In this document: positions 1 through 64,000 of the stretch, in pieces | Position numbering within the stretch: position 1 is the first letter of the stretch | Layout of the letters: each line of letters opens with the position of its first letter | Assembly: GCA_964618265.1 (NCBI GenBank) | Contig: CAZUAE010000014.1 | Span: forward strand, 4 to 64,003 | Length of the DNA: 64,000 nucleotides | From: an uncultured Spirochaetales bacterium | Lineage (GTDB): Bacteria > Spirochaetota > Spirochaetia > CAYLLE01 | Direction: 5' to 3' | Made by a program: the position numbers and the translations under genes | Notes under the pieces: model-generated | The model's input: the letters and a program-made list of their open reading frames with translations, nothing else | Told to the model about the DNA's origin: nothing | Databases searched by the model: none

Positions 1-115
1 CCTATTAAAACAATAATTTTAGTATCAGTCAATATGGTTTTCACATATATCAAACCCCTTGACTAATATGAAGAAATATATCATCATCTGTTATTTAAAA
101 TATGGAGGTAAAACG

Positions 116-2296
116 ATGAAGGTCAAGGTAAAAATGTATAATGGAACTCCCACCGCATTTATCAACGAAAAACCTGTTTTCTATTCAGCCATGTGGGGGG
201 TGCCGCCAAAAGCCGAAGGTTATGAAGAAGCGGAAATAGCACGGTGTTACGCAAAGGCCGGGGTTCACATCTACGCATTCGATGTAGGTACAAAATATGA
301 ATGGAGAGAACCGCATTCGGACGGTTCACCTCATTTTGATTTTTCCAGTCTGCAAAAGAAACTCACCAGGATAGTGGAAGCTGATCCGGAAGCGTTATTC
401 CATTTTAGAATGCATTATGAAATGCCCGATTGGTGGAGAGACCGATTTCCCGGGGAAAGTGAAATTGATTCGGATGGGAATTTGTGCAAACAGTCCTTTG
501 CATCTTCGTTCTGGCGGTCCCGGGCTAAGGAATTTATCCACGCATATGCAGAAAAGTTAACCCAGATTGGATTTATAGACAAAACAGCTGCTTTTCAAGT
601 AGGTGCCGGAGGCTCATTGGAATGGGTCAAAGGTGATACCAGCATGGGAAGAAGATGCGGTGATTATTCCGCTCCGATGAAAGCCTATTTCCGGAACTGG
701 CTCCGAAAGCGGTACGGAACGGAAGCAGCTCTTAGAAAAGCCTGGGGGAATGATTCTGTAACCTTCGAAACCGTTATGGTTCCTCCGGCGGAAGAACAAC
801 TTAACACAAGACGATACTGTTTCCGGGATCCCGTCAAAGAAGGTAATGTAATAGATTATTATCGAGCCTTAGCCGGCCTTTGTGCTGATCTGGTAATTGA
901 TTACTGCAAGACCGTGAAAGAAGCAGGAAAGGGGCAGATACTGGCCGGAGCTTTTTACGGTTACCTGGCGGAGTTGGCCTGGAACCAATGTTTCTTCGGC
1001 GTATCTGATGAAAGTGAAGTATCCACAATCCAACGCTGCGGACATCTCGGACTAAAAAGGGTACTGCAGTCCGATGCGGTTGACTTTTTAGTAAGCCCCT
1101 GCAGTTACGGGTTCCGAGGCATAGGAGGTGCAGGTGCACCCATGCCTCCCACCGAATCATTGCGGAAAAACGGAAAGCTATACATTTTTGAAGAGGATTC
1201 CCGGACTCTTACCGCAGGAAGGGACCACAACTACGGCCGGACATATACCAATAGAGACTCAGAAGCAGTTCTAAAACGTAATTTCAGTGATGTTCTTATT
1301 CGGTCCATGGGGATTTGGTGGCTCAGTCATCATCAGAATCCGATAGAAGAACCCTCTTTTCAGGAACTAATCACAAGATTTAAAAGGATCGGAGAGTTTT
1401 CCCTTTCCCTGCCCCGGCACCCGCAAGCAGAAATTGCCGTTTTGCTGGACGATGAAAGTTTCTACTTCGAGAGTCTGCGTAATGACTTAGACCTTTCCCT
1501 AATTTTTCAGCAGCGATTATGGGGATTATCACGCATAGGCGCCCCTTACGATTTCTACCTTTTAGATGATTTCTTGAACGGCGATACGGCACAGTATAAA
1601 CTCGTTGTGTTTTTAAATGCCTTCTCCCTCGATGTTTCCCGCCGGAAAGCGATCGATGCCAAGGTAAAACGGGATGGGAAAACACTTCTCTGGCTATATG
1701 CTCCCGGAATAATCAAAGAAGAGGAAGAATCCATAGAAAACATGACGGAGCTAACAGGCTTTTCCTTCGGCTGGGCTGAACATCCCTGGTATGTAAAGTG
1801 TCATGTTACACGGTTTGACCATCCTATAACTAAGGACTTGCCTCAGGATCTTTTCTGGGGTACCGACAGTAAATTATGCCCGATTTATCATATAGAAGAT
1901 GGTGATGCAGCGGTTTTAGGACAGGTAGTATACTCCTTAGGACGATGTAAACCAGGATTAGGTATTAAAGATTTTGGGGGTTGGCGGTCTGTCTATTCCG
2001 CTGCTCCAAACGTACCTCCCAGGCTGCTGCAGGGAGTTGCTAAGCATGCAGGGGTTCACATTTACAATAACGAACCGGAAGTGTTCTATGCTAATGATCA
2101 CTTTTTATGTATCCATACCCTCAAAGGAGGTAAACGGCTGATCAAATTACCCTATAAAACAGAAATAGTATATGAACTCTTCACGAAAAAACTCATTGCA
2201 GAAAACACTGACGAATTTACGCTGTCTTTAGATCCGGTAAGCACGGTTTTATTCTATACCGGCTCTTCAAAGAAGCTGAAAGATTGGTTTTATTAG
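116..2296 (+). CDS. Putative glycoside hydrolase-like protein (beta-galactosidase/GH42-like trimerisation-type region); start moved to M20
   Basis: ORF 59..2296. Internal ATG at 116 is preceded by GGAGG (tatggaggtaaaacgATG), so 116 is the likelier start. The 745-aa product has a TIM-barrel-like N-terminal part and a central region (AQYKLVVFLNAFSLD) resembling the beta-galactosidase trimerisation domain. Family assignment is by recall only. Confidence 0.45.
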   Translation: MKVKVKMYNGTPTAFINEKPVFYSAMWGVPPKAEGYEEAEIARCYAKAGVHIYAFDVGTKYEWREPHSDGSPHFDFSSLQKKLTRIVEADPEALFHFRMHYEMPDWWRDRFPGESEIDSDGNLCKQSFASSFWRSRAKEFIHAYAEKLTQIGFIDKTAAFQVGAGGSLEWVKGDTSMGRRCGDYSAPMKAYFRNWLRKRYGTEAALRKAWGNDSVTFETVMVPPAEEQLNTRRYCFRDPVKEGNVIDYYRALAGLCADLVIDYCKTVKEAGKGQILAGAFYGYLAELAWNQCFFGVSDESEVSTIQRCGHLGLKRVLQSDAVDFLVSPCSYGFRGIGGAGAPMPPTESLRKNGKLYIFEEDSRTLTAGRDHNYGRTYTNRDSEAVLKRNFSDVLIRSMGIWWLSHHQNPIEEPSFQELITRFKRIGEFSLSLPRHPQAEIAVLLDDESFYFESLRNDLDLSLIFQQRLWGLSRIGAPYDFYLLDDFLNGDTAQYKLVVFLNAFSLDVSRRKAIDAKVKRDGKTLLWLYAPGIIKEEEESIENMTELTGFSFGWAEHPWYVKCHVTRFDHPITKDLPQDLFWGTDSKLCPIYHIEDGDAAVLGQVVYSLGRCKPGLGIKDFGGWRSVYSAAPNVPPRLLQGVAKHAGVHIYNNEPEVFYANDHFLCIHTLKGGKRLIKLPYKTEIVYELFTKKLIAENTDEFTLSLDPVSTVLFYTGSSKKLKDWFY

Positions 2297-2373
2297 TTTA
2301 TTAGGGATTCAGTATACAACTCGATAAATTTAGGATATAATAACCGCAATCATACCTGAAGAGGGTTTGCATT

Positions 2374-4020
2374 ATGGAAGAAACTAAACTTGTTCAGTTG
2401 GAAGAACAGCTTTGGTCCGCTAATGATGCATATAAAATATCTATTCTTAATAACCTCGCCTCGTACTGCCGTACAAAATATCCGGGAAAAGCGCTGTCGT
2501 ATGCATTAAAAGCACAGGAACTGTCGGAAAAATTTACCGATCTAAAAAACAACTCAGATTCGCTTAACATCATTGCATATATCTATGCAACATCTATCAA
2601 TGATATAGGTAAAGCCAGAGAATACGCGGATAGAGCTCTAGAAACATCCCGGAAAATTAAATACCGCAAAGGAAGAGCAGCATCCTATCTCACCAAGACT
2701 ATTGTTTACACAAAGGTTGGAAACCATTTGAAAGCTCTTAAGGGCTTATCAAAATCTTTAAATATCTATTCTGATTTGGATGACCGAATTGGTATCGCCC
2801 GGGTTTATAACCGTCTCGGAATCTCTTATCAAGCTTTAGGAAACATAGAAAAATCCTTCGATTATTTTACCAAAGCAAAGGAATTTTTCGAAGAAATTGG
2901 CGATACTCACAGTATAGCAGAAGAACTTAACAATTTGGGTTTACTATTTACTCAGCAAGGAGAAATAGAAAAAGCCTTCTGTCTATTTAATCAAGCAAAA
3001 ACATTGTTCGAAGATTCCGGTAGTAGTATCGCAACAGTGCTATTAAACATATCAAAAATCCATAAACTAAGGGAAGAATATACTGAAGCTAAAAAAATCA
3101 TCCATCAGGTTTTAGCTTTAGCAACGGAAAACAATGATCAATATATAATCGCTTCCGCAAACTTACGTATTGGAATTCTTAATAAAAAAATTGGTGTAAA
3201 CGAATCATCTCTTCCGTATTATCAAAAGGCACTTAAAATCGCTTCGGAACTGAAAAACCGCGATCTGGAAAAGGAAATCTGCCTGACTATTTCTCAATTC
3301 TTTGAAGAAAAAAATGATTTTAAAAAAGCTTTAGAATATCACAAAAGAAATTACAATTTAGAAAAAAAAGAAAAGGATTCGATTATTCTTTCTACTATGA
3401 GCTTTTCCGGTAATGTTACTTCAAAGGAAAGTGAAATATACCGGGTTCGTAATAGAGAACTTCTAAAAATAAATGCTAAGCTTAAAAGGTCGAATACGAA
3501 AATCCGATACCGTGCAGAAAAATGCCGTAAAATGTCCAGAATCGACTTCTTAACAAATCTATTCAACCGGCAGCATCTGGATACGGTATTGGAACGGGAA
3601 TGGAATAGGGCTGTGAGATATGGGCATCCCCTAAGCGTAGCCATGGTGGATGTAGATTTATTCAAACGGGTAAATGATAATTACAACCACCACGTGGGAG
3701 ATATAGTTCTGAAATCAATATCAAGCATTCTCCAGGAAAATATCCGTACCTGCGATATTATCGGGCGTTACGGCGGAGAAGAATTCCTGGCGATTTTCCC
3801 GGATACTTCAATAGAAGGGGCGAAAGTGGCATGTGAAAAAATGAGGGGGGCGGTGGAAAGTTTCTCGTGGGACAGCATTTGTCCTCAGCTGAAAATAACC
3901 ATAAGCATCGGCATTTGCTCCCGCGGTCCCGCCATGGAGAAAGCTCAAGATATTGTACTAAAGGCAGATCAAAATATGTATCAAGCAAAAAATTCGGGGA
4001 GAAACAAGGTAATTCCATAA
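2374..4020 (+). CDS. TPR-repeat diguanylate cyclase (GGDEF domain)
   Basis: N-terminal ~330 aa of TPR-like repeats. C-terminal GGDEF domain has an intact active site (RYGGEEFLAIF) and an RxxD I-site (RTCD) 5 residues upstream. SD gaagaggg precedes the ATG. Confidence 0.8.
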   Translation: MEETKLVQLEEQLWSANDAYKISILNNLASYCRTKYPGKALSYALKAQELSEKFTDLKNNSDSLNIIAYIYATSINDIGKAREYADRALETSRKIKYRKGRAASYLTKTIVYTKVGNHLKALKGLSKSLNIYSDLDDRIGIARVYNRLGISYQALGNIEKSFDYFTKAKEFFEEIGDTHSIAEELNNLGLLFTQQGEIEKAFCLFNQAKTLFEDSGSSIATVLLNISKIHKLREEYTEAKKIIHQVLALATENNDQYIIASANLRIGILNKKIGVNESSLPYYQKALKIASELKNRDLEKEICLTISQFFEEKNDFKKALEYHKRNYNLEKKEKDSIILSTMSFSGNVTSKESEIYRVRNRELLKINAKLKRSNTKIRYRAEKCRKMSRIDFLTNLFNRQHLDTVLEREWNRAVRYGHPLSVAMVDVDLFKRVNDNYNHHVGDIVLKSISSILQENIRTCDIIGRYGGEEFLAIFPDTSIEGAKVACEKMRGAVESFSWDSICPQLKITISIGICSRGPAMEKAQDIVLKADQNMYQAKNSGRNKVIP

Positions 4021-4063
4021 CCTTGCACTCCCCTCATGTTATCGCTTAGCTGTGTATCCGGGT

Positions 4064-7000
4064 TTACCTAATCAGGATAAATTCCACCCTTCTGTTTTTC
4101 CATCGATTTTCAAGATCACTAAAAGGGACGATGGGTTGAGCGCCGCCGAGACCTTCGGTGGATATCCGCTTAGGATCCATACCTAGATCTACCAATGCGC
4201 TCTTAACAGCTTCCGCGCGGGACTTAGAAAGGGGAATAAGTTCTTCCTCCTGTTCTATTTCCCCTTTCTTTGGGTCATCGTAGTGGACCATGACGGCATG
4301 GCCTTCGATTCTAATACGATAATTGGAATATTTCTCGAATATTTCAGCGAGTCTGCGCAGCGTTCTATAGTTCCGGTCAGCTTTTTCCTCATCAACATTT
4401 TTAAAGTTTGCAGTGTTTGGTGCAAAAGTGATGCTGGAGATGCGGATTTTCAGTTTATCTCCCTCCCGAATAACCAGTACATCAATTGGTATAGTGTCCC
4501 GGACGGTGGAGGTGTTTCCGTATCTATCCGTCATAGTGAGTGTGGTCCGGTAGTCTTCAGCTGCCTGGACAAGTTCCCCTTCATCCGAAAGACCATCCCA
4601 GATTATAGATTCAGCAGGCTCTCCTGTTCCGGAAAATGTCTTAAAAGGTTTACCGGTGGGATCGTAGATAATCAGTTCCCAGGTATCTATAGGGCTTTCA
4701 TCCCGGGCATTCAGCCGGATGGTGAGTTCATCATTAAGGCCGTCATCATCCGGCGAAAACAGCTTCGGGGTTAGGGTTATGTTCGATGCCGGCGGTGATA
4801 CATCCAGTATGAACTGAGATGATTTTGTTTCAGGTCTGTTGCCTTTATGGTACTCCACAACAAACTCAGCCCTGTAATTCCCCTCGGCAGCACGGGCAGC
4901 ATCGCTCTTGCCGTTCCACGTTACGGAATCCGGAGGCACTGACGTACCGGAAAATGTTTTTTCCGTACCGCCGTCAGCATGTTCCATCTTCAGGCGCCAG
5001 CGTTTTATGCCTTCCTTAAGACCGGTATAGAGCCGGAAGGTAATCGTATCATCAGTTCCGTCACCGTTTGGTGAAAAGCCCCGGTCGGAGACGGTTGTAA
5101 AAGCTGTAGTCCTGCGGGTATCGATGGTGATATTTTCCAGCTTACGTTCAACTTTATTACCTGCCTTGTCTTGTGAACTTACTGTATATATGTATGTTCC
5201 ATCCGGGATGCTGTTCCCATTCATATCCTTGCCGTCCCAGGTAAAATCCTTCGCGTTTCCCTGCCAAAAATAAGTTTTAATCACCTTTCCGGAGGTGTCG
5301 CTTATTTCGCCTTCCCAGAGATCCTCCGTGGAAGATGACTGAGATATCGTAATTTCATCCAGATTACCGTCCCCTTCTGGCGAAAAGAGAAGTGTCTCCG
5401 CGGATAATTCAATTTCCGGATACTGAGTGTCTAACACTACAGGATTGGTTTTTGTGGTGGGTTTATTTCCATTCATATACGTAACATGTAATTCACCCAA
5501 ATAGGTTCCATCCACCGCAGGATTTCCGGCTTCATTCTTGCCGTTCCACTCTATACGTTGAGGTATTGATCTGCCGGTAAAAGTCTTAATTTCTTCACCT
5601 GAGGTGTCCTTTATCTTTAACGTATAGGATTCAAAACCTTGTGATACGGATATGTCAGGGAGAAATTCCACAGCATCCTTTATTCCGTCAGCGTTAGGTG
5701 AAAAATAACTTATGTCTGTGGAAACCAGAATAGGGGTCTGGGTGGTATCGACAGAAAAAATTACTGCTGAAGATGAACCGGCATTACCAGCTTTATCTAT
5801 AGCCTTTAGTGTATAAGAGTATTGTCCGTCCGGTACATTCTTTCCCTGGAAATTTCTTCCGTCCCAGGAAAATTCTTCATCCACTGTACCCCGCCAGGTG
5901 TATACTCTTACGGGATCACTGTCTTCGTTTCGGACTGTTCCCTCCCATAGCTGTTCATTGGAGGCAGTCTGTGTAAATATCATAATATCTTTGCTTCCGT
6001 CTCCGTTAGGAGAAAAAACGGTATACTTTCCCGAAACTTTAGCTTCCGGCGGCGTAATATCTATGACGAACAAAGACGATTTTGCTCTTTCGATATTTCC
6101 CTTTTGGTATTCCACTTCAAGTTCGGCTTTATAGCTCCCTTCCCCTGCCTTACCTATTGTCTTTTCTCCATTCCATGTTATCGAAGCGGGGAGAGAACCT
6201 GTACCGTCATAAGTTTTCATAACTGCTCCGGCGGTATCTGTAATCTTCAGGTTCCATTCCTTAATGCCGGAATTCTGTTGCAGGGAGGGTTGGAAATCTA
6301 TAGTGTCCTTATTCCCGTCTCCATTAGGAGAAAAGAATCCTCTGGAAACAGTAATGGTTACCGGAGTTGGTTTTGTATCTACCTGTATATTTTGAAGAAG
6401 TTTAACAGTAAGGTTTCCTGCCTTATCTTCACTTTGAACACGGTAGGAATAGACTCCGTCCTTTACCGTATTACCTACAGCATCAGTACCGTCCCATGTA
6501 AGATTATCAACTTCTCCGGACCAAAACCAGGAATCCACCTCCTGGCCGTTGGCATCCAGTATTTGACCTTCCCAAAGATCCTCCGCACTGGAATCCTGAG
6601 TAATAGTTATCAGGTCCTTGTTCCCGTCTCCGTCCGGAGAAAAAAGTGAAGTGTCTGAATCTACAGCAATTTTTGGGAACACAGTATCCACTACAAAAGG
6701 GGAGGTAATAACGGAGGGATTGTTTCCGTTACGGTATTCCACGGTAAACCGTGCGGAATATTCTCCGTCACGGACAGTAGTGCCTGAATCGGTTTTTCCA
6801 TTCCATATCACCGCATTGGGAGGAGTTCCCCCGCCTGAAAACGTTTTTACCGGGTTTTCCAGTGAATCTAAAACAACTATTTCATAAGATTCTATTGTAT
6901 CGGAAACTCCGAGCTCCGGAGAAAAAGTTTGTGTATCCTTTTTTCCATCTCCGTTTGGAGAAAAGTGTGTGAGTTCAAATGCAAGCTGAACAGGAGTTTC

Positions 7001-9304
7001 TCTGGTATCTATCTCAAAGGCAACAATATTGGATTGAACACTGTTTCCCGCAAGGTCTGTGGAAGAAAGCTGATAAAAATACCTGCCGTCCTCTAATAAA
7101 TTTCCATCTTCATCTCTTCCGTCCCAAGAATACTTTGTTTCCGCGTTACCCTTCCAAGTTATGGAATACATTTCATCACCATCTTCATTGGTTACAGAAC
7201 CTGTCCAAACCTCTTCGCGGCTTGTTTCCTGAAAAATAACTAGGAAATCTTTCCGTCCGTCACCGTTTGGTGAAAAAACATCCCACTGAGCTTTAGTTTG
7301 AACTGATGGAGGGGTCAAATCAAGATTGAAGGAAGGCGAAACATCCGAAGGATTGTTTCCGTTGATATACAAAAGGTCCAGTTGAGCGGTGTAGATACCT
7401 TCCGGAAGCCGTGTCCCGTCGTTATCCTTTCCGTCAAATGTTATTGTTTCCGGGAGTTCCTCTGCACCGGTAAATGAGCGGACAGTATTATCAGAATTGT
7501 CTTTTACCATTACTTCCCATTTTTCGATATTCGTTGTCGAGGGAGCGTCAATAGCAAAAAATATCGTGTCCTTTACTCCGTTCCCGTCGGGGGAAAAATT
7601 TGCATCAGAAACAGATAGATCAATAGGAGTTTTTTCAGTATTGATAATGATATTATCTGTCCTATGTGTTATGGTATTCCCCGCCTTATCGGTGGATGAT
7701 ATAACATACCAGTATACACCATCCGGTGCTAAAATCCCTTCGCTGTTTTTTCCATCCCACTGGAAAAATTCCGGTTCTCCAGCCCAGGTAAATTCCGCAA
7801 CCTTTTCTTCCACCGCATTATATATTTCCGCTTCCCATTTATCTTCTTTTGATCCGAATTGATCTATTACAAGAGTATCTTTGTTTCCGTCGTCATTGGG
7901 AGAGAAAATCGGATAGGGAAGTTCAACGGTTACCATAGGGTCCACCGTATCTATGACAACTTTTCGGGAATCTGTTTTACTGATATTTCCATTGTCGTCC
8001 CAGGCTTCGACAAAGTAGGTATATGTTCCATCCGAGACCAGAGAGCCGGCATCGTCATTTCCGTCCCATCTAAGGGATTCCGGTACTGTGATTCCTTCTT
8101 TAACGTAGAGCAGCCGGTCGATAACATTCCGGAAACCTTCATTTTCGGGACGTTCATCTTTATTTTTTATTGTGCGGACAACTTTTCCGTCAGAATCCTG
8201 AAAGATTAATCGGTATCCGCGGACGTATCTTTCGTCTTCAATAGCCAAAGGAACAAGTAAATTATCTTTTACTCCGTCGAAATTAGGAGAGATGTAGGCT
8301 ATTCCGTCAGGTCCGATGGAAATATCAGGAGGATTTCTATCAATTACTCCTAAGGGAAGGTTCGCCCCAAGCCCCATAGCCCAGATACCGTTAATCAGCG
8401 GCGCTGCTCCGGCCGTGGTTGTAATTTCACTGCGGCGCCAAACGTCTGCTTCCCCATCATCATCCGACTTCGAGCCCGTTCCGAAACTAACTGCCAAACC
8501 GAAGGACAGCGGAAACCGCTCGGTGCCGGTTAATGTATCCTGTAAATCGAAATTATACGCGCCTTTAAGACTGATCATATCAAAAAGAATTGCTGAAAGG
8601 CCCGCGCTTAAATGAACGTCCTGAAATGTCGGGAAAGCCGCATAAGAACTAAAGCCTAAGGTGAAAGGATCGGTTTCGATAAGTTTAAAAGATGTATCCA
8701 GAACAGGTGTGAATATCGAAGGGATTTTCCCCCCAGGGGAATTATATCCCTTTCCCATTCCTCTCATGGCGAATCCCCAACGAAAGTCCTTGAGAAAGCC
8801 CAAATCTCCGGGAAGGTGGACAAAGCCCAAATTCAGACCCAATCCCCAATCGGCTCCAAAAACAAAATCGAGTCCCGCGCCTACATAGAAATCCGGATAT
8901 AGATCTTTACCAAAGCTCGTATTAATCATTCCAAAAGTACCGTAAGGAAGGAATGCAAAAGGTGAAGTTAAAAAACGGCCGCTGCCGCTGAAAACACCTG
9001 CCCGTGTAGGAACCGTTACACCGGCGTTTATAACATGCCCCATTCCTGTATCCTCACCAAAACCGAGCATGTTTATATAACTCAGATCCAGAGTCAAACG
9101 CTGTTTTCCGCCGGAAGCCGCCGGATTTAAAACGTCCGACTGCGGTGATACCATTCCGGAAGCCGTAACGCCCCCCGCCAAAAAAGACGGAGAGTAGAGG
9201 TATTCAGTATCAACGAATGCGTCAGTCTGCGAAAATACCGGAATTCCTGTTATAAAAAATACTGTAATCAATATATATAAAAGTCGGCTTTTCTTGATAT
9301 CCAT
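4064..9304 (-). CDS. Giant secreted OmpA-family protein: signal peptide, Gly/Phe-rich N-terminal domain, ~12 FlgD-Ig-like repeats, C-terminal OmpA peptidoglycan-binding domain
   Basis: 1746 aa. N-terminal signal peptide (MDIKKSRLLYILITVFFITGIPVFSQ). Repeated FSPNGDGxKD / FSPDGDGNKD motifs (~12 copies) typical of FlgD-Ig-like domains. C-terminus (RIRIEGHAVMV...RAEAVKSALVDLGMDP...NRRVEFILIR) matches the OmpA C-terminal domain. Confidence 0.75.
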   Translation of the reverse strand: MDIKKSRLLYILITVFFITGIPVFSQTDAFVDTEYLYSPSFLAGGVTASGMVSPQSDVLNPAASGGKQRLTLDLSYINMLGFGEDTGMGHVINAGVTVPTRAGVFSGSGRFLTSPFAFLPYGTFGMINTSFGKDLYPDFYVGAGLDFVFGADWGLGLNLGFVHLPGDLGFLKDFRWGFAMRGMGKGYNSPGGKIPSIFTPVLDTSFKLIETDPFTLGFSSYAAFPTFQDVHLSAGLSAILFDMISLKGAYNFDLQDTLTGTERFPLSFGLAVSFGTGSKSDDDGEADVWRRSEITTTAGAAPLINGIWAMGLGANLPLGVIDRNPPDISIGPDGIAYISPNFDGVKDNLLVPLAIEDERYVRGYRLIFQDSDGKVVRTIKNKDERPENEGFRNVIDRLLYVKEGITVPESLRWDGNDDAGSLVSDGTYTYFVEAWDDNGNISKTDSRKVVIDTVDPMVTVELPYPIFSPNDDGNKDTLVIDQFGSKEDKWEAEIYNAVEEKVAEFTWAGEPEFFQWDGKNSEGILAPDGVYWYVISSTDKAGNTITHRTDNIIINTEKTPIDLSVSDANFSPDGNGVKDTIFFAIDAPSTTNIEKWEVMVKDNSDNTVRSFTGAEELPETITFDGKDNDGTRLPEGIYTAQLDLLYINGNNPSDVSPSFNLDLTPPSVQTKAQWDVFSPNGDGRKDFLVIFQETSREEVWTGSVTNEDGDEMYSITWKGNAETKYSWDGRDEDGNLLEDGRYFYQLSSTDLAGNSVQSNIVAFEIDTRETPVQLAFELTHFSPNGDGKKDTQTFSPELGVSDTIESYEIVVLDSLENPVKTFSGGGTPPNAVIWNGKTDSGTTVRDGEYSARFTVEYRNGNNPSVITSPFVVDTVFPKIAVDSDTSLFSPDGDGNKDLITITQDSSAEDLWEGQILDANGQEVDSWFWSGEVDNLTWDGTDAVGNTVKDGVYSYRVQSEDKAGNLTVKLLQNIQVDTKPTPVTITVSRGFFSPNGDGNKDTIDFQPSLQQNSGIKEWNLKITDTAGAVMKTYDGTGSLPASITWNGEKTIGKAGEGSYKAELEVEYQKGNIERAKSSLFVIDITPPEAKVSGKYTVFSPNGDGSKDIMIFTQTASNEQLWEGTVRNEDSDPVRVYTWRGTVDEEFSWDGRNFQGKNVPDGQYSYTLKAIDKAGNAGSSSAVIFSVDTTQTPILVSTDISYFSPNADGIKDAVEFLPDISVSQGFESYTLKIKDTSGEEIKTFTGRSIPQRIEWNGKNEAGNPAVDGTYLGELHVTYMNGNKPTTKTNPVVLDTQYPEIELSAETLLFSPEGDGNLDEITISQSSSTEDLWEGEISDTSGKVIKTYFWQGNAKDFTWDGKDMNGNSIPDGTYIYTVSSQDKAGNKVERKLENITIDTRRTTAFTTVSDRGFSPNGDGTDDTITFRLYTGLKEGIKRWRLKMEHADGGTEKTFSGTSVPPDSVTWNGKSDAARAAEGNYRAEFVVEYHKGNRPETKSSQFILDVSPPASNITLTPKLFSPDDDGLNDELTIRLNARDESPIDTWELIIYDPTGKPFKTFSGTGEPAESIIWDGLSDEGELVQAAEDYRTTLTMTDRYGNTSTVRDTIPIDVLVIREGDKLKIRISSITFAPNTANFKNVDEEKADRNYRTLRRLAEIFEKYSNYRIRIEGHAVMVHYDDPKKGEIEQEEELIPLSKSRAEAVKSALVDLGMDPKRISTEGLGGAQPIVPFSDLENRWKNRRVEFILIR
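4560..8320 (-). repeat. Intragenic tandem array of ~100-aa (~300-nt) FlgD-Ig-like repeats in two alternating subtypes
   Basis: Protein repeats alternate between a WEG / WDG.D..GN..DG.Y.Y / DKAGN subtype and a W.L.I.D..G / I.WNGK / VEY..GN subtype. Approximate DNA span is back-calculated from amino-acid positions 330-1580. Confidence 0.55.
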
Positions 9305-9449
9305 TTTTCATTCTTCCTTTTCTGTGGTCTTTAAGATGATATTATAACACGTATTGCAAAAATCTCTAACATTCTTCGTGATGGCAAGTTATGGTTCGCA
9401 TCCAGATTAATTCATGGAGGAAAAAAATAGATGTAAAGTGTAGGACGTA

Positions 9450-10661
9450 TCAGTTATCAAGTTCCACCATAAGATCAATATAATCCAACATTAACCGGGT
9501 TGTTAAAAATTTCTTTCTAACAGTTTCTTTAGCTTTTTCTCCCATCTCTTGGTGTAGAGAGGGGTTTTTAAGAAGTTCAATAATTCTATCGGCACACCCG
9601 TCAATGTCTTTCGGTTCTATAAGATAACCATTTTCTCCTGATGTTATCTGCTCGCCTATTCCTCCCGCTGTGGAAGCAACAACAGGCTTTCCTTTCCACA
9701 TTGCTTCTGTCACGGTAAGACAAAACCCTTCTCTTAATGATTTCTGGATAATAACTGAAGAAAACCTTTGAATTGCATTAACCAAAAGGGCGTTGTTTCC
9801 TACAACAAAAATTACATCTCCATTATCACTGAGTTCTTTTGCCTTTTCATAAACCCGTTCGAATACCTGCATTCCTTCAGGATCATCAGAAGCAAGATTA
9901 TAACAGAAAAGAAGCCGGCAATCTATTTTTTTCCTCACCTTTTCATAAACTTCCAATACCCCTTCCGGATCTTTCCAGGGGTCCATTCGAGATACCTGTG
10001 TAATAATAGGTTTATCAGTCGGGATATCTTCTTCTTTTATGTAATGGGCTATTTCCTTTTGACTTAATTCTTTATTCTTCATAGACAATGGATCAATAGC
10101 GGGATGAATTATCCGCTGTTCCACGGGAAGGTCAGCCTTAAGATACTTTTTACTGGATACTACAATGATATCGTATCTTAACATATATCGTTTTAGAAAG
10201 TTCCACACATCTGGATTAGAATCAGTAATATCGATATGACAGCGCCATATCCAGGGCTGAGTCTTCTTGAAATAACGGATCAGAGGAAGCGGTTGGGGAT
10301 CATGGATAATAATAAAATCATGATCAAAATGCGAATATATAGAAAAATCATGATTGACATCCAAATAGAACCGCTTCTCAAAATCTGTGAGACCTTCAGG
10401 ATTCCCCTGCATGGCATTGTGAATCTTCTTAGTTATTTCGTAAAAGTTTTGGTTGCCATGGACAGTCCGCCAACCGGTATCTAAGCCCGCATCGTTCATT
10501 AAGGGAATTGTAGAAGAGAGGATCTCCGCGACGCCGCCTCCAAGAAAGGTGGAGTTTATCTGAACATTGTGCTTCCCATATAGCTTCCGTACCTTTTTGT
10601 GTATATTCGCTACCATTTCATCGCCGGCAGCATCGATGTACATTTCGAGACTTTTGGCCAT
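9450..10661 (-). CDS. treT: Trehalose glycosyltransferring synthase (GT4 family, TreT-like)
   Basis: Strong recalled similarity to archaeal/bacterial TreT: VNSTFLGGGVAEIL, WRCHIDIT, IITQVSRMDPWKD, REGFCLTVTEAMWKGKPVV. Confidence 0.65.
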   Translation of the reverse strand: MAKSLEMYIDAAGDEMVANIHKKVRKLYGKHNVQINSTFLGGGVAEILSSTIPLMNDAGLDTGWRTVHGNQNFYEITKKIHNAMQGNPEGLTDFEKRFYLDVNHDFSIYSHFDHDFIIIHDPQPLPLIRYFKKTQPWIWRCHIDITDSNPDVWNFLKRYMLRYDIIVVSSKKYLKADLPVEQRIIHPAIDPLSMKNKELSQKEIAHYIKEEDIPTDKPIITQVSRMDPWKDPEGVLEVYEKVRKKIDCRLLFCYNLASDDPEGMQVFERVYEKAKELSDNGDVIFVVGNNALLVNAIQRFSSVIIQKSLREGFCLTVTEAMWKGKPVVASTAGGIGEQITSGENGYLIEPKDIDGCADRIIELLKNPSLHQEMGEKAKETVRKKFLTTRLMLDYIDLMVELDN

Positions 10662-10739
10662 AGCTGTTTTCCTCCTTTACCTTTTAGCTTAATGGATAAT
10701 AAAAAAAAATCAAAAGGTAATAATGAATTTATCCAACTA

Positions 10740-11345
10740 TTAATTATTGCTCCACACCGGATCAACTTTTAAAAGGTTTAGTCCCCGAAGTGACAGTTGA
10801 TGCTTTTTTACAAATTCTACAATTTTTTCCGGATTGATAAAGGCGCGAATGTTTTCTCTTCTAACCCATACCCAATTTTCCGGGGTATTTTTCTTCTTCT
10901 CATCCTTATGAGCGTAATACCAGCCGTTCTTAAGTTCAGTGTCACAAATTTTTTCATCCTGAAAGCTGATCTCATTTTTGTATTCACTGTCTTTAACATA
11001 TCCTGCAAAATCCCACAGATGACTTCTCTGATAATATTCGTAGCGGGTTCTTCTGATGATTATCTCATCAAAGATCCCGGGTATCTCTAAGTCTCGGAAA
11101 AACAGATGACCGATTTTCCCCTCACTTCGTGTGCCGGAATTCGTTACTTCCACACCGTAGTGCCACTCCGTAGGGGGTTCGTTAATTTCAGGCTGAACTT
11201 GCGGACGCGCTCTTTGCGCGGGAGGACTGTCAGGAGCAAGACGCGAAGAATTATCGGGATTAATTTCCGCGGTTTTACAGGAAAAAAATAAAGCAAATAA
11301 AATCATACAGAGGAAAACTTTTCTCATCGGTTCCATATTCATCAT
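10740..11345 (-). CDS. Hypothetical lipoprotein (proline-rich N-terminus)
   Basis: Signal peptide with a lipobox-like FFSC (MRKVFLCMILFALFFSC). No recognisable catalytic domain. Confidence 0.4.
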   Translation of the reverse strand: MMNMEPMRKVFLCMILFALFFSCKTAEINPDNSSRLAPDSPPAQRARPQVQPEINEPPTEWHYGVEVTNSGTRSEGKIGHLFFRDLEIPGIFDEIIIRRTRYEYYQRSHLWDFAGYVKDSEYKNEISFQDEKICDTELKNGWYYAHKDEKKKNTPENWVWVRRENIRAFINPEKIVEFVKKHQLSLRGLNLLKVDPVWSNN

Positions 11346-11360
11346 TATAATGGACTATTG

Positions 11361-12785
11361 TCAAGACACCCCGTATTTCTCTGCGCAATTCTTATCTTCC
11401 CCAAATTTCTTTTGAGCCTCCTTAAGCGTTTGTTTTAAGGCTTTTACTCTTTCAGAATAACCGGGATCATCGTATGCATTCCGCATTTCTAAAGGATCCT
11501 TTTGCAGATCAAAATATTCAAAATAGGATTCGGGAGAAAAATCATAGAAGTAAACTAACTTTTCATCCTTAGTCCGGACACCAAGTTGGGGTTCAAGGCC
11601 GTACCCAAAGGCACTTCCATAGTAATGATAGTAGACTGCATCCCTCCAATCGGCAGGTGTTTTACCCGTTAATAATTTCCGCAGAGATCTTCCATGCATA
11701 TCTTCCGGCAACGGAATCCCGGCGTAGTCGAGAAAAGTCGCGGAAAAATCCAAAGTGGTAACCAAATCTGAATTAACTGTTCCCGCGGAAATTTCTTGAG
11801 GATACCGTACCAAAAGGGGCACGCGCTGTGATTCCTCGTACATCCATACCTTATTATGAAGTCCGTGATCGCCAAGGAAAAATCCGTTATCGGAGGTATA
11901 TACTACTATCGTGTTGTCCTTTAGATCAGTACTATCTACAAAATCGATAAGCCTGCCCACATTTTCATCTAAGGCGGCAACAAGTCTTAAATACCGTTTA
12001 TACAACCGCTGATAGACCCACTTCCTTAAAGGTACCCCTGATAAACGCTCAGGACCGTCTATTTCATCAAATTTCCAACTTTTACACCGTTTTTTTGTTA
12101 CCATATCAAGACGGGAGTGTTCAGTCGTAGAGTTCTGCAGCGCTTTTCTAGTGGCGTAATTATCATCCAGCGTTTCCGGTTCCGGAAGATCCTCTTCGTA
12201 AAATGAGGCGAATTTATCAGGATAGTCATATGGCGCGTGCGGTGCTTTGTGGTGCACTAACAAACAGAAAGGTTTATCAGATTTTCTCTCTTCCATCCAT
12301 CGGACGGCATCATCGGTAATCACATCGGTAAGGTATCCTCTCCGAACTTCTCCTCCGTTAGGGCCGTCCTGCCAGGGCTTTCCCTTTTCCTTCATAACAG
12401 GATCCCAGTATCTCCCCTGCCCCGGCAGCACATTGTAGTAATCAAAACCGGTAGGTTCGGAAACCAGATGCCATTTTCCAATAATTGCCGTTTCGTATCC
12501 TGCCCGCTTAAGGATCTTTGGAAATGTTTCTTGGGAACCGTCAAAGGTATCTCCATTTCGAAAGAAGCCGTTGGCACTGGAGTGTTTTCCCGCGAGTATA
12601 CTTGCCCTGCTGGGTGCGCACACTGAGTTAACATCAAAACAGTTAGAGAAACGTATTCCTTCTTGAGCTAAGCGGTCGATATTGGGAGTACTGTTTATCT
12701 TACTTCCGTAACTGCTGATTGCATGTGCTCCGTGATCATCCGACATAATATAAATAATATTGGGCTGATTGCTTTTCCCATCCAT
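11361..12785 (-). CDS. Cys-type sulfatase (formylglycine-dependent; arylsulfatase / N-acetylglucosamine-6-sulfatase-like), no signal peptide
   Basis: N-terminal IYIMSDDHG metal-binding motif and the C-A-P-S-R sulfatase signature (CAPSRAS). N-terminus has no signal peptide. Confidence 0.8.
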   Translation of the reverse strand: MDGKSNQPNIIYIMSDDHGAHAISSYGSKINSTPNIDRLAQEGIRFSNCFDVNSVCAPSRASILAGKHSSANGFFRNGDTFDGSQETFPKILKRAGYETAIIGKWHLVSEPTGFDYYNVLPGQGRYWDPVMKEKGKPWQDGPNGGEVRRGYLTDVITDDAVRWMEERKSDKPFCLLVHHKAPHAPYDYPDKFASFYEEDLPEPETLDDNYATRKALQNSTTEHSRLDMVTKKRCKSWKFDEIDGPERLSGVPLRKWVYQRLYKRYLRLVAALDENVGRLIDFVDSTDLKDNTIVVYTSDNGFFLGDHGLHNKVWMYEESQRVPLLVRYPQEISAGTVNSDLVTTLDFSATFLDYAGIPLPEDMHGRSLRKLLTGKTPADWRDAVYYHYYGSAFGYGLEPQLGVRTKDEKLVYFYDFSPESYFEYFDLQKDPLEMRNAYDDPGYSERVKALKQTLKEAQKKFGEDKNCAEKYGVS

Positions 12786-12931
12786 CTAATTTTCTCCCCG
12801 AATAATCGTTTATTTTTCAATAATAAAGGAGTAAAAATATACTGTAAACAGCGGACAGCCTCCGGGAATTGCTCTTGACATTAAGATCAAATGACTTTTA
12901 GAGTTTTGTATATTTACCTTGGAGTAACAGA

Positions 12932-14275
12932 ATGGAAAATAGTAAAAACAGCATTAGTAAAAAGATGATTCAAGACTTCGATGATAATTTTAATCAAAAC
13001 AGCAAGTACAGGATTTTAAAAAATGCCCTTACCAAGAATGCCGTAAACGACATCGCGCTAAATAGAGATGTAATATTCAATACCGATCATACGTTTTCTC
13101 ATCACTTAGATGAATGGCCGGTAACAAATCAGAAATCTTCCGGAAGATGCTGGATTTTTGCGGGATTGAATATGCTTCGGCCGGGTTTAATGAAAAAACT
13201 TAATGTAAAAGAGTTCGAATTCAGTCAGAATTACATCCTTTTCCGGGATAAGCTTGAACGAGCTAATTTTTTCTTTGAAAATATCATATATACTTCCGAC
13301 AGAGATATCGATGACAGGAGTGTGGCCCATATTCTTACCAACGCTATTTCAGACGGCGGCCAGTGGGACATGTTAGCGGGAATTATAAAAAAATACGGCC
13401 TAATTCCAAAAAACTTCATGCCGGAAACACACAGCTCCGCTAACACCGGTCAGATGAACAGGATTCTCCTTTTGAAGATGCAAGAAGGTGCCAAAACGCT
13501 CAGAGACCTGGCTGCCCGGAAGGCTTCCAGAAAGAATTTAGACGAAACAAAAACTGAACTGCTAAAGGTCATCTACCGTATCCTTACCATGCATTTGGGG
13601 ACCCCTCCCGAGAAGTTTACCTGGCAATGGATGGATAAGGACCGTAAGTTCCACCGGGATGATGAGATGACTCCCCGGCAGTTTGCAGACAAGTATCTCG
13701 ATACAAGAGTTGAAGATTACATCTGTTTAGTTCACGATCCGAGACCGTACCATCCGCAAATGAAAACTTATACCGTTGAGTTTTTAGGAAATATCGTTGG
13801 CGGAGATGAAGTAAAATACCTTAATGTTCCTATTGAAGTAATGAAAACCACAGCTGCATCCATAATTCAGCAGGGCACCCCCGTATGGTTCGGATGCGAT
13901 GTAGGGAAAATGATGGACCGAAGTCTCGGAGTGTTGGATCCCGAGCTGTTTGAATATCAGGACATATACGATACCACATTCAACATGGACAAAACATCAC
14001 GCCTGGAGTATCACCAAACGGCTATGAATCATGCAATGCTTTTTACGGGCGTTGATCTTCTGGACGGAAAACCTAGAAGATGGCGTATTGAAAACAGCTG
14101 GGGCGATAATCCCGGTAATAAAGGTTTTTTTGTAATGAACGACGCCTGGTTCAACGAACACATGTTCGAAATTGCTGCTCATAAGGAGCACCTGTCCAAA
14201 GAAATGCTCGATGCTTACCAGCAGCCTCCCATTCATCTCCCCGCATGGGATCCCATGGGTTCTCTCGCACAGTGA
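12932..14275 (+). CDS. pepC: Aminopeptidase C / bleomycin hydrolase (C1 family cysteine peptidase)
   Basis: Active-site Cys context QKSSGRCWIFAGLNMLR. Length 447 aa is typical of PepC. SD ggag precedes the ATG. Confidence 0.8.
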   Translation: MENSKNSISKKMIQDFDDNFNQNSKYRILKNALTKNAVNDIALNRDVIFNTDHTFSHHLDEWPVTNQKSSGRCWIFAGLNMLRPGLMKKLNVKEFEFSQNYILFRDKLERANFFFENIIYTSDRDIDDRSVAHILTNAISDGGQWDMLAGIIKKYGLIPKNFMPETHSSANTGQMNRILLLKMQEGAKTLRDLAARKASRKNLDETKTELLKVIYRILTMHLGTPPEKFTWQWMDKDRKFHRDDEMTPRQFADKYLDTRVEDYICLVHDPRPYHPQMKTYTVEFLGNIVGGDEVKYLNVPIEVMKTTAASIIQQGTPVWFGCDVGKMMDRSLGVLDPELFEYQDIYDTTFNMDKTSRLEYHQTAMNHAMLFTGVDLLDGKPRRWRIENSWGDNPGNKGFFVMNDAWFNEHMFEIAAHKEHLSKEMLDAYQQPPIHLPAWDPMGSLAQ

Positions 14276-14376
14276 TTAGCGCTCCGGGATCTGGTTTCGC
14301 ATGCATCAACATGGTTGACAAGTTCTCAAGTTGCTATTACTCTATGGGAAGTACAAAAGTATAGAGAGGCTGAATC

Positions 14377-15003
14377 ATGGAAAAAGTTTATACCCCCCAC
14401 GAGCGTTGGGTTCCGGAAACTTACGATCAAGAGTTTAAAACACCAGGTTATCTCCCTGTATCAGCAGCATTGATAGCCGTAGAAGACCCGGAGACGGGTA
14501 TACCCAATATTATGCCCTTGGTGGCTTGGGGTTTTCTCAACCGGCTTCCGCTGTTATTAGGGGTATCCATATGTGTAAAGGAATACAACAAAAATTATTA
14601 TGTACGGGGTACCTACGAACTTATGCGTAAAGCAATGAATTTTTCACTCAACCTTCCTACCGAAGAACTCCGGGAACAAATAACTGAAACCGGCAGATTA
14701 TCACGTCACAAAGATGCTAAGGTAGACAAGTTCAAGGGGGCTGGATTAACTGCTCTTCCGGGGAATAGGATAAATAGCCCGCATATAAAAGAATGTCCGA
14801 TCAATTACGAGTGTGAAGTACGGGCAATAGTCAATATGGGATCCCACGATCTCTTTCTCGGTGAGGTAGTAGGCTGCTTTACAGACGGCGAAGTAGTCGA
14901 AGTGGTAACCAAAGAAGGAAACGATCACATAAAAATGCTCAAGAAGGACGGCACTTATACGACATTAGAGTGGCGGACACTTCTTAAACGGAGGGATGAA
15001 TAA
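14377..15003 (+). CDS. Flavin reductase-like domain protein (FMN-binding split barrel)
   Basis: Pattern typical of the flavin reductase-like domain (VAWGFLNRLPLLLGVSI ... DKFKGAGL ... ECPINYECEV ... SHDLFLGEVV). Stop overlaps the start of the next gene (TAATG). Confidence 0.55.
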   Translation: MEKVYTPHERWVPETYDQEFKTPGYLPVSAALIAVEDPETGIPNIMPLVAWGFLNRLPLLLGVSICVKEYNKNYYVRGTYELMRKAMNFSLNLPTEELREQITETGRLSRHKDAKVDKFKGAGLTALPGNRINSPHIKECPINYECEVRAIVNMGSHDLFLGEVVGCFTDGEVVEVVTKEGNDHIKMLKKDGTYTTLEWRTLLKRRDE

Positions 15004-16145
15004 TGAGTGCTGGAATTTTTTTGGAAAAAGTACAATGTCAGCTTTTTTATCTGGAGAATCAGTTGGATAACATCGTGAATATAGCTGATAAGGCTTCCGA
15101 ACTGATGATTCAGGGAGGTGAACTTTACGGGACCAGCGATGAAGTTGGCTTCGTAAATGAATTAAACGCCCGTTCAGGCGGCCTCATGAATATCAAACCG
15201 GCGCCGGATCCATCGGAAATAAAAAAAGGAGATGTGATTTTTGCAGCTACACTTGATCTAGACCCAAAGGACCAAGAAAAAAAACTGCAAGGGTTTAGGG
15301 ATGCCGGTGCTTATGTAATTCTGATCGGTTCCAGAGATGCATCTGTCATTGGAACTGCCGATTCTTTTATCGACACCGGCCTTTCTTCCGGTACTGCACC
15401 GATGGTCCCGCAAAACGGTAAGAACATATGTCCCGCCGGGGGTATTTTAAACATAACAGCCCTTTGGCTTCTTACGGCAGAATACGCTGCAGCCTGTACC
15501 CGCAGAGGGAAGATGCACATTTTCTGGCAGAGCGCCTGCCTTCCCGACGGAAAGAAGCGTAACACCAAATATAAGGGCCGGTATTTTCATACTCCGGCTG
15601 AATTCAGCATACCGGCTATTCCGCCGGAAATTTTAGGAAGGAGCTACCTTGATAATCTCCACCGCTGTTTTTCCGGATTATCCAGGTCAGAAATTGATAA
15701 ATTCCGGGAGGCCGGATCCAAGGCTGCAGAAACGATCAAGTGGGGAGGAACGGTATGGTGCGAGGCTATCGGGCATCACATGCCATCCCAGAGGGGTATT
15801 CCGGGAGATCCTGAAATTTTAACGATGGTGTTCCCCGAACAGGGAGAAGGCGGAATAACATTAAAAAACGGCGATCTGTATATTTACAACGGCTACTACA
15901 TTTATCCGGAGGAGAATCTTACAAGGGCACGGGAAGCTGAAATAGATTCGGTATGGATAACCGGGGGGCGGGAAATTCAGAAGATTTCCCCCTTTTCCAA
16001 GGAGATCCACATCGATGCGTATTGGAGATACGCTGATGCAAGTCTCTTTATTCCCAATTACGATGTCAAAATCGTACCTGCTTCCGGTGTGGTGATGACA
16101 ACGACACTTTGGATGATGACAGCGGAAACCGCAGCAAACCTCTAA
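15003..16145 (+). CDS. Tandem SIS-like domain protein (AgaS/GlmS-C-terminal-like sugar-phosphate binding architecture?), function unknown
   Basis: Two internal halves each end with a T.LW..TAE.AA motif. The N-terminal half has a SIS-like GGELYGTSDEVG ... GDVIFAATLD pattern. Translationally coupled to the upstream flavin reductase-like gene. Confidence 0.35.
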   Translation: MSAGIFLEKVQCQLFYLENQLDNIVNIADKASELMIQGGELYGTSDEVGFVNELNARSGGLMNIKPAPDPSEIKKGDVIFAATLDLDPKDQEKKLQGFRDAGAYVILIGSRDASVIGTADSFIDTGLSSGTAPMVPQNGKNICPAGGILNITALWLLTAEYAAACTRRGKMHIFWQSACLPDGKKRNTKYKGRYFHTPAEFSIPAIPPEILGRSYLDNLHRCFSGLSRSEIDKFREAGSKAAETIKWGGTVWCEAIGHHMPSQRGIPGDPEILTMVFPEQGEGGITLKNGDLYIYNGYYIYPEENLTRAREAEIDSVWITGGREIQKISPFSKEIHIDAYWRYADASLFIPNYDVKIVPASGVVMTTTLWMMTAETAANL

Positions 16146-17599
16146 TCAATTCTGCTGCCGTTGAGAAAAAAGAGAGGTACATAATGTACCTCCGGTGAGC
16201 CTTCAGTCAGTATTCTGATGGTTCCACGGTATAGTGCCTTGTATACTCCTCTGGGGGTAATACGGAGGGTACACTTTTTTTCAGCAGGACCAAACCAGGG
16301 AGCCTGGAGATAGAGTGAAAAATCCCCTGCCGGCTGTACATCCCAACCTTCGGGAAACCTACACTGCAGCATGATATTTTTCTGAAACCGTTCTCCGTTG
16401 TGGAAATAGATATCCAGCTGTTTTTCCTTTCCCTCTTGAATATAGGGGCTGCCGTCGTAATCTATAAAAACAGAGAAGAATGGAAACCTGAACTCCGATC
16501 CTTTCATCTTTTTATAGGTAGAGAGGAATTTTTCCCCTCTCGATAAAGCATCCTGAAAATTATGAGGCACAGCATGGTGCAGCTTCTCAATTCTATCGCT
16601 GAGTTCATCAATTGTTACCGGCACAAGGCTTTCCATACCCTCAACCAGGTCTCCTAAATTAAGTGATATGGTGTTTATTCCTCTTCCAATGGATTCCTGC
16701 CATTTTTCGGGGATACCCTCAATTCCGTTCATTATTCCTAAAAGAGCCCCCAGAGTTGCAGCGGTACAGTCGGTATCTTCTCCGCAGTTTACCGCAGTAG
16801 TGATACTTTTTCCGAAATCACCTTCACCGTAGAGCAGACCCAGCACTACTATGGCAACGTTCGAAGGTGCATCGTATCCCAAAGGTCCGGAATCAAACCC
16901 TTTGTTTTTATCTTCTATGGATATCCCATGTTTTGATGCCTGTCCCCTGTGTTTTTCCAAGACTAGATCCCGAGTCTCCTGCCAATCCTTTCCTTCTTTC
17001 CAAGCGCCTATGGTATCATTTACTGCTTCAGCAACACCGGAGTTCTGCGGTATAAAAGATAGTCCTATACGAAGGAGCTCTGCAGTGCTCTGGCACACAA
17101 AGGCTGTACTTTCAAGGACAGCGGTAAATACTTCCGCGTATACACCCTCACCGTCACCATGATCAACTACAGCATCCTGAAATGCGCATAGCGCAGCTTT
17201 TACAGGATTACCGGGAAAAAGACATGCCCATATCTCCGAACGGATGAAAGACCCGCAGCTGTCCTTGTATGGATTATTGATAGTTCCGCAAAGGGGAGGG
17301 GCTAATCCGCTTCTCATATTTACCTTAGCGGTTCCGTATTCAGCCCAGTGGGGCGCTACATAGTACAGCCAGTAATGGGCTAAAAGATGGGCATCAACAT
17401 CCAGACCATGCCGTTCTACAACGATAAGCCAAAGAAGCTGAATGTCCAAATCGTCATTCGGGAGCGGTTCTCCATTCAGGTTCTGGGTATAAAAACTTAC
17501 ATCATTGAGCTGCCGCTTCCATTCGAAGGGAGCACCCAAGGTTCCGCCGATGTTTTTACCCATCCAGCAGCCGTGCAGTTTACCGCGGTATTTGTCCAT
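16142..17599 (-). CDS. ADP-ribosylglycohydrolase-fold protein (DraG/ARH family) with ~140-aa C-terminal extension
   Basis: N-terminal LHGCWMGKNIGGTLGAPFEW (family G..G...GxP.E motif) and C-proximal GEDTDCTAATLGALLG (family GGDTDT motif). Starts 8 nt downstream of the GRE gene stop on the same strand. Confidence 0.7.
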   Translation of the reverse strand: MDKYRGKLHGCWMGKNIGGTLGAPFEWKRQLNDVSFYTQNLNGEPLPNDDLDIQLLWLIVVERHGLDVDAHLLAHYWLYYVAPHWAEYGTAKVNMRSGLAPPLCGTINNPYKDSCGSFIRSEIWACLFPGNPVKAALCAFQDAVVDHGDGEGVYAEVFTAVLESTAFVCQSTAELLRIGLSFIPQNSGVAEAVNDTIGAWKEGKDWQETRDLVLEKHRGQASKHGISIEDKNKGFDSGPLGYDAPSNVAIVVLGLLYGEGDFGKSITTAVNCGEDTDCTAATLGALLGIMNGIEGIPEKWQESIGRGINTISLNLGDLVEGMESLVPVTIDELSDRIEKLHHAVPHNFQDALSRGEKFLSTYKKMKGSEFRFPFFSVFIDYDGSPYIQEGKEKQLDIYFHNGERFQKNIMLQCRFPEGWDVQPAGDFSLYLQAPWFGPAEKKCTLRITPRGVYKALYRGTIRILTEGSPEVHYVPLFFLNGSRID

Positions 17600-17607
17600 T
17601 GTTTCTC

Positions 17608-19851
17608 CTAAAATTGATGCCGTGTGCGTTTTATAATTTCCCGCTGAATCTTTTTATCCAACTGGACAAAATGCACCGAAAATCCTGTGACCCGAATTAC
17701 CAGATGTTCGTATTTCTCCGGACTTTCAACAGCTGCTTCAAGGTCCTCCAAAGAAACCACATTGGCAAAAATATGCTGACCTCCAAACATGAAATGCGTC
17801 TCTGCAAATTCCGCTAAAAAAACATCAGGGGTTTCCAACCGTTTTATTCCGGGATCAAGTTCTAAATGGAGAGGACCTCCCGCATTTCGGCGAAAATCAA
17901 GCTTTGCAACAGAGGATGCTGTTGCGGTTATTCCTGATTTATTACACCCGTGGGACGGATTAGGTCCCTGCGATACCGGGTCATCGGCGCGCCGTCCGTC
18001 CGGTGTTGCACCGACCACAAGGCTGCCGTAAGCGTGTCCTGCCCAGGAGAAAAAAGCGGGCCGATAACAGGTTCCTTTACAGGTTGTATACTCAGAGAGT
18101 ACGCTGCGGAACATATCGGCTGCTTCAACCGCATACCTGTCCGCTTCCGGCTGATCGTTTCCGTATTTAGGCGCCGTAAGCATCAGCATCCTGATATCTT
18201 CATGTCCGCAATAATCTGAGTCCAGAGCCTGCTTTAGCTCCTGCAAAGAAACGCTTTTCTCCCGGAAAATTCTTGCATCTATTGCAGCTAGAGAATCCGC
18301 CACCGTTCCGATCCCGGAAAACTGCACCACCAGGCTGTTATACTTCCCTCCGGCATCGGTAATGTCCCGTCCCGACTCGATGCATCCGTGACACATCAAA
18401 CTGGTAACGGTTTCAGGCCATACAGAAGGAATACGCCTAAGCTGCCAGTCCGTCATCTCCTGAAGCGCTTTGACGGCTTTATGCATTTCCTCTTCCAGTA
18501 AATCCAGCAATTCATCTACAGAATTCAGTCCTTTAACAAAAGCACGGTTCAGTGCATTGGCCAAACATTTCACTCCGCTTACAGCCAATGTATCGTGGGC
18601 ACACCACTCTTTTCCGGGGATGCAATACCAAAAGCAGCCGGAATACGCGACATTCCAGGCATCTTCAAGCTCGACACCGTATGCTGTCTCGCTTTCCGCC
18701 AGTACATCCTGATTTATCAAAGCGGGACTGCCGGTACCATGTCTTAGGAGTACATCACAAGCATAGGTAAAAAAGTTGCGGTCAATATCTTTATGCCACA
18801 TGATACCGAACTCATTAGCTCCGCCTATTTGATCATACGCTTCCAGGAAAAGCCAACTGAGTTCATTTACCGCATCGGCTCCTTCTCTCCTTCTCCCGCC
18901 TAAGGAATAAAAAGTAGGATACTTAAGGTAGAGTTCAATTATTAAATTTTTTGCATCTTCCCGGGATATAGTACCTTTCGAAATATCTTTCCGGTAAAGG
19001 TCTAAAAGGTATTGATCTATCCGGCCGTAACCGTTACCCCCGAGCTGCATCCGTTCCGCCATAATAAAAAACCAGACAAACTGTATCCCCTCTGCAAAAC
19101 TCTTAGGCGCACCGTTCGCTAAATTAAAGCATCGCACAGCAGCGGCTTTATAACGCAGCTGCTGATCTCTGTGAGTTTCTTTCGAAGCAAGCTCCAAAGC
19201 CTTTTCACCGTGTCTCCGGATAAAACGTATGACGGCACCGCATGTCAGTTCTGCTGTTTTTAAATATTCCGCTTCCTTTCCTTTTCCGCCGTTTGATAGA
19301 AAACGCTCCCTTGAGCTGATGATACGGTCCAGGATTCCCGTCCATCCTTCTCTAATGCCGATGGATAAATCCGCGCAGGTGTGAGTCACAGGAAAGCCGA
19401 CGGATCCTGCAGCCATAGCTTTATCAGTTAATTGTTCCAGCTCTCCGTTTTCCGGGAAGATCCGCAGCCTTACATCGGGGAACTCCCAATGTATCTCTCC
19501 GGCAATTTCTTCCCCGGGATAAATTTCAGCGGGACTACCATCCATAAATGCAACAAAGTCCTCAGTAAATTGAGAAAGAGAAAATTTGATCCCCTCCGTG
19601 CTGCTGGGTACTTTCCCCGGAAAGGGTCTTCCGTTTCTTACTACAACGGACTGATCGCCCAGCATAACAAACTTTCCACCTCCGCCGTTTTTCACTGCGC
19701 TCTGCAATCCTTCCCGTCTGCCCACGGCCGGACCAGTGGACGCCTGTCCTATAGCAATATCTTCAGGCACAGAATAAAGAATTCGGGATCGGTTTTTATC
19801 TATTAAAGCCATTCTATTTCTGATGGCTTCTAATCGTTTTTCCATCCGCAT
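17608..19851 (-). CDS. Glycyl radical enzyme (PFL2 / dehydratase-lyase clade), substrate unknown
   Basis: C-terminal glycyl-radical motif VIRVTGFSVHFVQL...REIIKRT. Active-site loop CHGCIESG (thiyl Cys followed by Glu). PALINQD motif. 747 aa. RBS GGGAGAA precedes the ATG. Confidence 0.8.
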   Translation of the reverse strand: MRMEKRLEAIRNRMALIDKNRSRILYSVPEDIAIGQASTGPAVGRREGLQSAVKNGGGGKFVMLGDQSVVVRNGRPFPGKVPSSTEGIKFSLSQFTEDFVAFMDGSPAEIYPGEEIAGEIHWEFPDVRLRIFPENGELEQLTDKAMAAGSVGFPVTHTCADLSIGIREGWTGILDRIISSRERFLSNGGKGKEAEYLKTAELTCGAVIRFIRRHGEKALELASKETHRDQQLRYKAAAVRCFNLANGAPKSFAEGIQFVWFFIMAERMQLGGNGYGRIDQYLLDLYRKDISKGTISREDAKNLIIELYLKYPTFYSLGGRRREGADAVNELSWLFLEAYDQIGGANEFGIMWHKDIDRNFFTYACDVLLRHGTGSPALINQDVLAESETAYGVELEDAWNVAYSGCFWYCIPGKEWCAHDTLAVSGVKCLANALNRAFVKGLNSVDELLDLLEEEMHKAVKALQEMTDWQLRRIPSVWPETVTSLMCHGCIESGRDITDAGGKYNSLVVQFSGIGTVADSLAAIDARIFREKSVSLQELKQALDSDYCGHEDIRMLMLTAPKYGNDQPEADRYAVEAADMFRSVLSEYTTCKGTCYRPAFFSWAGHAYGSLVVGATPDGRRADDPVSQGPNPSHGCNKSGITATASSVAKLDFRRNAGGPLHLELDPGIKRLETPDVFLAEFAETHFMFGGQHIFANVVSLEDLEAAVESPEKYEHLVIRVTGFSVHFVQLDKKIQREIIKRTRHQF

Positions 19852-20006
19852 ATTCTCCCATTTTTATCAACCAAACATGTTGCTATATTATAACATCTAT
19901 TGATTATATATCAAACCTGTTTATAATATATTTCTAAACTAATTGTATTCCAAAATAATCTATGTTGTAATACCAAAACAGTTACATACAATAAAGGAAG
20001 GACACA

Positions 20007-21020
20007 ATGGATATTAAAAAAGTTCACCACGATCATCCTATTATAGATGGACATGCGGACACGTTCCTTCATTACAGGGAAAGACCGTTGGATTTCTTTT
20101 CCGGTAAGGACCGGCTGCATTTAGACCATCAGGGTCTGCAGAAGGCTCAGCAGAACCTGCAGATAATGGCGATCTACACACCGGGCAAACACACTGACCT
20201 GGAAGGGCTCCAATTTGCATTGAATCTGCTTTCTGTCTATTATCAGGCGCTGCATTCCAAGGAAAACTCGTTGCTGGAGAGACCATACCGCGGGGTTCAT
20301 ACAAAGGCCCATCTCGACAAAGTCTGCAAACCCGGCAATTACGGCTTCCTTTTGTTCATGGAAGGGGCAACCCCTTTGCGGGGAAACATACAGAACCTTA
20401 GGATTTTTTACGAATTAGGTATTCGGGGAATAACATTGACTCATAATTTCGACAACGAAGCCGCTAAGGGATGTTTTGCGGAAGGTAAAAACAGAGGACT
20501 GACAAAATTCGGTAAAGAACTTGTCCGCGAGATGGAAAACATCGGTATGGCAGTGGACCTGGCCCACTCCAACGAAGACACCTTTTGGGATGTTATCCGC
20601 ATTGCCAAAAAACCGGTACTCGATTCTCATACCGGCCTTAGAACTATCCGGGATTTTCCCCGGAATATAACCGATGAACAGGTAAAAGCAATAGCAAATA
20701 CCGGCGGAGTCGTTTGCATCAGCTTCCTCCCGGACCAGTTAAAACCGGGAATAATGGAAGAAGGGAAAGCCGAAATTTCCGATGTAGTCAGAAACATCCT
20801 GCATGCCGCGGAAATCGGCGGTATCGACCATGTGGGGCTTGGTTCGGATTGGGACGGTTTTGACGGCGCCGTTTCGGGATTGGAAGGACCGGACAAACTG
20901 CCGTCACTGACCAAAGCATTGTTTGATGCAGGACTTTCGGAAGAGGAAGCGGCAAAGGTTCTCGGAGGGAATATGTACCGGTTACTTTCGGAAGTCTTAT
21001 CGATGAGCAATGAACATTAA
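20007..21020 (+). CDS. Membrane (renal-type) dipeptidase, peptidase family M19
   Basis: N-terminal HHDHPIIDGHADT motif and overall M19 pattern. SD aaggaagg precedes the ATG. Confidence 0.75.
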   Translation: MDIKKVHHDHPIIDGHADTFLHYRERPLDFFSGKDRLHLDHQGLQKAQQNLQIMAIYTPGKHTDLEGLQFALNLLSVYYQALHSKENSLLERPYRGVHTKAHLDKVCKPGNYGFLLFMEGATPLRGNIQNLRIFYELGIRGITLTHNFDNEAAKGCFAEGKNRGLTKFGKELVREMENIGMAVDLAHSNEDTFWDVIRIAKKPVLDSHTGLRTIRDFPRNITDEQVKAIANTGGVVCISFLPDQLKPGIMEEGKAEISDVVRNILHAAEIGGIDHVGLGSDWDGFDGAVSGLEGPDKLPSLTKALFDAGLSEEEAAKVLGGNMYRLLSEVLSMSNEH

Positions 21021-23376
21021 ATACAACCGTCTTTCACCGAATCTTTCTCAGGTGCGTCTCAACTTTGTAATGAATCTAAGCCTTATAAGCGGAGCATCCG
21101 GAACACTCTGGCTCATACTCTGTTCGCCGCAACCCATATTTATTGTTTTCTTCCAAAATAGACTAGGGGCATCTTCGAGTCTTCTTGGGTTACTGATGAC
21201 CGTTATCCAGCTCTCGGCTATTTTCAATCTAGTATCCATCCCCATTTATGCCGGTCTAAAAAAGAAAAAGGCTTTCTGGCTTCTTTGTCATCTTATCCAT
21301 CGGCTTAACGGATTTTTTCTCGCAGCTATAGCTTTGTGGGCTGCGGAGAGTACCGATCCCGCAAAAAGCGCCCGCCTTATAATCGGAGTAATGACAGTCA
21401 GCTGGTTCCTGATGAACATAAGTGCATCGGGGTGGTGGGGCTGGATCGCCGATCTTATTCCGGAGAAAAAAAGGGCCGCCTTTTTCGGACGCAGATCCGC
21501 TGTCGCTAACGTTATAAATATTATCAGTTTTTTCATAATCACCGTTTTACTCGATTCCTTCGCACAAAATAGGATTTTCTACCTCTATGCTGTTCTTTTC
21601 TTTTTGGGCGGTATCGGAGGGATGATAGATATTTTGCTACACCTTTTCGTTCCGGAGACAGTTTCAAAAGATGATATGATTCCTATACTGAAAAAACATT
21701 TTTTTGAGCCGATCCGTAATAAAAACTTCCTCCTGTTTTCCTTCTCCATAGGAGCAGCAATTTTCTCAATTAACATTGCGGCACCGTTTATACCGCCCTT
21801 TATAACATCCCCGGATACATTAGGAGCACCTAACACTTGGCTGGGGATAATGTTTGTGATTTCCCAACTCACCTGGATCGTAGTTTCCAGACCGACGGGT
21901 ATAATAATGGACCGATTCGGCAGAAAACCTGTTGTAATAATTGGAGCCCTCTTCCCGCTGTCGTGGATAGGCTATTTTTTTATCGGTCCAGGGAATTACA
22001 TCTATCTGCTTCCAGCAATATCCCTGGCGGGAGGACTGCTGTCTCCTGCTTTCTACGACGGTCTTTCCCAGATGATGCTGACCCTGACGCCAAAAAAGAA
22101 CAGAATCGCCTTTGTAGCATGGTTCTGGTCTATCGTAGGGGCCGTTTCCTCCGGGGGATCATTATTAGGGGGGATCCTAAACGACTCCTTAAAATATGTT
22201 TCCATAGATACAGGTTTTATAACAATTACCGGATTCAAAATTGTTTTGGCCGTCTCGATAGTTCTCATAACAATGAGCGCTCTTTTTCTCTCCCGGATTT
22301 CCGAAGGAAGGGTAAAAGATGTTGGATTTGTAGTTTCCCGAATCACCAATCCCGGCATATTCCGTACCTTTCTGAATATGGAGGTGATATCAAAAACAGC
22401 AAGTACCGAAAAAGCTCTCAAAGCTCTTAGGTCAATCGACGGCTCTAAAGGGGACATTGCCCTGGAAGAAGTTTTGGAACGCCTGGATGATCCGAATCCG
22501 GAAATCCGGGAGGAAGCAGCAAAAGCATTGGGCAGAATCGGTGCGGAAGACGCAGCACAAGCTCTTATAGATAGATTAAAGGACAGTCATTCCACAATCC
22601 GAATACAGGCAGCTCAGGCATTAGGAAGGATCGGGAATCCCGCGGCAATACCTGCATTGATGGAAGGAATAAACTCACCCTCGGAGGAACTTCAGGAGGC
22701 TTGTATACAGGCTCTTGGTAAAATCGGGGGCGACCAATCGACAGAAACCCTTATCAGCATTTTTAAACGCGCCGGGTCCGACCGGATCTTTGCATCCGGA
22801 GCGGAAGCAGTTTCCTCCATGGGGATCTTTGAAGCCGCCTGGGAAATCGTTCCCCGAATGCACCAAACGGCGAACCCGGTACTCCGAAATCAATTATCCA
22901 TTGCATTGGGTAATATTTTGGGAACACCCGGCGAATTTTATCAATACCTAACGGGAAGCAGTCTACAAAGGGAACAGAAAACCCAGAAGCTGATTCAGGA
23001 CACTCAGCGGAACGTTGCTGCTCTTATAAAAAAAACAAAAGACTCCCCGGATAATAAGCAGCAATTAAAATTACTCCTAAGATTACTTAAAAAAACAGAA
23101 GAAAATTTTTTAGAAGATCGCTTTCAAGAGGCCTTTGACAGCCTATACGAGTTCAGTAAAATTTTTCTTGCGGCCATAATTCCTGGAAATCAAAAGGAGG
23201 ATTTGACGGAAACTGCTGCCTTTCTAGAACCTAAATTAGGATTATGGTATTGGTTTATTAAAACCACTCGGACACAGTACGAACAAAACATGAATCCCAT
23301 TTCTCTGAAAATAGATGTAATGCTGGGCTTCTATTTCTTAAGCCGATTCAAACGCCGGAGAAAAAATACCGATTGA
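21010..23376 (+). CDS. MFS transporter fused to a C-terminal HEAT/PBS-lyase repeat domain
   Basis: ~12 predicted TM helices in the first ~450 aa. C-terminal EIREEAAKALGRIG / IRIQAAQALGRIG / LQEACIQALGKIG HEAT-like repeats. Start overlaps the dipeptidase stop by 11 nt. Confidence 0.6.
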   Translation: MNIKYNRLSPNLSQVRLNFVMNLSLISGASGTLWLILCSPQPIFIVFFQNRLGASSSLLGLLMTVIQLSAIFNLVSIPIYAGLKKKKAFWLLCHLIHRLNGFFLAAIALWAAESTDPAKSARLIIGVMTVSWFLMNISASGWWGWIADLIPEKKRAAFFGRRSAVANVINIISFFIITVLLDSFAQNRIFYLYAVLFFLGGIGGMIDILLHLFVPETVSKDDMIPILKKHFFEPIRNKNFLLFSFSIGAAIFSINIAAPFIPPFITSPDTLGAPNTWLGIMFVISQLTWIVVSRPTGIIMDRFGRKPVVIIGALFPLSWIGYFFIGPGNYIYLLPAISLAGGLLSPAFYDGLSQMMLTLTPKKNRIAFVAWFWSIVGAVSSGGSLLGGILNDSLKYVSIDTGFITITGFKIVLAVSIVLITMSALFLSRISEGRVKDVGFVVSRITNPGIFRTFLNMEVISKTASTEKALKALRSIDGSKGDIALEEVLERLDDPNPEIREEAAKALGRIGAEDAAQALIDRLKDSHSTIRIQAAQALGRIGNPAAIPALMEGINSPSEELQEACIQALGKIGGDQSTETLISIFKRAGSDRIFASGAEAVSSMGIFEAAWEIVPRMHQTANPVLRNQLSIALGNILGTPGEFYQYLTGSSLQREQKTQKLIQDTQRNVAALIKKTKDSPDNKQQLKLLLRLLKKTEENFLEDRFQEAFDSLYEFSKIFLAAIIPGNQKEDLTETAAFLEPKLGLWYWFIKTTRTQYEQNMNPISLKIDVMLGFYFLSRFKRRRKNTD

Positions 23377-23461
23377 ATGAACTTGCAACGATGGATCCAG
23401 GGTTCCCATGCAATATACATGATTCGAGGTAATGTGTATAATAGGAAGAAAAGGAGGGGAT

Positions 23462-23989
23462 ATGCAAAAGGACTGGAGAAAGATCAATCCGAAACAGTTA
23501 AACGAAAATGTATTTAAAACTATTGGAGATGATTGGGTTCTGATTACAGCCGGCAGTCCAAACGACTTCAACACCATGACGGCAGCCTGGGGAACTTTAG
23601 GAATACTGTGGAGCAGGCCCGTGGCTATTTGTTTCATCCGCCCCACCCGCTATACCTACTCGTTTATGGAAAATTCCGATACGTTTTCCATCTCGTTTTT
23701 CGGCGAAGAACACAAGGAGATATTAAACTATTGCGGAACACACTCCGGCCGGAATGTCAACAAGATCAGTGAGACAGGGTTGAATCCTCAAAAGTTTGAC
23801 CTTCCGGATGATGGAGAAACCATAGGATTCCAACAATCGCGGCTTATTATATGCTGTAAAAAAATATATGCGCAGGATATGACAAAGGACTGTTTTGTTG
23901 ATCAGAGCCTAGTGGAAGACATTTATCCCAAGAGCGATTTCCATAAGCTCTATGCGGGTGAAATATTAGTCTGTTATACTAAGGAATGA
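23462..23989 (+). CDS. Flavin reductase-like domain protein (second copy in the window)
   Basis: ORF 23432..23989. ATG at 23462 is preceded by AAGGAGG, so it is the likelier start. Domain pattern VLITAG...NTMTAAWGT...PVAICF...SGRNVNKI. Stop overlaps the addB start (ATGA). Confidence 0.55.
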   Translation: MQKDWRKINPKQLNENVFKTIGDDWVLITAGSPNDFNTMTAAWGTLGILWSRPVAICFIRPTRYTYSFMENSDTFSISFFGEEHKEILNYCGTHSGRNVNKISETGLNPQKFDLPDDGETIGFQQSRLIICCKKIYAQDMTKDCFVDQSLVEDIYPKSDFHKLYAGEILVCYTKE

Positions 23990-26583
23990 GGAAGCTTCCG
24001 AATTTTATTCAAACACTTTTGAGGGAAACGGGAAAACGTTATGTTTTTCCTTCCGAAGTTGCAGCCGCTTTTTGGCGGAGAAACATCTTATCCTATTCAA
24101 AAAAACACGCAATAAAAACGGATAGTATTATTTCCTGGGACAAGTTTAAAGAGTCTCTTTTTAGATCACGGGAAGACCGCCGTCCTGTAAATAATATGGA
24201 ACGGATGCTCTTTTCAGAAAATCTTCTGATGGAAAACAAGAGCAAACCAATTCTTACATCCCTGATCAATCCCGATTACTCTAAATATTCTCTAAGCTTC
24301 ATACATTATCTGTCCCGTATCTTTCCGACACTTCACCGGGTAACAGAAAACAAGAATTTTAATCTTCTCAACCCGGGGCTTCGTCAGGATCTTCTTTATC
24401 TCTATGAAAAATATAATGATTTTCTTGATACTATCGGATCCTTTGAACCTTCCAGAGAAACGCCGGATATTCAGGCCCTCAAAGGCGGATGGGTGATCCT
24501 CTTTCCGGAGCTAATTACAGACTACAATGAGTTTGCTCTTTATTTAACAGAAACCGACAAGGTGAAGACCATTCCCGTCGAATCGGTTCCTGATATACCG
24601 TATCTTAAGGAGTTTCCCAATTCCTACCAGGAGTACCGTGTTCTGTTTCATAACATAGAAAAACTGCTCACCCTAGGAGTGCATCCCCGGGAGATAGCGG
24701 TAACATCAGCGGACCTTGAATCTGCCAAACCCTTTATTCAGGAACTGTCGGAAGCATATGACCTTCCGGTTTCTTTCCGGACCGGCGATACATTGGCGAA
24801 CTACCTTCCCGGCAAACTATTCAGCATGATACAGCAAACGGTTACAAGCCGCTTTACACTTGATTCCCTAAAGTCTCTCTTTTTAAATCAGGGAATTCCC
24901 TGGAAGAACCGTGAAACATTATTCAGCTTTATAAAAAAACTTATGAAATCCGGTTACATCAACTCTTTACCGGGAAAGGTTCCGGCAAATGAGCAGGATA
25001 CATCCGCAAGTGTACAGCTTTTAGCTATTCAAAAAGCCGGGGATTTTTCTGAGCTTCGCAAGGCTGTTTACCGGTTCATTCATAGCCAAATAGAATCAGA
25101 CAATTGGGATCCCCTAAATATGAAAGCCCTTCAATCATCTATGGATGTTCTAAATGATTTAATAATAACGGAGACCGACAGGAATATCTCCTCCGTTTCT
25201 CCCCTGCGGTTTTGGCTTTCCCTGTTATCATCAAAGAGATACGTAGCGCGGGAAGAGGAAGAGAAGATTCATTTTTATCCGTATCGTCCTGCCGCCGGAA
25301 TATTTCCGGGATATCATTTTATAACGGGATGTTCACAGCGGAATACTACGGTTAAAGTCAATCAAGCAGACTATTTACGGAACGATTATGCTGAGAGTTT
25401 AGGGTTACAGAGAACAGAACTGTCGGATCAATTCATAAAGGCATATTGGGTTTCAGGGGAAGAAACATCATTTACCTATTCACAGGAAGGTTTTACAGGA
25501 CCTGAATTATCTCCTTCCATCTTCATCGAAAAACAAAAGATTGAAAAGGCGGAAAATGAAAAGATTCAGCAGATTTACGCGGCGGATAATTATTATAATG
25601 AAATAGACCTATGGAAAACAGGTGAAAGCAAGACCTTTGTTCCTTTCACTAATCAATATCTTGGTTTGAATCAAGCTTTTACAACCGCCCTACAACCTAA
25701 AGAAGAAGATTTTACAGTAGATACTGTCCCTTCCGGCGAAACGGTACAGACCCTTATTAATCGGCTTGAAAATCCGAACACTCATCTGCTCGAGCTCTCA
25801 CCCACCAAACTGGAAACATATATTGCGTGTCCCTTCCAGTTCTTACTTACTTCCTTACTACACATCGATCCTGATCAGTATATAACCGATTACGAGTCTA
25901 TGCGAGAAATCGGTTCCCTTTACCATACCGCCGCAAGTAAACTGCTTAATAGAAACGCTAAATCCTCGCAAATACCTGAAATTTTGAGGGAAAGCGTTTC
26001 TGAAGGCACCTTCATTCCCTTACCGGTTTATTGGGTGTTAGAACCTCGAATAATCAAAGAACTCCAATATTTTATGGAAAACCACACAGAACAATTTCCA
26101 AATCATAAAACAATTGATACTGAGGCTGAATTTTACAATACAACTGATGACCCACCCGTTCACTTAAAATGCAGAATCGATCACTTATTGGAGAACCGAA
26201 GCTCCGGTTGTTTCACCATTATTGATTATAAGCTTAAAAACTCGCCCCAGAAAAAAGATATACTTGGAAATGATGCTATGGCTCCTGTTTCTTTCCAGCT
26301 TCCGCTCTACATTTTTTCCGCGGAATCCGAAGGAAAACAGATCGAAAATGCCGGTTATTACAGCTTTAAAAAGGGAGAGTATAAATTTCTGCTTCATGAA
26401 AAAAAGAAAAGCTGGATAAATACGGATCAGAAAAATGAATTGATTAAACATGCTTTGAACACACTAAAAGGATTTGTACAAAAAATAAAAGAAGGAGATT
26501 ATCGATGCCCCGATCCGTATCAGGGCTGCGAAAGGGGGTGTGAATTGAGGAGGGTTTGCAGAACCCGTTTCTCAACTCAGTAG
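23986..26583 (+). CDS. addB: Helicase-nuclease complex subunit AddB/RexB-like (no Walker A; PD-(D/E)xK nuclease and Cys cluster retained)
   Basis: C-terminal nuclease motif CRIDHLL...IIDYKLK and terminal Cys cluster CPDPYQGCERGCELRRVC (Fe-S-like). Lies upstream of and adjacent to addA. No P-loop seen. Confidence 0.6.
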   Translation: MRKLPNFIQTLLRETGKRYVFPSEVAAAFWRRNILSYSKKHAIKTDSIISWDKFKESLFRSREDRRPVNNMERMLFSENLLMENKSKPILTSLINPDYSKYSLSFIHYLSRIFPTLHRVTENKNFNLLNPGLRQDLLYLYEKYNDFLDTIGSFEPSRETPDIQALKGGWVILFPELITDYNEFALYLTETDKVKTIPVESVPDIPYLKEFPNSYQEYRVLFHNIEKLLTLGVHPREIAVTSADLESAKPFIQELSEAYDLPVSFRTGDTLANYLPGKLFSMIQQTVTSRFTLDSLKSLFLNQGIPWKNRETLFSFIKKLMKSGYINSLPGKVPANEQDTSASVQLLAIQKAGDFSELRKAVYRFIHSQIESDNWDPLNMKALQSSMDVLNDLIITETDRNISSVSPLRFWLSLLSSKRYVAREEEEKIHFYPYRPAAGIFPGYHFITGCSQRNTTVKVNQADYLRNDYAESLGLQRTELSDQFIKAYWVSGEETSFTYSQEGFTGPELSPSIFIEKQKIEKAENEKIQQIYAADNYYNEIDLWKTGESKTFVPFTNQYLGLNQAFTTALQPKEEDFTVDTVPSGETVQTLINRLENPNTHLLELSPTKLETYIACPFQFLLTSLLHIDPDQYITDYESMREIGSLYHTAASKLLNRNAKSSQIPEILRESVSEGTFIPLPVYWVLEPRIIKELQYFMENHTEQFPNHKTIDTEAEFYNTTDDPPVHLKCRIDHLLENRSSGCFTIIDYKLKNSPQKKDILGNDAMAPVSFQLPLYIFSAESEGKQIENAGYYSFKKGEYKFLLHEKKKSWINTDQKNELIKHALNTLKGFVQKIKEGDYRCPDPYQGCERGCELRRVCRTRFSTQ

Positions 26584-26589
26584 GTTCCA

Positions 26590-29500
26590 ATGGAAAAGAA
26601 AAGGTTTTTCATAGATCAGTATCAAGAACAGGCTATAACCCAGGACCAAAACTGCATAGTTACCGCCGGGGCAGGTTCCGGAAAAACAACGATTCTTGCC
26701 AGAAGGTTCCTCAGGCTGATAATTGAAGGTAAAGGTGATGTTGAATCGATCCTTACCTTAACGTTTACAAGAAAAGCTGCCGCGGAGATGCATGACCGTA
26801 TTTATCGTTTCCTAATCGAGGAAGCCCCGGGTAACCCACGGGCCGCTCAGGCGGCGGCTATGTTCGATAAAGCACAAATATCGACAATAGACAGTTTTTG
26901 TTCTCAAATTGTCCGCGGAAAAGCAGGGAGCTACGGAATTTCCCCGGATTTTACTACCGACGAAGAAACGATAGTATCACTTATCAAGGATACCGCTTTA
27001 GATTTTGTTTTACGGCATTCAAAAAATTCCGAACTGGGTGAATTTGCCGGTGCAAACGGATTCAACAGAATAATTGACGATTGTCTCGTTCCCATTGGAT
27101 TTGAAAATTTCTTAATCGCCCGTCCTTTGGATCTTGAAAAAATTTGGAATAAACAGAAGCAATTGCTTTTTACAGAACTGAGGAAAATTAGAAAAAAATT
27201 TTCAGATTATCTTACTATCATAAACAACATCGATCATCCCGGCAAAACCCTTAAAACATGCTTAAACTGTTTTGATTTGTTTCCCGCGGGTGATTCGAAG
27301 GAAGAGTGGTCAGTTTTTATGAATGAAATAGGCTCTATCCACAAGCCTCCGGGTAAGAAAACAGAAGCGATGTCGCTTTTAGCGGATACAATCCAGGACA
27401 TGAGGAACGACGCTCAAATTCATAAAAAAATTACCAAGACACTTGAATTAGAAACTTTTATACGCGGATTCAACAACCTAATGGGAAAATATCAGCAAGA
27501 AATAATCGATAAAAAAATTGAGAATTCTCTTCTTTCTTTTCAAGATGTGATGATACTTGCCATTGAGATACTGAAAAACTTTCCCGAGGAAAGACGTTAT
27601 TACGGAACAAAATATTCCCATATAATGATTGATGAGTTTCAAGACAACAATGAACTCCAGCGTGATCTGCTTTACCTTTTAGCGGCAAATAATGACTTTT
27701 CAGACTCTGCTGTACCCGCCATAGAATTTATTGTGCCGGAAAAACTGTTTTTTGTGGGGGATGAAAAACAGTCAATATACCGGTTCCGTGGTGCTGATGT
27801 TTCGGTATTCAAAGGTCTTTCCAATGAGTTAACCGCAGCCGGGGGGAAGCATCTGGTATTAAAGAAAAATTACCGTAGCGAACCAGCCCTTATCGACTTC
27901 TATAACCAAATATTCGAACCTATCATGTCTCCCGGAACTGAATCGTATGAAGCAGTTTTCACTCCTATGGAATCTGTTGAAACCCCTCGGGAAAACGAAC
28001 CCCGGGTTTTGGTTTTTTACAAATCGAAACCGGAAAAAGAGGAAATTTTACCTGATGAGGATTATCTCAATTCTACCGAAGCGGAGGCTTTTCATATAGC
28101 TTCCTTCATTAAAAAGAGTGTTGAAAACAGTGAACTTACAGTAAAAGAAAAAGGTTCCGCGTCAAGGCCGGCCCAATATAAAGATTTTGCAGTACTGATG
28201 CGTTCCATGGGTAATCAGATTATTTACGAGCGGATATTCAGGAATTTCAGTATTCCTTACACCGTAAAAAACGCCAGGAGTCTTTTTCAGGAAGCTCCCG
28301 TGAATGACATTTACAATTTTCTCCAGCTGTGCGTTTATCCTGACGACCGGTCTGCCTACGCCGCGGTGCTCCGTTCTCCCCTTGTAAATGTATCGGACAG
28401 TACAATGGTAAACCTTTTGCTGTCTCCAGGTCCATTGTTTAACACAGATGGTAATTCTTCTTGTGATCTGGCAAAACTTAGGAATGCAGCCGATATGTAT
28501 CGGGAAATCAAACAATCAATAGATATAAAATCTCCGGGCGAAATCATCTTTGAAATATGGTACCGGTACGGGTACCGGTATTCACTGCTCTCAGATCCTA
28601 AATACCATCCATATTTAGATTACTACCGCTTTTTTAAGGCTTTTGCGGAAAAGTACAACGATATTTCAATGGTCACATTTCTTGACAAAATCCGGGACCG
28701 TTTGGGAAAATACGGTAAAGCAGACGAAATTGAAGTCACACCGGAACACATAGCGGGTGTTCAGATAATGAGCATTCACGCTTCAAAGGGGTTGGAGTTT
28801 CCCGTAGTGATAGCAGCTGACTTAGGAAACACAGGGAAAAGCAATACACAAGGATCTAATCCCTATTACTTTTCCGATAGATACGGTCTTTCTTTTAATT
28901 TTTCAAATTCAGTTGGATCTACGTTGGGTAAATATAATATCTTTTATGATTGGGGAAAAGAGGAGGAAATCCTTAAGGAAGAGGCGGAACTTAAACGTCT
29001 ACTCTATGTTGCTGCTACACGTGCTGAATCCTATCTTGTACTTTCTTGCAGTGAAAAAAAGAGAAATGCCGGTATCTCACACCTCGGTTTGCTGAAAACC
29101 GGATTGGGAATCCGCCCTGACGCTTCCATTGATCCGGCAGGCTTGCTGAAGGGTCTGTATAAAATACAGGAGATTTCGGAAATACCAAAAGACCGACTCT
29201 ATCATGTACCGCGGTTAAAAGCTGCAGATACCGAAAAGATCAAGGGGTATTATAAAAAACCAAAAGCACCAACTCATTTTCCGAAGAAGGAATTTTCCGC
29301 AACAGAATTAAACACACTGTGGAATAAAAAATCAGAAACAACATGTACCGGAATCATTGAAAAATTACCGGAAATCTCTATCGATAGATTAAAAGACGCT
29401 GAATATCCTGAGAATCTTCATAATACGTTAGGCAGTATTGTTCATCTTCACTTAGAACATTCCATAAGAAAAGGCGCTGTTTCTGAGCTCTCACTAAGGG

Positions 29501-29964
29501 ATTTACCCGGCAGCCTGAGAAACAGCATCGAAGATTCTTTAGTATTGGAAATGCTTCAGATTTCCCGGGAGTCTACTTTGAAGTTTATCCAGGGTCCTAT
29601 AGGAGAAGAGCTCAAAAAAGCCGATTGGGTAGAACCCGAATTAAGCTTCCTGTACCAACCCGCTAATCTTCGTGTCTTTATATCCGGTATTATTGATCTA
29701 GTTTACTTAAAGAACGGTACAATAAACATAATTGACTTTAAAACCGACAGAATAAAAAACCCGGCGGAGTATAGAATTCAATTAGGAATATACCGCTTAG
29801 CAGCAGAAGAACTATACAACGAAGAAAAAAAGACGGGTACTGAGATAAAAACTGCTCTTTACTATCTAAGAGACCACTCTTTAACGTTAGTACCCCCCGA
29901 TGCCGGCATCCTTAAAAAGGTTAAAACCATTATTACACCCCAAGCTCCTCAAGAACATCTTTAG
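26590..29964 (+). CDS. addA: ATP-dependent helicase/nuclease subunit AddA/RexA (UvrD-like helicase plus RecB-type nuclease)
   Basis: Walker A AGAGSGKTT, motif II MIDEFQDNN, C-terminal RecB-nuclease motif GIIDLVYLKNGTINIIDFKTD. 1124 aa. Confidence 0.8.
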   Translation: MEKKRFFIDQYQEQAITQDQNCIVTAGAGSGKTTILARRFLRLIIEGKGDVESILTLTFTRKAAAEMHDRIYRFLIEEAPGNPRAAQAAAMFDKAQISTIDSFCSQIVRGKAGSYGISPDFTTDEETIVSLIKDTALDFVLRHSKNSELGEFAGANGFNRIIDDCLVPIGFENFLIARPLDLEKIWNKQKQLLFTELRKIRKKFSDYLTIINNIDHPGKTLKTCLNCFDLFPAGDSKEEWSVFMNEIGSIHKPPGKKTEAMSLLADTIQDMRNDAQIHKKITKTLELETFIRGFNNLMGKYQQEIIDKKIENSLLSFQDVMILAIEILKNFPEERRYYGTKYSHIMIDEFQDNNELQRDLLYLLAANNDFSDSAVPAIEFIVPEKLFFVGDEKQSIYRFRGADVSVFKGLSNELTAAGGKHLVLKKNYRSEPALIDFYNQIFEPIMSPGTESYEAVFTPMESVETPRENEPRVLVFYKSKPEKEEILPDEDYLNSTEAEAFHIASFIKKSVENSELTVKEKGSASRPAQYKDFAVLMRSMGNQIIYERIFRNFSIPYTVKNARSLFQEAPVNDIYNFLQLCVYPDDRSAYAAVLRSPLVNVSDSTMVNLLLSPGPLFNTDGNSSCDLAKLRNAADMYREIKQSIDIKSPGEIIFEIWYRYGYRYSLLSDPKYHPYLDYYRFFKAFAEKYNDISMVTFLDKIRDRLGKYGKADEIEVTPEHIAGVQIMSIHASKGLEFPVVIAADLGNTGKSNTQGSNPYYFSDRYGLSFNFSNSVGSTLGKYNIFYDWGKEEEILKEEAELKRLLYVAATRAESYLVLSCSEKKRNAGISHLGLLKTGLGIRPDASIDPAGLLKGLYKIQEISEIPKDRLYHVPRLKAADTEKIKGYYKKPKAPTHFPKKEFSATELNTLWNKKSETTCTGIIEKLPEISIDRLKDAEYPENLHNTLGSIVHLHLEHSIRKGAVSELSLRDLPGSLRNSIEDSLVLEMLQISRESTLKFIQGPIGEELKKADWVEPELSFLYQPANLRVFISGIIDLVYLKNGTINIIDFKTDRIKNPAEYRIQLGIYRLAAEELYNEEKKTGTEIKTALYYLRDHSLTLVPPDAGILKKVKTIITPQAPQEHL

Positions 29965-32842
29965 CATTACTATTATACAGCAAGGTTTCAGGATGCTTAA
30001 GAAACGGTACCAGCATCTCTTTAGTTTTTTGAGGAATCCCTTCCCACAATTTGTTTCTTTCTGTTTTTTCCGCCTTAACAAGAATCGCCGACAATACCCG
30101 CAGAAGAGCATTTACCATACCTGCTGTTTTCATCGATATGTTGTATTTTTGTGAATACTGGAAATCCTCATTGACAGCTGCAAATATTATGTCCCGCAGC
30201 ACAGCATTCCACTTGATAAAACTTTCTTCAGATTCCGGATGAGACAGTATCTCCTTTATCCGAGTCCGGAAGTCCGGCATGATATATCTGTCCATTATAT
30301 CGGGATCAAAAGTTTTTTTCCGGATGACTTCAGCCTCATAACGGAACCTTTCGGCTAAGTTACGGAGCCACTCAAAATAAGAGGCAATTACTCCGCCGCT
30401 GTTGGCAAGAAAATCGTACAGGACCGTTATTCCGCGCTCCCGCAAAACACGCTCCGCTTTAGTGGTATTCGGTCCATTACTACCGCAGGCCTCTAATTTA
30501 GTCTGTATATTCGGCGCATTTTCCGCGGTCACTGCATTTTCCAAAGCAGCGGGGATGAGGATGTCGCAGGGGTATTCCAATATCTCCGAACCCTCTTTGG
30601 CGCCCGGTATCTTCTTGGATACATTATTTTTGCATCCGAAAGCACTTCCCGATTCCTTTACCGAGGCAAGGATCTCTTCTGGATCGAGATTATTACCAAT
30701 TACAGCTCCTTCTCTATCGGCAACTGCTATAATATTGACCCCATATCGATCAAGCTCTTTTATGACAGATCCTCCAACCTTTCCGGTTCCCTGTACTATG
30801 ACTTTTCTTCCCCGAAGAAGTTTTGGAAGAACTTCGGTATCAAGCTTTTTCCATTCCGAATCGGCAAGAAAGCTTTGGGCATTATTTTGAAAGGTTTTTT
30901 CTGTAATAGAAGCAGCTTTTTCTAATAATTTTCTGTCTTTATCGGTTATTTCACCCAGATCTTCCCATTTCCCATGGATAAACATGTTTATTACAGCAAC
31001 CAAAATGCTGTAGCATAATCCCCGCCCCGTTGCCCCGTTCCGGACCTTAACCCCCATCCGAGGTTTTCCTGTAATCTGCGCTGCCGTTACAAGCTCCAGG
31101 TATTGCTCATTCATGCACAAGGCCTGAAGAACATCTTCGTCACGGTAATCGATATCAAAATGCTCCCAGAGAATTTTTCGTACATGTCCTAAAGGAATTA
31201 CTTTATTACCCATAAAAGCCACACCTTGTTTTAAACCAAAGGCGATTAAAGCAAGGTCTCTCAGCGCGGATTTGTAGCCCTCAAACATATGACCAATCTC
31301 TGCCGGTCCACACCCCACATCTCCTGCCGGAACATCTTTTGAGGGGCCGGTTACCAAGAACAAAGAACGGCCGAAGTTTGTAAGGGTATCAATAAAATCA
31401 GTGGGGTTATCTTTAAAATCAACGGGATTTAGTTTCAGTCCTCCCTTACTCCCGCCGAAAAGTATTTTTGCCCGGGCGCACTTCCAAGTCATCATAAAGG
31501 CCAAAGCTGATACTTCGGAAAATTCCACGATATTATCAATTCTAAGACCTCCTTTATTTGTACCACGCACCGAATTATGCTTTGTTCTAAAGCCCTCAGT
31601 ATTGGTTTGGAATCCTTTATATATTCTTCTCACCCAGAACTCGTCAAAAGCTTCAAATCCTATCAATTTTGACATTATATCAGTACTTTCAGAAAGTTCC
31701 GTAAAGCTAAGTGCTTCATGAAAATCGCTAAAAACATTGAGCAGGTACGAGCCGAACTCCTGCGTCAGGTCGGTATTACAATTTTTTTCTATTAAACGCT
31801 TTAAATCCCTATAACCAGCGGGGCTTTTTCCCCGGAGAGAGCTTATTTTTCTTATAATGTACTCTAAACGGTCTTCTATTGTTTCTTCCTGTTCCGGAGT
31901 TTTCTCAATAACTAAATCGTTTCTGGAGAGTACCGCTTTTTTAATGTCCTCAAAATCCAGGTCCTCCATAAGATACACCGTAAGAATACCAACGGCATTT
32001 TCCCTGTTTTCCGTTTCGAACGTATCAAAATAGCTGCGGTTGATATTGATAAGTTTGTCCCGGAATATGCTGATTGCTTTCTGAACGAATGCTTTTCCCG
32101 GGTTTTTAATTCCGATGTAGAATCTATGTTCATTGGGGATTAATTTCTCGTTTTCATCATCTATCTCGCTTTCCGTATCTTCATATCCCACTACGATTCC
32201 TGAATCATTGGACATTACTTTTTCAAATATCCTCTGATGTCTTACTATACGACGCGGGTAGGTAAAGCTGTTCAATTCTTCATTGAGATAGTTCTTGGGA
32301 AGACTCTCTAAAAATTCTTTCGTGTGTATATACCCGGCTTTTTTTGCGAAGAGTACTAATTCTTTTTTCAGTTCAGCAACTTCGTTCAATTCTTGTTCCG
32401 AAAGGAAAAAACGGCGCCTTCCCCTTTTTTCTATAGTCACAATTCTTATTCCGGATCGGGTATTTACTGAATCGAAGGCAACTATTCCCTGCTCAACATT
32501 TTCATCTATAATTTTTGCGAGTTTTCCGGGAAAATTTCTCCCCACATTTAAGAAGTAAGTAATAGCTTTTCCATCATCACTTATTTGTTCCAGATATTCT
32601 GTTTGAGCCGTTAACAGTTGTGTAGTGATAAAAATATGAGAAGCTATTTCTCCTGAAGAATTGGAATGGAAGTACCAATTAGGTAAAAAATCGTCGGCGA
32701 AGTAATTATCAGCGACCTTTTCAGCCCTGTTTACATCCATCATGTAAGATGTTTCTAAAATATCAAGAACGGCGTGCTTGAGTTTATCCATCCTGATTTC
32801 ACGTCTTTCTAAGTAAGTTTTAATATAGGGATAATTCTGCAT
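29933..32842 (-). CDS. gdh: Large (969 aa) NAD-type glutamate dehydrogenase with ~450-aa N-terminal extension
   Basis: Glu/Leu/Phe/Val dehydrogenase catalytic signatures (KGGLRID, GGSKGG, GPSKDVPAGDVG) and a Rossmann-type GTGKVGGSV NAD-binding domain. Overlaps the addA 3' end convergently by 32 nt. Confidence 0.75.
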   Translation of the reverse strand: MQNYPYIKTYLERREIRMDKLKHAVLDILETSYMMDVNRAEKVADNYFADDFLPNWYFHSNSSGEIASHIFITTQLLTAQTEYLEQISDDGKAITYFLNVGRNFPGKLAKIIDENVEQGIVAFDSVNTRSGIRIVTIEKRGRRRFFLSEQELNEVAELKKELVLFAKKAGYIHTKEFLESLPKNYLNEELNSFTYPRRIVRHQRIFEKVMSNDSGIVVGYEDTESEIDDENEKLIPNEHRFYIGIKNPGKAFVQKAISIFRDKLININRSYFDTFETENRENAVGILTVYLMEDLDFEDIKKAVLSRNDLVIEKTPEQEETIEDRLEYIIRKISSLRGKSPAGYRDLKRLIEKNCNTDLTQEFGSYLLNVFSDFHEALSFTELSESTDIMSKLIGFEAFDEFWVRRIYKGFQTNTEGFRTKHNSVRGTNKGGLRIDNIVEFSEVSALAFMMTWKCARAKILFGGSKGGLKLNPVDFKDNPTDFIDTLTNFGRSLFLVTGPSKDVPAGDVGCGPAEIGHMFEGYKSALRDLALIAFGLKQGVAFMGNKVIPLGHVRKILWEHFDIDYRDEDVLQALCMNEQYLELVTAAQITGKPRMGVKVRNGATGRGLCYSILVAVINMFIHGKWEDLGEITDKDRKLLEKAASITEKTFQNNAQSFLADSEWKKLDTEVLPKLLRGRKVIVQGTGKVGGSVIKELDRYGVNIIAVADREGAVIGNNLDPEEILASVKESGSAFGCKNNVSKKIPGAKEGSEILEYPCDILIPAALENAVTAENAPNIQTKLEACGSNGPNTTKAERVLRERGITVLYDFLANSGGVIASYFEWLRNLAERFRYEAEVIRKKTFDPDIMDRYIMPDFRTRIKEILSHPESEESFIKWNAVLRDIIFAAVNEDFQYSQKYNISMKTAGMVNALLRVLSAILVKAEKTERNKLWEGIPQKTKEMLVPFLKHPETLLYNSNAKDVLEELGV

Positions 32843-34049
32843 CTTTTTCCTCGTCTTTTTTTTCGTATGCCGGGATTCCTCTGATCCATGTCTTTATTAT
32901 ATTCAATTTATTATCCGCAAGAATCAAATCAGCATCATATCCAAGTTTTATTTGTCCCTTTTTTTCCGCGCCTATTACTCCCGCGGGATTTTTAGAAGCC
33001 ATTGCTGCCGCTCTGGGCAGAGAAAGATTCAATAGTTTTACCGCGTTTTTAACCGCAAAATCCATGGTCAACCCGCTTCCCGCCAGCCCGCCCGGCGATG
33101 GAGAGTTTTCAGTACCCCTGGCAGGACCTCCCGGATACGCAATCTCTATCTCTCTGCCGCCAATACCGGTATACCTTCCTGGAGGTAATCCGGCTCCTAA
33201 ATTAGCGTCCGTCACCAAGCTGACACCGGAAACGCCTTTACATGCCAAGGCAGCTTTAACAGCTAGAGGGTGGACATGTTCTCCATCCAGAATAAAATCA
33301 ACTGAAACGCGCGGATCAGCAAGAATAGCTTCAACAGCGCCTGCAGGCCTAACTCCGGGATCTTTTTCCGGCGGAGGCGGAAACACATCGTAAAAATGGG
33401 TTGCATGGCTTGCACCATTTTCTATTGCCCGTTGAGTCTGCTCAGGGTCAGCAGAAGTGTGGGTAATAAAAACCTTAGAACCCCGGCTGACTATCTCAGC
33501 AACAAAACGGTCTGCGCCTTCTATCTCCGGAGAAACGGCAAACACCAACGGCAGTTTCTCTGAAGCATCCATGAGCATCTTAAGGCGCTGAATAGATTTA
33601 GGTTCTAAGGCATCGGGATTTATAGCGCCTGTTAGGGCAATGAAGGGCCCCTCAAGGAAATAACCTAGGACGTCGGCAAGCCCCGCGGTGTTTGAAGAAT
33701 GAGACACCATTTCTTTCAAAAATTTTACATCCTCACTAAATTTTCTCGGAACCAGAGTTGGTAAAAAGGCGGTAACTCCATATCGAGGAAGAAGAGACCG
33801 GATGGATGACAAATCATCCGGCCCTCTATCTAGCAGACTGTTTCCAACACCATGGATGTGAAGATCGATGAATCCCGGGAGGAGATAATTCCCTTCACCG
33901 TCAATACAGATGATATCATCAGTAACATTCGATATTTTATCAATCCTATGGATAGAACCGTTTTTTATTACCACCGACATGCCGGGTATAATTTTCTCCG
34001 CATCTACATCAACAATCCGTACGTTTTTTACACAAAAACCGGTGTTCAT
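32820..34049 (-). CDS. nagA: N-acetylglucosamine-6-phosphate deacetylase (amidohydrolase superfamily)
   Basis: PGFIDLHIHG metal-binding motif, SHATHFYDVF (NagA H-A-T-H), LVTDAN. Overlaps the gdh start by 23 nt (operon). Confidence 0.75.
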   Translation of the reverse strand: MNTGFCVKNVRIVDVDAEKIIPGMSVVIKNGSIHRIDKISNVTDDIICIDGEGNYLLPGFIDLHIHGVGNSLLDRGPDDLSSIRSLLPRYGVTAFLPTLVPRKFSEDVKFLKEMVSHSSNTAGLADVLGYFLEGPFIALTGAINPDALEPKSIQRLKMLMDASEKLPLVFAVSPEIEGADRFVAEIVSRGSKVFITHTSADPEQTQRAIENGASHATHFYDVFPPPPEKDPGVRPAGAVEAILADPRVSVDFILDGEHVHPLAVKAALACKGVSGVSLVTDANLGAGLPPGRYTGIGGREIEIAYPGGPARGTENSPSPGGLAGSGLTMDFAVKNAVKLLNLSLPRAAAMASKNPAGVIGAEKKGQIKLGYDADLILADNKLNIIKTWIRGIPAYEKKDEEKDAELSLY

Positions 34050-34068
34050 CGTATCTTTTCCTTTACCG

Positions 34069-34722
34069 CTATACAGATATTATCTTACTGAAAAATGCTT
34101 TCAATTCATTGAAGTTATCAAAATCAGCTAAATCAGCATAATTTTTAGAAATGGAATCCGGTGCTTTGAATAGAGCCTGATGATCAGCTGCCATAAGCAT
34201 GGGAATATCATTATACGAATCCCCCACCGCGATAACATCAAATCCCATGTCTTTGAAACCAAGTACTGCGTTATATTTTCCATTCCGGTGACGGAGGCGG
34301 AAATCAGTAATGACACCTTGGGGATTGACTATAAGCTCATTACAGAAGAGGGTGGGCCAATTCAGTTTTTTCAGGATAGGGGGAGAAAACTGAATAAAAG
34401 TATCGGAAAGCAGAATCGTCTGGAGATTACCTCTGAGCCAATTCAAAAATTCCAAGGCTCCGGGTAGCGGGTCGATACGGGCCGCCACTGCTCTAAGCTG
34501 TTCTATCCCGATACCGGCTTCTTTTAGTACCCGTAATCTCATATACATCAGTTCATTGTAATCGCTTACATCACGGGTTGTTTTTTCTAATTCTGGAATT
34601 CCTGTCGCTTTAGCTACAGCGATCCAAATTTCGGGGATAATAACACCCTCTAAATCCAAACAAGCAAGTTGCATTATATCTTCCTTACTGAATCTTATAC
34701 CATATTGTGTTATGCTTCTCAA
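34069..34722 (-). CDS. thrH: ThrH-like HAD phosphatase (phosphoserine phosphatase / homoserine phosphotransferase family)
   Basis: Near-collinear recalled similarity to Pseudomonas ThrH: MQLACLDLEGV..PEIWIA, ILSDTF, AVGDSYNDIPML. Confidence 0.6.
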   Translation of the reverse strand: MRSITQYGIRFSKEDIMQLACLDLEGVIIPEIWIAVAKATGIPELEKTTRDVSDYNELMYMRLRVLKEAGIGIEQLRAVAARIDPLPGALEFLNWLRGNLQTILLSDTFIQFSPPILKKLNWPTLFCNELIVNPQGVITDFRLRHRNGKYNAVLGFKDMGFDVIAVGDSYNDIPMLMAADHQALFKAPDSISKNYADLADFDNFNELKAFFSKIISV

Positions 34723-34777
34723 GAATATAAGAGGAATTGCTCAGAATATAATAGGTTGATTCCAGTTTCAAGGAGGA

Positions 34778-35131
34778 TTGAATATGAAAAAAATCGCTCT
34801 ATTTGCTTTCAATGGTGATCCCATGTGTTTTATCCACGTGCTTCTGAACAGTATCGACATGCGGGAAAAAGGGTTTAATGTTGCTTTAGTTATTGAAGGA
34901 AGTGCTACCGCCCTGATTAAGGAGATGGATAAAGAAGGTCACAAATTATACGATCTATACCAACGGGTTAAAGAGAGCGGTATCATTGACTGTGTCTGCC
35001 GTGCCTGTTCACTTCAGATGAATTCCGTTGAATCAGCGGAACAGCAAAAGCTTCCGCTATGCGCGGAAATGCACGGGCACCCGTCTATGGCAAGCTATAT
35101 AGATGAAGGTTACGAAGTAATATCTTTTTAG
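34778..35131 (+). CDS. DsrE/DsrF-like (YchN-fold) small protein
   Basis: 117 aa. Pattern KIALFAFNGDP...GFNVALVIEGSA...IDCVCRACS resembles the DsrE/DsrF-like family. Weak assignment. Confidence 0.4.
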   Translation: MNMKKIALFAFNGDPMCFIHVLLNSIDMREKGFNVALVIEGSATALIKEMDKEGHKLYDLYQRVKESGIIDCVCRACSLQMNSVESAEQQKLPLCAEMHGHPSMASYIDEGYEVISF

Positions 35132-35183
35132 GTTGGGTATACCCAAAGCTACTGGGGAATCCTCATTTTATCTTAGGAAGAAG

Positions 35184-35212
35184 GCGATTCTAAATCGCAA
35201 ATTTAGAATCGC
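35184..35212. repeat. Perfect 12-bp-arm palindrome GCGATTCTAAAT-cgcaa-ATTTAGAATCGC (member of an ATTCTAAAT/ATTTAGAAT element family)
   Basis: Read directly from the sequence. Lies between convergent genes, 6 nt past the DUF72 stop. Shares its core with the elements at 58291 and 59651. Confidence 0.6.
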
Positions 35213-35217
35213 AGACC

Positions 35218-36033
35218 TTACTTAATAACGTATGCTTCTTTTTTTTCCAAAAGAAGCATATCCCTTAGTGTTTTACCATTCTTAACAGCTTTTCCTTTAT
35301 AATGATTATTAAAGGTAATTATAAGCAACTGTGTATCTGAAGCCATTGCCCAAATTTTTTCTACTATGTTCTGTAGTTCATCCCGGGAGTAAAGATAATC
35401 ATAACGGGAAGTATTAGTACCATTCCACCAGTTCTCCTTATTCCGTCCATGAAGCCTGAAATATCCTACCGAAGAAGTAACCTCAATCGCGGCAGAAGGA
35501 AGATTATGTAATTCCGGCATATCTGTAACCACATATCCGATCTTTTGATCCTTCATTTCAGAATAAACACTTTCATTTTGCCATTCCGCATTCCTAAATT
35601 CCAGAAAAAGAGGGAGTTCCTTAAACTTACTGGTCAATTCTCCCAAATACATTCTGTTCTTATCTTCATAATGGAAACTATAAGGAAACTGCAATAATAC
35701 TCCCGCGAGTTTTTGATGTTCCCGCATCGGTTCCATACCCCGGATAAAAAGATCCGCCTGTTTCTCCCAACTATGATCCACTTCATGAGTTAGGGCTTTA
35801 TGCCCCTTGATCGTAAAGAGAAAGCCATCCGGAGCCTTAGCAGTAATCCGTTCTATTGTTTTCGGTTCAGGCTGCTTATAATAGGAAAAGTTTAATTCTG
35901 TAAGGGAGAATAATGTGCTGTAGTAATCAAAATAATCGGAAGGTTTTGTTCCTTCCGGATAAACCGGGCCCACCCAATCCTTATAGGAGTAACCTGATGT
36001 TCCAATACGTATCTGTTTTTTTTTCATAAACAT
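35218..36033 (-). CDS. DUF72 (YecE-like) family protein
   Basis: N-terminal IRIGTSGYSYKDWVGPVYP is the DUF72 hallmark. Confidence 0.65.
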   Translation of the reverse strand: MFMKKKQIRIGTSGYSYKDWVGPVYPEGTKPSDYFDYYSTLFSLTELNFSYYKQPEPKTIERITAKAPDGFLFTIKGHKALTHEVDHSWEKQADLFIRGMEPMREHQKLAGVLLQFPYSFHYEDKNRMYLGELTSKFKELPLFLEFRNAEWQNESVYSEMKDQKIGYVVTDMPELHNLPSAAIEVTSSVGYFRLHGRNKENWWNGTNTSRYDYLYSRDELQNIVEKIWAMASDTQLLIITFNNHYKGKAVKNGKTLRDMLLLEKKEAYVIK

Positions 36034-36207
36034 CTATTGATATTATCATGATATATTTATATATTTACCATTCAATTAGAAAAAACGGGATAAGCAATCA
36101 CTTTTTTGTCTGCGCTTCAGCGGACTGTCCCCGAAAATATTAAAAATTAAACCGCAGGTTCGTTACTTGATAGGATAATAGTATACTATAATAAGAGGTA
36201 TTGGTAT

Positions 36208-38301
36208 ATGGCAATTGATACAACTAAAATGCGCAACATAGGTATAAGCGCTCATATTGATTCGGGTAAGACAACTCTCACCGAACGGATACTTTTCTAT
36301 TGCGAAAAGATCCATGCTATTCATGAGGTTCGGGGAAAAGACGGAGTCGGCGCCACTATGGATTCCATGGAATTGGAACGGGAGCGGGGAATAACAATTG
36401 CTTCGGCGTCGACCAATGTGACCTGGAAAAATCATCCCATTAATATAATCGATACCCCGGGTCATGTTGATTTCACCATAGAGGTGGAACGATCCCTCCG
36501 GGTATTGGATGGTGCAATCCTCGTACTCTGTTCCGTCGGAGGAGTTCAATCACAATCCATTACGGTGGACCGACAGCTGAGAAGGTACAACGTTCCTTTT
36601 ATTGCCTTTGTAAACAAATGCGACCGAACGGGAGCTAATCCTCTAAAAGTTAGAGACCAGTTGGAAGAAAAGTTAGGACACAACGCTGTTCTTATGCAGC
36701 TGCCTATAGGTTTGGAAGAAAACTTCCACGGCATTGTGGATCTTATATCCATGAAGGCCTACTATTTCGAAGGTACATTCGGAGAAGAATTACGAACCGA
36801 TGATATACCGGAAAACCTAAAGAAATTAGCATCAGAAAAACGGGAAGAAATGATCGATAAAACTTCCATGTTTTCCGACGAGTTAGCAGAAGCATATTTA
36901 GAGGGAAACGAAACAGAAGATCAAATAAGAGAGGCGGTACGGAAAGGGACGCTTTTGAGAAAGCTTGTACCGGTTTATTTAGGATCAGCCTATAAGAATA
37001 AGGGAGTACAGAATCTCCTCAATGCAATAATCGATTATCTTCCCAATCCGATGGAGGTTAAAAATACGGCCCTTGATCTTGATAATGATGAAGCACCGGT
37101 GGATCTTACTGTGGACCCCGCGGCATCAACCGTCGCTTTAGCTTTTAAATTGGAGGATGGTCCATACGGTCAATTAACTTATGTTAAAATCTATCAAGGA
37201 ACTATAAACAAGGGAGATGAACTGATAAACACTCGTTCCCAGAAAAAAATAAAAACTGGAAGACTCATAAGAATGCACGCGCATGCTATGGAGGATATTA
37301 ACGGCGCGGAGGCGGGTGATATTATAGCTGTATTCGGTATTGATTGCGCCTCGGGAGATACCTTTGTTTCCTCCAGTATCAATTATTCAATGACCTCAAT
37401 GTTTGTGCCGAATCCCGTTATTTCATTGGCAATTTATCCAAAGGAAAAAAAATCAGAAGATAAAATAAGCAAGGCAATTAATCGTTTTACAAAAGAAGAT
37501 CCTACCTTTAGAAGCTATGTAGATCCTGAATCTAATCAAACAATCATCCAGGGGATGGGAGAACTTCATCTTGATGTGTATCTTGAGAGGATGCGAAGGG
37601 AATACAAAGCTTCCGTGGAAACAGGTATGCCCCAGGTTGCGTACCGCGAAACTATCGGAGATCGTGCGGAATTTGATTATACCCATAAAAAACAGACAGG
37701 TGGTGCCGGACAGTTTGGCCGGATAGTAGGTTATATCGAACCCGGAGAGGAAAATGATTATGAATTTGATAATCAAATAAAAGGCGGTGCAATACCAACT
37801 GAATTTATCGGAGCCTGCGACAAAGGATTTAGAATAGCAGTAGAAAAAGGTACCCTGATAGGGTTCCCCATCATCAATGTAAAGGTTGTTATAAACGATG
37901 GGAACAGTCATCCTGTGGATTCTTCTGATATGGCGTTTCAGCAGGCAGCCATAGGCGCTTTTCGTCAAGCCTACGGCAAGGCTAAACCCCACATCTTAGA
38001 GCCGATCATGAAAGTAACCGTAGAAGGACCCTCAGAATTTCAAGGGAACTACTTCGCTTCTCTTAATCAGCGGCGGGGAATTATCATCAGTTCTACTGAG
38101 GATGATGTAAATGCCAGTGTTGAAGCAGAGGTTCCTTTAAGCGAGATGTTCGGCTACTCAACGACTCTAAGATCCCTTACTCAAGGTAAAGCAGAGTTCA
38201 GTATGGAATTTCTCAAGTACGGAAGAGTGCCTCAAAGTATTTCTGAAGAATTAATCAAAGAATTCGAAGAGAAAAAGAAAAAGGAAGCGGCAGCACGGTA
38301 A
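36208..38301 (+). CDS. fusA: Elongation factor G paralog (translational GTPase)
   Basis: G1 motif [10 protein letters not shown]3 DTPGHVDF, full five-domain EF-G length (697 aa). SD aagagg precedes the ATG. Confidence 0.85.
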
Positions 38302-38317
38302 ATACCTTGATGGTTTC

Positions 38318-38350
38318 CATCCGGAGGCTTTGCCGACCGGATGTTTTATT
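38318..38350 (+). terminator. Intrinsic terminator downstream of the EF-G paralog
   Basis: CATCCGG-aggctttgccga-CCGGATG hairpin (inner GGC/GCC pairs) followed by TTTTATT. Read directly from the sequence. Confidence 0.6.
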
Positions 38351-38378
38351 AAATAACTTTCCAGGAGGATAAAACATA

Positions 38379-39089
38379 ATGGTAAGAACTGAATTGGTAA
38401 AAAGGAGCCCTTTACGCATTCTGGAAAAATCTATTCACGGCGGTGTGGGCGCGGGAAATATAGCAGTTATTGCGTCCCGCAAAGGGGTAGGGAAAACAGC
38501 TTGTCTTGTGCATATCGGGACCGATAGCCTTTTTCAGGGAAAGCATGTAATACACGTATCCTTTTCCGCCCGGACCGATCACATAATCAGTTGGTATGAA
38601 GATATTTTCAAGGAGATAGCGCGGCGCAGAAATCTTGATTCCGCCATGGATGTTCATGATGAAATAATCAAAAATCGGGTTATTATGAATTTTAATCAGG
38701 AAGCAATCAAACCGGAACAGATAATCAAGAGTATCCGGGCGATGATCACCGATGGAAATTTTGCGGCGGATCTCATTATTGTAGACGGATATGATTTTAA
38801 CCGGGGTAATCCATCAACCTTTAATCCCTTTAAATCCTTCGCGCAGGAATTGGGATTAACCGTTTGGTTCAGTTCTTCAGTAAGTCCGGAAGATCCTGTA
38901 GTTAAAACACAAAAGGGTATACCGGATATGCTGAAGCCTTATATGGATACCGTTTCGGTTCTTATTTCACTTACTCCAATAGATGATAAAGTGCGTTTAG
39001 AACTGAAAAAAGATCATGACCATATGGTTACTGATGATCTTCATTTGATGCTTGATTCAAAAAGTTTGCTTATAGCAGCGGAGGATTGA
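38379..39089 (+). CDS. KaiC/RadA-like RecA-superfamily ATPase, single domain (COG0467-like)
   Basis: Walker A GVGKT within GGVGAGNIAVIASRKGVGKTACLVHIG (KaiC/Rad51-like context), Walker B-like LIIVDGYD. SD ccaggagga precedes the ATG. Confidence 0.5.
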   Translation: MVRTELVKRSPLRILEKSIHGGVGAGNIAVIASRKGVGKTACLVHIGTDSLFQGKHVIHVSFSARTDHIISWYEDIFKEIARRRNLDSAMDVHDEIIKNRVIMNFNQEAIKPEQIIKSIRAMITDGNFAADLIIVDGYDFNRGNPSTFNPFKSFAQELGLTVWFSSSVSPEDPVVKTQKGIPDMLKPYMDTVSVLISLTPIDDKVRLELKKDHDHMVTDDLHLMLDSKSLLIAAED

Positions 39090-39092
39090 TTT

Positions 39093-39746
39093 TCATCTTG
39101 AACGGTCAACGCCGCGCTGTAAACATGAACTTAGTACCGCGCAGACGCTGCATTTAGGGGAAACCGGCATACAAACTCGTTTACCGTAAGCAACCAGAAT
39201 GGTATTTATGCTGATCCAGTATTTCCGGGGAAGTATCTTCATCAGGGCTTCTTCGGTTTGTTCCGGTGTATCCGTCTTGACCCACCCTAATCTGTTGGAA
39301 ATTCGGTGGACATGTGTGTCAACACAGATAGCATCTATGCCGAAACCCAAACCCCGTACCAGATTAGCGGTTTTCCTCCCTACACCCGGAAGAGATAGAA
39401 GATCTTCCATTCCTGAAGGAACTTTACCATCAAATTCATTAATAATCTTTCGAGCAGCTTCTTTTAGATTCCCTGCTTTAACCCGATAAAATCCCGCGGG
39501 ATAGATTAAATCGGCAATCCTCTTCTGAGATATTTTCACCAATGCATTAGGGGAATCGGCAATGCTGAAGAGCCGGTCAGAAGCAGCTGATGTCACTTCA
39601 TCTTTAGTCCTTAACGATATCATAGTAGCAATGAGTATTTTAAAGGGGGACCTATGCCTTGCAGCCACCTCCGTCACCGAAGGAGGCTCATGGATCTCAA
39701 GGCGATCTGCCATTTGCCTGAGCAGGATGTCCCAATCAATATTCAT
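39093..39746 (-). CDS. nth: Endonuclease III (HhH-GPD glycosylase/lyase with [4Fe-4S] cluster)
   Basis: HhH LPGVGRKTANLV with catalytic Lys, DTHVHRI, C-terminal Cys4 cluster CMPVSPKCSVCAVLSSC. Confidence 0.8.
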   Translation of the reverse strand: MNIDWDILLRQMADRLEIHEPPSVTEVAARHRSPFKILIATMISLRTKDEVTSAASDRLFSIADSPNALVKISQKRIADLIYPAGFYRVKAGNLKEAARKIINEFDGKVPSGMEDLLSLPGVGRKTANLVRGLGFGIDAICVDTHVHRISNRLGWVKTDTPEQTEEALMKILPRKYWISINTILVAYGKRVCMPVSPKCSVCAVLSSCLQRGVDRSR

Positions 39747-39748
39747 TA

Positions 39749-40942
39749 TTATTTCTGTTCCGCTTTCATTACCAGGGTTACCGAAGCATAGGCTTCCACT
39801 GCCTCTCCTGTACCAACCGGGGCAAAACCTTCCTTTGTCTTCGCTTTTACGGACACCGATTCATAGGGTACGCCCATTATGCCGGCGATTTTTTTCCGTA
39901 TTTCCGGTACAAAGGGACGTAATTTAGGCTTTTCTATAATAATGGTAATGTCGGTATGAATAATGTCATGATTTTTACTACTCACCATTTGAACTGTCTT
40001 TCTCAATAAGTCAATACTGTCAGCTCCTTTAAATACTGGATCTTCCGGCGGAAAGTGAGTTCCGATATCATCTAAAGACGCGGCACCAAAGAGAGCATCC
40101 ATCAATGCATGCAGCGGGGCATCTCCATCGGAATGCCCTTCCTCCCCCCGGGGGAAAGGTATGGTGATTCCTCCTAAAATTAAAGGCCTTCCCTCCGCAA
40201 GAGGATGAATATCGTAACCGAAACCTGATTTTGTAATCACTGCGCCATCCCCTTCTGCCGGGATATCCCAAGGATAAGTTATTTTCCTGTTACCCGGATC
40301 TCCGGGTATGGTGAAGACTTTTCCACAGTAGCGGTCGTATAAAGCGGTATCATCGGTGCTTTGAAATTCTTCCTCTTTTGCCCTGCGGTGAGCTGAGAGA
40401 ATATCGGAAAATCGAAATGTCTGGGGAGTTTGTATCCGGGATAGAGCCGATCTCTCGTAGTGAATTTTCACAAAACCGTTACTATCGATGCCTTTTACGG
40501 TATCGTGCAAACTAATAACAGGAGCACACGCTCCGTGCTGCAGAGCTCCCTTATAAACAGCCGCAATCAACTCTTCCGATACCCACGGACGAGCGGCATC
40601 ATGTATCATAACAAATTCGGAAGGAAATGCCCGGAGATGTTCCAGACCGTTATATACGGAATTTTGCCTGGTTTCACCGCCTGCAATGACACTGCAGCGG
40701 CTCCGTATATCTGTTTCAAGATAATGATCAGCTAATTCGGAGGCACCCCGGACTGATTCTTTAGGAACAGTAAAAATCACCTGTCCACAAGACAGTTTAT
40801 TGATAAAAGGAATAGCGGCATTTATGAATATTGGCTTTCCGCCAATAAAACGAAACTGCTTCCTGGTTTCCCCGCCTATCCGTGATCCGGTTCCGGCAGC
40901 GGTAATTATAACCGCGCACGGACAATCGTTCAGATGAGACAT
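39749..40942 (-). CDS. ispDF: Bifunctional IspD/IspF (MEP cytidylyltransferase / MEcPP synthase)
   Basis: N-terminal AVIITAAGTGSRIGG (IspD), C-terminal GFGYDIHPL...GHSDGDAPLHALMDA (IspF). Confidence 0.85.
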   Translation of the reverse strand: MSHLNDCPCAVIITAAGTGSRIGGETRKQFRFIGGKPIFINAAIPFINKLSCGQVIFTVPKESVRGASELADHYLETDIRSRCSVIAGGETRQNSVYNGLEHLRAFPSEFVMIHDAARPWVSEELIAAVYKGALQHGACAPVISLHDTVKGIDSNGFVKIHYERSALSRIQTPQTFRFSDILSAHRRAKEEEFQSTDDTALYDRYCGKVFTIPGDPGNRKITYPWDIPAEGDGAVITKSGFGYDIHPLAEGRPLILGGITIPFPRGEEGHSDGDAPLHALMDALFGAASLDDIGTHFPPEDPVFKGADSIDLLRKTVQMVSSKNHDIIHTDITIIIEKPKLRPFVPEIRKKIAGIMGVPYESVSVKAKTKEGFAPVGTGEAVEAYASVTLVMKAEQK

Positions 40943-40951
40943 CTGACGGTA

Positions 40952-41539
40952 TTATTCTTCTTCATCTTCTAAATCTTCATCGGTATCCAGATCAATCTCC
41001 AACTTGCTGAATACCATACTTTCCACTTCTTCTTTCTTGATTCCCAGAGAGTAAGCTATTTCATCAACTAATAACTTCAAGGCGCTGTCAAAAAGTTTCC
41101 GTTCCAAAATGGGCAGTTCCTTTATTTTGCTTCTGTGATACAAAGCCCTCACCACCGTGGCAATATCCATAACACTGCCTTGTTTCAGCAGGTCTAGGTT
41201 CATCTGATACCGCATTTTCCAATCTGTCTGAACCGGTTTATAATCTTCAGCAATCAATGAAAGAGCCTTTTGGGCTTCTTTTTTACCTACAATTGCACGG
41301 ATTCCCAATTCCTCGGCCTTATCGACCGGCACCATAACAGTCATATCGGAAACTTCTATATAGATAATGTAATAGGGAATTAATGCATCGTTGAATTCCC
41401 TTTCGGTAATGGATTTAATTTTTCCCACCCCTTGAAGAGGATAAACCACCTCTTGATTTTCTTTGAAATGGGTAGATTTCTTTGCCTTTGTCTTATTCTT
41501 CATGCTCTCAGTATACCCTTCATTTGGGGTAAAAGTCAA
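40952..41539 (-). CDS. CarD/CdnL family transcriptional regulator (RNAP-interacting TRCF-like domain)
   Basis: VVYPLQGVGKIKSI...YYIIYIE pattern of the CarD_CdnL_TRCF N-terminal domain. Acidic C-terminal tail. Confidence 0.65.
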   Translation of the reverse strand: MTFTPNEGYTESMKNKTKAKKSTHFKENQEVVYPLQGVGKIKSITEREFNDALIPYYIIYIEVSDMTVMVPVDKAEELGIRAIVGKKEAQKALSLIAEDYKPVQTDWKMRYQMNLDLLKQGSVMDIATVVRALYHRSKIKELPILERKLFDSALKLLVDEIAYSLGIKKEEVESMVFSKLEIDLDTDEDLEDEEE

Positions 41540-41561
41540 AGGAGGAGACGCGACAAAAATG

Positions 41562-43163
41562 CTATTTTAATAACACAAGCCGCTCTTGCATTGATAACCC
41601 GGCAAGAGATGGATCAAATTCTCTCTTTTTTGGTTTTAGATACTTAAAGGGGTGTATATCTAGAGGATTGGGATACCATCCGTCTATTCTGCTCGTATCA
41701 ATAAGATTTACCGCGGGAGTATGACTTATCGGAAGAACAACCCCTGTTTCAATTAGTATCTCTTCCGCCTTCGCGAGATTTTCATACCGGTCTTTCGTAT
41801 CACCGCTCATTGAATCTTCGATGAGGGTATCAAATTCCTGATCCCGGAAATTCGCGTCGTTAAGATTGCTGTCGGAAGTCCACATTTGAAGGAATGTCAA
41901 CGGATCAGCAAAATCCCCAATCCAGGTAAGAGTACCAAATGTATAGTCATCTTCATTCAAAGCCTCAAAATAGGAATCAAAACTGACTACTTTTAACTGA
42001 GTAGTTACCTCCAGATGCTCCTTTAAAGCCGATGCAATGAGTTCGGTGGTTTCCCTGTTTACAGGATCGGGGGGGATTTTAAATACGAGATCTTTCAATC
42101 CTCTCCCTTCGGGATAACCGGCTTCCGCGAGTAATTTTTTTCCGGCCTGAACGTCCTGTTTCAAACCTTCCACTTCAGGATACAGGGGTATCGGCGGAAC
42201 CAGTGTGTCCGCCGGGGTGAAAAACTTTTCGTGATCTCTGATCTTTTCCCACGGCATTATTAGTGCCACCCCGCGTCTTACTTTAGGATTGTTAAATGGT
42301 TTCTCTCTGCTCACCGAAAAGAAATAGGTGGTGGCGAACATAGGATTTATTTTAATTGCATCGGCAAACTGAACTTCCCGCAGATCCCAGCTTTGGGCAA
42401 CCCATTCTATCTGCCCTTTATTAAACAACTCTGTTACACGCTTGTCATCATCATTATAGTTAATCTTGACAATATCGTAATACACATTGTCCTTGTCCCA
42501 ATACCGAGGGTTTTTCTTTAGGGATAGTTCCGATGACGAGTACTCATCAATTATAAAGGGACCGTTTCCAATAACTTTATCCGGCTGGGTCAGCTGCTTC
42601 AGATAGAGATTTTCAGGATGCACGGCTGAAAAACTGTGATGACAGAGGATTTTCATAAAATGCGAAGCTGATTTTTCTAGAACAACCTCTAAAACAGTAT
42701 CCGAAAGGACTTTTATTCCTACAGATGATGCCCGGGAAGTTTTCCCGGTACGATAATTTTTAGCTCCCGCTATGATATCAAAAAGAAAAGAATAAGCAGC
42801 ATCATTCTGAGGGTGTAAGAGTTCCAGCCAGGAATCACGAAAATGCTTTGCCGTTACCTGATCTCCGTTTGAATATACCGTATCTCGCAAATAAAAGGTG
42901 TAAGTTTTTCCGTCCTCTGATATATCCCATTTTTCCGCAATTGCCGGAACGGGATTTAAGTTATAAGGATCGTATGATACAAGACCTTCAAAAAGGGCAG
43001 TATACAACTGAGCTTCCGAAGTGGTGTATGAATAAATCGGGTTATACTGTAAGTTTGCAGGGCTTAGATTTACTGTAAACTCCGCGTTCTCTTTCTGTGC
43101 TGTTATTGTAAACGGTATTATTATAAATAGAACAGATAGGGATAATCTTAATATATTTTTCAT
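41562..43163 (-). CDS. ABC transporter substrate-binding protein, family 5 (oligopeptide/OppA-like)
   Basis: Signal peptide. 533 aa. SBP_bac_5-like pattern (LVSYDPYNLNPVPAIAEKWDISEDGKTYTFYLR). Confidence 0.7.
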   Translation of the reverse strand: MKNILRLSLSVLFIIIPFTITAQKENAEFTVNLSPANLQYNPIYSYTTSEAQLYTALFEGLVSYDPYNLNPVPAIAEKWDISEDGKTYTFYLRDTVYSNGDQVTAKHFRDSWLELLHPQNDAAYSFLFDIIAGAKNYRTGKTSRASSVGIKVLSDTVLEVVLEKSASHFMKILCHHSFSAVHPENLYLKQLTQPDKVIGNGPFIIDEYSSSELSLKKNPRYWDKDNVYYDIVKINYNDDDKRVTELFNKGQIEWVAQSWDLREVQFADAIKINPMFATTYFFSVSREKPFNNPKVRRGVALIMPWEKIRDHEKFFTPADTLVPPIPLYPEVEGLKQDVQAGKKLLAEAGYPEGRGLKDLVFKIPPDPVNRETTELIASALKEHLEVTTQLKVVSFDSYFEALNEDDYTFGTLTWIGDFADPLTFLQMWTSDSNLNDANFRDQEFDTLIEDSMSGDTKDRYENLAKAEEILIETGVVLPISHTPAVNLIDTSRIDGWYPNPLDIHPFKYLKPKKREFDPSLAGLSMQERLVLLK

Positions 43164-43283
43164 TGGTACTCCAAGTTATTATTCCGGAATGATAACTTAA
43201 GGTTAGTCTCGGGAGAAATAAAAGTCAAATATGAGCGGAATAGATTAAACCAAGTCGTTCTTTAGTGATAAACGAATAAAGAA

Positions 43284-43574
43284 TTATTCTCCAAGTCCGA
43301 AGGATTCCATTATCCGGTCGGCAACCATTTCAACCACGGAATCATTTATATAGGAAGGATCTTCTAATTTCTTTTTGACTTCTGCAATTCGATCCATTCG
43401 TACATCGTCCGAGGATTTTACATCCTTAGAAATTTTAAGGAGTTCAGCTTTTAGTTTTGATTCTTCGGAGAGGGAAACGGAATCCTTTGCTTCCTTTTTC
43501 TCTGTCCGTTGGGTCTTTTCTGTTTTGTTGAATCGCGATATGGGGTCAACTGGACCTAAGCGGTCAATCGTCAT
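43284..43574 (-). CDS. flgM: Anti-sigma-28 factor FlgM
   Basis: 96 aa. C-terminal RMDRIAEVKKKLEDPSYINDSVVEMVADRIM matches the FlgM conserved segment (+IA.+K..IE.GSY.VD...+A). Confidence 0.55.
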   Translation of the reverse strand: MTIDRLGPVDPISRFNKTEKTQRTEKKEAKDSVSLSEESKLKAELLKISKDVKSSDDVRMDRIAEVKKKLEDPSYINDSVVEMVADRIMESFGLGE

Positions 43575-43632
43575 ATCATCCTTCCTTTCATATTAACTAT
43601 CGTCAATAACTGCCTAAATTTTTAATATAAAA

Positions 43633-44319
43633 TTACTCTTTTGCGGAGATACAGACAACTATTTCTCCTTTAATTGTACTTCTGCTCTTAAAATTCTCCA
43701 GTACTTCTACTACTATGCCGGATATATACTCTTCATGCAGTTTTGTCATCTCCCTGCCAATAAAAATGTACCGCTTAGAATCAATATCGGCAATATCTTC
43801 TAATAATTTTACAACGCGATGCGGAGATTCATATAAAATCACCGCGGTATCACAGCTCATTATTTTTTCCAGCCGGCGTTTACGCCTGCCGGACTTTGGG
43901 GATAGAAACCCCCCGAAAATAAAATCACCGCCGCTAAAACCCGAAACACTATAAGCGGATATTGCCGCAGACGGGCCCGGAATCGGAATAACCTCAAAAC
44001 CCTTCTCACGGATGTCCCGCGCCAGCAGGCTTCCTGGATCACTAACTGCCGGTGTACCGGCATCGCTGCAATAAGCTAAGCTTTTACCCTCTTCTAACCT
44101 CTGTACGACTGCATTTACTCTGGATTTTTCATTATATCCATGACAGCTTATTAGCTTTTTTTTAATGCCGTATTGAAGAAGTAACCTGCCCGTTCGCCTT
44201 GTATCTTCACATACTATTATATCAACACTCTTAAGAACATCAAGGGCTCTCAGAGTTATATCCGCCATATTACCGATAGGTGTCGCAACAATAAATAACG
44301 CGTTCTCCCGCTCTGCCAA
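43633..44319 (-). CDS. rsmI: 16S rRNA (cytidine1402-2'-O)-methyltransferase
   Basis: LFIVATPIGNMADITLRALDVL...IIVCEDTRRTGRLL is the RsmI N-terminal signature. Confidence 0.8.
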   Translation of the reverse strand: MAERENALFIVATPIGNMADITLRALDVLKSVDIIVCEDTRRTGRLLLQYGIKKKLISCHGYNEKSRVNAVVQRLEEGKSLAYCSDAGTPAVSDPGSLLARDIREKGFEVIPIPGPSAAISAYSVSGFSGGDFIFGGFLSPKSGRRKRRLEKIMSCDTAVILYESPHRVVKLLEDIADIDSKRYIFIGREMTKLHEEYISGIVVEVLENFKSRSTIKGEIVVCISAKE

Positions 44320-44481
44320 TTACTCCTCCATTCTTTTTAGTCTCTGCTTGCGTTATTCAATATAGTTTGTTTACAATGATATACTAATCACGATAATTTC
44401 AACAGGGGGTATAACATTCAAATAGCCGTTCTAATCTTTCTACTCATTCTTATCGGTATTCTACTATACACACTGCTCAAG

Positions 44482-44844
44482 ATGAAAGATAACGATTATT
44501 CCTCCCTCTCGAACAGGATGGCAAATAGAAGCAGAAAAAACTTTGAATTGCTGAAACCCTGTCCAATTTGTGGTAAAATGCTCAAGAAGAGTGAACTGAT
44601 AAAAACAACGGTATATCCGGGCAAACCGGATCGTATTGTTCATATGTTTGGCTGCCCGCACTGTTATCCGGGAAACAGCGGGTCTCCCAGAAAATGTCCA
44701 GTATGCGGAAAAATCCTTGGATTTAATGATTATCTCATCGCAAGGATGTTTGAAAGAAGGGACAAAAAACATGTCCATGTACTTGGATGTACCCGCTGCA
44801 GAGATGACCGCTCTTCTGTCAACAATGGCAAAACATCTATCTGA
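44482..44844 (+). CDS. Small zinc-ribbon protein (four CxxC-type pairs)
   Basis: CPICGK, CPHCYPG, CPVCGK, CTRCRD. Preferred over the overlapping minus-strand ORF 44464..44778. No clear SD, so the start is uncertain. Confidence 0.45.
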   Translation: MKDNDYSSLSNRMANRSRKNFELLKPCPICGKMLKKSELIKTTVYPGKPDRIVHMFGCPHCYPGNSGSPRKCPVCGKILGFNDYLIARMFERRDKKHVHVLGCTRCRDDRSSVNNGKTSI

Positions 44845-44866
44845 ATAAGGGAGGCATCGTAGAACG

Positions 44867-45916
44867 ATGTTATACTACCTCGGTGAATGGCTTACTCAAT
44901 ACTTTGGACCGGCAAGACTATTTACATCCCATCTTTTCTTAATAGCTGCAGGCACATCAATATCATTTCTCCTATCTCTTATCTTTATTCCACCGCTTAA
45001 ACAACTACTCCCCAGAGACAGAGGCAGAGAATTTGCTGTTGATAGTCATGCCGCTATCGGAAAACCCACAGGTGGAGGGATTATCTTTATCACAATATTC
45101 TTCTTTATCAGTATGCTTTTTGTTCCATTTTCTGTTCATCAGATTCTCATCCTTCTTATCTGTATGATTGCCATGGTTACCGGGTATCTTGATGACAGAA
45201 GTAATAAGCCATGGAGCGAATACATTAAGGGGCTCTTAGATCTACTCATAGCTTTAGCAGCTTCCTTTGTGCTTTACTACTCAAGGGGGGGAGAATTGTG
45301 GTTTCCCTTTACAAAGGAGATTTTCTATGTTTCACCTTTTTTCTATATCCCCATATCTGCGCTAATCATTTGGGTCAGCATTAATTCCACGAATTGTACG
45401 GACGGAATTGACGGTCTATCCAGTACACTGGTCCTTTTGGCGCTAATGAGTATGGGAGTCTTCCTCTACTTTGTGATCGGCCATGTGGTGGTATCTAATT
45501 ATCTTCTACTGCCCCATTACGAAAATGGAGCACGTTGGGCCATCATGATTTTCACTTTGGTTGGAAGCCTTGGGGGGTATCTCTGGCACAATGCTTATCC
45601 AAGCTCAGTACTTATGGGAGACGCGGGCTCGAGAGCTTTAGGCTTCATTATAGGAGCATCCATAATTCTTTCCGGCAATCCTTTTTTTATCCTAATTGCA
45701 GGAGGGGTGATGCTGATAAACGGAGGTACCGGATTAATTAAGGTAGTTCTATTACGTTTCTTTAAGATAAAGGTTTTTCACAATGTCAGATTTCCACTCC
45801 ATGATCATTTCAGATACCGTTGGAAATGGTCCAATACACAGGTACTCATCCGGTATTCACTAATTCAGATGCTGCTGATCATCGTGTTATTCGGAATTTT
45901 TATAAAAATCCGATAA
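44867..45916 (+). CDS. mraY: Phospho-N-acetylmuramoyl-pentapeptide transferase
   Basis: Polytopic membrane protein with MraY motifs (GYLDDR, NCTDGIDGL, MGDAGS). Strong SD aagggagg. Confidence 0.85.
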   Translation: MLYYLGEWLTQYFGPARLFTSHLFLIAAGTSISFLLSLIFIPPLKQLLPRDRGREFAVDSHAAIGKPTGGGIIFITIFFFISMLFVPFSVHQILILLICMIAMVTGYLDDRSNKPWSEYIKGLLDLLIALAASFVLYYSRGGELWFPFTKEIFYVSPFFYIPISALIIWVSINSTNCTDGIDGLSSTLVLLALMSMGVFLYFVIGHVVVSNYLLLPHYENGARWAIMIFTLVGSLGGYLWHNAYPSSVLMGDAGSRALGFIIGASIILSGNPFFILIAGGVMLINGGTGLIKVVLLRFFKIKVFHNVRFPLHDHFRYRWKWSNTQVLIRYSLIQMLLIIVLFGIFIKIR

Positions 45917-45920
45917 ATTT

Positions 45921-46946
45921 TTAGTATTGCCTAGCAGGAGGAAGAACAAATTCCTTAATTTCTTCCTGTCCCGAAATAACGAGAGTTAGTGTTGAGTTAA
46001 CCTTTTCTTCGTAGGGGACAGCAATCCTTCCTCCGGGATGTTTCATTCCAAAGATAACTTTCTGTTCTCCATCCGGGGGTATTACTTGAAACTGGATATC
46101 GATTGCTACCGGATAATCGGGAAGTACATAATCGAAAATACCAAAGACAACATCTTCCTCTTCGGGATCCGGTTTATTAATAGTAACGGAAACAATATTA
46201 TTTAAATCTATTTCCGTTTCCGGCGGAGGATTTTGTGAGACCACTACCCCTTCTCCCTCTTCATCATCTGCTATGAATCGGAAAGGTATTCCTTTATCCA
46301 CCAGCTCCTGTATAGCATCCGAATAATGCAGATCGATTAAGTCAGGCATTTCCGCGGCTTCCACATTAGGTCCGCGGCTTACCCAAAAATCAAGAGAGGT
46401 AAAACCGGTGACGCGGGTATCGGGTTCGGGATTCTGACCTACAATTGTGCCCGGTTCCGCTTCGTCAAACACAAAGGAAACATTCCCCACCCCCAGGAGG
46501 GGATTCTGACTGGAAAATAATGTCTGCAGGTAGAGCTTCACCTCATCCAGTTCTTTTCCAACGAAATCTTCTACTTTATCGACTAAGGCTCCCTTGCTGA
46601 CCGAGAGCTGTATTCTCTTCCCGAGCTTAACAACAGTACCCGGTATGGGTTTCTGAGAAAGCACTCTTCCTTTTGATGAGGGGTCTGATGATGTTCGTAA
46701 CTGAATCCAGGGCTGGAGATGATATTTCTGCAGATCCAGCATCGCTTCTTCCAGGGTCTTGCCCGCAACATCCGGAACCTTTGTCTCTTCGGGACCTTCC
46801 ATAACGACAAGAAAAACAATAAGTCCGCTTACAATCATAAGAAGAAGCGCACCCACGATTGCCAGTATTGAGTAACGAAAATATTTTGATGCTTCGTCTC
46901 CGGAAAAACCGGTCTTTTTTCTAAAATTAGGCGCGGAAAGCTTCAT
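45921..46946 (-). CDS. Membrane-anchored protein with three PASTA domains (no kinase or transpeptidase domain)
   Basis: N-terminal TM helix, then three ~70-aa segments fitting the PASTA pattern (VPDVAGKTLEEAMLDLQKYHL..., VEDFVGKELDEVKLYLQ..., MPDLIDLHYSDAIQELVDKGIPF...). Confidence 0.6.
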   Translation of the reverse strand: MKLSAPNFRKKTGFSGDEASKYFRYSILAIVGALLLMIVSGLIVFLVVMEGPEETKVPDVAGKTLEEAMLDLQKYHLQPWIQLRTSSDPSSKGRVLSQKPIPGTVVKLGKRIQLSVSKGALVDKVEDFVGKELDEVKLYLQTLFSSQNPLLGVGNVSFVFDEAEPGTIVGQNPEPDTRVTGFTSLDFWVSRGPNVEAAEMPDLIDLHYSDAIQELVDKGIPFRFIADDEEGEGVVVSQNPPPETEIDLNNIVSVTINKPDPEEEDVVFGIFDYVLPDYPVAIDIQFQVIPPDGEQKVIFGMKHPGGRIAVPYEEKVNSTLTLVISGQEEIKEFVLPPARQY

Positions 46947-47881
46947 TCTTCTCCCCCAAGCATAGAACCTTCTAACTCTTTAACCCCATTCACAAAGGAT
47001 TTCCAATCCATAGGTTTTTTTGATTGAAGCTGGACTCTATTTACTGTAAGAATACCATCTCCCGTTTGTATCAAAATTCCCCTTTCTTTGTCTATACCTA
47101 TAACTGTGCCGGCAGGCAATGTTTCATTACCAGCTGAATCCATCACGGACCCCGATAAGATAAAAAGTTTCCGTCCCCTGAGGAGCGTATACGCGCCAGG
47201 CCAACCGGTGTAGGCTCGTATCATTCTTTCTATAAAAACAGCGGGTAATTTCCAGTTAATATTCCCATCTTCCTTTTTGACTATACGGCAGTAGGTCGCC
47301 TTTGATTCATCCTGAGGACGGTCATGGATGTTGCCCTGCTTTAGCCCCGATACAGTTTTATCAAGAAGATCAGCCCCCGTTTTGGAGGCTAGTTCTGTCA
47401 ATTCCACAGTTGTTTCATTACCTGCTAAAGGTATCTCCTCTTGGAATAATATATTTCCGGCATCCATTTCCATTGCTATCCGCTGTACTGTTACACCGGT
47501 CATATCATCTCCGGAAAGGATAGCAGCCGGTATAGGAGAGGGCCCCCTAAACCTGGGAAGGAGAGAGGGATGCACGTTTACCCCTCCTAATGGAAATAAT
47601 TCAATAAACTTCGGTCCGAATAACCGTCCATAAGCATACACCGCAAGCAGATCAGGATTTAATTCACGAATTTTTTTCCGTATTTCAGAACCTAAACGGT
47701 GCGGTTGAAGAAGTATTAACCCCAGTTCTTCCGCCCGTTTCTTGACGGGCGGAGAGACAATTTTTTTTCCCCTTCCTGCTATCCGGTCCGGGGCGGTAAG
47801 TACAAAACACTCATTATTTGAGGACAGTTTTTCCAGTGATTTGACCGCAAGCTCCGGGGTTCCCGCGAACAGAATGCGCAT
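46943..47881 (-). CDS. fmt: Methionyl-tRNA formyltransferase
   Basis: MRILFAGTPE N-terminus. Formyltransferase core HPSLLPRFRG. Operon with def. Confidence 0.85.
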   Translation of the reverse strand: MRILFAGTPELAVKSLEKLSSNNECFVLTAPDRIAGRGKKIVSPPVKKRAEELGLILLQPHRLGSEIRKKIRELNPDLLAVYAYGRLFGPKFIELFPLGGVNVHPSLLPRFRGPSPIPAAILSGDDMTGVTVQRIAMEMDAGNILFQEEIPLAGNETTVELTELASKTGADLLDKTVSGLKQGNIHDRPQDESKATYCRIVKKEDGNINWKLPAVFIERMIRAYTGWPGAYTLLRGRKLFILSGSVMDSAGNETLPAGTVIGIDKERGILIQTGDGILTVNRVQLQSKKPMDWKSFVNGVKELEGSMLGGEE

Positions 47882-48387
47882 TAAACTCCAACCGTTTTGA
47901 AGTACTTCTTCATAACCTTATCTTTTTTCCGTTCATTCAAATGATCTATAAAGAGAACCCCATTCAAGTGATCATTTTCATGCTGAATTACCCGGGCAAG
48001 AAAGCCTTCGGCATCAAGAGTGAATCGCCTCCCGTATTCATTCCATGCCTGAATTTTTACCAATCGAGGCCGCCTAATGTCGGTATAAATTCCGGGAATA
48101 CTGAGGCACCCCTCTTCATATTCAACTTCTTCCAGGGATGTCTCAATGACTTGAGGATTTATAAAAGTTCTTGGCTGGTCACCCTGCAGGCTGATGACGA
48201 ACAGCCGCTTGTTGATATTAACCTGAGGAGCCGCAAGACCGATTCCTTTTTCTTTTATCATTACATTAATCATTTCGGAAGCTAATTCTGCCGTTGCTTT
48301 ATCTATAGTATCCACTTCCGCTGCTTTTTCTTTCAATCCAGGATTTGGAACTTTAATTATCTCTAACATATTATTCTCCAATGTCAT
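47881..48387 (-). CDS. def: Peptide deformylase
   Basis: EGCLSIPG and QHENDHLNG metal-binding motifs. Confidence 0.85.
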   Translation of the reverse strand: MTLENNMLEIIKVPNPGLKEKAAEVDTIDKATAELASEMINVMIKEKGIGLAAPQVNINKRLFVISLQGDQPRTFINPQVIETSLEEVEYEEGCLSIPGIYTDIRRPRLVKIQAWNEYGRRFTLDAEGFLARVIQHENDHLNGVLFIDHLNERKKDKVMKKYFKTVGV

Positions 48388-48509
48388 TATACTATATTAT
48401 TTCATTCCTTTAAATATCTTAAGCGGGTGTATAGACAATCATAAACCTTACCAAAAGATTCAACATTAATATATACATAATATACTAAAATTCAAAAGGC
48501 TGGATCGTC

Positions 48510-50477
48510 TTAGAGAAGGGCGACAGGATCTATGTCAGCCTCAATGTATACTCCCCCTTTTGCAGGGAAGTTTTTATAAATAGAATACAGAATACCGTGG
48601 GTCTTTCCAAAAGAATGGGAAATAACAATTATATGGTTCCGGTGTTTTCCCGCAATGAAATTTAAAGGACATTCTACTGGACCCAAGAGAAAATCCTCAG
48701 ACGGCAGCGCGTTTCGACATTCCGCCGCAAAAAGTGATCCTGATTTAAGCACCTTTTTATAATCCTTTCCTCTAAATACAAAACGGAACAGACGGGAAAA
48801 GGGAGGAAAGTCAAGTTCCCGACGGGTTTCCAGCTCCCTAAGATAAAACTCGCTTGCTTCTCCGGTAGCTGCATACCGAACAGCATCATATTCCGGGCGG
48901 AAAGTCTGCACAACTACTTTCCCGTCAGGATGGTACCTTCCAGCCCTGCCTGCCACCTGGACTATCAGAGAATAGGTTCGTTCAGAAGCCCTGAAATCCG
49001 GAAGCTGAAGTCCGGTATCCGCCATGACAATACCAACCAATTTAACACCGGGAAAATTGAGCCCCTTAGCTACCATTTGAGTTCCTACTAATATATCGAT
49101 TCTGCCCTTTTTAAACTCATTTATCTTCTTTTCTAAGGCGCCTTTTTTTCTCACGGCATCGGTATCGATTCTGCAGATGTTATATTCAGGAAAAATACTC
49201 TCTAATTCTTCCTCTATTTTTTCGGTTCCAAATCCGGAATACCCTACATCCAACGATCCGCATTCCGGACAAATTTCTATCGGGCTTTTGCGGTATCCAC
49301 AGTAATGGCATAACATTTCTCCCCTCTTCTTATGATAGGTTAGACTTACAGAGCAGCGGGAACACTTCATCTGATATCCACAGCTTCTGCAGTGAAAAAA
49401 GTAAGAAAAACCGCGGCGGTTCAGAAATAGTATAACCTGCCGTTTCTCTTCAAGGGTTCTCTTCATCTCTCTCAAAAGTGTATCGGAAAGCACGCTTGTT
49501 TTACCCGTCATATCAACACGAACAAGTTCCGGTATCCCGCCGCCGGCAACTCGAGTGGTAAGGGCATGTCCTTTAATACGGCCTTCCTTCATAAGGAGAT
49601 ATCCCTCTACAGATGGAGTAGCGCTTCCCATAATAAGCAGCGCGCCGGTTTCAGCACACCGTTTCATAGCCACCTGTCTTGCATGGTAACGGGGAGAAGC
49701 TGAAGATTTGTAAGCACCTTCATGCTCTTCGTCCAGGATGATCATCCCCAGATTTTTAAGCGGTGCAAAAACAGCACTCCTGGCACCGATGACCAAAGGT
49801 GCTTCACCCTTTAAGATTTTTTTCCACTCCGATAATTTCTGTGAAGGAGTAAGTCTCGAATGGAGTACAGCGGCAGATACAGAAAATCTCGCTTTTATTG
49901 CAGATACAATCTGCTGGGTAAGGGCAATTTCAGGAACAAGATAGATAACAGTTTTCCCTTCGTTAAGCATTTTACCCGCAATTTGTAAAAAGACTTCCGT
50001 TTTACCGGATCCTGTAACTCCATGCAGGTAATGCATTCCTTTAGGGTTATCAGCAATTTCTTTAATCGCTTTTTCTTGTTCGTCACTCAGTTGTTTGGGA
50101 GTCTTTTCAGGAACATCTTCCTCCACCAGGAGCGAAGGCGGTTCCGTTTCTTTCTTCCCTCCGGGTAACATGGAAAAGAGCGACTCACCAAGCGAAGAAA
50201 AATACATATGGGCAGTCCACTTTGCCAGCTTTAGGTATTCAGAGTCGAATAACGGCTCGGAATCTACAAAACGCTCAATGCTTTTAAGTTCTCTCACCTC
50301 CGGCGGAGGCACAGAGGCGGTGCCCACTACAAAACCAATTAATTTTCTTGAGCCGAAAGGGGCAGCTACCCGGTATCCCATCGGGAATTCCGGGGATTTC
50401 TCCGGCGCTTTGTAGGAAAATGTTCCGGCGACCGGTAAATTAAAGACTACGTCAAGGTAAAAAGGCTTACTACTCAT
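48510..50477 (-). CDS. priA: Primosomal protein N' (replication restart helicase)
   Basis: Walker A GVTGSGKTEV, DEAH-like DEEHE, zinc-binding Cys cluster CRSCGYQMKCSRC...CHYCGY...CPECGS. Confidence 0.9.
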   Translation of the reverse strand: MSSKPFYLDVVFNLPVAGTFSYKAPEKSPEFPMGYRVAAPFGSRKLIGFVVGTASVPPPEVRELKSIERFVDSEPLFDSEYLKLAKWTAHMYFSSLGESLFSMLPGGKKETEPPSLLVEEDVPEKTPKQLSDEQEKAIKEIADNPKGMHYLHGVTGSGKTEVFLQIAGKMLNEGKTVIYLVPEIALTQQIVSAIKARFSVSAAVLHSRLTPSQKLSEWKKILKGEAPLVIGARSAVFAPLKNLGMIILDEEHEGAYKSSASPRYHARQVAMKRCAETGALLIMGSATPSVEGYLLMKEGRIKGHALTTRVAGGGIPELVRVDMTGKTSVLSDTLLREMKRTLEEKRQVILFLNRRGFSYFFHCRSCGYQMKCSRCSVSLTYHKKRGEMLCHYCGYRKSPIEICPECGSLDVGYSGFGTEKIEEELESIFPEYNICRIDTDAVRKKGALEKKINEFKKGRIDILVGTQMVAKGLNFPGVKLVGIVMADTGLQLPDFRASERTYSLIVQVAGRAGRYHPDGKVVVQTFRPEYDAVRYAATGEASEFYLRELETRRELDFPPFSRLFRFVFRGKDYKKVLKSGSLFAAECRNALPSEDFLLGPVECPLNFIAGKHRNHIIVISHSFGKTHGILYSIYKNFPAKGGVYIEADIDPVALL

Positions 50478-51180
50478 CGAGGGTTTTCCGGAGTAACTTC
50501 AAATCTTCCCAGACCTGTCTCTTTAGTTCAGCGTTCCGGAGCACGGCACTCGGATGATAAGTCGCAATCAGAGGTATACCCTTAAACAAATGCACTCGGC
50601 CCCGTTGTTTCCCAATTCCAGCAGCATTATTTAACAGTACCTGCGTAGCAATGCGTCCGAGTGTTAATATAGCTTTAGGCTTTATATAAAAAATCTGCTG
50701 TTCCAGGTAAGGCATACATTGTTCAACTTCATTGGGTTTAGGATCTCTGTTATTCGGCGGTCTGCATTTTACGATATTGCCGATATAGACGTTTGAAAAA
50801 CGGGACAGATCGATTGCATCTAGCCATTTATCAAGAAACTGTCCAGCCTTCCCGACAAAGGGTAATCCTTGCTTGTCTTCATCACCGCCGGGCCCCTCAC
50901 CTATAACCATCACTTCAGGATTCATAACTCCCATTCCGGGAACTGTTGAGTTTCTGGTTTCATGTAGAGGACATTTTTTACATACAGATATTTTATCATT
51001 AAGCTTTTTAAGCAAAACTTCTTTTTCAGTCCCGTCCTTGAGGCTCTCCTGAATTTCTCTGCCCCCGCTTTGCTTCTTCCGCGCAAGCGGATCATGCTTT
51101 CTCTTAAAACCTTGACTCACATAATCTTCAACATCGTTTAATAAATCCCAAAATCGCTGCTTTAACTCTTTACTCATCAT
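50470..51180 (-). CDS. Uracil-DNA glycosylase, family 4 (Fe-S type)
   Basis: CKKCPLHETRN...GEGPGGDED...PFVGKAGQ pattern. Confidence 0.75.
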   Translation of the reverse strand: MMSKELKQRFWDLLNDVEDYVSQGFKRKHDPLARKKQSGGREIQESLKDGTEKEVLLKKLNDKISVCKKCPLHETRNSTVPGMGVMNPEVMVIGEGPGGDEDKQGLPFVGKAGQFLDKWLDAIDLSRFSNVYIGNIVKCRPPNNRDPKPNEVEQCMPYLEQQIFYIKPKAILTLGRIATQVLLNNAAGIGKQRGRVHLFKGIPLIATYHPSAVLRNAELKRQVWEDLKLLRKTLDE

Positions 51181-51919
51181 AATCTACCTTATAAAGAAAT
51201 AATCCCATGGGAGGAGCAGGGCTATAGGAATATTGATTATCCCGCAGCTCAAGACGTTCTTTAAATATATCAGGATCTTTATTTTCTAAAACCACTCCTA
51301 CCATCGTTCCTACTAAGGCTCGTACCATTCGGCGAAGAAACCCATGACCTTTTATACGAAATACAACAAAGGAAGAATCAGGATAAAAAGCGGCTGAAGA
51401 AATATTCCGGACCAACGATAAACCTGGTTCCGGTTTAAAGGCAAAAGTCGAAAAATCGTGTTCTCCGGGAATTTGCGCGGCCATCCGGTTAAGCTTTAAT
51501 AGATCCGGTGCATAGCTGTTAACCCTCCATGATAATCTGCTGTAAAAAGGATTCGGTCTGGAGGAAAAATATAAATAGTAGCGGTATTCACGGGATTTAG
51601 CACTGTAGCGCGCACTAAAATCGTTAGATACCTCATCGCTTGAAACTGCTTTTATATCGGAAGGCATATAACTGTTTAGAGCAATCCAATACCTTGATGC
51701 GGGTATTGAATCAATATCGGTAAAAAAATTTATAACCTGTCCGCAAGCATGAACTCCTGTGTCGGTTCTACCCGCGCCTGTAACTTTTACCGGATGCCGA
51801 TGCATCGTCTCTAGAGAATTCGTTATCTCTCCCTGGACTGTTCTTCCCCGTTTCTGTACCTGCCATCCTAGAAAATCGGTTCCATCGTAGGAGATTACCA
51901 TACGTATATTTCTCAGCAT
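51170..51919 (-). CDS. truA: tRNA pseudouridine(38-40) synthase
   Basis: YDGTDFLGWQVQ N-terminal motif and catalytic RTD (GAGRTDTGVHA). Confidence 0.85.
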   Translation of the reverse strand: MLRNIRMVISYDGTDFLGWQVQKRGRTVQGEITNSLETMHRHPVKVTGAGRTDTGVHACGQVINFFTDIDSIPASRYWIALNSYMPSDIKAVSSDEVSNDFSARYSAKSREYRYYLYFSSRPNPFYSRLSWRVNSYAPDLLKLNRMAAQIPGEHDFSTFAFKPEPGLSLVRNISSAAFYPDSSFVVFRIKGHGFLRRMVRALVGTMVGVVLENKDPDIFKERLELRDNQYSYSPAPPMGLFLYKVDYDE

Positions 51920-51922
51920 AAC

Positions 51923-52789
51923 TCATCCGATTTCCTCTGGGACTTCTATTCCCATTTCTTTAGCTATTTCTTCATACACATCCCGTGCATTATCTAATAA
52001 TACAACGGGTTTATCTTTCGATGCCCTTCCCATACCAAATATCTTTGCTATAGTCCTCTTTGCCCGGTCTAAAGCCACCTGTCTCTTTTTGGGATCTTGC
52101 TTTGGGCCGTATTTATATTCCAAATAACCGGCAATATAGAGAACACCGTCATAACCGTAATCCTTGTCCAAATCAGGACCGAGGTGTTTTGCCCCGCCTA
52201 TTCCTTCAACTCCCTTTTGTTCGCTTTCCACCGCCAAATTATAAAAGAAACGGGCTTTCCTATAAAATATCTTTGATAAGTAATCGTAATTTTCGTTGGG
52301 CTTTTTCCGATGCAGGTCCTTCGATAACCAAGCAGCCCTTATAGCTGATAATCCCTGCTTGATGGTGGGAGAAAATTCAGGAGGAAATAGATCGTAACAC
52401 ATAATGGCAAAGAAATAACTCGCGCATCCCTCCTCGATCCCCCTAGGTTCTGTATAATCCAGTACAGGAAAAATGGATTGGACACTTTCCATGCGTCTTG
52501 TGGTATCTTCAGAAATTTTATCTCTGCTTGGTCCCGGTAATTCCAAAAAATCTTTTTGATAAGCGGCATAATAACAGTTCGGGCAAACCGTTACCGGATA
52601 ATTCAAAGGAAACACCTCGCCATATTTTTTTGACGGGAGATACTGTCTTCTAAATTCATGAGTCAGCTCGCCTGCAATCAGCCGTCCCCGTCCGGTACGC
52701 AGCTCTTCACGATAAAATGATCCGGTACAAACGGGACATTCAATTGGGTCTTTAGAAAAAAATGTAAGGGTACTACCTTTATCGGCCAT
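51923..52789 (-). CDS. DUF2225 family protein (N-terminal zinc ribbon, TPR-like C-terminus)
   Basis: CPVCTGSF...CPNCYYAAYQKDF pattern characteristic of DUF2225. Confidence 0.55.
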   Translation of the reverse strand: MADKGSTLTFFSKDPIECPVCTGSFYREELRTGRGRLIAGELTHEFRRQYLPSKKYGEVFPLNYPVTVCPNCYYAAYQKDFLELPGPSRDKISEDTTRRMESVQSIFPVLDYTEPRGIEEGCASYFFAIMCYDLFPPEFSPTIKQGLSAIRAAWLSKDLHRKKPNENYDYLSKIFYRKARFFYNLAVESEQKGVEGIGGAKHLGPDLDKDYGYDGVLYIAGYLEYKYGPKQDPKKRQVALDRAKRTIAKIFGMGRASKDKPVVLLDNARDVYEEIAKEMGIEVPEEIG

Positions 52790-52804
52790 GTTATATAAAG
52801 CAGT

Positions 52805-53185
52805 CTAATCCGGATCGCCTTCAATGACAACCATGGCTATGGCATTATCTTTTTCATGGGCTAGGGAACAGTGGATTTTCGTTCCCCCTACTCGATGGAA
52901 GATTTCTAACGCTTTTCCATGAAGAACAATTATCGGCTTTCCGAACGTATCATTCTTAACCTGAATTTCCTTCAGTTTAACCCCCCGTAATCCAATTCCT
53001 ACCGCTTTCCCGAGAGCTTCCTTTGCGGCGAATCGATTGGCAAGGGACTGTACAGCTCCTTCTCTTCTAGCAAGAGCAGTTTCCAATTCCTCCGGATGAA
53101 AGTACCGTCTTAATAGTTTTTGATTTTCTTTCCAAGCAGCAAATCTAGGAACTTGTACAACATCAATCCCGATACCAAGAATCAT
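52805..53185 (-). CDS. acpS: Holo-[acyl-carrier-protein] synthase
   Basis: MILGIGIDVVQVPRF N-terminus. 126 aa. Confidence 0.8.
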   Translation of the reverse strand: MILGIGIDVVQVPRFAAWKENQKLLRRYFHPEELETALARREGAVQSLANRFAAKEALGKAVGIGLRGVKLKEIQVKNDTFGKPIIVLHGKALEIFHRVGGTKIHCSLAHEKDNAIAMVVIEGDPD

Positions 53186-54144
53186 TCCGCTTCTTCCCTA
53201 AGTTCAACGGTCACTTCAATCTCTCTGGGTTCGAAATCCAGTACTGATAAATCGTCAGGTACTATTGGACTAACCTGAAGCGTATATGTTCCCGGTTCTT
53301 CTGCGTCAGACGCATCAACGGTCAATAGTATTTCATCCATGGAGAAACGATTCATAGCCCTTTGCCCGCCTTGTAATTGTATAAAACCGTTAGGAACAGG
53401 ATCGGCTATCCGTAATCCAGGTTCCAGATCTAAAATAGCAATATCAACCGAAGAAATCTCCTGTACCACAACTTTCTCTTCAATAATTCCCTGAAATTCT
53501 ACAACATTTCCTCCGGGAAAAGAGATAAATTCATTTGGAGAAATAATCCGGACGCGCACAGAGAAATCATCATTCCTCCCTGTAAGATCTATTTCTTCAG
53601 TTTTTACTTGCTGGATATTCATTACCCGGCTTCTCGGACCATTGGCCTCTACCGCCGAGGGATTCAAATAGTACCTTACTAAATTGTACCCGGGGGCCGG
53701 ATTTCCAGTGATATTAGGTACTACTTCTAAACTTTTCTGGATTTTTTCTTCCAGTTCTAAAGTGATGTTCTTAGGTTCCACTTGGATTTCTAAAGGCTCC
53801 ACCGTTTCAGCGTTTCCTGTTAAATCGATTTCAACCGGAGCCTTAAAAATCCCTTCACTCTTGTACTCCGAAAAATCAACGCCGGCATACAGGTCCTCTT
53901 CGAAAATTTGAAAAATTCCATCTTCGTCGCCCCGCAATCTCACTCTAATTCTTTCCGTATGCCGGGTACTGAGAACATAATTATCATTTACAATGATGTC
54001 TAGAGGTACACTAAGATACCGCTCTTCCATCCTATTTATGTTATTGAGAAAAAAAAGAACAACTGCACCTGCAAGGGCTAAAATTTTTACCGGCCAGTTG
54101 GAAAACAAATTGCGGAAGACCTTTTTACTCTTCAAAGAGGGCAA
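53182..54144 (-). CDS. cdaR: YbbR-like domain protein (CdaA regulator CdaR)
   Basis: N-terminal TM helix, then repeated YbbR-like beta-rich segments. Immediately downstream of cdaA and overlapping it. Confidence 0.6.
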   Translation of the reverse strand: MPSLKSKKVFRNLFSNWPVKILALAGAVVLFFLNNINRMEERYLSVPLDIIVNDNYVLSTRHTERIRVRLRGDEDGIFQIFEEDLYAGVDFSEYKSEGIFKAPVEIDLTGNAETVEPLEIQVEPKNITLELEEKIQKSLEVVPNITGNPAPGYNLVRYYLNPSAVEANGPRSRVMNIQQVKTEEIDLTGRNDDFSVRVRIISPNEFISFPGGNVVEFQGIIEEKVVVQEISSVDIAILDLEPGLRIADPVPNGFIQLQGGQRAMNRFSMDEILLTVDASDAEEPGTYTLQVSPIVPDDLSVLDFEPREIEVTVELREEAE

Positions 54145-54928
54145 CCTCCTCTTCCTTTACCGGTTCAGTTGTATTTAATTTCTCTCTAAGCCGATTCTTT
54201 ACTTCCCGGGCTGCCACATCATAGTAAAGATTGGACTCATACGCCAGGGAAACCGCTCCTGTCTCTTCTGAAACGACCAAGACGACGGCATCGGTCTCTT
54301 CGGCCAGTCCTAAAGCCGCCCTGTGCCGGGTACCAAAACTTCTTCTTATATCCAATTGCTCGGAAAGAGGAAGAAAACATCCGGCGGCAACCACCTTTCC
54401 AGCATCTATTACCACGGCACCGTCATGCAGAGTCGTATCGTATCCAAAAATGGTGAGAATTAAACCCGATGATAAATCGGCGTTTAACCTTGTGCCGGTA
54501 TCTATTATATTTTTTAAGCCTACAGACCGTTTAAAAACAATCAGGGCACCCCTTCTTCGCGAGGAGAGTATATCCACAGCATTTAACACTGCATCTAACT
54601 GAAATGATTTAGCCCGTTGACCAATCCTGAACCACTCACCTTGTCCAATACGGGTGAATATCCGCCGTAATTCAGGCTGGAAGATAATTGCCATGGCTAT
54701 TACTATACTGGGTGCAAGAGTATTCATTATCCAGAGGAGGGTCTTTAAATTAAGCAGAAAGGCAGCACCGTAGACAAGGAGAATAAAGAATACACCCTTT
54801 ACTAGTTGAATTGCCTTTGTCTGTACCAGGATTTGATATCCCTTATATATTACAAAAGCAAGAATCAGTATATCCAATACGGGGATGATAAGTTCGCGGA
54901 ATAACCAAATGTCATTAAGAAAATCCAC
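54125..54928 (-). CDS. cdaA: Diadenylate cyclase (c-di-AMP synthase), membrane-anchored CdaA/DacA type
   Basis: Three N-terminal TM helices. DAC domain with DGAVVI and RHRAALGLAEETDAVVLVVSEETG motifs. Confidence 0.85.
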   Translation of the reverse strand: MDFLNDIWLFRELIIPVLDILILAFVIYKGYQILVQTKAIQLVKGVFFILLVYGAAFLLNLKTLLWIMNTLAPSIVIAMAIIFQPELRRIFTRIGQGEWFRIGQRAKSFQLDAVLNAVDILSSRRRGALIVFKRSVGLKNIIDTGTRLNADLSSGLILTIFGYDTTLHDGAVVIDAGKVVAAGCFLPLSEQLDIRRSFGTRHRAALGLAEETDAVVLVVSEETGAVSLAYESNLYYDVAAREVKNRLREKLNTTEPVKEEEVALFEE

Positions 54929-54934
54929 TCTGCC

Positions 54935-55780
54935 CTACTTTCCTGCCTCCTCCAAGGCTTTAATCATTCTGATACAATCAACAGTTTCTGCAACATCATG
55001 AACCCGGAGAATGTCTGCTCCATGCATCGCAGCGTATATATTGGCGGCTAATGTTCCGGCCAGCCTTTCCTCTGAAGACTTGCGGCCTAACACCGATTTA
55101 ATAAAAGACTTTCTAGAAAGGCCGATGATTACCGGGAAACCTAACTCCTTAAAAGAATCGGCACTCCCAATTATACGGAGATTATCAATCACCCTTTTAC
55201 CAAAACCTACTCCCGGATCGATTATAATACTCTCACGGGATATTCCCGCGGTTAAAGCAAAATCTATACGTTCCTGTAACTCATTCTTAATTTCTATGAT
55301 GGTATCCTTGTATGAAGGATTCTTCTGCATTGTCACAGGATTACCCCTCATGTGCATTAAAATAACCGGTATACCATTTCTTGCAGCGTATTGCGCCATC
55401 AGCGCGTCATCCCTGAGAGCAGATATATCATTTATGATATCCGCCCCTGCATCCATTGCCGCTTTAGCGGCATCACATTTTCTCGTATCGACAGAGATAG
55501 GGATATCCCAATGCTTACGGATCTCCTCGACAATTGGCCGCACCCTTTGTATTTCTTCGCGTAACACCACATAGCTGCTTCCCGGCCTAGTGGATTCACC
55601 TCCGATATCAATAACATCTACTCCTGCCCTAATCATTTTATCGGCAGCACTGCGTGCTTCATTTATATTAGGATATCTGCTATCAGAATGAAAAGAATCG
55701 GGTGTAGCATTGAGGATACCCATAATTAAAGGTTTTTCGCCGAATTCCAGAAATCTGTTCCGGGAGAGAGTTATCTTCAT
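54935..55780 (-). CDS. folP: Dihydropteroate synthase
   Basis: Pterin-binding domain pattern (MGILNATPDSFHSD, GADIIDIGGESTRPG, ILMHM). Confidence 0.85.
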   Translation of the reverse strand: MKITLSRNRFLEFGEKPLIMGILNATPDSFHSDSRYPNINEARSAADKMIRAGVDVIDIGGESTRPGSSYVVLREEIQRVRPIVEEIRKHWDIPISVDTRKCDAAKAAMDAGADIINDISALRDDALMAQYAARNGIPVILMHMRGNPVTMQKNPSYKDTIIEIKNELQERIDFALTAGISRESIIIDPGVGFGKRVIDNLRIIGSADSFKELGFPVIIGLSRKSFIKSVLGRKSSEERLAGTLAANIYAAMHGADILRVHDVAETVDCIRMIKALEEAGK

Positions 55781-55847
55781 TGGAATTAATATTAGCAGAA
55801 AAGCCGTATTAATACTATTCTGTGCGGGAATTGCCGGGTAATTACTT

Positions 55848-57752
55848 TTATGAACTGATTTTTCTAAGAATGTGAAATGAGCCTATTTTCTTTTTAGTAT
55901 CTATAACATCGTTACAGAGAGAGCCGCCGTCTAATCCGGCTTTTTGGATCAGTCTTTTGCGGGAAGCTTGACCGGGGAATTCTTTCTTAATCCCCCAATG
56001 TTTGTAAAGAACCGGTATATGCTCACGCTGGATAAAGGAGCCGATCATTTCTCCTATTCCTCCTGCGGATACACCATCCTCAAGAAGATATACCAATTTA
56101 TAACTGGACAGAATATCTAAAAGGTAATCCTCATCGATCGGTTCAATAAAACGGAGATTATATACATCTGCGGGAATTCCCTGTCTTCCCAATCGGTATG
56201 CGGCGTCCAGCAGTTCAGGAACCAACCCTCCCGTACCCGCAAGGAGAATATTGGAGTTATCTCTTATAGCAAATGCTCCTCTCCCTTCCACGAGGGGCTC
56301 CTGAAAAACTGATTGCCCGTCCAGACAATCATCTTTAGGATATCGAATCATAACGGGTCCCCGCATATTCAAGCTGTACTCTAACATCATACGAACTTCG
56401 TCCGTTGACGCCGGTGACAGCATGGTTATACCAGGGATTCCTCTAAAAAGAGCTATATCGAATATCCCCTGATGAGTAGCGCCGTCATTACCAACTAGTC
56501 CTGCCCTATCCAAGGCAAATATTACCGAATGGCCCGGTAAAGCGACATCATGTATTACTTGATCTACGGCTCGCTGCAGAAAGGTTGAGTAAATGGCTGC
56601 GACAGGTTTCAAACCTGCGGCAGCAAGCCCTGCGGCGAAGGTAACAGCATGCTGTTCGGTTATACCAACATCGTAAAATCTATCCGGAAAACGAGCTTTA
56701 AAGGGGGACAATCCTGTACCTTTGGCCATGGCGGCGGTAATGGCTACTATCTTATCATCCTTATCAGCAAAATCAATCATACTTTGAGAAAAAGCCTGGG
56801 TAAATGTCTTCTTTTCAGGATTGTCCACCTTCCCGTCTATAACAGAAAAGGAAGATATGCCATGAAAGGAAGTTGGATCATTCTCCGCGTAACTGTACCC
56901 ATGCCCTTTGATAGTACGGACATGAACGACAACGGGTCTTGCAACCTGCTTTATGTTTTTAAAAACGTTTATTAAGCTTTTTATATTGTGACCATCGATT
57001 GGACCAACATATTCGAAACCCAAATCCGAAAAGAGGTTTTCTTTAAATGCAACTGCCTTAACTGCCCGTTTGAAGCGTTCAATCATTCCTAGAAGTTCAG
57101 GACCGACTTTAGGAATGGTATTAACTAAAGAATCAAATCGGTCTCTAAATGTCTGATACATCTCGGTAGTTGTAAGACGTGACAGGTAAGAAGATATGGC
57201 TCCTACATTTCTGTTTATTGACATCTCGTTATCATTCAACACTACAACGAGATCCTTTTTTAAATGACCAGCATGATTCAGCCCTTCTAACGCAAGCCCC
57301 CCGCCGAGAGCACCATCACCAACGACGGCAACTACTTTTCCAGGTATGTTTTGAATTTTTTTCCCTTCTAAAATTCCCAATGCGGATGATATTGCCGTAG
57401 AAGCATGACCGGTTTCAATTAAATCATGGGTGCTTTCGTCCCGTTTGGGAAAACCTGACAATCCATTTTCAGTTCTAATAGAGCGGAAAAGATCTTTTCT
57501 TCCTGTGAGAATCTTATGGGTATAACACTGATGGCCCACATCCCAAATAAGTGCATCGGAAGGACTGTTAAAAACACGATGCAGAGCTATCGTTAACTCA
57601 ACAGCTCCAAGGTTTGATGCTAAATGGCCTCCGTTTTTGCTCACCACTTCAATAATCAGCTCTCTAACTTCATCTGCAAGCTGACAGAGAGATTCTTCTG
57701 GAATCTTTTTTAAATCATCAGATTTTAAGATGGAGGAAAGAACAGACGGCAT
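55848..57752 (-). CDS. dxs: 1-deoxy-D-xylulose-5-phosphate synthase
   Basis: TPP-binding GDG...N motif (VVGDGALGGGLALEGLNHAG...LNDNEMSI), GHQCYTHKILTGR, 634 aa. Confidence 0.9.
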   Translation of the reverse strand: MPSVLSSILKSDDLKKIPEESLCQLADEVRELIIEVVSKNGGHLASNLGAVELTIALHRVFNSPSDALIWDVGHQCYTHKILTGRKDLFRSIRTENGLSGFPKRDESTHDLIETGHASTAISSALGILEGKKIQNIPGKVVAVVGDGALGGGLALEGLNHAGHLKKDLVVVLNDNEMSINRNVGAISSYLSRLTTTEMYQTFRDRFDSLVNTIPKVGPELLGMIERFKRAVKAVAFKENLFSDLGFEYVGPIDGHNIKSLINVFKNIKQVARPVVVHVRTIKGHGYSYAENDPTSFHGISSFSVIDGKVDNPEKKTFTQAFSQSMIDFADKDDKIVAITAAMAKGTGLSPFKARFPDRFYDVGITEQHAVTFAAGLAAAGLKPVAAIYSTFLQRAVDQVIHDVALPGHSVIFALDRAGLVGNDGATHQGIFDIALFRGIPGITMLSPASTDEVRMMLEYSLNMRGPVMIRYPKDDCLDGQSVFQEPLVEGRGAFAIRDNSNILLAGTGGLVPELLDAAYRLGRQGIPADVYNLRFIEPIDEDYLLDILSSYKLVYLLEDGVSAGGIGEMIGSFIQREHIPVLYKHWGIKKEFPGQASRKRLIQKAGLDGGSLCNDVIDTKKKIGSFHILRKISS

Positions 57753-57814
57753 TTCTACATGAACCTTTTTACTTTTCCATAATAATATGGATTTAATGAA
57801 TTACTTAGGTAATT

Positions 57815-57841
57815 GAAAAATCCTGATTGGCTACAATCAGC
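57815..57841 (-). terminator. Candidate intrinsic terminator (minus strand) ~65 nt upstream of the dxs start
   Basis: On the minus strand: CTGATTG-tagc-CAATCAG hairpin (7 bp) followed by AUUUUUCAAUU. Read directly from the sequence. The stem is short and AT-rich, so the call is moderate. Confidence 0.35.
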
Positions 57842-58290
57842 CAGGGGTTCAGTATAGCTAATCATTTACAAAGTAAATAATTAGTTTTCCCGACCCGATA
57901 ACGGGGCTCTTGCAAAACATAAATTTGCAGGCACCGTACTTTAATAAATTTAGCACGTTTTTAGAAAAAAGCTATTTACTTTTCTTTTTATGCCGGTTTT
58001 TCCGTAACTTTTTTTTCCGCTTATGTGTGGAAATTTTTTTCCGTTTCCGTTTTCTTCCGCAAGGCACGTTATTTTACTCCTTATGCTAACATTTCCAATG
58101 ATATACCGTTAAACGTTATCTTACTTAAAGACAGCATTTATCTTTTTTATCCAATGCAATTAACTGTTCGGATACTAATAGGCAGGACCGACAGGTGAAG
58201 AAGGTCCGGAACCTTTCCGGGGTATCCCGGACAAGTATCCAATATAACTAATATCTTATGCTATAGTCAAGTAGTATACAGTAATTACCC

Positions 58291-58328
58291 GCAATTCTAA
58301 ATTTGTAATTTAGAATTGCCTTTTTACT
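58291..58328. repeat. Perfect 13-bp-arm palindrome GCAATTCTAAATT-tgt-AATTTAGAATTGC followed by CTTTTTACT (terminator-like on + strand, or operator)
   Basis: Read directly from the sequence. Same ATTCTAAAT/ATTTAGAAT core as the element at 35184. 84% identical over 38 nt to the element at 59651. Confidence 0.6.
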
Positions 58329-58434
58329 CATGTCATGCTTGGAATTCTCATTTTATTCGATTATTTTACGGCATTTTTTAGAAATCATTCCTCTTTCTGT
58401 TGCCTAAAGGTATAAAATGAGAATTCATCAGTAA

Positions 58435-59385
58435 TTACAAATTCCTTGATAAAAATGATTTAACACAATTATCAATACCGATATGGTTTTCCGGATGAAA
58501 CCACTGAACATCCGGCAAACGGCGGAAAAATGTAAGCTGCCGTTTCGCATACCGCCGGGTATTACGCTTTATATGCTCCTCAACGTCCCGACGGAGCATA
58601 CAACCTGTACCGGCATAAAGGTGAAACTCACGGTAGCCTATTCCTCTCATACCCGGATCTTTCCATGTTACTCCTCCTGCGAGAAGATTTTTCACTTCCT
58701 GGACTAAACCGCATTTGAACATCTCGTCAATACGGTCTTCTATCCTTCTGTACAAATCAGGCCTGGGTCGATTCAGACCGATGAGGAGAAAGGTATATTT
58801 CGATCGTTTTTTATCCGGCACCTTAAAACTGGAAAGAGGCTTTCCTGTTACTTCATAGACTTCCAAAGCTCTGGTAAGTCTGTAGACATCCCGTGATGAA
58901 ATTCGCTGAGCCGTATCAGGATCGATTTGAGAGAGTTCTTCAAAAAGCTTTTGTGAGCCTTCCCGGTTCAATCGAAGCTTAATACTTTCCCGGACTCGGC
59001 GGTTTGAGGGTGGAGCGCTGGAGATCCCGAATAGAAAATTCTTTATATAGAATGCCGTACCGCCTGATACAACGGGTATTTTATCCTTTTTTATTATTTC
59101 CGGTATTAGTATATCGGCTCTCTTTATAAATTCCCCCACATCATATTTCTCGTTTGGGGTTTTTATATCCACAAGATGATGCGGTATTTCAGACAAAACT
59201 GCGGATCGGGGCTTTGCGGTGCCGATATTCATCCCTCGGTAAACTTGAAGAGAATCGGCATTTATTACTTCTCCGCATCTTTTGAAGATTCGATTAATGA
59301 TTTCTGTTTTTCCTACTGCCGTCGGACCAAATAACAAAACGACCGGCAGAGGGAAAGCGGATTTATTCTTCCAGTTGGTATTCAA
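58435..59385 (-). CDS. miaA: tRNA dimethylallyltransferase
   Basis: P-loop GPTAVGKTE, characteristic ADSLQVYRGMNIGTAKP, 316 aa. Confidence 0.85.
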   Translation of the reverse strand: MNTNWKNKSAFPLPVVLLFGPTAVGKTEIINRIFKRCGEVINADSLQVYRGMNIGTAKPRSAVLSEIPHHLVDIKTPNEKYDVGEFIKRADILIPEIIKKDKIPVVSGGTAFYIKNFLFGISSAPPSNRRVRESIKLRLNREGSQKLFEELSQIDPDTAQRISSRDVYRLTRALEVYEVTGKPLSSFKVPDKKRSKYTFLLIGLNRPRPDLYRRIEDRIDEMFKCGLVQEVKNLLAGGVTWKDPGMRGIGYREFHLYAGTGCMLRRDVEEHIKRNTRRYAKRQLTFFRRLPDVQWFHPENHIGIDNCVKSFLSRNL

Positions 59386-59554
59386 CCTTCTTAGTTAAAA
59401 TCTGTTTGATAGCAGTAGATACTACTTTCCCTTCGTTTTCTTCAAGTTCTTCATCACCGGTTATAGATATTTGGTACGCCCGCCTTATGGCTGCACTCGT
59501 TACTTCGTATATGTTACCTTCATTGCCAATTAGTAGATCCATAGGAATAATCAT
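59363..59554 (-). CDS. rpoZ: Probable DNA-directed RNA polymerase omega subunit
   Basis: 63 aa. NIYEVTSAAIRRAYQI resembles the omega SKY.LV..AARRAR core. GGAG sits 9 nt upstream. Overlaps the miaA start by 23 nt. Confidence 0.45.
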   Translation of the reverse strand: MIIPMDLLIGNEGNIYEVTSAAIRRAYQISITGDEELEENEGKVVSTAIKQILTKKVEYQLEE

Positions 59555-59650
59555 CGGTATGTGCTCCAGTCTTTTTATTTAAGGATAGTATACATAATTT
59601 TTATACTAAATGTAAACAATCCCGGCACAGCAATTTCCGGCACCAGCAAG

Positions 59651-59689
59651 GGCAATTTTAAATTTGCATTATGCAATTGCCTTTTTACT
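59651..59689. repeat. Degenerate copy of the 58291 palindromic element: GGCAATT-ttaaatttgcattatgc-AATTGCC plus CTTTTTACT
   Basis: Position-wise ~84% identical to 58290..58328 including the identical tail AATTGCCTTTTTACT. Located in the cmk-rpoZ intergenic spacer. Confidence 0.55.
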
Positions 59690-59707
59690 AACGCAAAGCT
59701 TTTATAG

Positions 59708-60214
59708 TTATCCAAGTTTACTGACTATCAACTGAACTTCTTCATCTTGAGAAAATCGCTCAGTGTCGATAATGATGTCGGCAAAGCTATAATCATTATT
59801 ATCTATACCGTAAAGACGAAGATATCTATTTCTATCCCTTCTATCCCTTTCCAGAGTGCGTTTTAAAACATCTTCAAATCTTCCCCTTTCCCGTTGTTGT
59901 ATCCTCGAAGCTCTTACTTCCGGAGAAGCTGTAAGAAAAACCTTTACATCAGCATCTTCTAAAAGCCAGATAGCCAGACGGGATCCTAGTACAACATTAT
60001 CTCCCCGGGCAAGCTCAATCTGCCTTTTGTCCAGCAGCCGGTCCCATTTTTGATCTGTTTCCGCTAATTCACATAATTGCTGAAAAGGAATATTCAGTTC
60101 TTCGGCAAGGGTATGAAATGTATAGTTTACCATTCTATACCCTAGTTTATCAGCTGTCATCTTACTTATGGTGGTATTACCGCATCCGCTTTTTCCGGAA
60201 ATTGCAATCTTCAT
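59708..60214 (-). CDS. cmk: Cytidylate kinase (archaeal/type-2 Cmk family)
   Basis: P-loop ISGKSGCGNTT. 168 aa. Overall similarity to short CMP kinases. Confidence 0.65.
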   Translation of the reverse strand: MKIAISGKSGCGNTTISKMTADKLGYRMVNYTFHTLAEELNIPFQQLCELAETDQKWDRLLDKRQIELARGDNVVLGSRLAIWLLEDADVKVFLTASPEVRASRIQQRERGRFEDVLKRTLERDRRDRNRYLRLYGIDNNDYSFADIIIDTERFSQDEEVQLIVSKLG

Positions 60215-61077
60215 TCTATGTTCCTGAGCTGTTCTCTTATGTTTTCCACGGAATCCTTCATATTCACCACCATCATAGATACTTCACTCAGAATATTCTT
60301 GGACCCGATAGTATTTATCTCCCGGTTTATTTCCTGGCATAAGAAATCTAATTTTTTACCGATAGATTCATGAGAAGCAGTTATCTCCCTGAAGTTTGAA
60401 AAATGGGTTTCTAGTCTGTTTAACTCTTCATTAATAGTATACTTCATTAGGAGTACAGCTATTTCTGTATACATCCGCTGTTCATCAATATCCTGATCCA
60501 ACAGCTCTTTAAACCGCTGCTCAAGGTTTCCCCTTAAAAGCTGCTCAATCCGCGTTACATTCTGCTTTATTTTATGGTGATTTTCCTCTAGGGAGTCCAG
60601 TTCCCTCAAGATATCTTTCTCTGTTGCCTTTCCCTCGCTGATCCGTCCTTTTTCAACATCGCGATAAACATCTTCAAGGAGAGGGTATACAACCTCCCAA
60701 TATGATTCAACATCCCTAGTATGCTCAGTTTTTATGATATCCTCCATCCGTAAAAGATGTGAGATTCTGATTGCTTCATTAATCTGCGCCAAATCTGATA
60801 GACGGGTCAAGACATCTACATATGCATTAACAGCTGATTCATTTAATGATATTTCTAAATCGGTTCCCGCTTCCCTAATTCGCACATACACTTCAATTCG
60901 GCCGCGCCGCATATGGCTGTTCAGAAAATCCCTTATTCGCTGTTCCAAGGGATTTAAAAAAGGCGGTAGATTAATGACAATATCGAGGTATCTATTATTA
61001 TACGTCTTTATTTCCAGAATAAGATCCATTTTTTCATTCTGTTTTTCACCGTAACCGTATCCTGTCATACTTTTCAT
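60211..61077 (-). CDS. YicC family stress-induced protein
   Basis: N-terminal MKSMTGYGYGE is the YicC_N hallmark. 288 aa. Confidence 0.75.
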   Translation of the reverse strand: MKSMTGYGYGEKQNEKMDLILEIKTYNNRYLDIVINLPPFLNPLEQRIRDFLNSHMRRGRIEVYVRIREAGTDLEISLNESAVNAYVDVLTRLSDLAQINEAIRISHLLRMEDIIKTEHTRDVESYWEVVYPLLEDVYRDVEKGRISEGKATEKDILRELDSLEENHHKIKQNVTRIEQLLRGNLEQRFKELLDQDIDEQRMYTEIAVLLMKYTINEELNRLETHFSNFREITASHESIGKKLDFLCQEINREINTIGSKNILSEVSMMVVNMKDSVENIREQLRNIE

Positions 61078-61101
61078 GGTTAAATCCTTCCCGATAACAG
61101 A

Positions 61102-62538
61102 TTATGATAATTTTTCCTTAAGTTTTTTACCCAGCTTCCAATTATTACCTGCTCCAATAGTTAAAAATAGATCTTCTTCGCGGAGATACTGAGCAAGAAA
61201 AGAAAGCGCGTCCATAGGTTTTGGAAAAAAATACACCTCATTCCGGGTATTCCTAATAAGATTAAACAGTATCTCATCCAGTTCCGGATCTTTATTCTTC
61301 TCCTCCCTGGCTGAGGCATATATTTCATGGAGTATCAAGGCGTCAGCGTCTTTAAAGGCCGCGGCAAAATCATTTAGAAGGGCTTTGGTTCTGGAGTATG
61401 TATGGGGCATAAAATCAACTACAATCCGCCGGGTGGGAAAGAAACTTTTAAATCCCGCTATTGTCTTGGAAATGGCTGTCGGATGGTGTCCATAATCATC
61501 ATAAAACAGGACACCTTTTTCTTCACCGATTAACTCACTCCTTCTTCTTATCCCCCGAAATGATCTCAAGGCTTCTGCCGCATTATCAAATTTATCTTTA
61601 TATTCTATCCCTAAATATTGTGCTATTTCGATAGTCAATATAAAGGCGGCAGCAGCATCCAGTATTAAGTGCTCCCCGGGTTGCCCGATTTGGAAAAGCT
61701 TATCAATACCATAGAGACGAAAACAGTTGTATCCGGGTACAGATTTTTCCAGAATGATTCTGTAAGGTCCGGAAGCATGTTTTCCATACGGTATAAGCTT
61801 CAGATCGCCTCGTTGTTTCCGAACATCATTGATACAGGAAACAACACCGGGATTATCAGCACAGTAAATTACCGTTCCCTCTTGTTTAAGCCGGTATAGA
61901 AATGAACAGAAGGCGTCTTTTACATCATTATAGTCTTTGAAGTAATCAGGATGGTCCAGCTCTAAACTAGTCAGTACGGCCCACTCCGGATGATAATAAA
62001 GAAAATTACGGCGCCATTCACAGGTTTCTGTAACAAAAAATTTATCACCCCCGGAATAAACCGAATTCCCGTCGATATCGGGAACAGCTGTCGGCACCAG
62101 TACCGAACCGGGGAGACCAAAGGCTTTTACAAATATGCTGCTGAGTGCGGTAGTGGTAGTTTTTCCGTGAACGCCGGAAATACCTGCTGAAGGCTGGTTT
62201 TTGGAAATAGCTCCCAACGCTTCAGGATAGGCAGCAACAGGTATACCCAGCGCGGCCGCTGCTTTAAGCTCCGGATTGGTATCAGGGTCGTAGGCAGAAG
62301 AATGGATAAGCAGATCAAATCGCTTAGAAATATGTTCGTCTTCAAATCCTTCCTTGGGTATTATCTTAAGTTTTTGAAGCATCGCATCGGTGGGGAAAAC
62401 TTCCGGAGTGTCGGAACCTTCAACGTTGGCTCCGGCCTTTACCAGATATTCCGCAAGGGCAGCCATTCCTGTGCCCTTAATTCCGACCATGTAGATGTCA
62501 GTACCTTCAAACGAGACGGGAAAACGGGAAATATCCAT
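61102..62538 (-). CDS. murC: UDP-N-acetylmuramate--L-alanine ligase
   Basis: Mur ligase motifs GIKGTGMAALAE, GVHGKTTTTA, DDYGHHPT. 478 aa. Confidence 0.75.
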   Translation of the reverse strand: MDISRFPVSFEGTDIYMVGIKGTGMAALAEYLVKAGANVEGSDTPEVFPTDAMLQKLKIIPKEGFEDEHISKRFDLLIHSSAYDPDTNPELKAAAALGIPVAAYPEALGAISKNQPSAGISGVHGKTTTTALSSIFVKAFGLPGSVLVPTAVPDIDGNSVYSGGDKFFVTETCEWRRNFLYYHPEWAVLTSLELDHPDYFKDYNDVKDAFCSFLYRLKQEGTVIYCADNPGVVSCINDVRKQRGDLKLIPYGKHASGPYRIILEKSVPGYNCFRLYGIDKLFQIGQPGEHLILDAAAAFILTIEIAQYLGIEYKDKFDNAAEALRSFRGIRRRSELIGEEKGVLFYDDYGHHPTAISKTIAGFKSFFPTRRIVVDFMPHTYSRTKALLNDFAAAFKDADALILHEIYASAREEKNKDPELDEILFNLIRNTRNEVYFFPKPMDALSFLAQYLREEDLFLTIGAGNNWKLGKKLKEKLS

Positions 62539-62645
62539 GCAGTATCATACCTTTAGATCTTCTGTTTTTCAACTGTACCTCCTATGCAGTCTATACGTGT
62601 CAAGACTATGCAAAGAACATTCTGTAGGGTATTATCAGCCTCAGT

Positions 62646-63122
62646 ATGTCCGGTTCGCTTTATGCCGTTATGGCTGCATTATCACTTCTTCCCATATCCG
62701 AGTTGCGGGGTGCCATTCCTTTAGGTATAGCAAGGGGTGCACACTGGCTTCCTGTATACTTCTACTGCGTTTTCCTGAATGCTCTGATCGGTCCGGTGTT
62801 GTTTCTCTTTTTAGGTACATTGCACCGCTTATTTTACCGGGTCAAACCCTACAGGATAATTTTTGATAAAGTGATTATAAGAACCCGGCGAAAAATAGCC
62901 GGAAAAGTTGAAAAGTATGGTTACTTCGGAATCCTGCTTTTTGTAGCTATTCCTTTTCCTATAACCGGAGCATATACCGGTACATTGGGAGCCTGGGTTA
63001 TGGGATTAGAACCAAAAAAAACATTTATGGTGGTAGCCGGCGGAGTTTGCATATCCGGGATAATCGTTACCGTGGTTTCCCTCTTCGGTGTTGAAGCCTT
63101 ATCCTTCTTTATTAAGCATTGA
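62646..63122 (+). CDS. Small membrane protein (COG2426 / putative small multidrug export family)
   Basis: Four predicted TM helices, 158 aa. Start codon uncertain (weak RBS). Confidence 0.4.
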   Translation: MSGSLYAVMAALSLLPISELRGAIPLGIARGAHWLPVYFYCVFLNALIGPVLFLFLGTLHRLFYRVKPYRIIFDKVIIRTRRKIAGKVEKYGYFGILLFVAIPFPITGAYTGTLGAWVMGLEPKKTFMVVAGGVCISGIIVTVVSLFGVEALSFFIKH

Positions 63123-64000
63123 CATGGGAAACAGCATGATATTTCCAGAGGCAATATGGAAATTTATTGCTTCCCCCTCTCTATAGAGCATAGGCCTGCC
63201 GAATACTAATAAATCTATCTGCTTGCCATTCCAAGAAACCTTCAACATGCTTGAAGATCCGCGGTATTCCTTTCGCAGTATCTTTCCTCTGAAATAGTTG
63301 CCATCTGTCTTAAAAGATTTATCGACGGGAATACAATCTTCCGGTCGGAAAAAGACAGATACATCCTCTGAAACAGAACAACTTGTTTCGACAGTAACAA
63401 CTTGCTGATTAGAAAGACGAACCACGGTCAGATTATCACCGGTTCTACCGATAATTCTTCCGTCGAAAAAATTGGTTTCTCCGAGAAAAGTTGCCGCGAA
63501 AGGGCTTACAGGATTGCGGTAAAGATCTTCAGGAGTTCCATACTGAACAAGATTTCCGTCTGAAAGAAGTATTATCCGGTCCGAAAGAGTCAAAGCTTCT
63601 TCCTGATCGTGGGTCACGTAAATGGTTGTGATTCCCGTTTCCCGCTGTATCCGGTGTATCTCCTCTCGCAGGTATTGCCTCAGCTTTGTGTCTAGCGCGC
63701 TAAGGGGTTCATCAAGGAGCAGCAGCTTAGGATGCGCAGCCATTGCTCGGGCTAACGCGATTCTCTGCTTTTCACCCCCGGAGAGACTTGAAATTGTGCG
63801 CTTTTCCGTATTAGGGAGCCGGACTAAATCGAGATAACTGGTTATTCTTTCTTTTATCTCCTGCCTGCTGAGTTTTCTTGACCGGGGGCCGTAACCCACA
63901 TTTTTACCTACCGACAGATGCGGGAACAAAGCGTAATCCTGAAAAACCATTCCCACCTGACGGTCCTGAATTCTTAGTTCTGTTATATCTTTTCCTTCTA
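63099..64000 (-). CDS. ABC transporter ATP-binding protein (PotA-like polyamine/iron-type importer ATPase), 5' end outside window
   Basis: Signature LSGGEKQRIALARA, Walker B LLLLDEPLSALD, H-loop, C-terminal TOBE-like regulatory domain. The frame stays open upstream of the track start (…KDITELRIQDRQVGMVFQDYALFPH) to the window edge, so the gene is truncated at 64000. Confidence 0.8.
   Translation of the reverse strand, partial: EGKDITELRIQDRQVGMVFQDYALFPHLSVGKNVGYGPRSRKLSRQEIKERITSYLDLVRLPNTEKRTISSLSGGEKQRIALARAMAAHPKLLLLDEPLSALDTKLRQYLREEIHRIQRETGITTIYVTHDQEEALTLSDRIILLSDGNLVQYGTPEDLYRNPVSPFAATFLGETNFFDGRIIGRTGDNLTVVRLSNQQVVTVETSCSVSEDVSVFFRPEDCIPVDKSFKTDGNYFRGKILRKEYRGSSSMLKVSWNGKQIDLLVFGRPMLYREGEAINFHIASGNIMLFPMSMLNKEG

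Follow-up and report, generated by a model that had tools for sequence, protein, structure and literature searches.

How the fluid and fragile outer membrane of a spirochaete is kept attached to a wall that lies underneath its rotating periplasmic flagella is a question on which one open reading frame in the window (the whole 64,000-nucleotide stretch analyzed here) bears. Spirochaete flagella lie between peptidoglycan and the outer membrane (PMC5104382; PMC7225975). Proteins that join a barrel to an OmpA domain are the only outer-membrane tether type known in Spirochaetes according to the survey of Witwinowski et al. (10.1101/2021.05.31.446380), and surveys name only ‘OmpA-like’ proteins as tether candidates. 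The reading frame, at 4064..9304 on the minus strand, starts with ATG and encodes 1746 residues comprising, in order, a signal peptide, a Gly/Phe-rich N-terminal domain, 12 Ig-like repeats of ~105 residues each and a C-terminal OmpA domain. Translation and Pfam thereby bear out the domain layout proposed in the first-pass annotation, and the single chain contains both elements, an OmpA domain and a predicted transmembrane β-barrel, by which the survey operationally defined an ‘OmpA’ tether. We found no papers on this barrel–Ig–OmpA family, and its members have only generic database names. Our analysis indicates a large family whose members probably connect outer membrane and cell wall across a wide periplasmic space, and this family supplies a concrete, widespread tether candidate in which a rigid-looking rod separates a membrane anchor from a putative wall-binding domain.

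The N-terminal end provides the candidate membrane anchor. A Sec signal peptide (9227..9304, minus strand; residues 1–26, MDIKKSRLLYILITVFFITGIPVFSQ) was read from the translation, with the cleavage site placed by inspection; it has no lipobox Cys, and AF2 models it as a helix (residues 3–19) followed by a low-confidence segment. The domain at 8351..9097 (minus strand; residues 70–318) contains 14.9% Gly and 10.0% Phe, and AF2 predicts a 14-stranded barrel, in agreement with the earlier suggestion that this Gly/Phe-rich region forms an outer-membrane β-barrel. Fold comparison of the AF2 model placed it nearest to FadL-family structures, with PorV and BamG structurally as close as FadL, and we describe it as a predicted FadL/PorV-like barrel. 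Its identity comes from fold comparison alone, as sequence routes gave nothing relevant: Pfam at E-values up to 10 returned no family for the domain and 22 homologues, and a profile search of PDB sequences with the domain returned no FadL, TodX or PorV. Ahead of the first strand lies a putative hatch of ~40 residues (9098..9226, minus strand; residues 27–69), modeled as three short helices (33–36, 39–42 and 55–59; pLDDT 74–91) and carrying a conserved LNPA motif (N60-P61-A62). The NPA motif is a hallmark of the FadL hatch (PMC8407342). It is found in 172 of 201 long forms (with NPS in 21 and NAA in 5, 198 of 201 together) and in 38 of 42 stand-alone barrels, 41 of which have NPA, NPS or NAA. 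Compared with the FadL family (FadL, TodX, TbuX), PorV/BamG of Bacteroidota and the treponemal TP0548, TP0859 and TP0865, the domain shows no similarity to the FadL entries of Pfam or the PDB that could be detected in sequence; it is shorter (~290 versus ~420 residues in the FadL family), with shorter loops, and its C-terminal extension is an Ig rod with an OmpA domain, whereas that of the T. pallidum FadL orthologues is an α-helical TPR-like domain. The protein enlarges the small set, PorV and BamG among them, of FadL-like barrels that have a structural partner.

The repeats beyond the barrel were delimited by motif-anchored segmentation and HMMs, which placed 12 units on the anchor motif [FI]SPxxDG from residue 338 to residue 1516, with spacings that alternate between 103–104 and 106–107 residues. 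Repeats R2, R4, R6, R8 and R10 (A-type) share 36–51% identity and R3, R5, R7, R9 and R11 (B-type) share 32–46%, whereas A and B repeats are merely 19–31% identical to each other. Among the conserved repeat residues, those of SPNGDGxxD and D-AGN may form a Ca2+ site that stiffens the rod. This strict alternation of two subtypes, remarked on in the first-pass annotation, is seen in the window gene and across the family. The count of about 12 repeats likewise stands, but the six equal di-repeats do not: the array reads R1-(AB)5-R12, in which five A–B di-repeats of alternating β-sandwich domains form the spacer rod (4796..7942, minus strand; residues 455–1503) between two specialized ends. The first repeat, R1 (7943..8329, minus strand; residues 326–454), has a 22-residue insert, scores highest and is always the first repeat, while R12, or ‘Z’ (4481..4795, minus strand; residues 1504–1608), is atypical among the 12 and adjoins the OmpA domain. 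Pfam reported FlgD_ig in 10 stretches of the protein (E 1.8e-69), CHU_C in 9, and also Big_13. Two identities suggested by such matches were rejected. For a FlgD hook-cap protein, the best model (NF005176) reached 147.7 bits against a cut-off of 230 and matched only the Ig-like part (profile positions 95–158), repeatedly. For a T9SS type-B sorting domain (TIGR04131/CHU_C), the domain-level score of 109.3 bits passes the cut-off of 35, but nine internal repeats account for the matches, and an OmpA domain occupies the C-terminus; Spirochaetota are not known to possess a T9SS.

The AF2 model of the R4–R5 di-repeat comprises two β-sandwiches (pLDDT 97.5, pTM 0.86), for which the nearest solved folds by Foldseek are the tandem Ig-like extender domains of giant adhesins (6xi3; SiiE 2yn5/2yn3). 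The extenders (SiiE BIg and the MpIBP-type RII tetra-tandem) likewise consist of ~100-residue β-sandwiches placed end to end, and the di-repeat superposes on SiiE with a TM-score of ~0.6 over two domains, at an extender sequence identity of only 16–18%. Adhesin rods stand out from the cell surface and carry ligand-binding domains at their tips, whereas the rod described here is bracketed by an outer-membrane anchor and a putative peptidoglycan-binding domain. In a lag analysis, repeat identity peaked at lag 4, and the residual DNA similarity within the array recurs every 1257 nt. The latest expansions therefore involved four-domain (ABAB) blocks, and not the two-domain unit that had been supposed.

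The C-terminal domain (4064..4480, minus strand, including the stop codon; residues 1609–1746) is an OmpA-like, putative peptidoglycan-binding domain. Pfam OmpA (PF00691) matches residues 1645–1738 with 43.5 bits against a cut-off of 27.2, and sequence matches in the PDB include PA0833-PD, YiaD, MotB, AbOmpA and Tp0624 (E 1e-9 to 1e-5). The protein shares with the OmpA/OprF tethers the order of an N-terminal outer-membrane barrel and a C-terminal periplasmic OmpA-like domain; LSxxRA and NRRVE are kept here, and the family as a whole retains the Arg of LSxxRA together with NRRVEF. It differs from OmpA in its 14-stranded FadL-like barrel (8 strands in OmpA) and in the ~1280 residues of Ig-like domains that separate barrel and OmpA domain in place of the short linker of OmpA. 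It also differs from OmpA/OprF at the ligand site. The canonical DAP-binding residues are the Asp of (G)HTD and the Arg of LSxxRA, within the motif TD-x7-N-xx-LS-xx-RA (PMC5104382); in this family GHAV, followed by a 10-residue insert, stands in place of GHTD, so that the Asp is missing, and the position of the Asn varies in residue. In some alignments, a nearby YDD could replace the missing Asp. Tp0624, whose treponemal OmpA-like domain is similarly divergent, did not bind DAP, and most spirochaetes have L-Orn and not DAP (PMC5104382). By analogy with Tp0624, the GHAV substitution would count against a tether.

Comparison across relatives shows how the arm formed by the Ig-like repeats and OmpA domain is anchored. 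A search of GTDB species representatives with a 9-sequence alignment recovered at least 101 loci, with 907 cluster representatives in addition, all from Spirochaetota wherever the source names an organism. About 200 relatives in Spirochaetales share one repeat grammar, with the universal form 1-(AB)n-Z-OmpA, and repeat totals are mostly 4, 8, 12, 16 or 48, with 10 also seen; copy number thus does differ among relatives, as the first-pass annotation had anticipated. Three kinds of attachment occur: the arm is fused to the barrel (the form in the window), exported as a separate protein, or borne on a lipoprotein anchor, and R1 is membrane-proximal in all three architectures. The split form of Treponema has a stand-alone 350-residue barrel gene with the arm gene 1–10 nt downstream; the arm has its own Sec signal peptide and would therefore be exported to the periplasm. 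This pair is a fusion/fission link to the single-chain form. The lipoprotein form, in which the same arm follows a lipobox anchor, accounts for at least 58 of the best 120 matches, including one from Spirochaeta isovalerica, and no Leptospira protein was among those 120. With its 6 repeats, the lipoprotein form shows that totals in multiples of four do not hold throughout. The 8-repeat form adjoins the peptidoglycan enzyme gene yceG/mltG, followed by dnaG and rpoD, at 41 of 54 loci, a placement that we count in favor of a tether.

The reading that we favor, and consider moderately probable, is a single-chain tether from outer membrane to peptidoglycan, of the OmpA class but assembled from unusual parts (barrel, Ig rod and OmpA-like domain). 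From the observed domain order, predicted folds, family grammar and three anchoring variants, we infer a periplasmic topology, peptidoglycan binding and a spacing function. After Sec export, the 14-stranded FadL/PorV-like barrel with its NPA hatch would insert into the outer membrane, and the chain would leave it on the periplasmic side because the number of strands is even. A rod of 12 Ig-like β-sandwich domains, R1-(AB)5-R12, would extend from there to the OmpA-like end domain, which would bind the peptidoglycan sacculus non-covalently. The long outer-membrane-to-peptidoglycan tether suggested in the first-pass annotation is strengthened by the split-gene form, in which a Sec signal is encoded for the arm itself, and by the lipoprotein-anchored form; the three ways of anchoring support a periplasmic arm and a tether with a variable-length spacer. 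Since their flagella are housed between peptidoglycan and outer membrane, spirochaetes would need a wide or extensible gap, and the reach of the tether would be set by repeat number (4, 8, 12, 16 or 48), the window copy representing the 12-repeat ‘long’ paralogue type. By our estimate of 3.5–4.5 nm per domain, a straight 12-domain rod would measure roughly 40–55 nm. On the same per-domain estimate the 48-repeat member would reach ~190 nm, far beyond any periplasm, so that not every member can be a simple radial ‘ruler’.

The same functional logic is found in the OmpM/SLH-porins of diderm Terrabacteria and in Lpp. OmpM is described as one polypeptide that combines an outer-membrane barrel and peptidoglycan attachment with an extended stalk between them, and Lpp length as setting the distance between outer membrane and peptidoglycan in E. 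coli (PMC10628300, PMC5771553, PMC8824477). OmpM uses an SLH domain and a coiled-coil stalk and Lpp is a coiled coil, whereas the family described here uses an unrelated OmpA-like domain and an Ig rod and varies naturally in length by whole-domain steps. Such natural variation of the rod, together with three interchangeable ways of anchoring, leads us to a more tentative proposal, which we regard as possible but doubtful: that repeat number, in discrete lengths (mostly 4, 8, 12 and 16; ABAB blocks), encodes how wide or how slack the space for the flagella is between wall and outer membrane, with paralogues of different length in one genome, an interchangeable anchor (FadL-like barrel, separate barrel or lipid) and a barrel that is still a working FadL-type channel. 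If so, changes in repeat number would alter outer-membrane–peptidoglycan spacing, outer-membrane mobility and motility.

Within the tether reading, too, the barrel may keep a FadL-type channel role, a dual function like that of OmpM. The strongest rival gives this role precedence: the protein would be mainly an uptake channel for hydrophobic compounds, and the Ig–OmpA arm would merely fix the channel to the wall or pass cargo across the periplasm, a mode already proposed for those FadL orthologues of T. pallidum whose C-termini extend into the periplasm. Since a plain lipid anchor without any channel can bear the same arm, however, the arm must have a function of its own, while PorV and BamG, which match the barrel equally well, are not known as transporters. 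We regard the channel as unlikely to be the main function, and it is compatible with the tether explanation and not exclusive of it.

Less probable still, and in our judgement improbable, is a surface adhesin that displays its Ig-like repeats outside the cell, in the manner reported for Lsa66 and of inverse autotransporters of the intimin/invasin type and giant RTX adhesins, to bind host or environmental ligands. In its favor, the top NCBIfam match is the Leptospira ‘fibronectin-binding adhesin Lsa66’ model (NF053608; 494.6 bits, below the 700-bit equivalog cut-off, with profile positions 94–579 aligned to residues 1246–1744), the di-repeat fold matches adhesin extender regions, and the order of the parts, a barrel at the N-terminus and Ig repeats towards the C-terminus, recalls an inverse autotransporter. 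Lsa66 of Leptospira interrogans (LIC10258) has a homologous arm, with FlgD_ig/CHU_C-type repeats that start from an FSPN motif right after the signal peptide and a C-terminal OmpA-like domain, but has ~4 repeats (our estimate from its length) and no barrel, where the protein described here has a barrel and 12 repeats. Lsa66 has been read as a surface adhesin from recombinant-protein binding, reportedly to laminin, fibronectin and plasminogen, and from immunofluorescence, and was also reported as detectable on intact cells (PMC3130794); as the nearest characterized relative of the arm, it would by analogy speak against a tether. The even number of barrel strands, the split form with Sec export only and the OmpA domain at the C-terminus nevertheless point to a periplasmic arm, and argue equally against the surface location offered as an alternative in the first-pass annotation. 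On the more tentative proposal that repeat number encodes the gap, Lsa66 of Leptospira would itself act as a tether arm in the periplasm and not as an adhesin on the surface. Assignment to the type Ve inverse autotransporters themselves (intimin/invasin) was rejected: that class has a 12-stranded N-terminal barrel, a linker through the pore and a C-terminal passenger exported to the surface, whereas the barrel predicted here has 14 strands and its arm would be periplasmic.

FlgD-Ig- and MotB-like annotations raise a further possibility, a flagellum-associated periplasmic structure such as a guide, a sheath contact or a stator-like anchor. Relatives are called ‘flagellar hook assembly protein FlgD’ or ‘MotB’ by their sources, MotB C-domains are among the matches to the OmpA domain, and spirochaete flagella are indeed periplasmic. 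FlgD equivalog models nonetheless score far under their cut-offs, with the generic Ig-like fold alone matching; flagellar genes are absent around the gene in the window and at the conserved 8-repeat locus; and in place of the MotB transmembrane helix and plug, both absent, AF2 predicts an outer-membrane barrel at the N-terminus. A flagellar role is accordingly very improbable, and our analysis suggests that the labels ‘FlgD’, ‘gliding motility C-terminal domain’ and ‘adhesin Lsa66’ are misleading on proteins of this family.

That the long reading frame is an assembly artefact (collapse, expansion or chimaera) has a negligible chance of being correct: the encoded protein is repetitive and some relatives from long-read assemblies contain frameshifts, but the repeat units are at most 61.5% identical in DNA, with a longest exact match between units of 21 nt (no more than 14 nt in any of the ten closest pairs), the closest relative (L003, an independent MAG) keeps the same 12 repeats in order, and six more 12-repeat genes occur in GTDB species representatives. 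The L003 orthologue has 1743 residues and is 75% identical and colinear, with one-to-one repeat correspondence and 85% and 91% identity in R12 and the OmpA domain. At this level of DNA identity, the repeats of the window gene cannot drive recombination or assembly collapse, which disposes both of collapsed repeats as the origin of the gene and, for the window gene, of the proposal that its DNA repeats drive copy-number variation. TRF found no tandem repeat in the window gene, whose units are too diverged, or in the 48-repeat giant, its maximum period of 500 being below the 630-nt di-repeat, and self-BLAST for repeats returned the identity match alone.

The neighborhood of the gene was also re-read. 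The TPR-GGDEF gene (2374–4020, plus strand), which had been taken for the upstream neighbor, instead converges with the 3′ end of the window gene, with 43 bp between the stop codons; upstream, in the same orientation, lies a TreT-like glycosyltransferase gene (9450–10661, minus strand). The GGDEF gene, this glycosyltransferase gene, a 201-residue reading frame and a C1 peptidase gene are syntenic with the window gene in L003 but at no other locus, and we therefore assign no operon partner; the sulfatase and GH42-like genes of the window have no counterpart even in L003. An Rfam scan of the whole window gave zero matches. In a promoter and terminator scan, site counts in the region were at chance level, with one plausible extended −10 upstream. 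This promoter-like site (9341..9368, minus strand), a consensus match only, consists of TAGAGA, a 16-nt spacer and the extended −10 TGTTATAAT, and sits in the 145-bp gap between the window gene and the glycosyltransferase gene. A ribosome-binding site, GGAAG (9313..9317, minus strand), was read from the sequence 8 nt ahead of the ATG at 9304.

The tether gene is a single open reading frame on the minus strand (9304 to 4064, ATG start) encoding 1746 amino acids, and the first-pass annotation was right to see in it an OmpA-anchored protein with Ig-like repeats, of which there are 12, followed by one OmpA domain. Pfam matches comprise FlgD_ig in 10 stretches, CHU_C in 9 stretches, Big_13, and a single OmpA that exceeds its cut-off (aa 1645–1738); the top NCBIfam match, the Leptospira Lsa66 model, falls below its threshold (494.6 bits against a 700-bit cut-off) and spans aa 1246–1744 only. 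We predict an OmpA-type tether with novel features: its barrel resembles FadL, its spacer consists of Ig-like domains and varies in length by steps, and its anchoring is modular. In this phylum, proteins that combine a barrel with an OmpA domain are reportedly the sole tether class known (10.1101/2021.05.31.446380), and the variant described here, for whose architecture our literature search found no paper, appears to be undescribed. All functional statements are predictions.

The N-terminal domain matches no Pfam family and, by sequence, no PDB entry. AlphaFold2 (23-sequence alignment; pLDDT 83.4, pTM 0.78) modeled 14 β-strands (aa 70–318), preceded by ~40 confident residues with three short helices. 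Comparison of this model with known folds gave figures of 26.9 for FadL, 25.8 for PorV, 25.1 for the P. aeruginosa FadL homologue, 23.6 for TodX, and 22.9 for BamG, the best barrel outside this FadL-like group being OmpG (17.4), with the intimin barrel at 9.5; Foldseek was concordant. The pre-barrel segment contains LNPA (N60-P61-A62), and NPA is the conserved hatch motif required for FadL gating, also carried by the T. pallidum FadL orthologues (PMC8407342). Across the family, NPA, NPS, or NAA occupies the hatch position in 198/201 long forms and 41/42 stand-alone barrels. Because fold and motif fit but sequence-profile membership fails, we describe the modeled domain as FadL-like rather than as a member of the FadL family. 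Among the closest folds of the barrel (8351–9226) is PorV, which in type IX secretion (T9SS) acts as a shuttle binding Ig-like C-terminal sorting domains; the repeats (4796–8329) score above the cut-off of TIGR04131/CHU_C, a T9SS type-B sorting domain model. Spirochaetota are not known to have a T9SS, and the pairing of a PorV-like barrel with CHU_C-like domains may be a coincidence or a hint of shared origin.

The 12 repeats were located via an [FI]SPxxDG anchor, the spacing of which alternates between 103–104 and 106–107 aa. A-type repeats (R2, 4, 6, 8, 10) share 36–51% identity with one another and B-type repeats (R3, 5, 7, 9, 11) 32–46%, against 19–31% between types; R1 carries a 22-aa insert and R12 is distinct, and the array is therefore R1-(AB)5-R12. 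An AlphaFold2 model of one A–B pair (R4–R5, 30-row alignment; pLDDT 97.5, pTM 0.86) comprises two β-sandwiches, the high pTM for two domains suggesting a defined inter-domain geometry. In the PDB it is closest to Ig-like extender modules that giant adhesins carry in tandem (6xi3; SiiE 2yn5/2yn3, TM ~0.6) and to Fn3 pairs of C5a peptidase. The invariant or near-invariant S-P-x-x-D-G-x-x-D and D-x-A-G-N of the repeats (4796–7942, alignment A3) resemble residues of the Ca2+-binding loops of adhesin extender domains, and we suspect by analogy that they may form a rigidifying Ca2+ site as in those rods. At the DNA level the repeat units are old, with a top identity of 61.5%, a longest exact match of 21 nt, and no tandem repeat found by TRF in the gene; thus assembly collapse is unlikely here, and so is the recombination-driven copy-number variation that had been suggested as a possibility for the DNA repeats. 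Repeats four positions apart are the most alike (42.3% identity at lag 4, compared with 36.9% at lag 2 and 36.5% at lag 6), and residual DNA similarity recurs at 1257-nt spacing; both indicate that the array last grew when four domains were duplicated together as an ABAB block, approximately R4–R7 and R8–R11.

The OmpA-like domain matches PA0833-PD, YiaD, MotB, AbOmpA, Pal, and T. pallidum Tp0624. Both LSxxRA (including the key Arg) and NRRVEF are conserved among 153 family members, and the canonical GHTD is replaced by GHAV and then an insert. According to the Tp0624 study, spirochaete OmpA-like domains have lost the DAP-binding Asp, and L-ornithine replaces DAP in the peptidoglycan of most spirochaetes (PMC5104382). 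The predicted peptidoglycan binding is therefore plausible.

Scanning GTDB species representatives with a back-translated pattern recovered at least 101 family loci; the 80 kept are environmental MAGs labeled Spirochaetota (Spirochaetales, Spirochaetia, Spirochaetaceae), bar one labeled Deferribacteres. In the closest, L003, identity is 79% in the N-domain and 75% across the whole protein; this locus is colinear with one-to-one correspondence of repeats, and shares the flanking glycosyltransferase, GGDEF, 201-aa ORF, and C1 peptidase genes. An exhaustive profile search yielded 907 cluster representatives, of which 279 had E ≤1e-30. The first homology search had returned only "short" proteins of 300–530 aa, because in two ENA long-read metagenome contigs (L001 and L002) the family genes are broken into several ORFs, as are the neighboring yceG and rpoD, apparently by frameshift errors.

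Every repeat in both data sets (loci and protein representatives) was classified by HMM, revealing a single grammar, 1-(AB)n-Z followed by OmpA, where Z is the last repeat type. Totals of 4 (n=1; 14 sequences), 8 (n=3; 110), 12 (n=5; 21), 16 (n=7; 5), and 48 repeats (n=23; 1) make barrel-fused members overwhelmingly multiples of four, with few at 10 (n=4; 3) or 14 (n=6; 1). Such a pattern could reflect a structural period of four domains or only a history of ABAB block duplication; because independent events are few, the rule is suggestive rather than established. By position, 8-repeat proteins map to window repeats 1, 2, 3, 4/8, 9, 10, 11, and 12, and 4-repeat proteins to 1, 2, 11, and 12; the array is constant at both ends and grows in its middle. 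In a rough neighbor-joining tree of the barrel the 4-repeat forms group in a single clade but the 12-repeat forms branch at three or more points, and the scatter of the latter implies that the +4-repeat step probably occurred more than once. The 48-repeat giant (P0175; 5734 aa, 17.2-kb gene at L085 5001–22205 on a 3.26-Mb contig) contains repeats that match one another at up to 100%, and its identity too is highest at lag 4. Certain lineages therefore do undergo recent recombinational expansion; the window gene is not such a case. In a second assembly the same giant gene is called as 4065 + 1669 aa (P0027 + P0176), a split probably due to a frameshift.

The strongest evidence for the function of the arm, that is, the Ig-like repeats plus the OmpA-like domain, is its occurrence with three anchors. 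In the window protein it is fused to the FadL-like barrel. In Treponema MAGs the genes are split: a ~350-aa barrel ends exactly where that of the fusion ends, and 1–10 nt later begins a gene for the arm (~1050 aa), which has a separate Sec signal peptide ahead of 8 repeats, namely R1-type, (AB)3, and Z, and then OmpA (barrel and arm at L083 6001–7071 and 7073–10255, and at L084 1890–2954 and 2965–6099). Of the 150 best representatives, 42 are stand-alone barrels, and a search for this form specifically returned 187; wherever sources name them the organism is Treponema and the protein "hypothetical protein". The third form, a widespread one, is a lipoprotein of ~815 aa (lipobox Cys, R1-type repeat, (AB)2, Z, OmpA), which accounts for at least 58 of the 120 best arm matches and includes cultured Spirochaeta isovalerica (L087 6001–8457, JACHGJ010000006; also L088 6001–8442). 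Its 6 repeats lie outside the multiples of four. In S. isovalerica a second, shorter FlgD_ig-OmpA gene (381 aa, L087 8470–9615) directly follows, and one 4.84-Mb genome holds two lipoprotein-form paralogues (P0330 and P0354). Because the arm always has a membrane anchor and an OmpA-like end, and one version enters the periplasm alone via Sec, it is most simply read as a periplasmic connector of outer membrane and peptidoglycan.

Domain order, predicted folds, grammar, and anchor variants are the observed or computed basis of the mechanism that we propose. Since a barrel with an even number of strands has its C-terminal end on the periplasmic side, the rod and OmpA-like domain would lie in the periplasm; the latter, judging from its family, would bind peptidoglycan non-covalently, and the rod would set or limit the distance between outer membrane and peptidoglycan. 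The earlier proposal of an outer-membrane barrel with a long, peptidoglycan-anchored periplasmic tether is supported and sharpened. At 3.5–4.5 nm per Ig-like domain, a rough figure of our own rather than one computed from the models, 4 domains would span ~15 nm, 8 ~30 nm, and 12 ~45–55 nm. The 48-repeat member, at ~190 nm by the same rough estimate, cannot be a straight radial spacer, and a flexible or tilted leash may fit the family better than a rigid ruler. Spirochaete flagella rotate between peptidoglycan and outer membrane (PMC5104382; PMC7225975).

Conservation of the NPA hatch suggests that the barrel may still be a channel too. The tether reading leaves room for a FadL-type uptake channel that the arm positions, but the form with a lipid anchor weakens uptake as the sole function. 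Three features disfavor a surface adhesin, whether like Lsa66 or of the inverse autotransporter kind: the type of barrel, the OmpA domain at the C-terminus, and the split arm exported by Sec only. A flagellar component is suggested only by misleading names. Sources give relatives generic names ("OmpA family protein", "FlgD immunoglobulin-like domain containing protein", [quoted passage not shown], "hypothetical protein"). An assembly artefact is excluded.

The 8-repeat form has a conserved neighborhood (MBL-fold gene, tether gene, yceG/mltG, dnaG, rpoD) in 41/54 loci, and 13/13 loci with 4, 10, or 12 repeats lie outside yceG/mltG-dnaG-rpoD. Some MAGs hold two members of different length (L008 with 12 repeats and L074 with 8; L036 with 10 and L051 with 8), and the window copy thus looks like one of the long paralogues and not like the "core" copy. 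L001, L002, and about 40 other loci (e.g. L005, L034, L051) show the 8-repeat neighborhood, in which the tether gene adjoins the peptidoglycan glycosylase gene yceG/mltG. The window (1–64000) contains the barrel and the OmpA domain only once each, and an Rfam scan of all 64 kb found no family at its gathering score. A TreT-like glycosyltransferase gene (9450–10661) precedes the tether gene on the minus strand, separated from it by a 145-bp gap that contains, on that strand, a ribosome-binding site (GGAAG) and an extended –10-like TGTTATAAT, a consensus-level promoter match only. The TPR-GGDEF gene (2374–4020, plus strand), taken initially for the upstream neighbor, instead converges on the 3′ end of the tether gene. 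The sulfatase gene (11361–12785) and GH42-like gene (59–2296) have no counterpart in the otherwise syntenic L003, where the C1 peptidase gene directly adjoins the 201-aa ORF and the gap between glycosyltransferase and tether genes is ~1.3 kb, compared to 145 bp in the window.

Follow-up and report, generated by a model that had tools for sequence, protein, structure and literature searches.

The window, the whole 64-kb stretch of DNA that was analysed, comes from a microbial-mat bacterium and carries a glycyl-radical enzyme (GRE) gene with a gene for an ADP-ribosylglycohydrolase (ARH)-fold protein directly behind it. The features of the locus are as follows:

17608..19851, minus strand: GRE gene, 747 aa (745 aa from the second ATG, the start that follows public gene call P0001)
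17600..17607, minus strand: intercistronic gap between the GRE and ARH genes, 8 nt
16142..17599, minus strand: ARH-fold hydrolase gene, 485 aa
19887..19914, minus strand: promoter-like site, TTGATA-16-TATAAT with a TG extended -10 (consensus match only)
20007..21020, plus strand: M19 dipeptidase gene, divergent from the GRE
21010..23376, plus strand: MFS_1 + HEAT-repeat fusion protein gene, co-oriented with M19
59..2296, plus strand: gene 15 kb away whose 745-aa product weakly matches GH42

Both ORFs of the pair are intact and real, and they lie, with their 8-nt spacing, where the original prediction had placed them; the M19 and MFS-HEAT genes diverge from the GRE, also as it had described. 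An AGGAG ribosome-binding site (RBS), 7 nt ahead of the ARH ATG, overlaps the GRE stop codon TAG, and this overlap suggests that translation of the two genes is coupled. No terminator-like site was found between them. The promoter-like site 5' of the GRE matches the consensus at 11 of 12 positions and lies in a 155-nt divergent intergenic region. As read from the sequence, the GRE and ARH-fold genes make up a bicistronic operon. The GRE ORF is likewise intact in two strain variants from a second sample (L180 and L181), which differ from the window by 20 mismatches in 11 kb, with one substitution in the GRE and four in the ARH-fold protein; with so few mismatches, dN/dS has no power. A convergent 380-aa ORF gave a weak NCBIfam SIS match and no Pfam or PDB match.

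The GRE matches the PFL-like (PF02901, 295 bits) and Gly_radical (PF01228, 64 bits) families of Pfam, and its glycyl loop, RVTG723F, is the one originally predicted. It therefore combines the PFL-like barrel with the C-terminal glycine-radical domain bearing RVxG[FYW] that define the superfamily. The PFL-like match begins at residue 155, the N-terminal 150 residues being divergent. An AF2 model (pLDDT 89) superimposes with a TM of 0.83 on glycerol dehydratase (GD, 1r8w), HypD and PflD, and the identity to every solved GRE is 20-25%. The best NCBIfam score was 316 bits, for the PFL2-3 model (cutoff 678), and the equivalog scores were 286 bits for HypD (cutoff 1100), 211 for CutC (1050), 241 for HpsG (1000), 232 for HpfG (1000), 174 for IAD (1100), 160 for HPAD (1150) and 108 for PFL (994). 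All of these fall far below their cutoffs and, with the solved GREs so distant, the enzyme lies outside every characterised clade, in support of the earlier proposal.

The thiyl-Cys loop, by contrast, had been misassigned to GCIE (residues 489-492). When the GRE is aligned to GD, whose C433 lies in GCVE, the catalytic Cys is C406, in S-G-C406-F-W408-Y-C. C406 is kept without exception in the 23-sequence family alignment and in all of the best 120 hits, whereas the GCIE position C490 is variable, with C, T, P or S in family members. Because the catalytic Cys lies in SGCFWYC and not in GCIE, the GRE lacks the CXE motif: its loop has C406-F407-W408 instead, with a Trp at Cys+2 that is invariant across the clade. 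According to a review, CXE is retained by all characterised GRE 1,2-eliminases and isomerases (GD, PD, HypD, CutC, IslA, HpsG, PflD/YbiW and HplG). Without the motif, which is also missing from PFL, the X-succinate synthases and PAD, the analogy to eliminases is not secure. H157 and D420 of the GRE align to H164 and D447 of GD, and all 87 columns that are invariant in the 23-sequence alignment, in which the GRE itself is included, are kept, G723, C406, H157 and D420 among them.

The GRE belongs to a widespread, uncharacterised PFL2-like clade whose members have G-C-[Q/F/H/Y]-W-Y as their Cys loop; its own subclade has SGCFWYC and RVTGF. The clade occurs in at least 151 species-level genomes, and its hosts include gut Parabacteroides, Blautia and Faecalicatena, termite-gut Treponema, and MAGs of Verrucomicrobiota, Acidobacteriota and Chloroflexota. 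Genes near the closest relatives encode SIS, PfkB, Inos-1-P_synth-like, GFO_IDH_MocA and GatZ/KbaZ proteins, LacI/IclR regulators, sugar ABC or MFS transporters, GH31 and GH106; in the wider clade, AraC, MFS, GH29 and GH95-like neighbours are found. The window locus lacks the kinase, isomerase and dehydrogenase genes that accompany the relatives. The slot downstream of the relatives' GREs is occupied by an activase, a cupin, a URO-D, a GH42-like protein or a Spermine_synth-domain protein.

The second ORF of the operon was also correctly recognised, its 485-aa product matching Pfam ADP_ribosyl_GH (PF03747) over residues 10-298 with 149 bits. With this family HMM match and the ARH fold, it is a member of PF03747. 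Two domains make up the protein:

residues ~1-345: ARH domain, with E26, N48-D49-D50 and D275-T276-D277-C278
residues ~367-480: Ig-like beta-sandwich

No signal peptide is evident; the protein is cytoplasmic and belongs to an uncharacterised, very large ARH + Ig-like family. The acidic residues invariant in that family (E26, D49, D50, D275 and D277, candidate di-metal ligands) are all kept, in support of the original prediction. DraG and Lmo0067 have alignable counterparts of the E26 and D275/D277 motifs; N48-D49-D50 was matched to TDD by motif position only, and Thr is replaced by Asn48 and Cys278. Genes around the ARH family are mostly sugar transporters and GH-like genes and not ADP-ribosyltransferases, and the contexts are heterogeneous, some family members lying amid housekeeping genes (e.g. 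L104).

A conserved GRE-ARH module had been raised by the original prediction, and the co-occurrence check, for which missing co-conservation had been set beforehand as the contrary outcome, speaks against it. No ARH gene lies near the six closest GRE relatives in 13 loci. For the wider GRE family, an ARH-fold gene is near 1 of 80 loci, non-adjacent and of a different ARH subfamily; for the ARH family, a GRE is nearby in 1 of 80 loci (L097), and that GRE is an unrelated one of the CXE type. A neighbour rate of about 1 in 80 is near the expectation for random placement, and we infer that the pairing is a lineage-specific arrangement and not a conserved system. L097 is a second, independent ARH-activase-GRE locus. 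Regular pairing of its GRE family with ARH was rejected, as neither of two relatives of this GRE has an ARH neighbour (0/2, both with an upstream activase). URO-D-like genes recur near both GREs and ARH genes and were considered as a bridge, yet they are mutually 25-28% identical and none is in the window. A literature search turned up no publication connecting a GRE to an ARH-fold partner, in line with the original remark that no characterised GRE pathway using one was known, and searches for a GRE with fucosidase, or for ARH with glycoside hydrolase, fucoidan or PUL, returned nothing relevant.

These counts bear most directly on an incidental adjacency, in which a mobile single-gene ARH unit landed 3' of the GRE, the two genes being co-transcribed while serving unrelated pathways and the activase being encoded elsewhere. 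The missing co-conservation, the highly variable neighbours of the ARH family, housekeeping genes included, and the other genes found in the downstream slot of GRE relatives all speak for it. However, the 8-nt spacing with its overlapping RBS suggests selected co-expression, and L097 provides an independent instance. The GH42-like family is also found near both partners in other genomes: a homologue lies directly downstream of the GRE in L083 (56% identity), another immediately follows an ARH-family gene in L116, and a third is 3 kb from a GRE in L063. In the window, the GRE, ARH and GH42-like families all lie within 20 kb. The 745-aa GH42-like protein is a possible third component, and the shared neighbour a weak, indirect link between GRE and ARH. 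We regard incidental adjacency as somewhat improbable, though a serious competitor.

The peptide-derived, hydroxyproline-type substrate that was originally envisaged, to be supplied by the M19 dipeptidase and the MFS-HEAT protein, is not supported, and we consider it very improbable. An M19 homologue of 54% identity does recur 4.6 kb from the GRE in L083, besides the divergent M19 gene of the window, and a Peptidase_S58 gene comes after the GRE-activase pair in L063. Against this, the HypD score falls far short of its cutoff, the CXE kept by every hydroxyproline-acting GRE is missing, and the other five close relatives lie in sugar loci with no peptidases. The shared M19 may merely mirror common ancestry with L083, because the GRE, M19 and GH42-like proteins are all 54-56% identical to their counterparts there. 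Whether M19 acts in the same pathway as the GRE is uncertain, and the MFS_1 + HEAT fusion was not found near the GRE or ARH genes of relatives.

Neither a motif scan nor a homology search found a radical-SAM activase in the 64-kb window, which bears out the original observation: the sole CxxxCxxC in its six frames belongs to an antisense ORF inside the ARH gene, and tblastn with six activases of relatives gave a best E of 0.32. The orphan GRE had been thought unusual, but it is unremarkable, because an adjacent activase is also absent from 4 of 7 loci of the subclade and 8 of 69 of the wider clade, the activase lying directly downstream in the other 61. GRE relatives have it downstream or upstream, carry it as a fusion with the GRE, or lack it at the locus, and E. 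coli TdcE is activated by PflA, which is encoded distally (PMC13450708). An inactive relic that has lost its activase would fit the gap in the window, but seems very improbable given the intact ORF, also in the strain variants, the retention of every family-invariant column, the strong promoter-like site and RBS, and the TdcE/PflA precedent for distal activation. Least credible of all is a DraG-like regulation, in which the ARH-fold protein would relieve the GRE or its activase of an inhibitory ADP-ribosyl modification. Nothing but the family name and operon linkage favours it: no ADP-ribosyltransferase is present among the annotated neighbours, the protein scores ~24 bits with the DraG and Tri1 equivalogs (cutoffs 337-490), and members of its family have a beta-sandwich of glycosidase style and are mostly encoded beside sugar transporters. 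PADLOC gave no match for the GRE or the ARH protein, which leaves a toxin-immunity or defence reading unsupported.

Our preferred explanation, held with about even confidence, is a lineage-specific operon through which a sugar or glycoside is broken down anaerobically, the activase being encoded elsewhere in the genome. The GRE would be active and switched on by a radical-SAM activase encoded beyond the window. The C406 thiyl radical would abstract an H atom from a hydroxylated derivative of a sugar, polyol or phosphosugar. The counterparts of GD His164 and Asp447 are retained, but another base would be required in place of the missing Cys+2 Glu. The ARH-fold enzyme would be a metal-dependent hydrolase of the glycosidase type that probably provides, or further converts, glycoside or ribosyl substrates of the same class. 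The Pfam and NCBIfam scores, AF2 model, Cys-loop assignment and operon signals are in favour of this operon, as are the sugar context of GRE relatives, the variable activase placement, the GH42-like link and L097. Counting against it are the adjacency that is not conserved from either side, the missing kinase, isomerase and dehydrogenase of the relatives, the heterogeneous ARH contexts, and the lack of CXE, which weakens the comparison with eliminases. A bolder form, which we think unlikely, is that the Trp-loop clade performs a new GRE chemistry on a sugar-derived substrate, with no need of the usual Cys+2 Glu, and that in this lineage the ARH/Ig protein, possibly together with the GH42-like one, acts as a hitherto unrecognised glycosidase that feeds the radical step; if true, the ARH fold would gain a catabolic role unrelated to ADP-ribose.

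GREs are a main source of difficult anaerobic chemistry and are oxygen-sensitive. A 2026 review points out that entire GRE clades still have no assigned function, and the window locus points to one of these, in which Trp replaces the catalytic Glu of the eliminases. As the clade sits in carbohydrate loci, it may plausibly add a new radical step to the anaerobic breakdown of sugars. The ARH-fold family is equally abundant and unstudied, and its role may be unrelated to ADP-ribose. Because relatives do not keep the pairing, GRE-ARH should not be treated as a conserved two-enzyme system, and the unstudied GRE branch is the notable item.

Compared with known systems, the window GRE shares its ten-stranded barrel with GD (1r8w), HypD, PD, CutC and PflD/YbiW (TM 0.81-0.83). 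As in GD/PFL2-type eliminases, it has a C-terminal RVxG[FY] Gly loop and the homologous Cys-loop position, and the counterparts of GD His164 and Asp447 are kept. The sugar-type gene context of its relatives resembles that of PflD/YbiW anhydroglycolysis. In contrast, the catalytic Glu of CXE at Cys+2 in these eliminases gives way to an invariant Trp in the window clade, and the GRE is just 20-25% identical to them, far below all curated cutoffs, with a divergent N-terminus and no adjacent activase. E. coli TdcE also lacks an adjacent activase and needs the distally encoded PflA, and the window GRE presumably likewise depends on one encoded elsewhere; TdcE, however, is closely paralogous to PFL and has exactly its Gly loop. 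The ARH-fold protein shares the G-x-x-L-G-x-P-x-E Glu and the D-x-D motif of the putative di-metal site with ARH3, DraG, MJ1187 and Tri1, to which it is 13-21% identical; their usual TDD and DxDT are NDD and DTDC here, and, unlike them, it has an extra Ig-like C-terminal domain and belongs to a family found by sugar transporters and GH-like genes.

The two ORFs at the centre of the original prediction are both intact, with Pfam domains assigned:

17608..19851, minus strand: glycyl-radical enzyme (GRE), 747 aa, Pfam PFL-like and Gly_radical domains
16142..17599, minus strand: ADP-ribosylglycohydrolase-fold (ARH) protein, 485 aa, Pfam ADP_ribosyl_GH at residues 10-298

The genes lie on the same strand with an 8-nt gap, confirming the tight linkage read from the sequence, and the predicted RVTGF glycyl loop is present in the GRE. 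An AGGAG located 7 nt 5' of the ARH ATG includes the GRE stop TAG, and no terminator-like site was seen in the gap. In the 155-nt divergent intergenic region, a promoter-like site matched at 11/12 positions and carried an extended -10 element. A 380-aa ORF (15003-16145), convergent with the ARH gene so that their 3' ends overlap by 4 nt (16142-16145), is start/stop-coupled to a 208-aa Flavin_Reduct protein; it had no Pfam or PDB match and a weak NCBIfam SIS match. A 1746-aa surface-type protein (4064-9304; matched stretches of 8 FlgD_ig and 4 CHU_C, with Big_13 and OmpA domains) and a 969-aa large-form glutamate dehydrogenase (29933-32842) have no relation to the GRE-ARH pair.

The GRE reached no NCBIfam equivalog cutoff in the profile-HMM comparison, every score being far under it (score/cutoff in bits: PFL2-3, the best, 316/678; HypD 286/1100; HpsG 241/1000; CutC 211/1050; IAD 174/1100; HPAD 160/1150; PFL 108/994). 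Its homologues form an unnamed clade of ~755-aa proteins, with 151 stretches confirmed in the species-representative genomes of GTDB, hosted by Bacteroidota, Treponema, Lachnospiraceae, Verrucomicrobiota, Acidobacteriota, Chloroflexota and Lentisphaerota. The window GRE falls in a subclade marked by SGCFWYC and RVTGF, and its nearest non-self relative is 56% identical. GCIE (residues 489-492) had been taken as the thiyl loop, which proved wrong in an otherwise largely correct description. When the GRE was aligned with HMMER to the B12-independent glycerol dehydratase (GD, 1r8w), the catalytic C433 of GD (GCVE) paired with C406, within 'YSGCFWYCIPGK'. Across a family alignment (n=23), C406 and W408 are invariant, and the GCIE cysteine is C, T, P or S. 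Since the catalytic Cys is C406 and W408 is invariant, the GRE lacks the CXE motif (Cys with Glu at Cys+2). The loop G-C-[Q/F/H/Y]-W-Y is common to all of the best 120 GRE matches.

As a conserved system, the proposed GRE-ARH module was not supported, and the two genes are not co-conserved in related genomes, an outcome that the original prediction had itself named as refuting it. Thirteen loci represent the six nearest GRE relatives, and none contains an ARH gene. Among 80 loci of the wider GRE family, one (L067) has an ARH-fold gene, 6 kb off on the opposite strand and of a different subfamily (27% identity). Conversely, one of 80 ARH-family loci (L097, 1699-5679) has a GRE nearby, in the order ARH, activase (CPLRCQWC; TIGR02494, 215 bits), GRE; this GRE belongs to a separate, large and unnamed ~696-aa family with a CXE-type Cys loop, 'AACWEF', and two of its relatives have the activase upstream and no ARH. 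These frequencies are close to chance placement. A third family also enters these loci:

59..2296: 745-aa protein, the window's first ORF, weak GH42 match, 15 kb from the GRE-ARH pair

In L083, a locus that also has an M19 dipeptidase 54% identical to the window's, a homologue immediately follows the GRE (11432-13621; 56% identity); another lies 3 kb from a GRE in L063 (5449-7284), and in L116 a third comes immediately after an ARH-family gene (9619-11763; 26% full-length identity, E = 5e-59). Together with L097, these loci give pairwise adjacencies of the GRE, ARH and GH42-like families in independent lineages, which fits a common pool of glycoside-catabolic genes; the link is weak and is no proof. 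With near-chance frequencies on one side and these adjacencies and the close linkage on the other, an incidental GRE-ARH adjacency is a real possibility, though not the more probable reading.

Regarding the substrate, recurrent neighbours in the wider clade were AraC (38 loci), MFS (26), GH29 fucosidase (at least 22), LacI (17) and URO-D-like (14-15) genes, along with GH95-like and PhyH. In the Gln-type branch (SGCQWYC/KVTGY; L001-L080), a GH29 alpha-L-fucosidase adjoins the GRE in at least 22/80 genomes, often with AraC, MFS and GH95-like genes, a proximity which suggests that the substrate of that branch is related to fucose. GH29 is found neither in the window nor in the loci of the Phe-type subclade. 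Neighbours in the window's subclade were SIS, PfkB, Inos-1-P_synth-like, GFO_IDH_MocA, GatZ/KbaZ, LacI/IclR, sugar ABC or MFS transporters, GH31, GH106 and URO-D-like genes, and the P0021 locus has a similar context. This gene context points to a sugar, polyol or phosphosugar as the source of the GRE substrate, rather than to hydroxyproline. As such, the peptide or hydroxyproline pathway via M19, for which the M19 genes of the window and L083 could speak, is quite unlikely. The 788-aa protein at 21010-23376 is a single fusion of an MFS_1 transporter domain and C-terminal HEAT repeats; it has the same orientation as the M19 dipeptidase and a Flavin_Reduct protein. URO-D-like genes (PF01208) stand beside the GRE clade in 15/80 and 7/13 loci and beside the ARH family in 8/80 (for example L084 5397-6557 and 9904-11160; L091 7876-9063; L176 15468-16628; L104 11550-12620); they share only 25-28% identity with one another, and none is in the window.

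The missing activase was borne out within the 64-kb window: a six-frame scan found CxxxCxxC solely in a spurious antisense ORF, and tblastn with six activases from relatives gave a best E of 0.32. In the wider clade, a ~320-aa activase (CPLxCxWC) lies directly downstream of the GRE in 61/69 testable loci, and 8/69 have none within ~10 kb. Placement is variable in the window's subclade: the activase is upstream of the GRE in the close relatives P0002 and P0004, fused to the GRE N-terminus in P0010 (1077 aa; CNLRCGWC; a GRE of the SGCFWYC subclade; L081 10001-13234, also L082 2862-6095), and absent from the loci of P0006, P0009, P0012 and the window. An 'orphan' GRE is thus common in this group, and biochemical work could use the fusion as a construct that activates itself. 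A precedent for a GRE without its own local activase is TdcE, activated by PflA (PMC13450708). That the GRE is a relic would agree with the missing activase and is very improbable beside an intact ORF with an invariant catalytic Cys; the window GRE would instead be activated in trans, by a distally encoded activase.

The ARH-fold family is very large and unnamed (>4,800 matches). Best matches, from Phycisphaerae, Verrucomicrobia, Armatimonadetes and gut and termite metagenomes, share ~50% identity along the full ~510 aa, and mean column identity in the family alignment is 64%. Its catalytic machinery looks intact, judging from the alignment, because E26 and the DxD motifs are invariant and align to DraG and Lmo0067; the invariant residues include E26, N48-D49-D50 and D275-T276-D277-C278. 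At the metal site, where TDD and DxDT are usual, the family has invariant NDD (48-50) and DTDC (275-278), and the Cys in the Thr-ligand position may point to another metal or another chemistry. Neighbours at the 80 metagenome loci are heterogeneous, leaning to sugar ABC transporters, AraC, URO-D-like and GH-like proteins, with some members amid housekeeping genes. DraG-like regulation, for which the family name and the operon link could speak, is hardly credible, as the DraG and Tri1 equivalogs score ~24 bits on this protein. The ARH-fold enzyme may rather be a metal-dependent glycosidase-type hydrolase acting on the same substrate class as the GRE.

Taken together, the locus is an idiosyncratic operon that joins a GRE from an uncharacterised non-CXE clade to a protein from an uncharacterised ARH-fold family, and the point of interest is the clade rather than the pairing. 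The AF2 model of the GRE (pLDDT 89) is about equidistant from GD, HypD, PflD, PD and CutC on superposition, with TM of 0.81-0.83 and identity of only 20-25%. His164 and Asp447 of GD have conserved counterparts in H157 and D420, whose roles would be as in GD. Whereas the GD loop GCVE carries CXE, which all characterised eliminases acting on C-O, C-N and C-S bonds keep, as do all GRE isomerases (2026 GRE review, PMC13450708), the window GRE lacks it, and a base other than the Cys+2 Glu may take part in its chemistry, the invariant E415 being a candidate.

Follow-up and report, generated by a model that had tools for sequence, protein, structure and literature searches.

The DNA analyzed here is a stretch of 64,000 nt, referred to below as the window, from an uncultured Spirochaetales bacterium of microbial mats. 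Its MiaA protein is identical on PRJEB25599 contigs, near-identical sequence is found on the NCBI MAG GCA_963991355.1 and on JGI contigs, and the next-nearest MiaA among the 5.8 billion proteins searched is only 59% identical. The genes around copies 2 and 3 of the repeat described below, murC, yicC, cmk (59708-60214), rpoZ (59363-59554), miaA (58435-59385), bS22 (57972-58067) and dxs (55848-57752), all lie on the minus strand. The bS22 gene is unannotated. It sits in the 680-nt gap between miaA and dxs, was missed by gene callers on every contig, and encodes a protein of 31 aa (MPCGRKRKRKKISTHKRKKKLRKNRHKKKSK) from a GTG start with the ribosome-binding site AAGGAG; the reading frame matches PDB chain 8fmw_V, "30S ribosomal protein bS22" (E = 1.8e-9). 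The gap, for which the first-pass annotation had proposed an unannotated plus-strand transcript, hides this minus-strand gene instead.

Sigma-70-type promoters are predicted on the minus strand for bS22 and for rpoZ-miaA. That of bS22 (TTGACT-18-TATATT, 58241-58270) has an ortholog in the related loci L098 and L099, where the bS22 gene is also kept. The predicted rpoZ-miaA promoter (TTTACA-18-TATACT, 59587-59616) lies 91 nt downstream of the cmk stop codon. The bS22 5' leader (58136-58235, minus strand) is about 100 nt longer than in L098/L099 and contains a G+C-rich stretch, GGATACTTGTCCGGGATACCCCGGAAAGGTTCCGGACC...; its fold scores z = -1.5, it has no Rfam match, and a short GGACC...GGTCC hairpin is common to the window and the relative. 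This stretch may represent either a leader element or one more insertion specific to the lineage.

Some 23 kb away, a DsrE-like gene (34784-35131, plus strand) and a DUF72 gene (35218-36033, minus strand) converge on an 86-nt gap. This gap contains the first of the three palindromic elements considered here, 5 nt past the DUF72 stop codon and correctly oriented as a DUF72 terminator. Two more perfect palindromes flank it: TTGGGTATACCCAA (35133-35146), 2 nt past the DsrE-like stop codon, and TATGCTTCTTTT-N6-AAAAGAAGCATA (35231-35260), within the 3' end of the DUF72 coding sequence. Elsewhere in the window, a near-perfect palindrome, AAGTTATTATTCCGGAATGATAACTT (43173-43198), just precedes the start of the minus-strand gene at 41562-43163, and looks more operator-like than the three elements. 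The window also encodes a surface-type protein of 1746 aa (4064-9304, minus strand) with about ten tandem repeats of about 105 aa, corresponding to a DNA period of about 312-321 nt, and a C-terminal OmpA domain. At the left edge (1-60), several independent assemblies end within 75 nt (L131, L132), and there is probably an unresolved repeat or variable region just left of the window.

Three copies of a palindromic unit

The first-pass annotation described three related palindromes, and all three sequences are found where it placed them. They represent one unit of approximately 38 nt, composed of a 29-nt AT-rich palindrome with G-C clamps and a one-sided tail, CCTT(T/C)TT(A/C)CT; the consensus of the roughly 40-nt conserved unit reads T(T/G)AG(T/G)AA(A/G)AAGG followed by the 29-nt palindrome. 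The core of copy 2 (58291-58328) is oriented on the plus strand, the strand where the T-tail follows the hairpin. Its palindrome, GCAATTCTAAATT-tgt-AATTTAGAATTGC (58291-58319), forms a perfect 13-bp stem with a 3-nt loop and is followed by the tail CTTTTTACT. Copy 1 (35175-35212) has the opposite orientation, with GCGATTCTAAATTTGCGATTTAGAATCGC and the tail CTTCTTCCT read on the minus strand; its palindrome, GCGATTCTAAAT-cgcaa-ATTTAGAATCGC (35184-35212), has a perfect 12-bp stem and a 5-nt loop. Read in this way, copy 1 (GCGATTCTAAATTTGCGATTTAGAATCGCCTTCTTCCT) agrees with copy 2 plus tail in 32 of 38 positions (84%). Copy 1 is thus an inverted copy of the copy-2 unit, a point absent from the first-pass annotation. 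Copy 3 (59652-59689, plus strand; palindrome at 59652-59680) is degenerate. The left arm, loop and tail are kept, the right arm carries five substitutions, and 10 of the 13 stem pairs are retained.

The identical tail of copies 2 and 3 and their likeness of about 84% over 38 nt, both reported previously, were confirmed: the 15-mer AATTGCCTTTTTACT is present at 58314 and at 59675 and nowhere else in the window, and the two copies share 32 of 38 positions. Over a longer stretch, with likeness reaching 59701, they agree at 39 of 50 positions (78%). When all repeat pairs in the window were ranked, copies 1 and 2 formed the top inverted pair, and copies 2 and 3 the top two-copy direct pair. In 200 first-order Markov simulations of the window the copy-2 38-mer found a mean best match of 23.5/38 and a maximum of 27/38. 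As 32/38 was reached twice, the similarity of the copies is far beyond chance. The repeat family is real, and is no by-product of AT-richness. A degenerate pattern, fitted to the three copies by construction, matches those three sites alone in the window at up to three mismatches.

The bare 9-mer core is not enriched in the window when one mismatch is allowed (38 observed versus 42.7 expected), and only one exact copy lies outside the palindromes. The paired uptake sequences of Neisseria (DUS) and Haemophilus (USS) likewise place a fixed 9-12-mer as an inverted pair after genes, but the single 9-mer is not over-represented in the window, and we rejected a DNA-uptake-sequence reading on this ground. 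A protein-coding reading was rejected as well: short open reading frames cross copies 2 and 3, but the frames over the shared unit differ between the copies.

As RNA, copy 2 folds with -13.2 kcal/mol (z = -7.6). The 12-13-bp stems of copies 1 and 2 score z = -4 to -7.6, and the fold of copy 3 is weakly better than its shuffles (z = -1.7). Within the palindrome, the four differences between copies 1 and 2 comprise a compensatory change of an A-U to a G-C pair (two changes, stem position 3), a change of U-A to a U-G wobble, and a loop change. These differences would fit selection or repair that keeps the hairpin; with three sequences only, covariation carries no statistical weight, as it amounts to one compensatory pair, a level equalled or exceeded in 167 of 500 shuffles. 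All three copies are extragenic and lie 5-107 nt from a stop codon. They are dispersed in both orientations, copies 2 and 3 lying 1.36 kb apart in the same orientation and copy 1 inverted and 23 kb from copy 2.

The copy-2 block and its orthologous sites

Copy 2 is part of a 140-nt block (58289-58428) that lies between the miaA stop codon and the bS22 promoter, immediately upstream of the latter, and that contains a second hairpin in addition to the copy-2 core. An exact direct repeat of 10 nt, CAGTAATTAC, brackets the block and leaves 2 nt spare at either end; its left copy occupies 58279-58288, and its right copy (58429-58438, both plus strand) overlaps the miaA stop codon. This candidate target-site duplication contains an 8-nt palindrome, GTAATTAC. 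The probability of an exact repeat of at least 10 nt between two 20-nt flanks of such composition is 6.5e-4. Deletion of the block and one repeat in silico leaves the miaA stop codon 14 nt from the bS22 -35 element, an arrangement as in the relative. Folded as a whole, the block forms two hairpins (-26.3 kcal/mol, z = -5.7), which the flanking GTAATTAC repeats close. The second of these hairpins, hairpin A (58342-58426), has perfect 15-nt arms, GAATTCTCATTTTAT and ATAAAATGAGAATTC, which enclose a loop of 55 nt. Aligned with the copy-1 unit, this loop gives a weak match (score 44; shuffles, mean 20 and maximum 35), and it may represent a decayed fourth copy. The ends of the block, GCAATTCTAAATTTG and TGAATTCTCATTTTA, match at 10 of 15 positions as terminal inverted repeats, and each also has a perfect inverted partner inside the block.

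A second module accompanies copy 1. The sequence TACTGGGGAATCCTCATTTTAT (35150-35171, plus strand) matches TACTGATGAATTCTCATTTTAT at 58433-58412 in 19 of 22 positions (86%), and a hairpin-A arm with one mismatch (35157-35171) lies beside copy 1 at the same spacing from the TACTG motif. Since this match occurs at equal spacing, copies 1 and 2 share two modules, the unit and GAATYCTCATTTTAT. At copy 1 and at copy 3 the two flanks have no more than 4 nt in common; the flanking duplication is found at copy 2 only. Between copy 3 and the rpoZ -35 element (59617-59651, minus strand) there is a near-tandem duplication, TTGCTGGTGCCGGAAA / TTGCTGTGCCGGGATT, and part of the extra DNA there is therefore not repeat unit.

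The sites of copies 2 and 3 were compared with those of outgroups whose MiaA is 53-59% identical (L098/L099, 59%; L124; L125). In L098/L099 the gene order cmk-rpoZ-miaA-bS22-dxs is kept, and the bS22 promoter and gene align base for base. Neither palindrome is present in L098/L099 at the orthologous copy-2 and copy-3 sites. There the miaA stop codon lies inside the -35 element, TTGACT, of the orthologous bS22 promoter, compared with a distance of 164 nt in the window, and the cmk stop codon lies 4 nt from the rpoZ -35 element, compared with 91 nt. In L124 and L125 the rpoZ promoter is at or inside the end of cmk. In the relatives, then, the rpoZ and bS22 promoters directly adjoin the preceding stop codons, so that the DNA holding copies 2 and 3 is extra and specific to this lineage. 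With outgroups this distant, deletion in the relatives may have occurred instead of insertion here, but it would be needed at two sites. Within the species, every site-spanning contig carries the copies (4-10 independent contigs per site), and no empty-site allele was seen among them.

Within 110 nt of the copies, independent metagenome contigs stop or diverge. Different assemblers and samples yielded contigs with ends exactly at 58396/58397 (L003, L005) and at 59624/59625 (L002, L005), beside copies 2 and 3, which suggests alternative sequence paths or structural variants in the population. In contig L004, a metagenome contig of the same species from a single sample, an insertion sequence of the ISKra4 family ends exactly at window position 58270/58271, between the copy-2 block and the bS22 -35 element. 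Over its positions 1249-1593 this contig leaves the window path into the IS end GGGTGGGAATTCGAAATCC..., and the C-terminus of the transposase matches NF033572 (E = 1.6e-23). The same end is conserved in the Spirochaetota MAG GCA_040752435.1 (L137), where the transposase is split into three open reading frames. We considered whether the repeat derives from this IS. The end GGGTGGGAATTCGAAAT is 10/12 alike by eye, but a local alignment fell within the shuffle range, and this candidate was rejected. The IS ends compared with the repeat were those of the ISKra4 family alone (L004, L137).

Further copies and known repeat families

The genome sequence sampled, the window plus 9 kb past its right end, amounts to approximately 73 kb. 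The window, the 9 kb beyond it and L098/L099 were searched with an nhmmer profile of the three copies, and no additional one was detected, leaving three copies, or four with the hairpin-A loop, in about 73 kb. Searching 185,579 genomes for ATTCTAAAT-N3-5-ATTTAGAAT returned at least 91 single matches in unrelated AT-rich taxa; as none among the matches listed has the GCR/YGC clamps or the tail, we regard them as background. The source genome is not among the matches listed. The pattern AAGGCRATT-N9-11-AATTTARAATYGC, which fits all three copies, matched only unrelated conserved coding sequence and scattered metagenome and viral contigs in a metagenome collection. The source contig is not in that collection, and the scan did not return JGI contig L127, which carries the elements. 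A BLAST search of plasmids and phages with a 160-nt block query gave no match or chance-level matches only. Rfam returned nothing credible, either at gathering thresholds over the whole window or at E <= 10 over 57700-59750, and a tRNA search of the window found none. Among the genes with family matches in the 73 kb there is no transposase or RAYT with matching ends.

REPs have been defined as extragenic, palindromic, short (~14-40 nt) sequences with a common consensus and many copies per genome (PMC12306157), and in the REP super-families one end of the hairpin bears an unpaired tag, GTAG or CGTC (PMC3733652). The spirochaete unit has four of the five defining properties: it is extragenic, forms a palindromic stem-loop, is short (29-nt palindrome, 38-41-nt unit) and has a shared consensus. 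Like the REPs of Proteobacteria it has a conserved unpaired flank on one side and lies downstream of coding regions, between both unidirectional and convergent genes, and like REP dimers it stands next to a second related arm in opposite orientation. The stem, however, is AT-rich with G-C clamps only, whereas classic REPs are G+C-rich. The flanks, T(T/G)AG(T/G)AA(A/G)AAGG versus GG/AG/CC, contain no conserved GTAG/CTAC or CGTC/GACG. Three copies were seen in about 73 kb, with no gene for RAYT, the tyrosine transposase associated with GTAG REPs, among the family-matched genes, and copy 2 has a 10-nt flanking duplication, of a kind that REPs do not make.

The resemblance to MITEs, such as the Correia elements of Neisseria, ERIC/IRU and pneumococcal RUP, lies in the 140-nt non-coding block with long hairpin structure and direct-repeat flanks, in its insertion between a stop codon and the next promoter, in the coexistence of shorter and decayed versions, and in the possible presence of terminator- or promoter-like signals. 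An empty-site feature is also seen, as distant relatives lack the copy-2 and copy-3 DNA and keep the flanking gene and promoter. Unlike MITEs, the block has terminal inverted repeats that are only 10/15 alike, the most conserved part of the repeat is the internal perfect palindrome and its one-sided tail rather than the termini, and no parent IS with the same ends was found (the ISKra4-family end was compared). Correia elements duplicate the dinucleotide TA, and the duplication at copy 2 is 10 bp long. Overall, the REP/MITE-like family that the first-pass annotation had suggested fits the dispersed copies in both orientations, the extra DNA at copies 2 and 3, the 10-nt direct repeat and the compensatory stem change.

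Origin and role of the repeats

Copy 2 and its T-run had been read as a plus-strand intrinsic terminator flanked by minus-strand genes, and the sequence does read this way. The broader proposal that the elements serve as terminators stands for copy 1, with its T-tail on the sense strand, and fails for copies 2 and 3, where the T-tail is on the antisense strand. Their T-run is on the plus strand and every neighboring gene is on the minus strand; with a T-tail antisense to all of these genes, neither copy is an ordinary terminator for them. Read on the minus strand, the hairpin leads into GGGUAAUUAC, with no U-tract. The units share with intrinsic terminators a stem-loop and a T-rich run within 2 nt, and copy 1 is correctly placed and oriented. 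They differ in the AT-rich stem, in the antisense T-run at copies 2 and 3, and in a primary sequence common to the sites, which independent terminators do not share; hairpins are missing from the majority of the window's other gene ends. A hairpin terminator is the exception rather than the norm here. Convergent genes mostly overlap or directly adjoin each other. Of four segments scanned for terminator-like matches, two had about as many as their shuffles and two had more (32 versus 17.2, and 9 versus 3.4 in the 4 kb holding copies 2 and 3). Copies 1 and 2, with terminator-like stems of 13 pairs, are the longest in the window and are outliers; the remaining matches have stems of 5-11 pairs and are mostly inside open reading frames by their coordinates.

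Three other explanations of the family were weighed. The hairpins could be intrinsic terminators of unannotated plus-strand RNAs ending near 58325 and 59686, with copy 1 terminating DUF72 and the likeness arising through terminator duplication. Copy 2 is a textbook hairpin followed by CUUUUUACU (-13.2 kcal/mol), the T-tail is the best-conserved flank, with the same 15-mer in copies 2 and 3, the U-G wobble of copy 1 pairs solely in the transcript that bears the U-tail, and a weak plus-strand promoter-like sequence (TTGCCA-17-AATAAT, 59523-59551) is directed at copy 3. No plus-strand promoter-like site was seen upstream of copy 2 (57800-58290), however. The plus-strand open reading frames there are antisense artefacts of the Lys-rich bS22 gene, and there is no Rfam match, so that the plus-strand transcript proposed in the first-pass annotation finds no support from open reading frames, promoter scans or Rfam. 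The sites are also missing in relatives with the same genes and promoters, the flanking 10-nt repeat and the shared second module are left unexplained, and the fold of copy 3 is hardly above shuffles (z = -1.7). We consider this explanation unlikely. Less likely still is that the palindromes are operators of one dimeric DNA-binding protein co-regulating the bS22 and rpoZ-miaA promoters. A perfect palindrome with 12-13-bp half-sites, the predicted sigma-70-type promoters that follow copies 2 and 3 on the gene strand, and the membership of both downstream genes in the transcription and translation machinery would all suit the repeated operator proposed earlier. Against it, copy 1 has no promoter and is bounded by the stop codons of two convergent genes. 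The palindrome centers of copies 2 and 3 precede the predicted starts by approximately 71 and 86 nt, a difference of 1.5 helical turns that puts them on opposite helix faces. L098, L124 and L125 have neither the site nor room for it at their orthologous promoters, one half-site of copy 3 has lost five positions, the paired change at stem position 3 suggests that base-pairing rather than a protein contact is under selection, and no regulator gene is adjacent.

A local origin has slightly more to recommend it than unannotated transcripts, though we still judge it improbable. Non-transpositional copying of a local terminator-like sequence, by gene conversion, template switching or segmental duplication, would confine the family to a 25-kb neighborhood, and all copies do lie within 25 kb, with none in the other ~48 kb sampled. 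Copies 2 and 3 are just 1.36 kb apart in the same orientation. The right arm of copy 3 seems rewritten as a new palindrome, TTGCAT-T-ATGCAA, as by template switching, and the 11-mer AATTTGTAATT at the center of copy 2 recurs inverted at the miaA stop codon. Yet copy 1 is inverted and 23 kb distant, the 10-nt direct repeat that bounds the copy-2 block is typical of insertion, and the DNA between the direct repeats is not duplicated from neighboring DNA. Since no further copy, matching-end transposase or within-species empty allele was found, a local origin keeps a real share of the probability.

We propose, as the probable explanation, that a short dispersed repeat of REP/MITE-like kind, non-coding and able to form a hairpin, has been inserted intergenically at all three sites, just after stop codons, in this lineage. 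The proposal builds on direct observations, namely the shared sequence of the copies, their capacity to fold into hairpins, the lack of this DNA at the two orthologous sites in relatives and the flanking repeat at copy 2. The copies would have arrived by transposition, catalyzed by an enzyme acting in trans. Copy 2 would represent a composite of two hairpins, 140 nt long and flanked by a 10-bp duplication of the sort that cut-and-paste insertion produces. The hairpin and T-tail are predicted to stop RNA polymerase in one direction only, and in the co-directional murC-yicC-cmk-rpoZ-miaA-bS22-dxs string purifying selection may tolerate only insertions with an antisense-facing T-tail: as a sense-facing terminator would be polar, only the antisense orientation would survive in the gene string. 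Between convergent genes, as at copy 1, either orientation would be harmless. Any present role, such as the blocking of antisense or convergent read-through, would be secondary.

A bolder version, which we regard as quite doubtful, is that the repeats belong to a still-active and previously undescribed miniature transposon family of mat spirochaetes. Such a family would insert at palindromic GTAATTAC-like targets after stop codons with a 10-bp duplication, and its one-directional terminator would be kept only in the orientation that silences antisense transcription into rpoZ-miaA and cmk. Some members of the population also have an ISKra4-family element at this spot. If the bolder version were true, the intergenic region would be a natural insertion hotspot upstream of rpoZ and bS22, core genes of transcription and translation.

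Small palindromic repeats are well known from Proteobacteria, Neisseria and cyanobacteria. To our knowledge, based on a narrow literature search, few are known from free-living spirochaetes. The importance of the finding is modest: an untagged AT-rich family adds a data point on the spread and the tolerated sites of such elements. Automatic annotation would mis-call these hairpins as terminators or sRNA ends, and their orientation pattern is a small natural experiment on the polar effects of repeat insertion.
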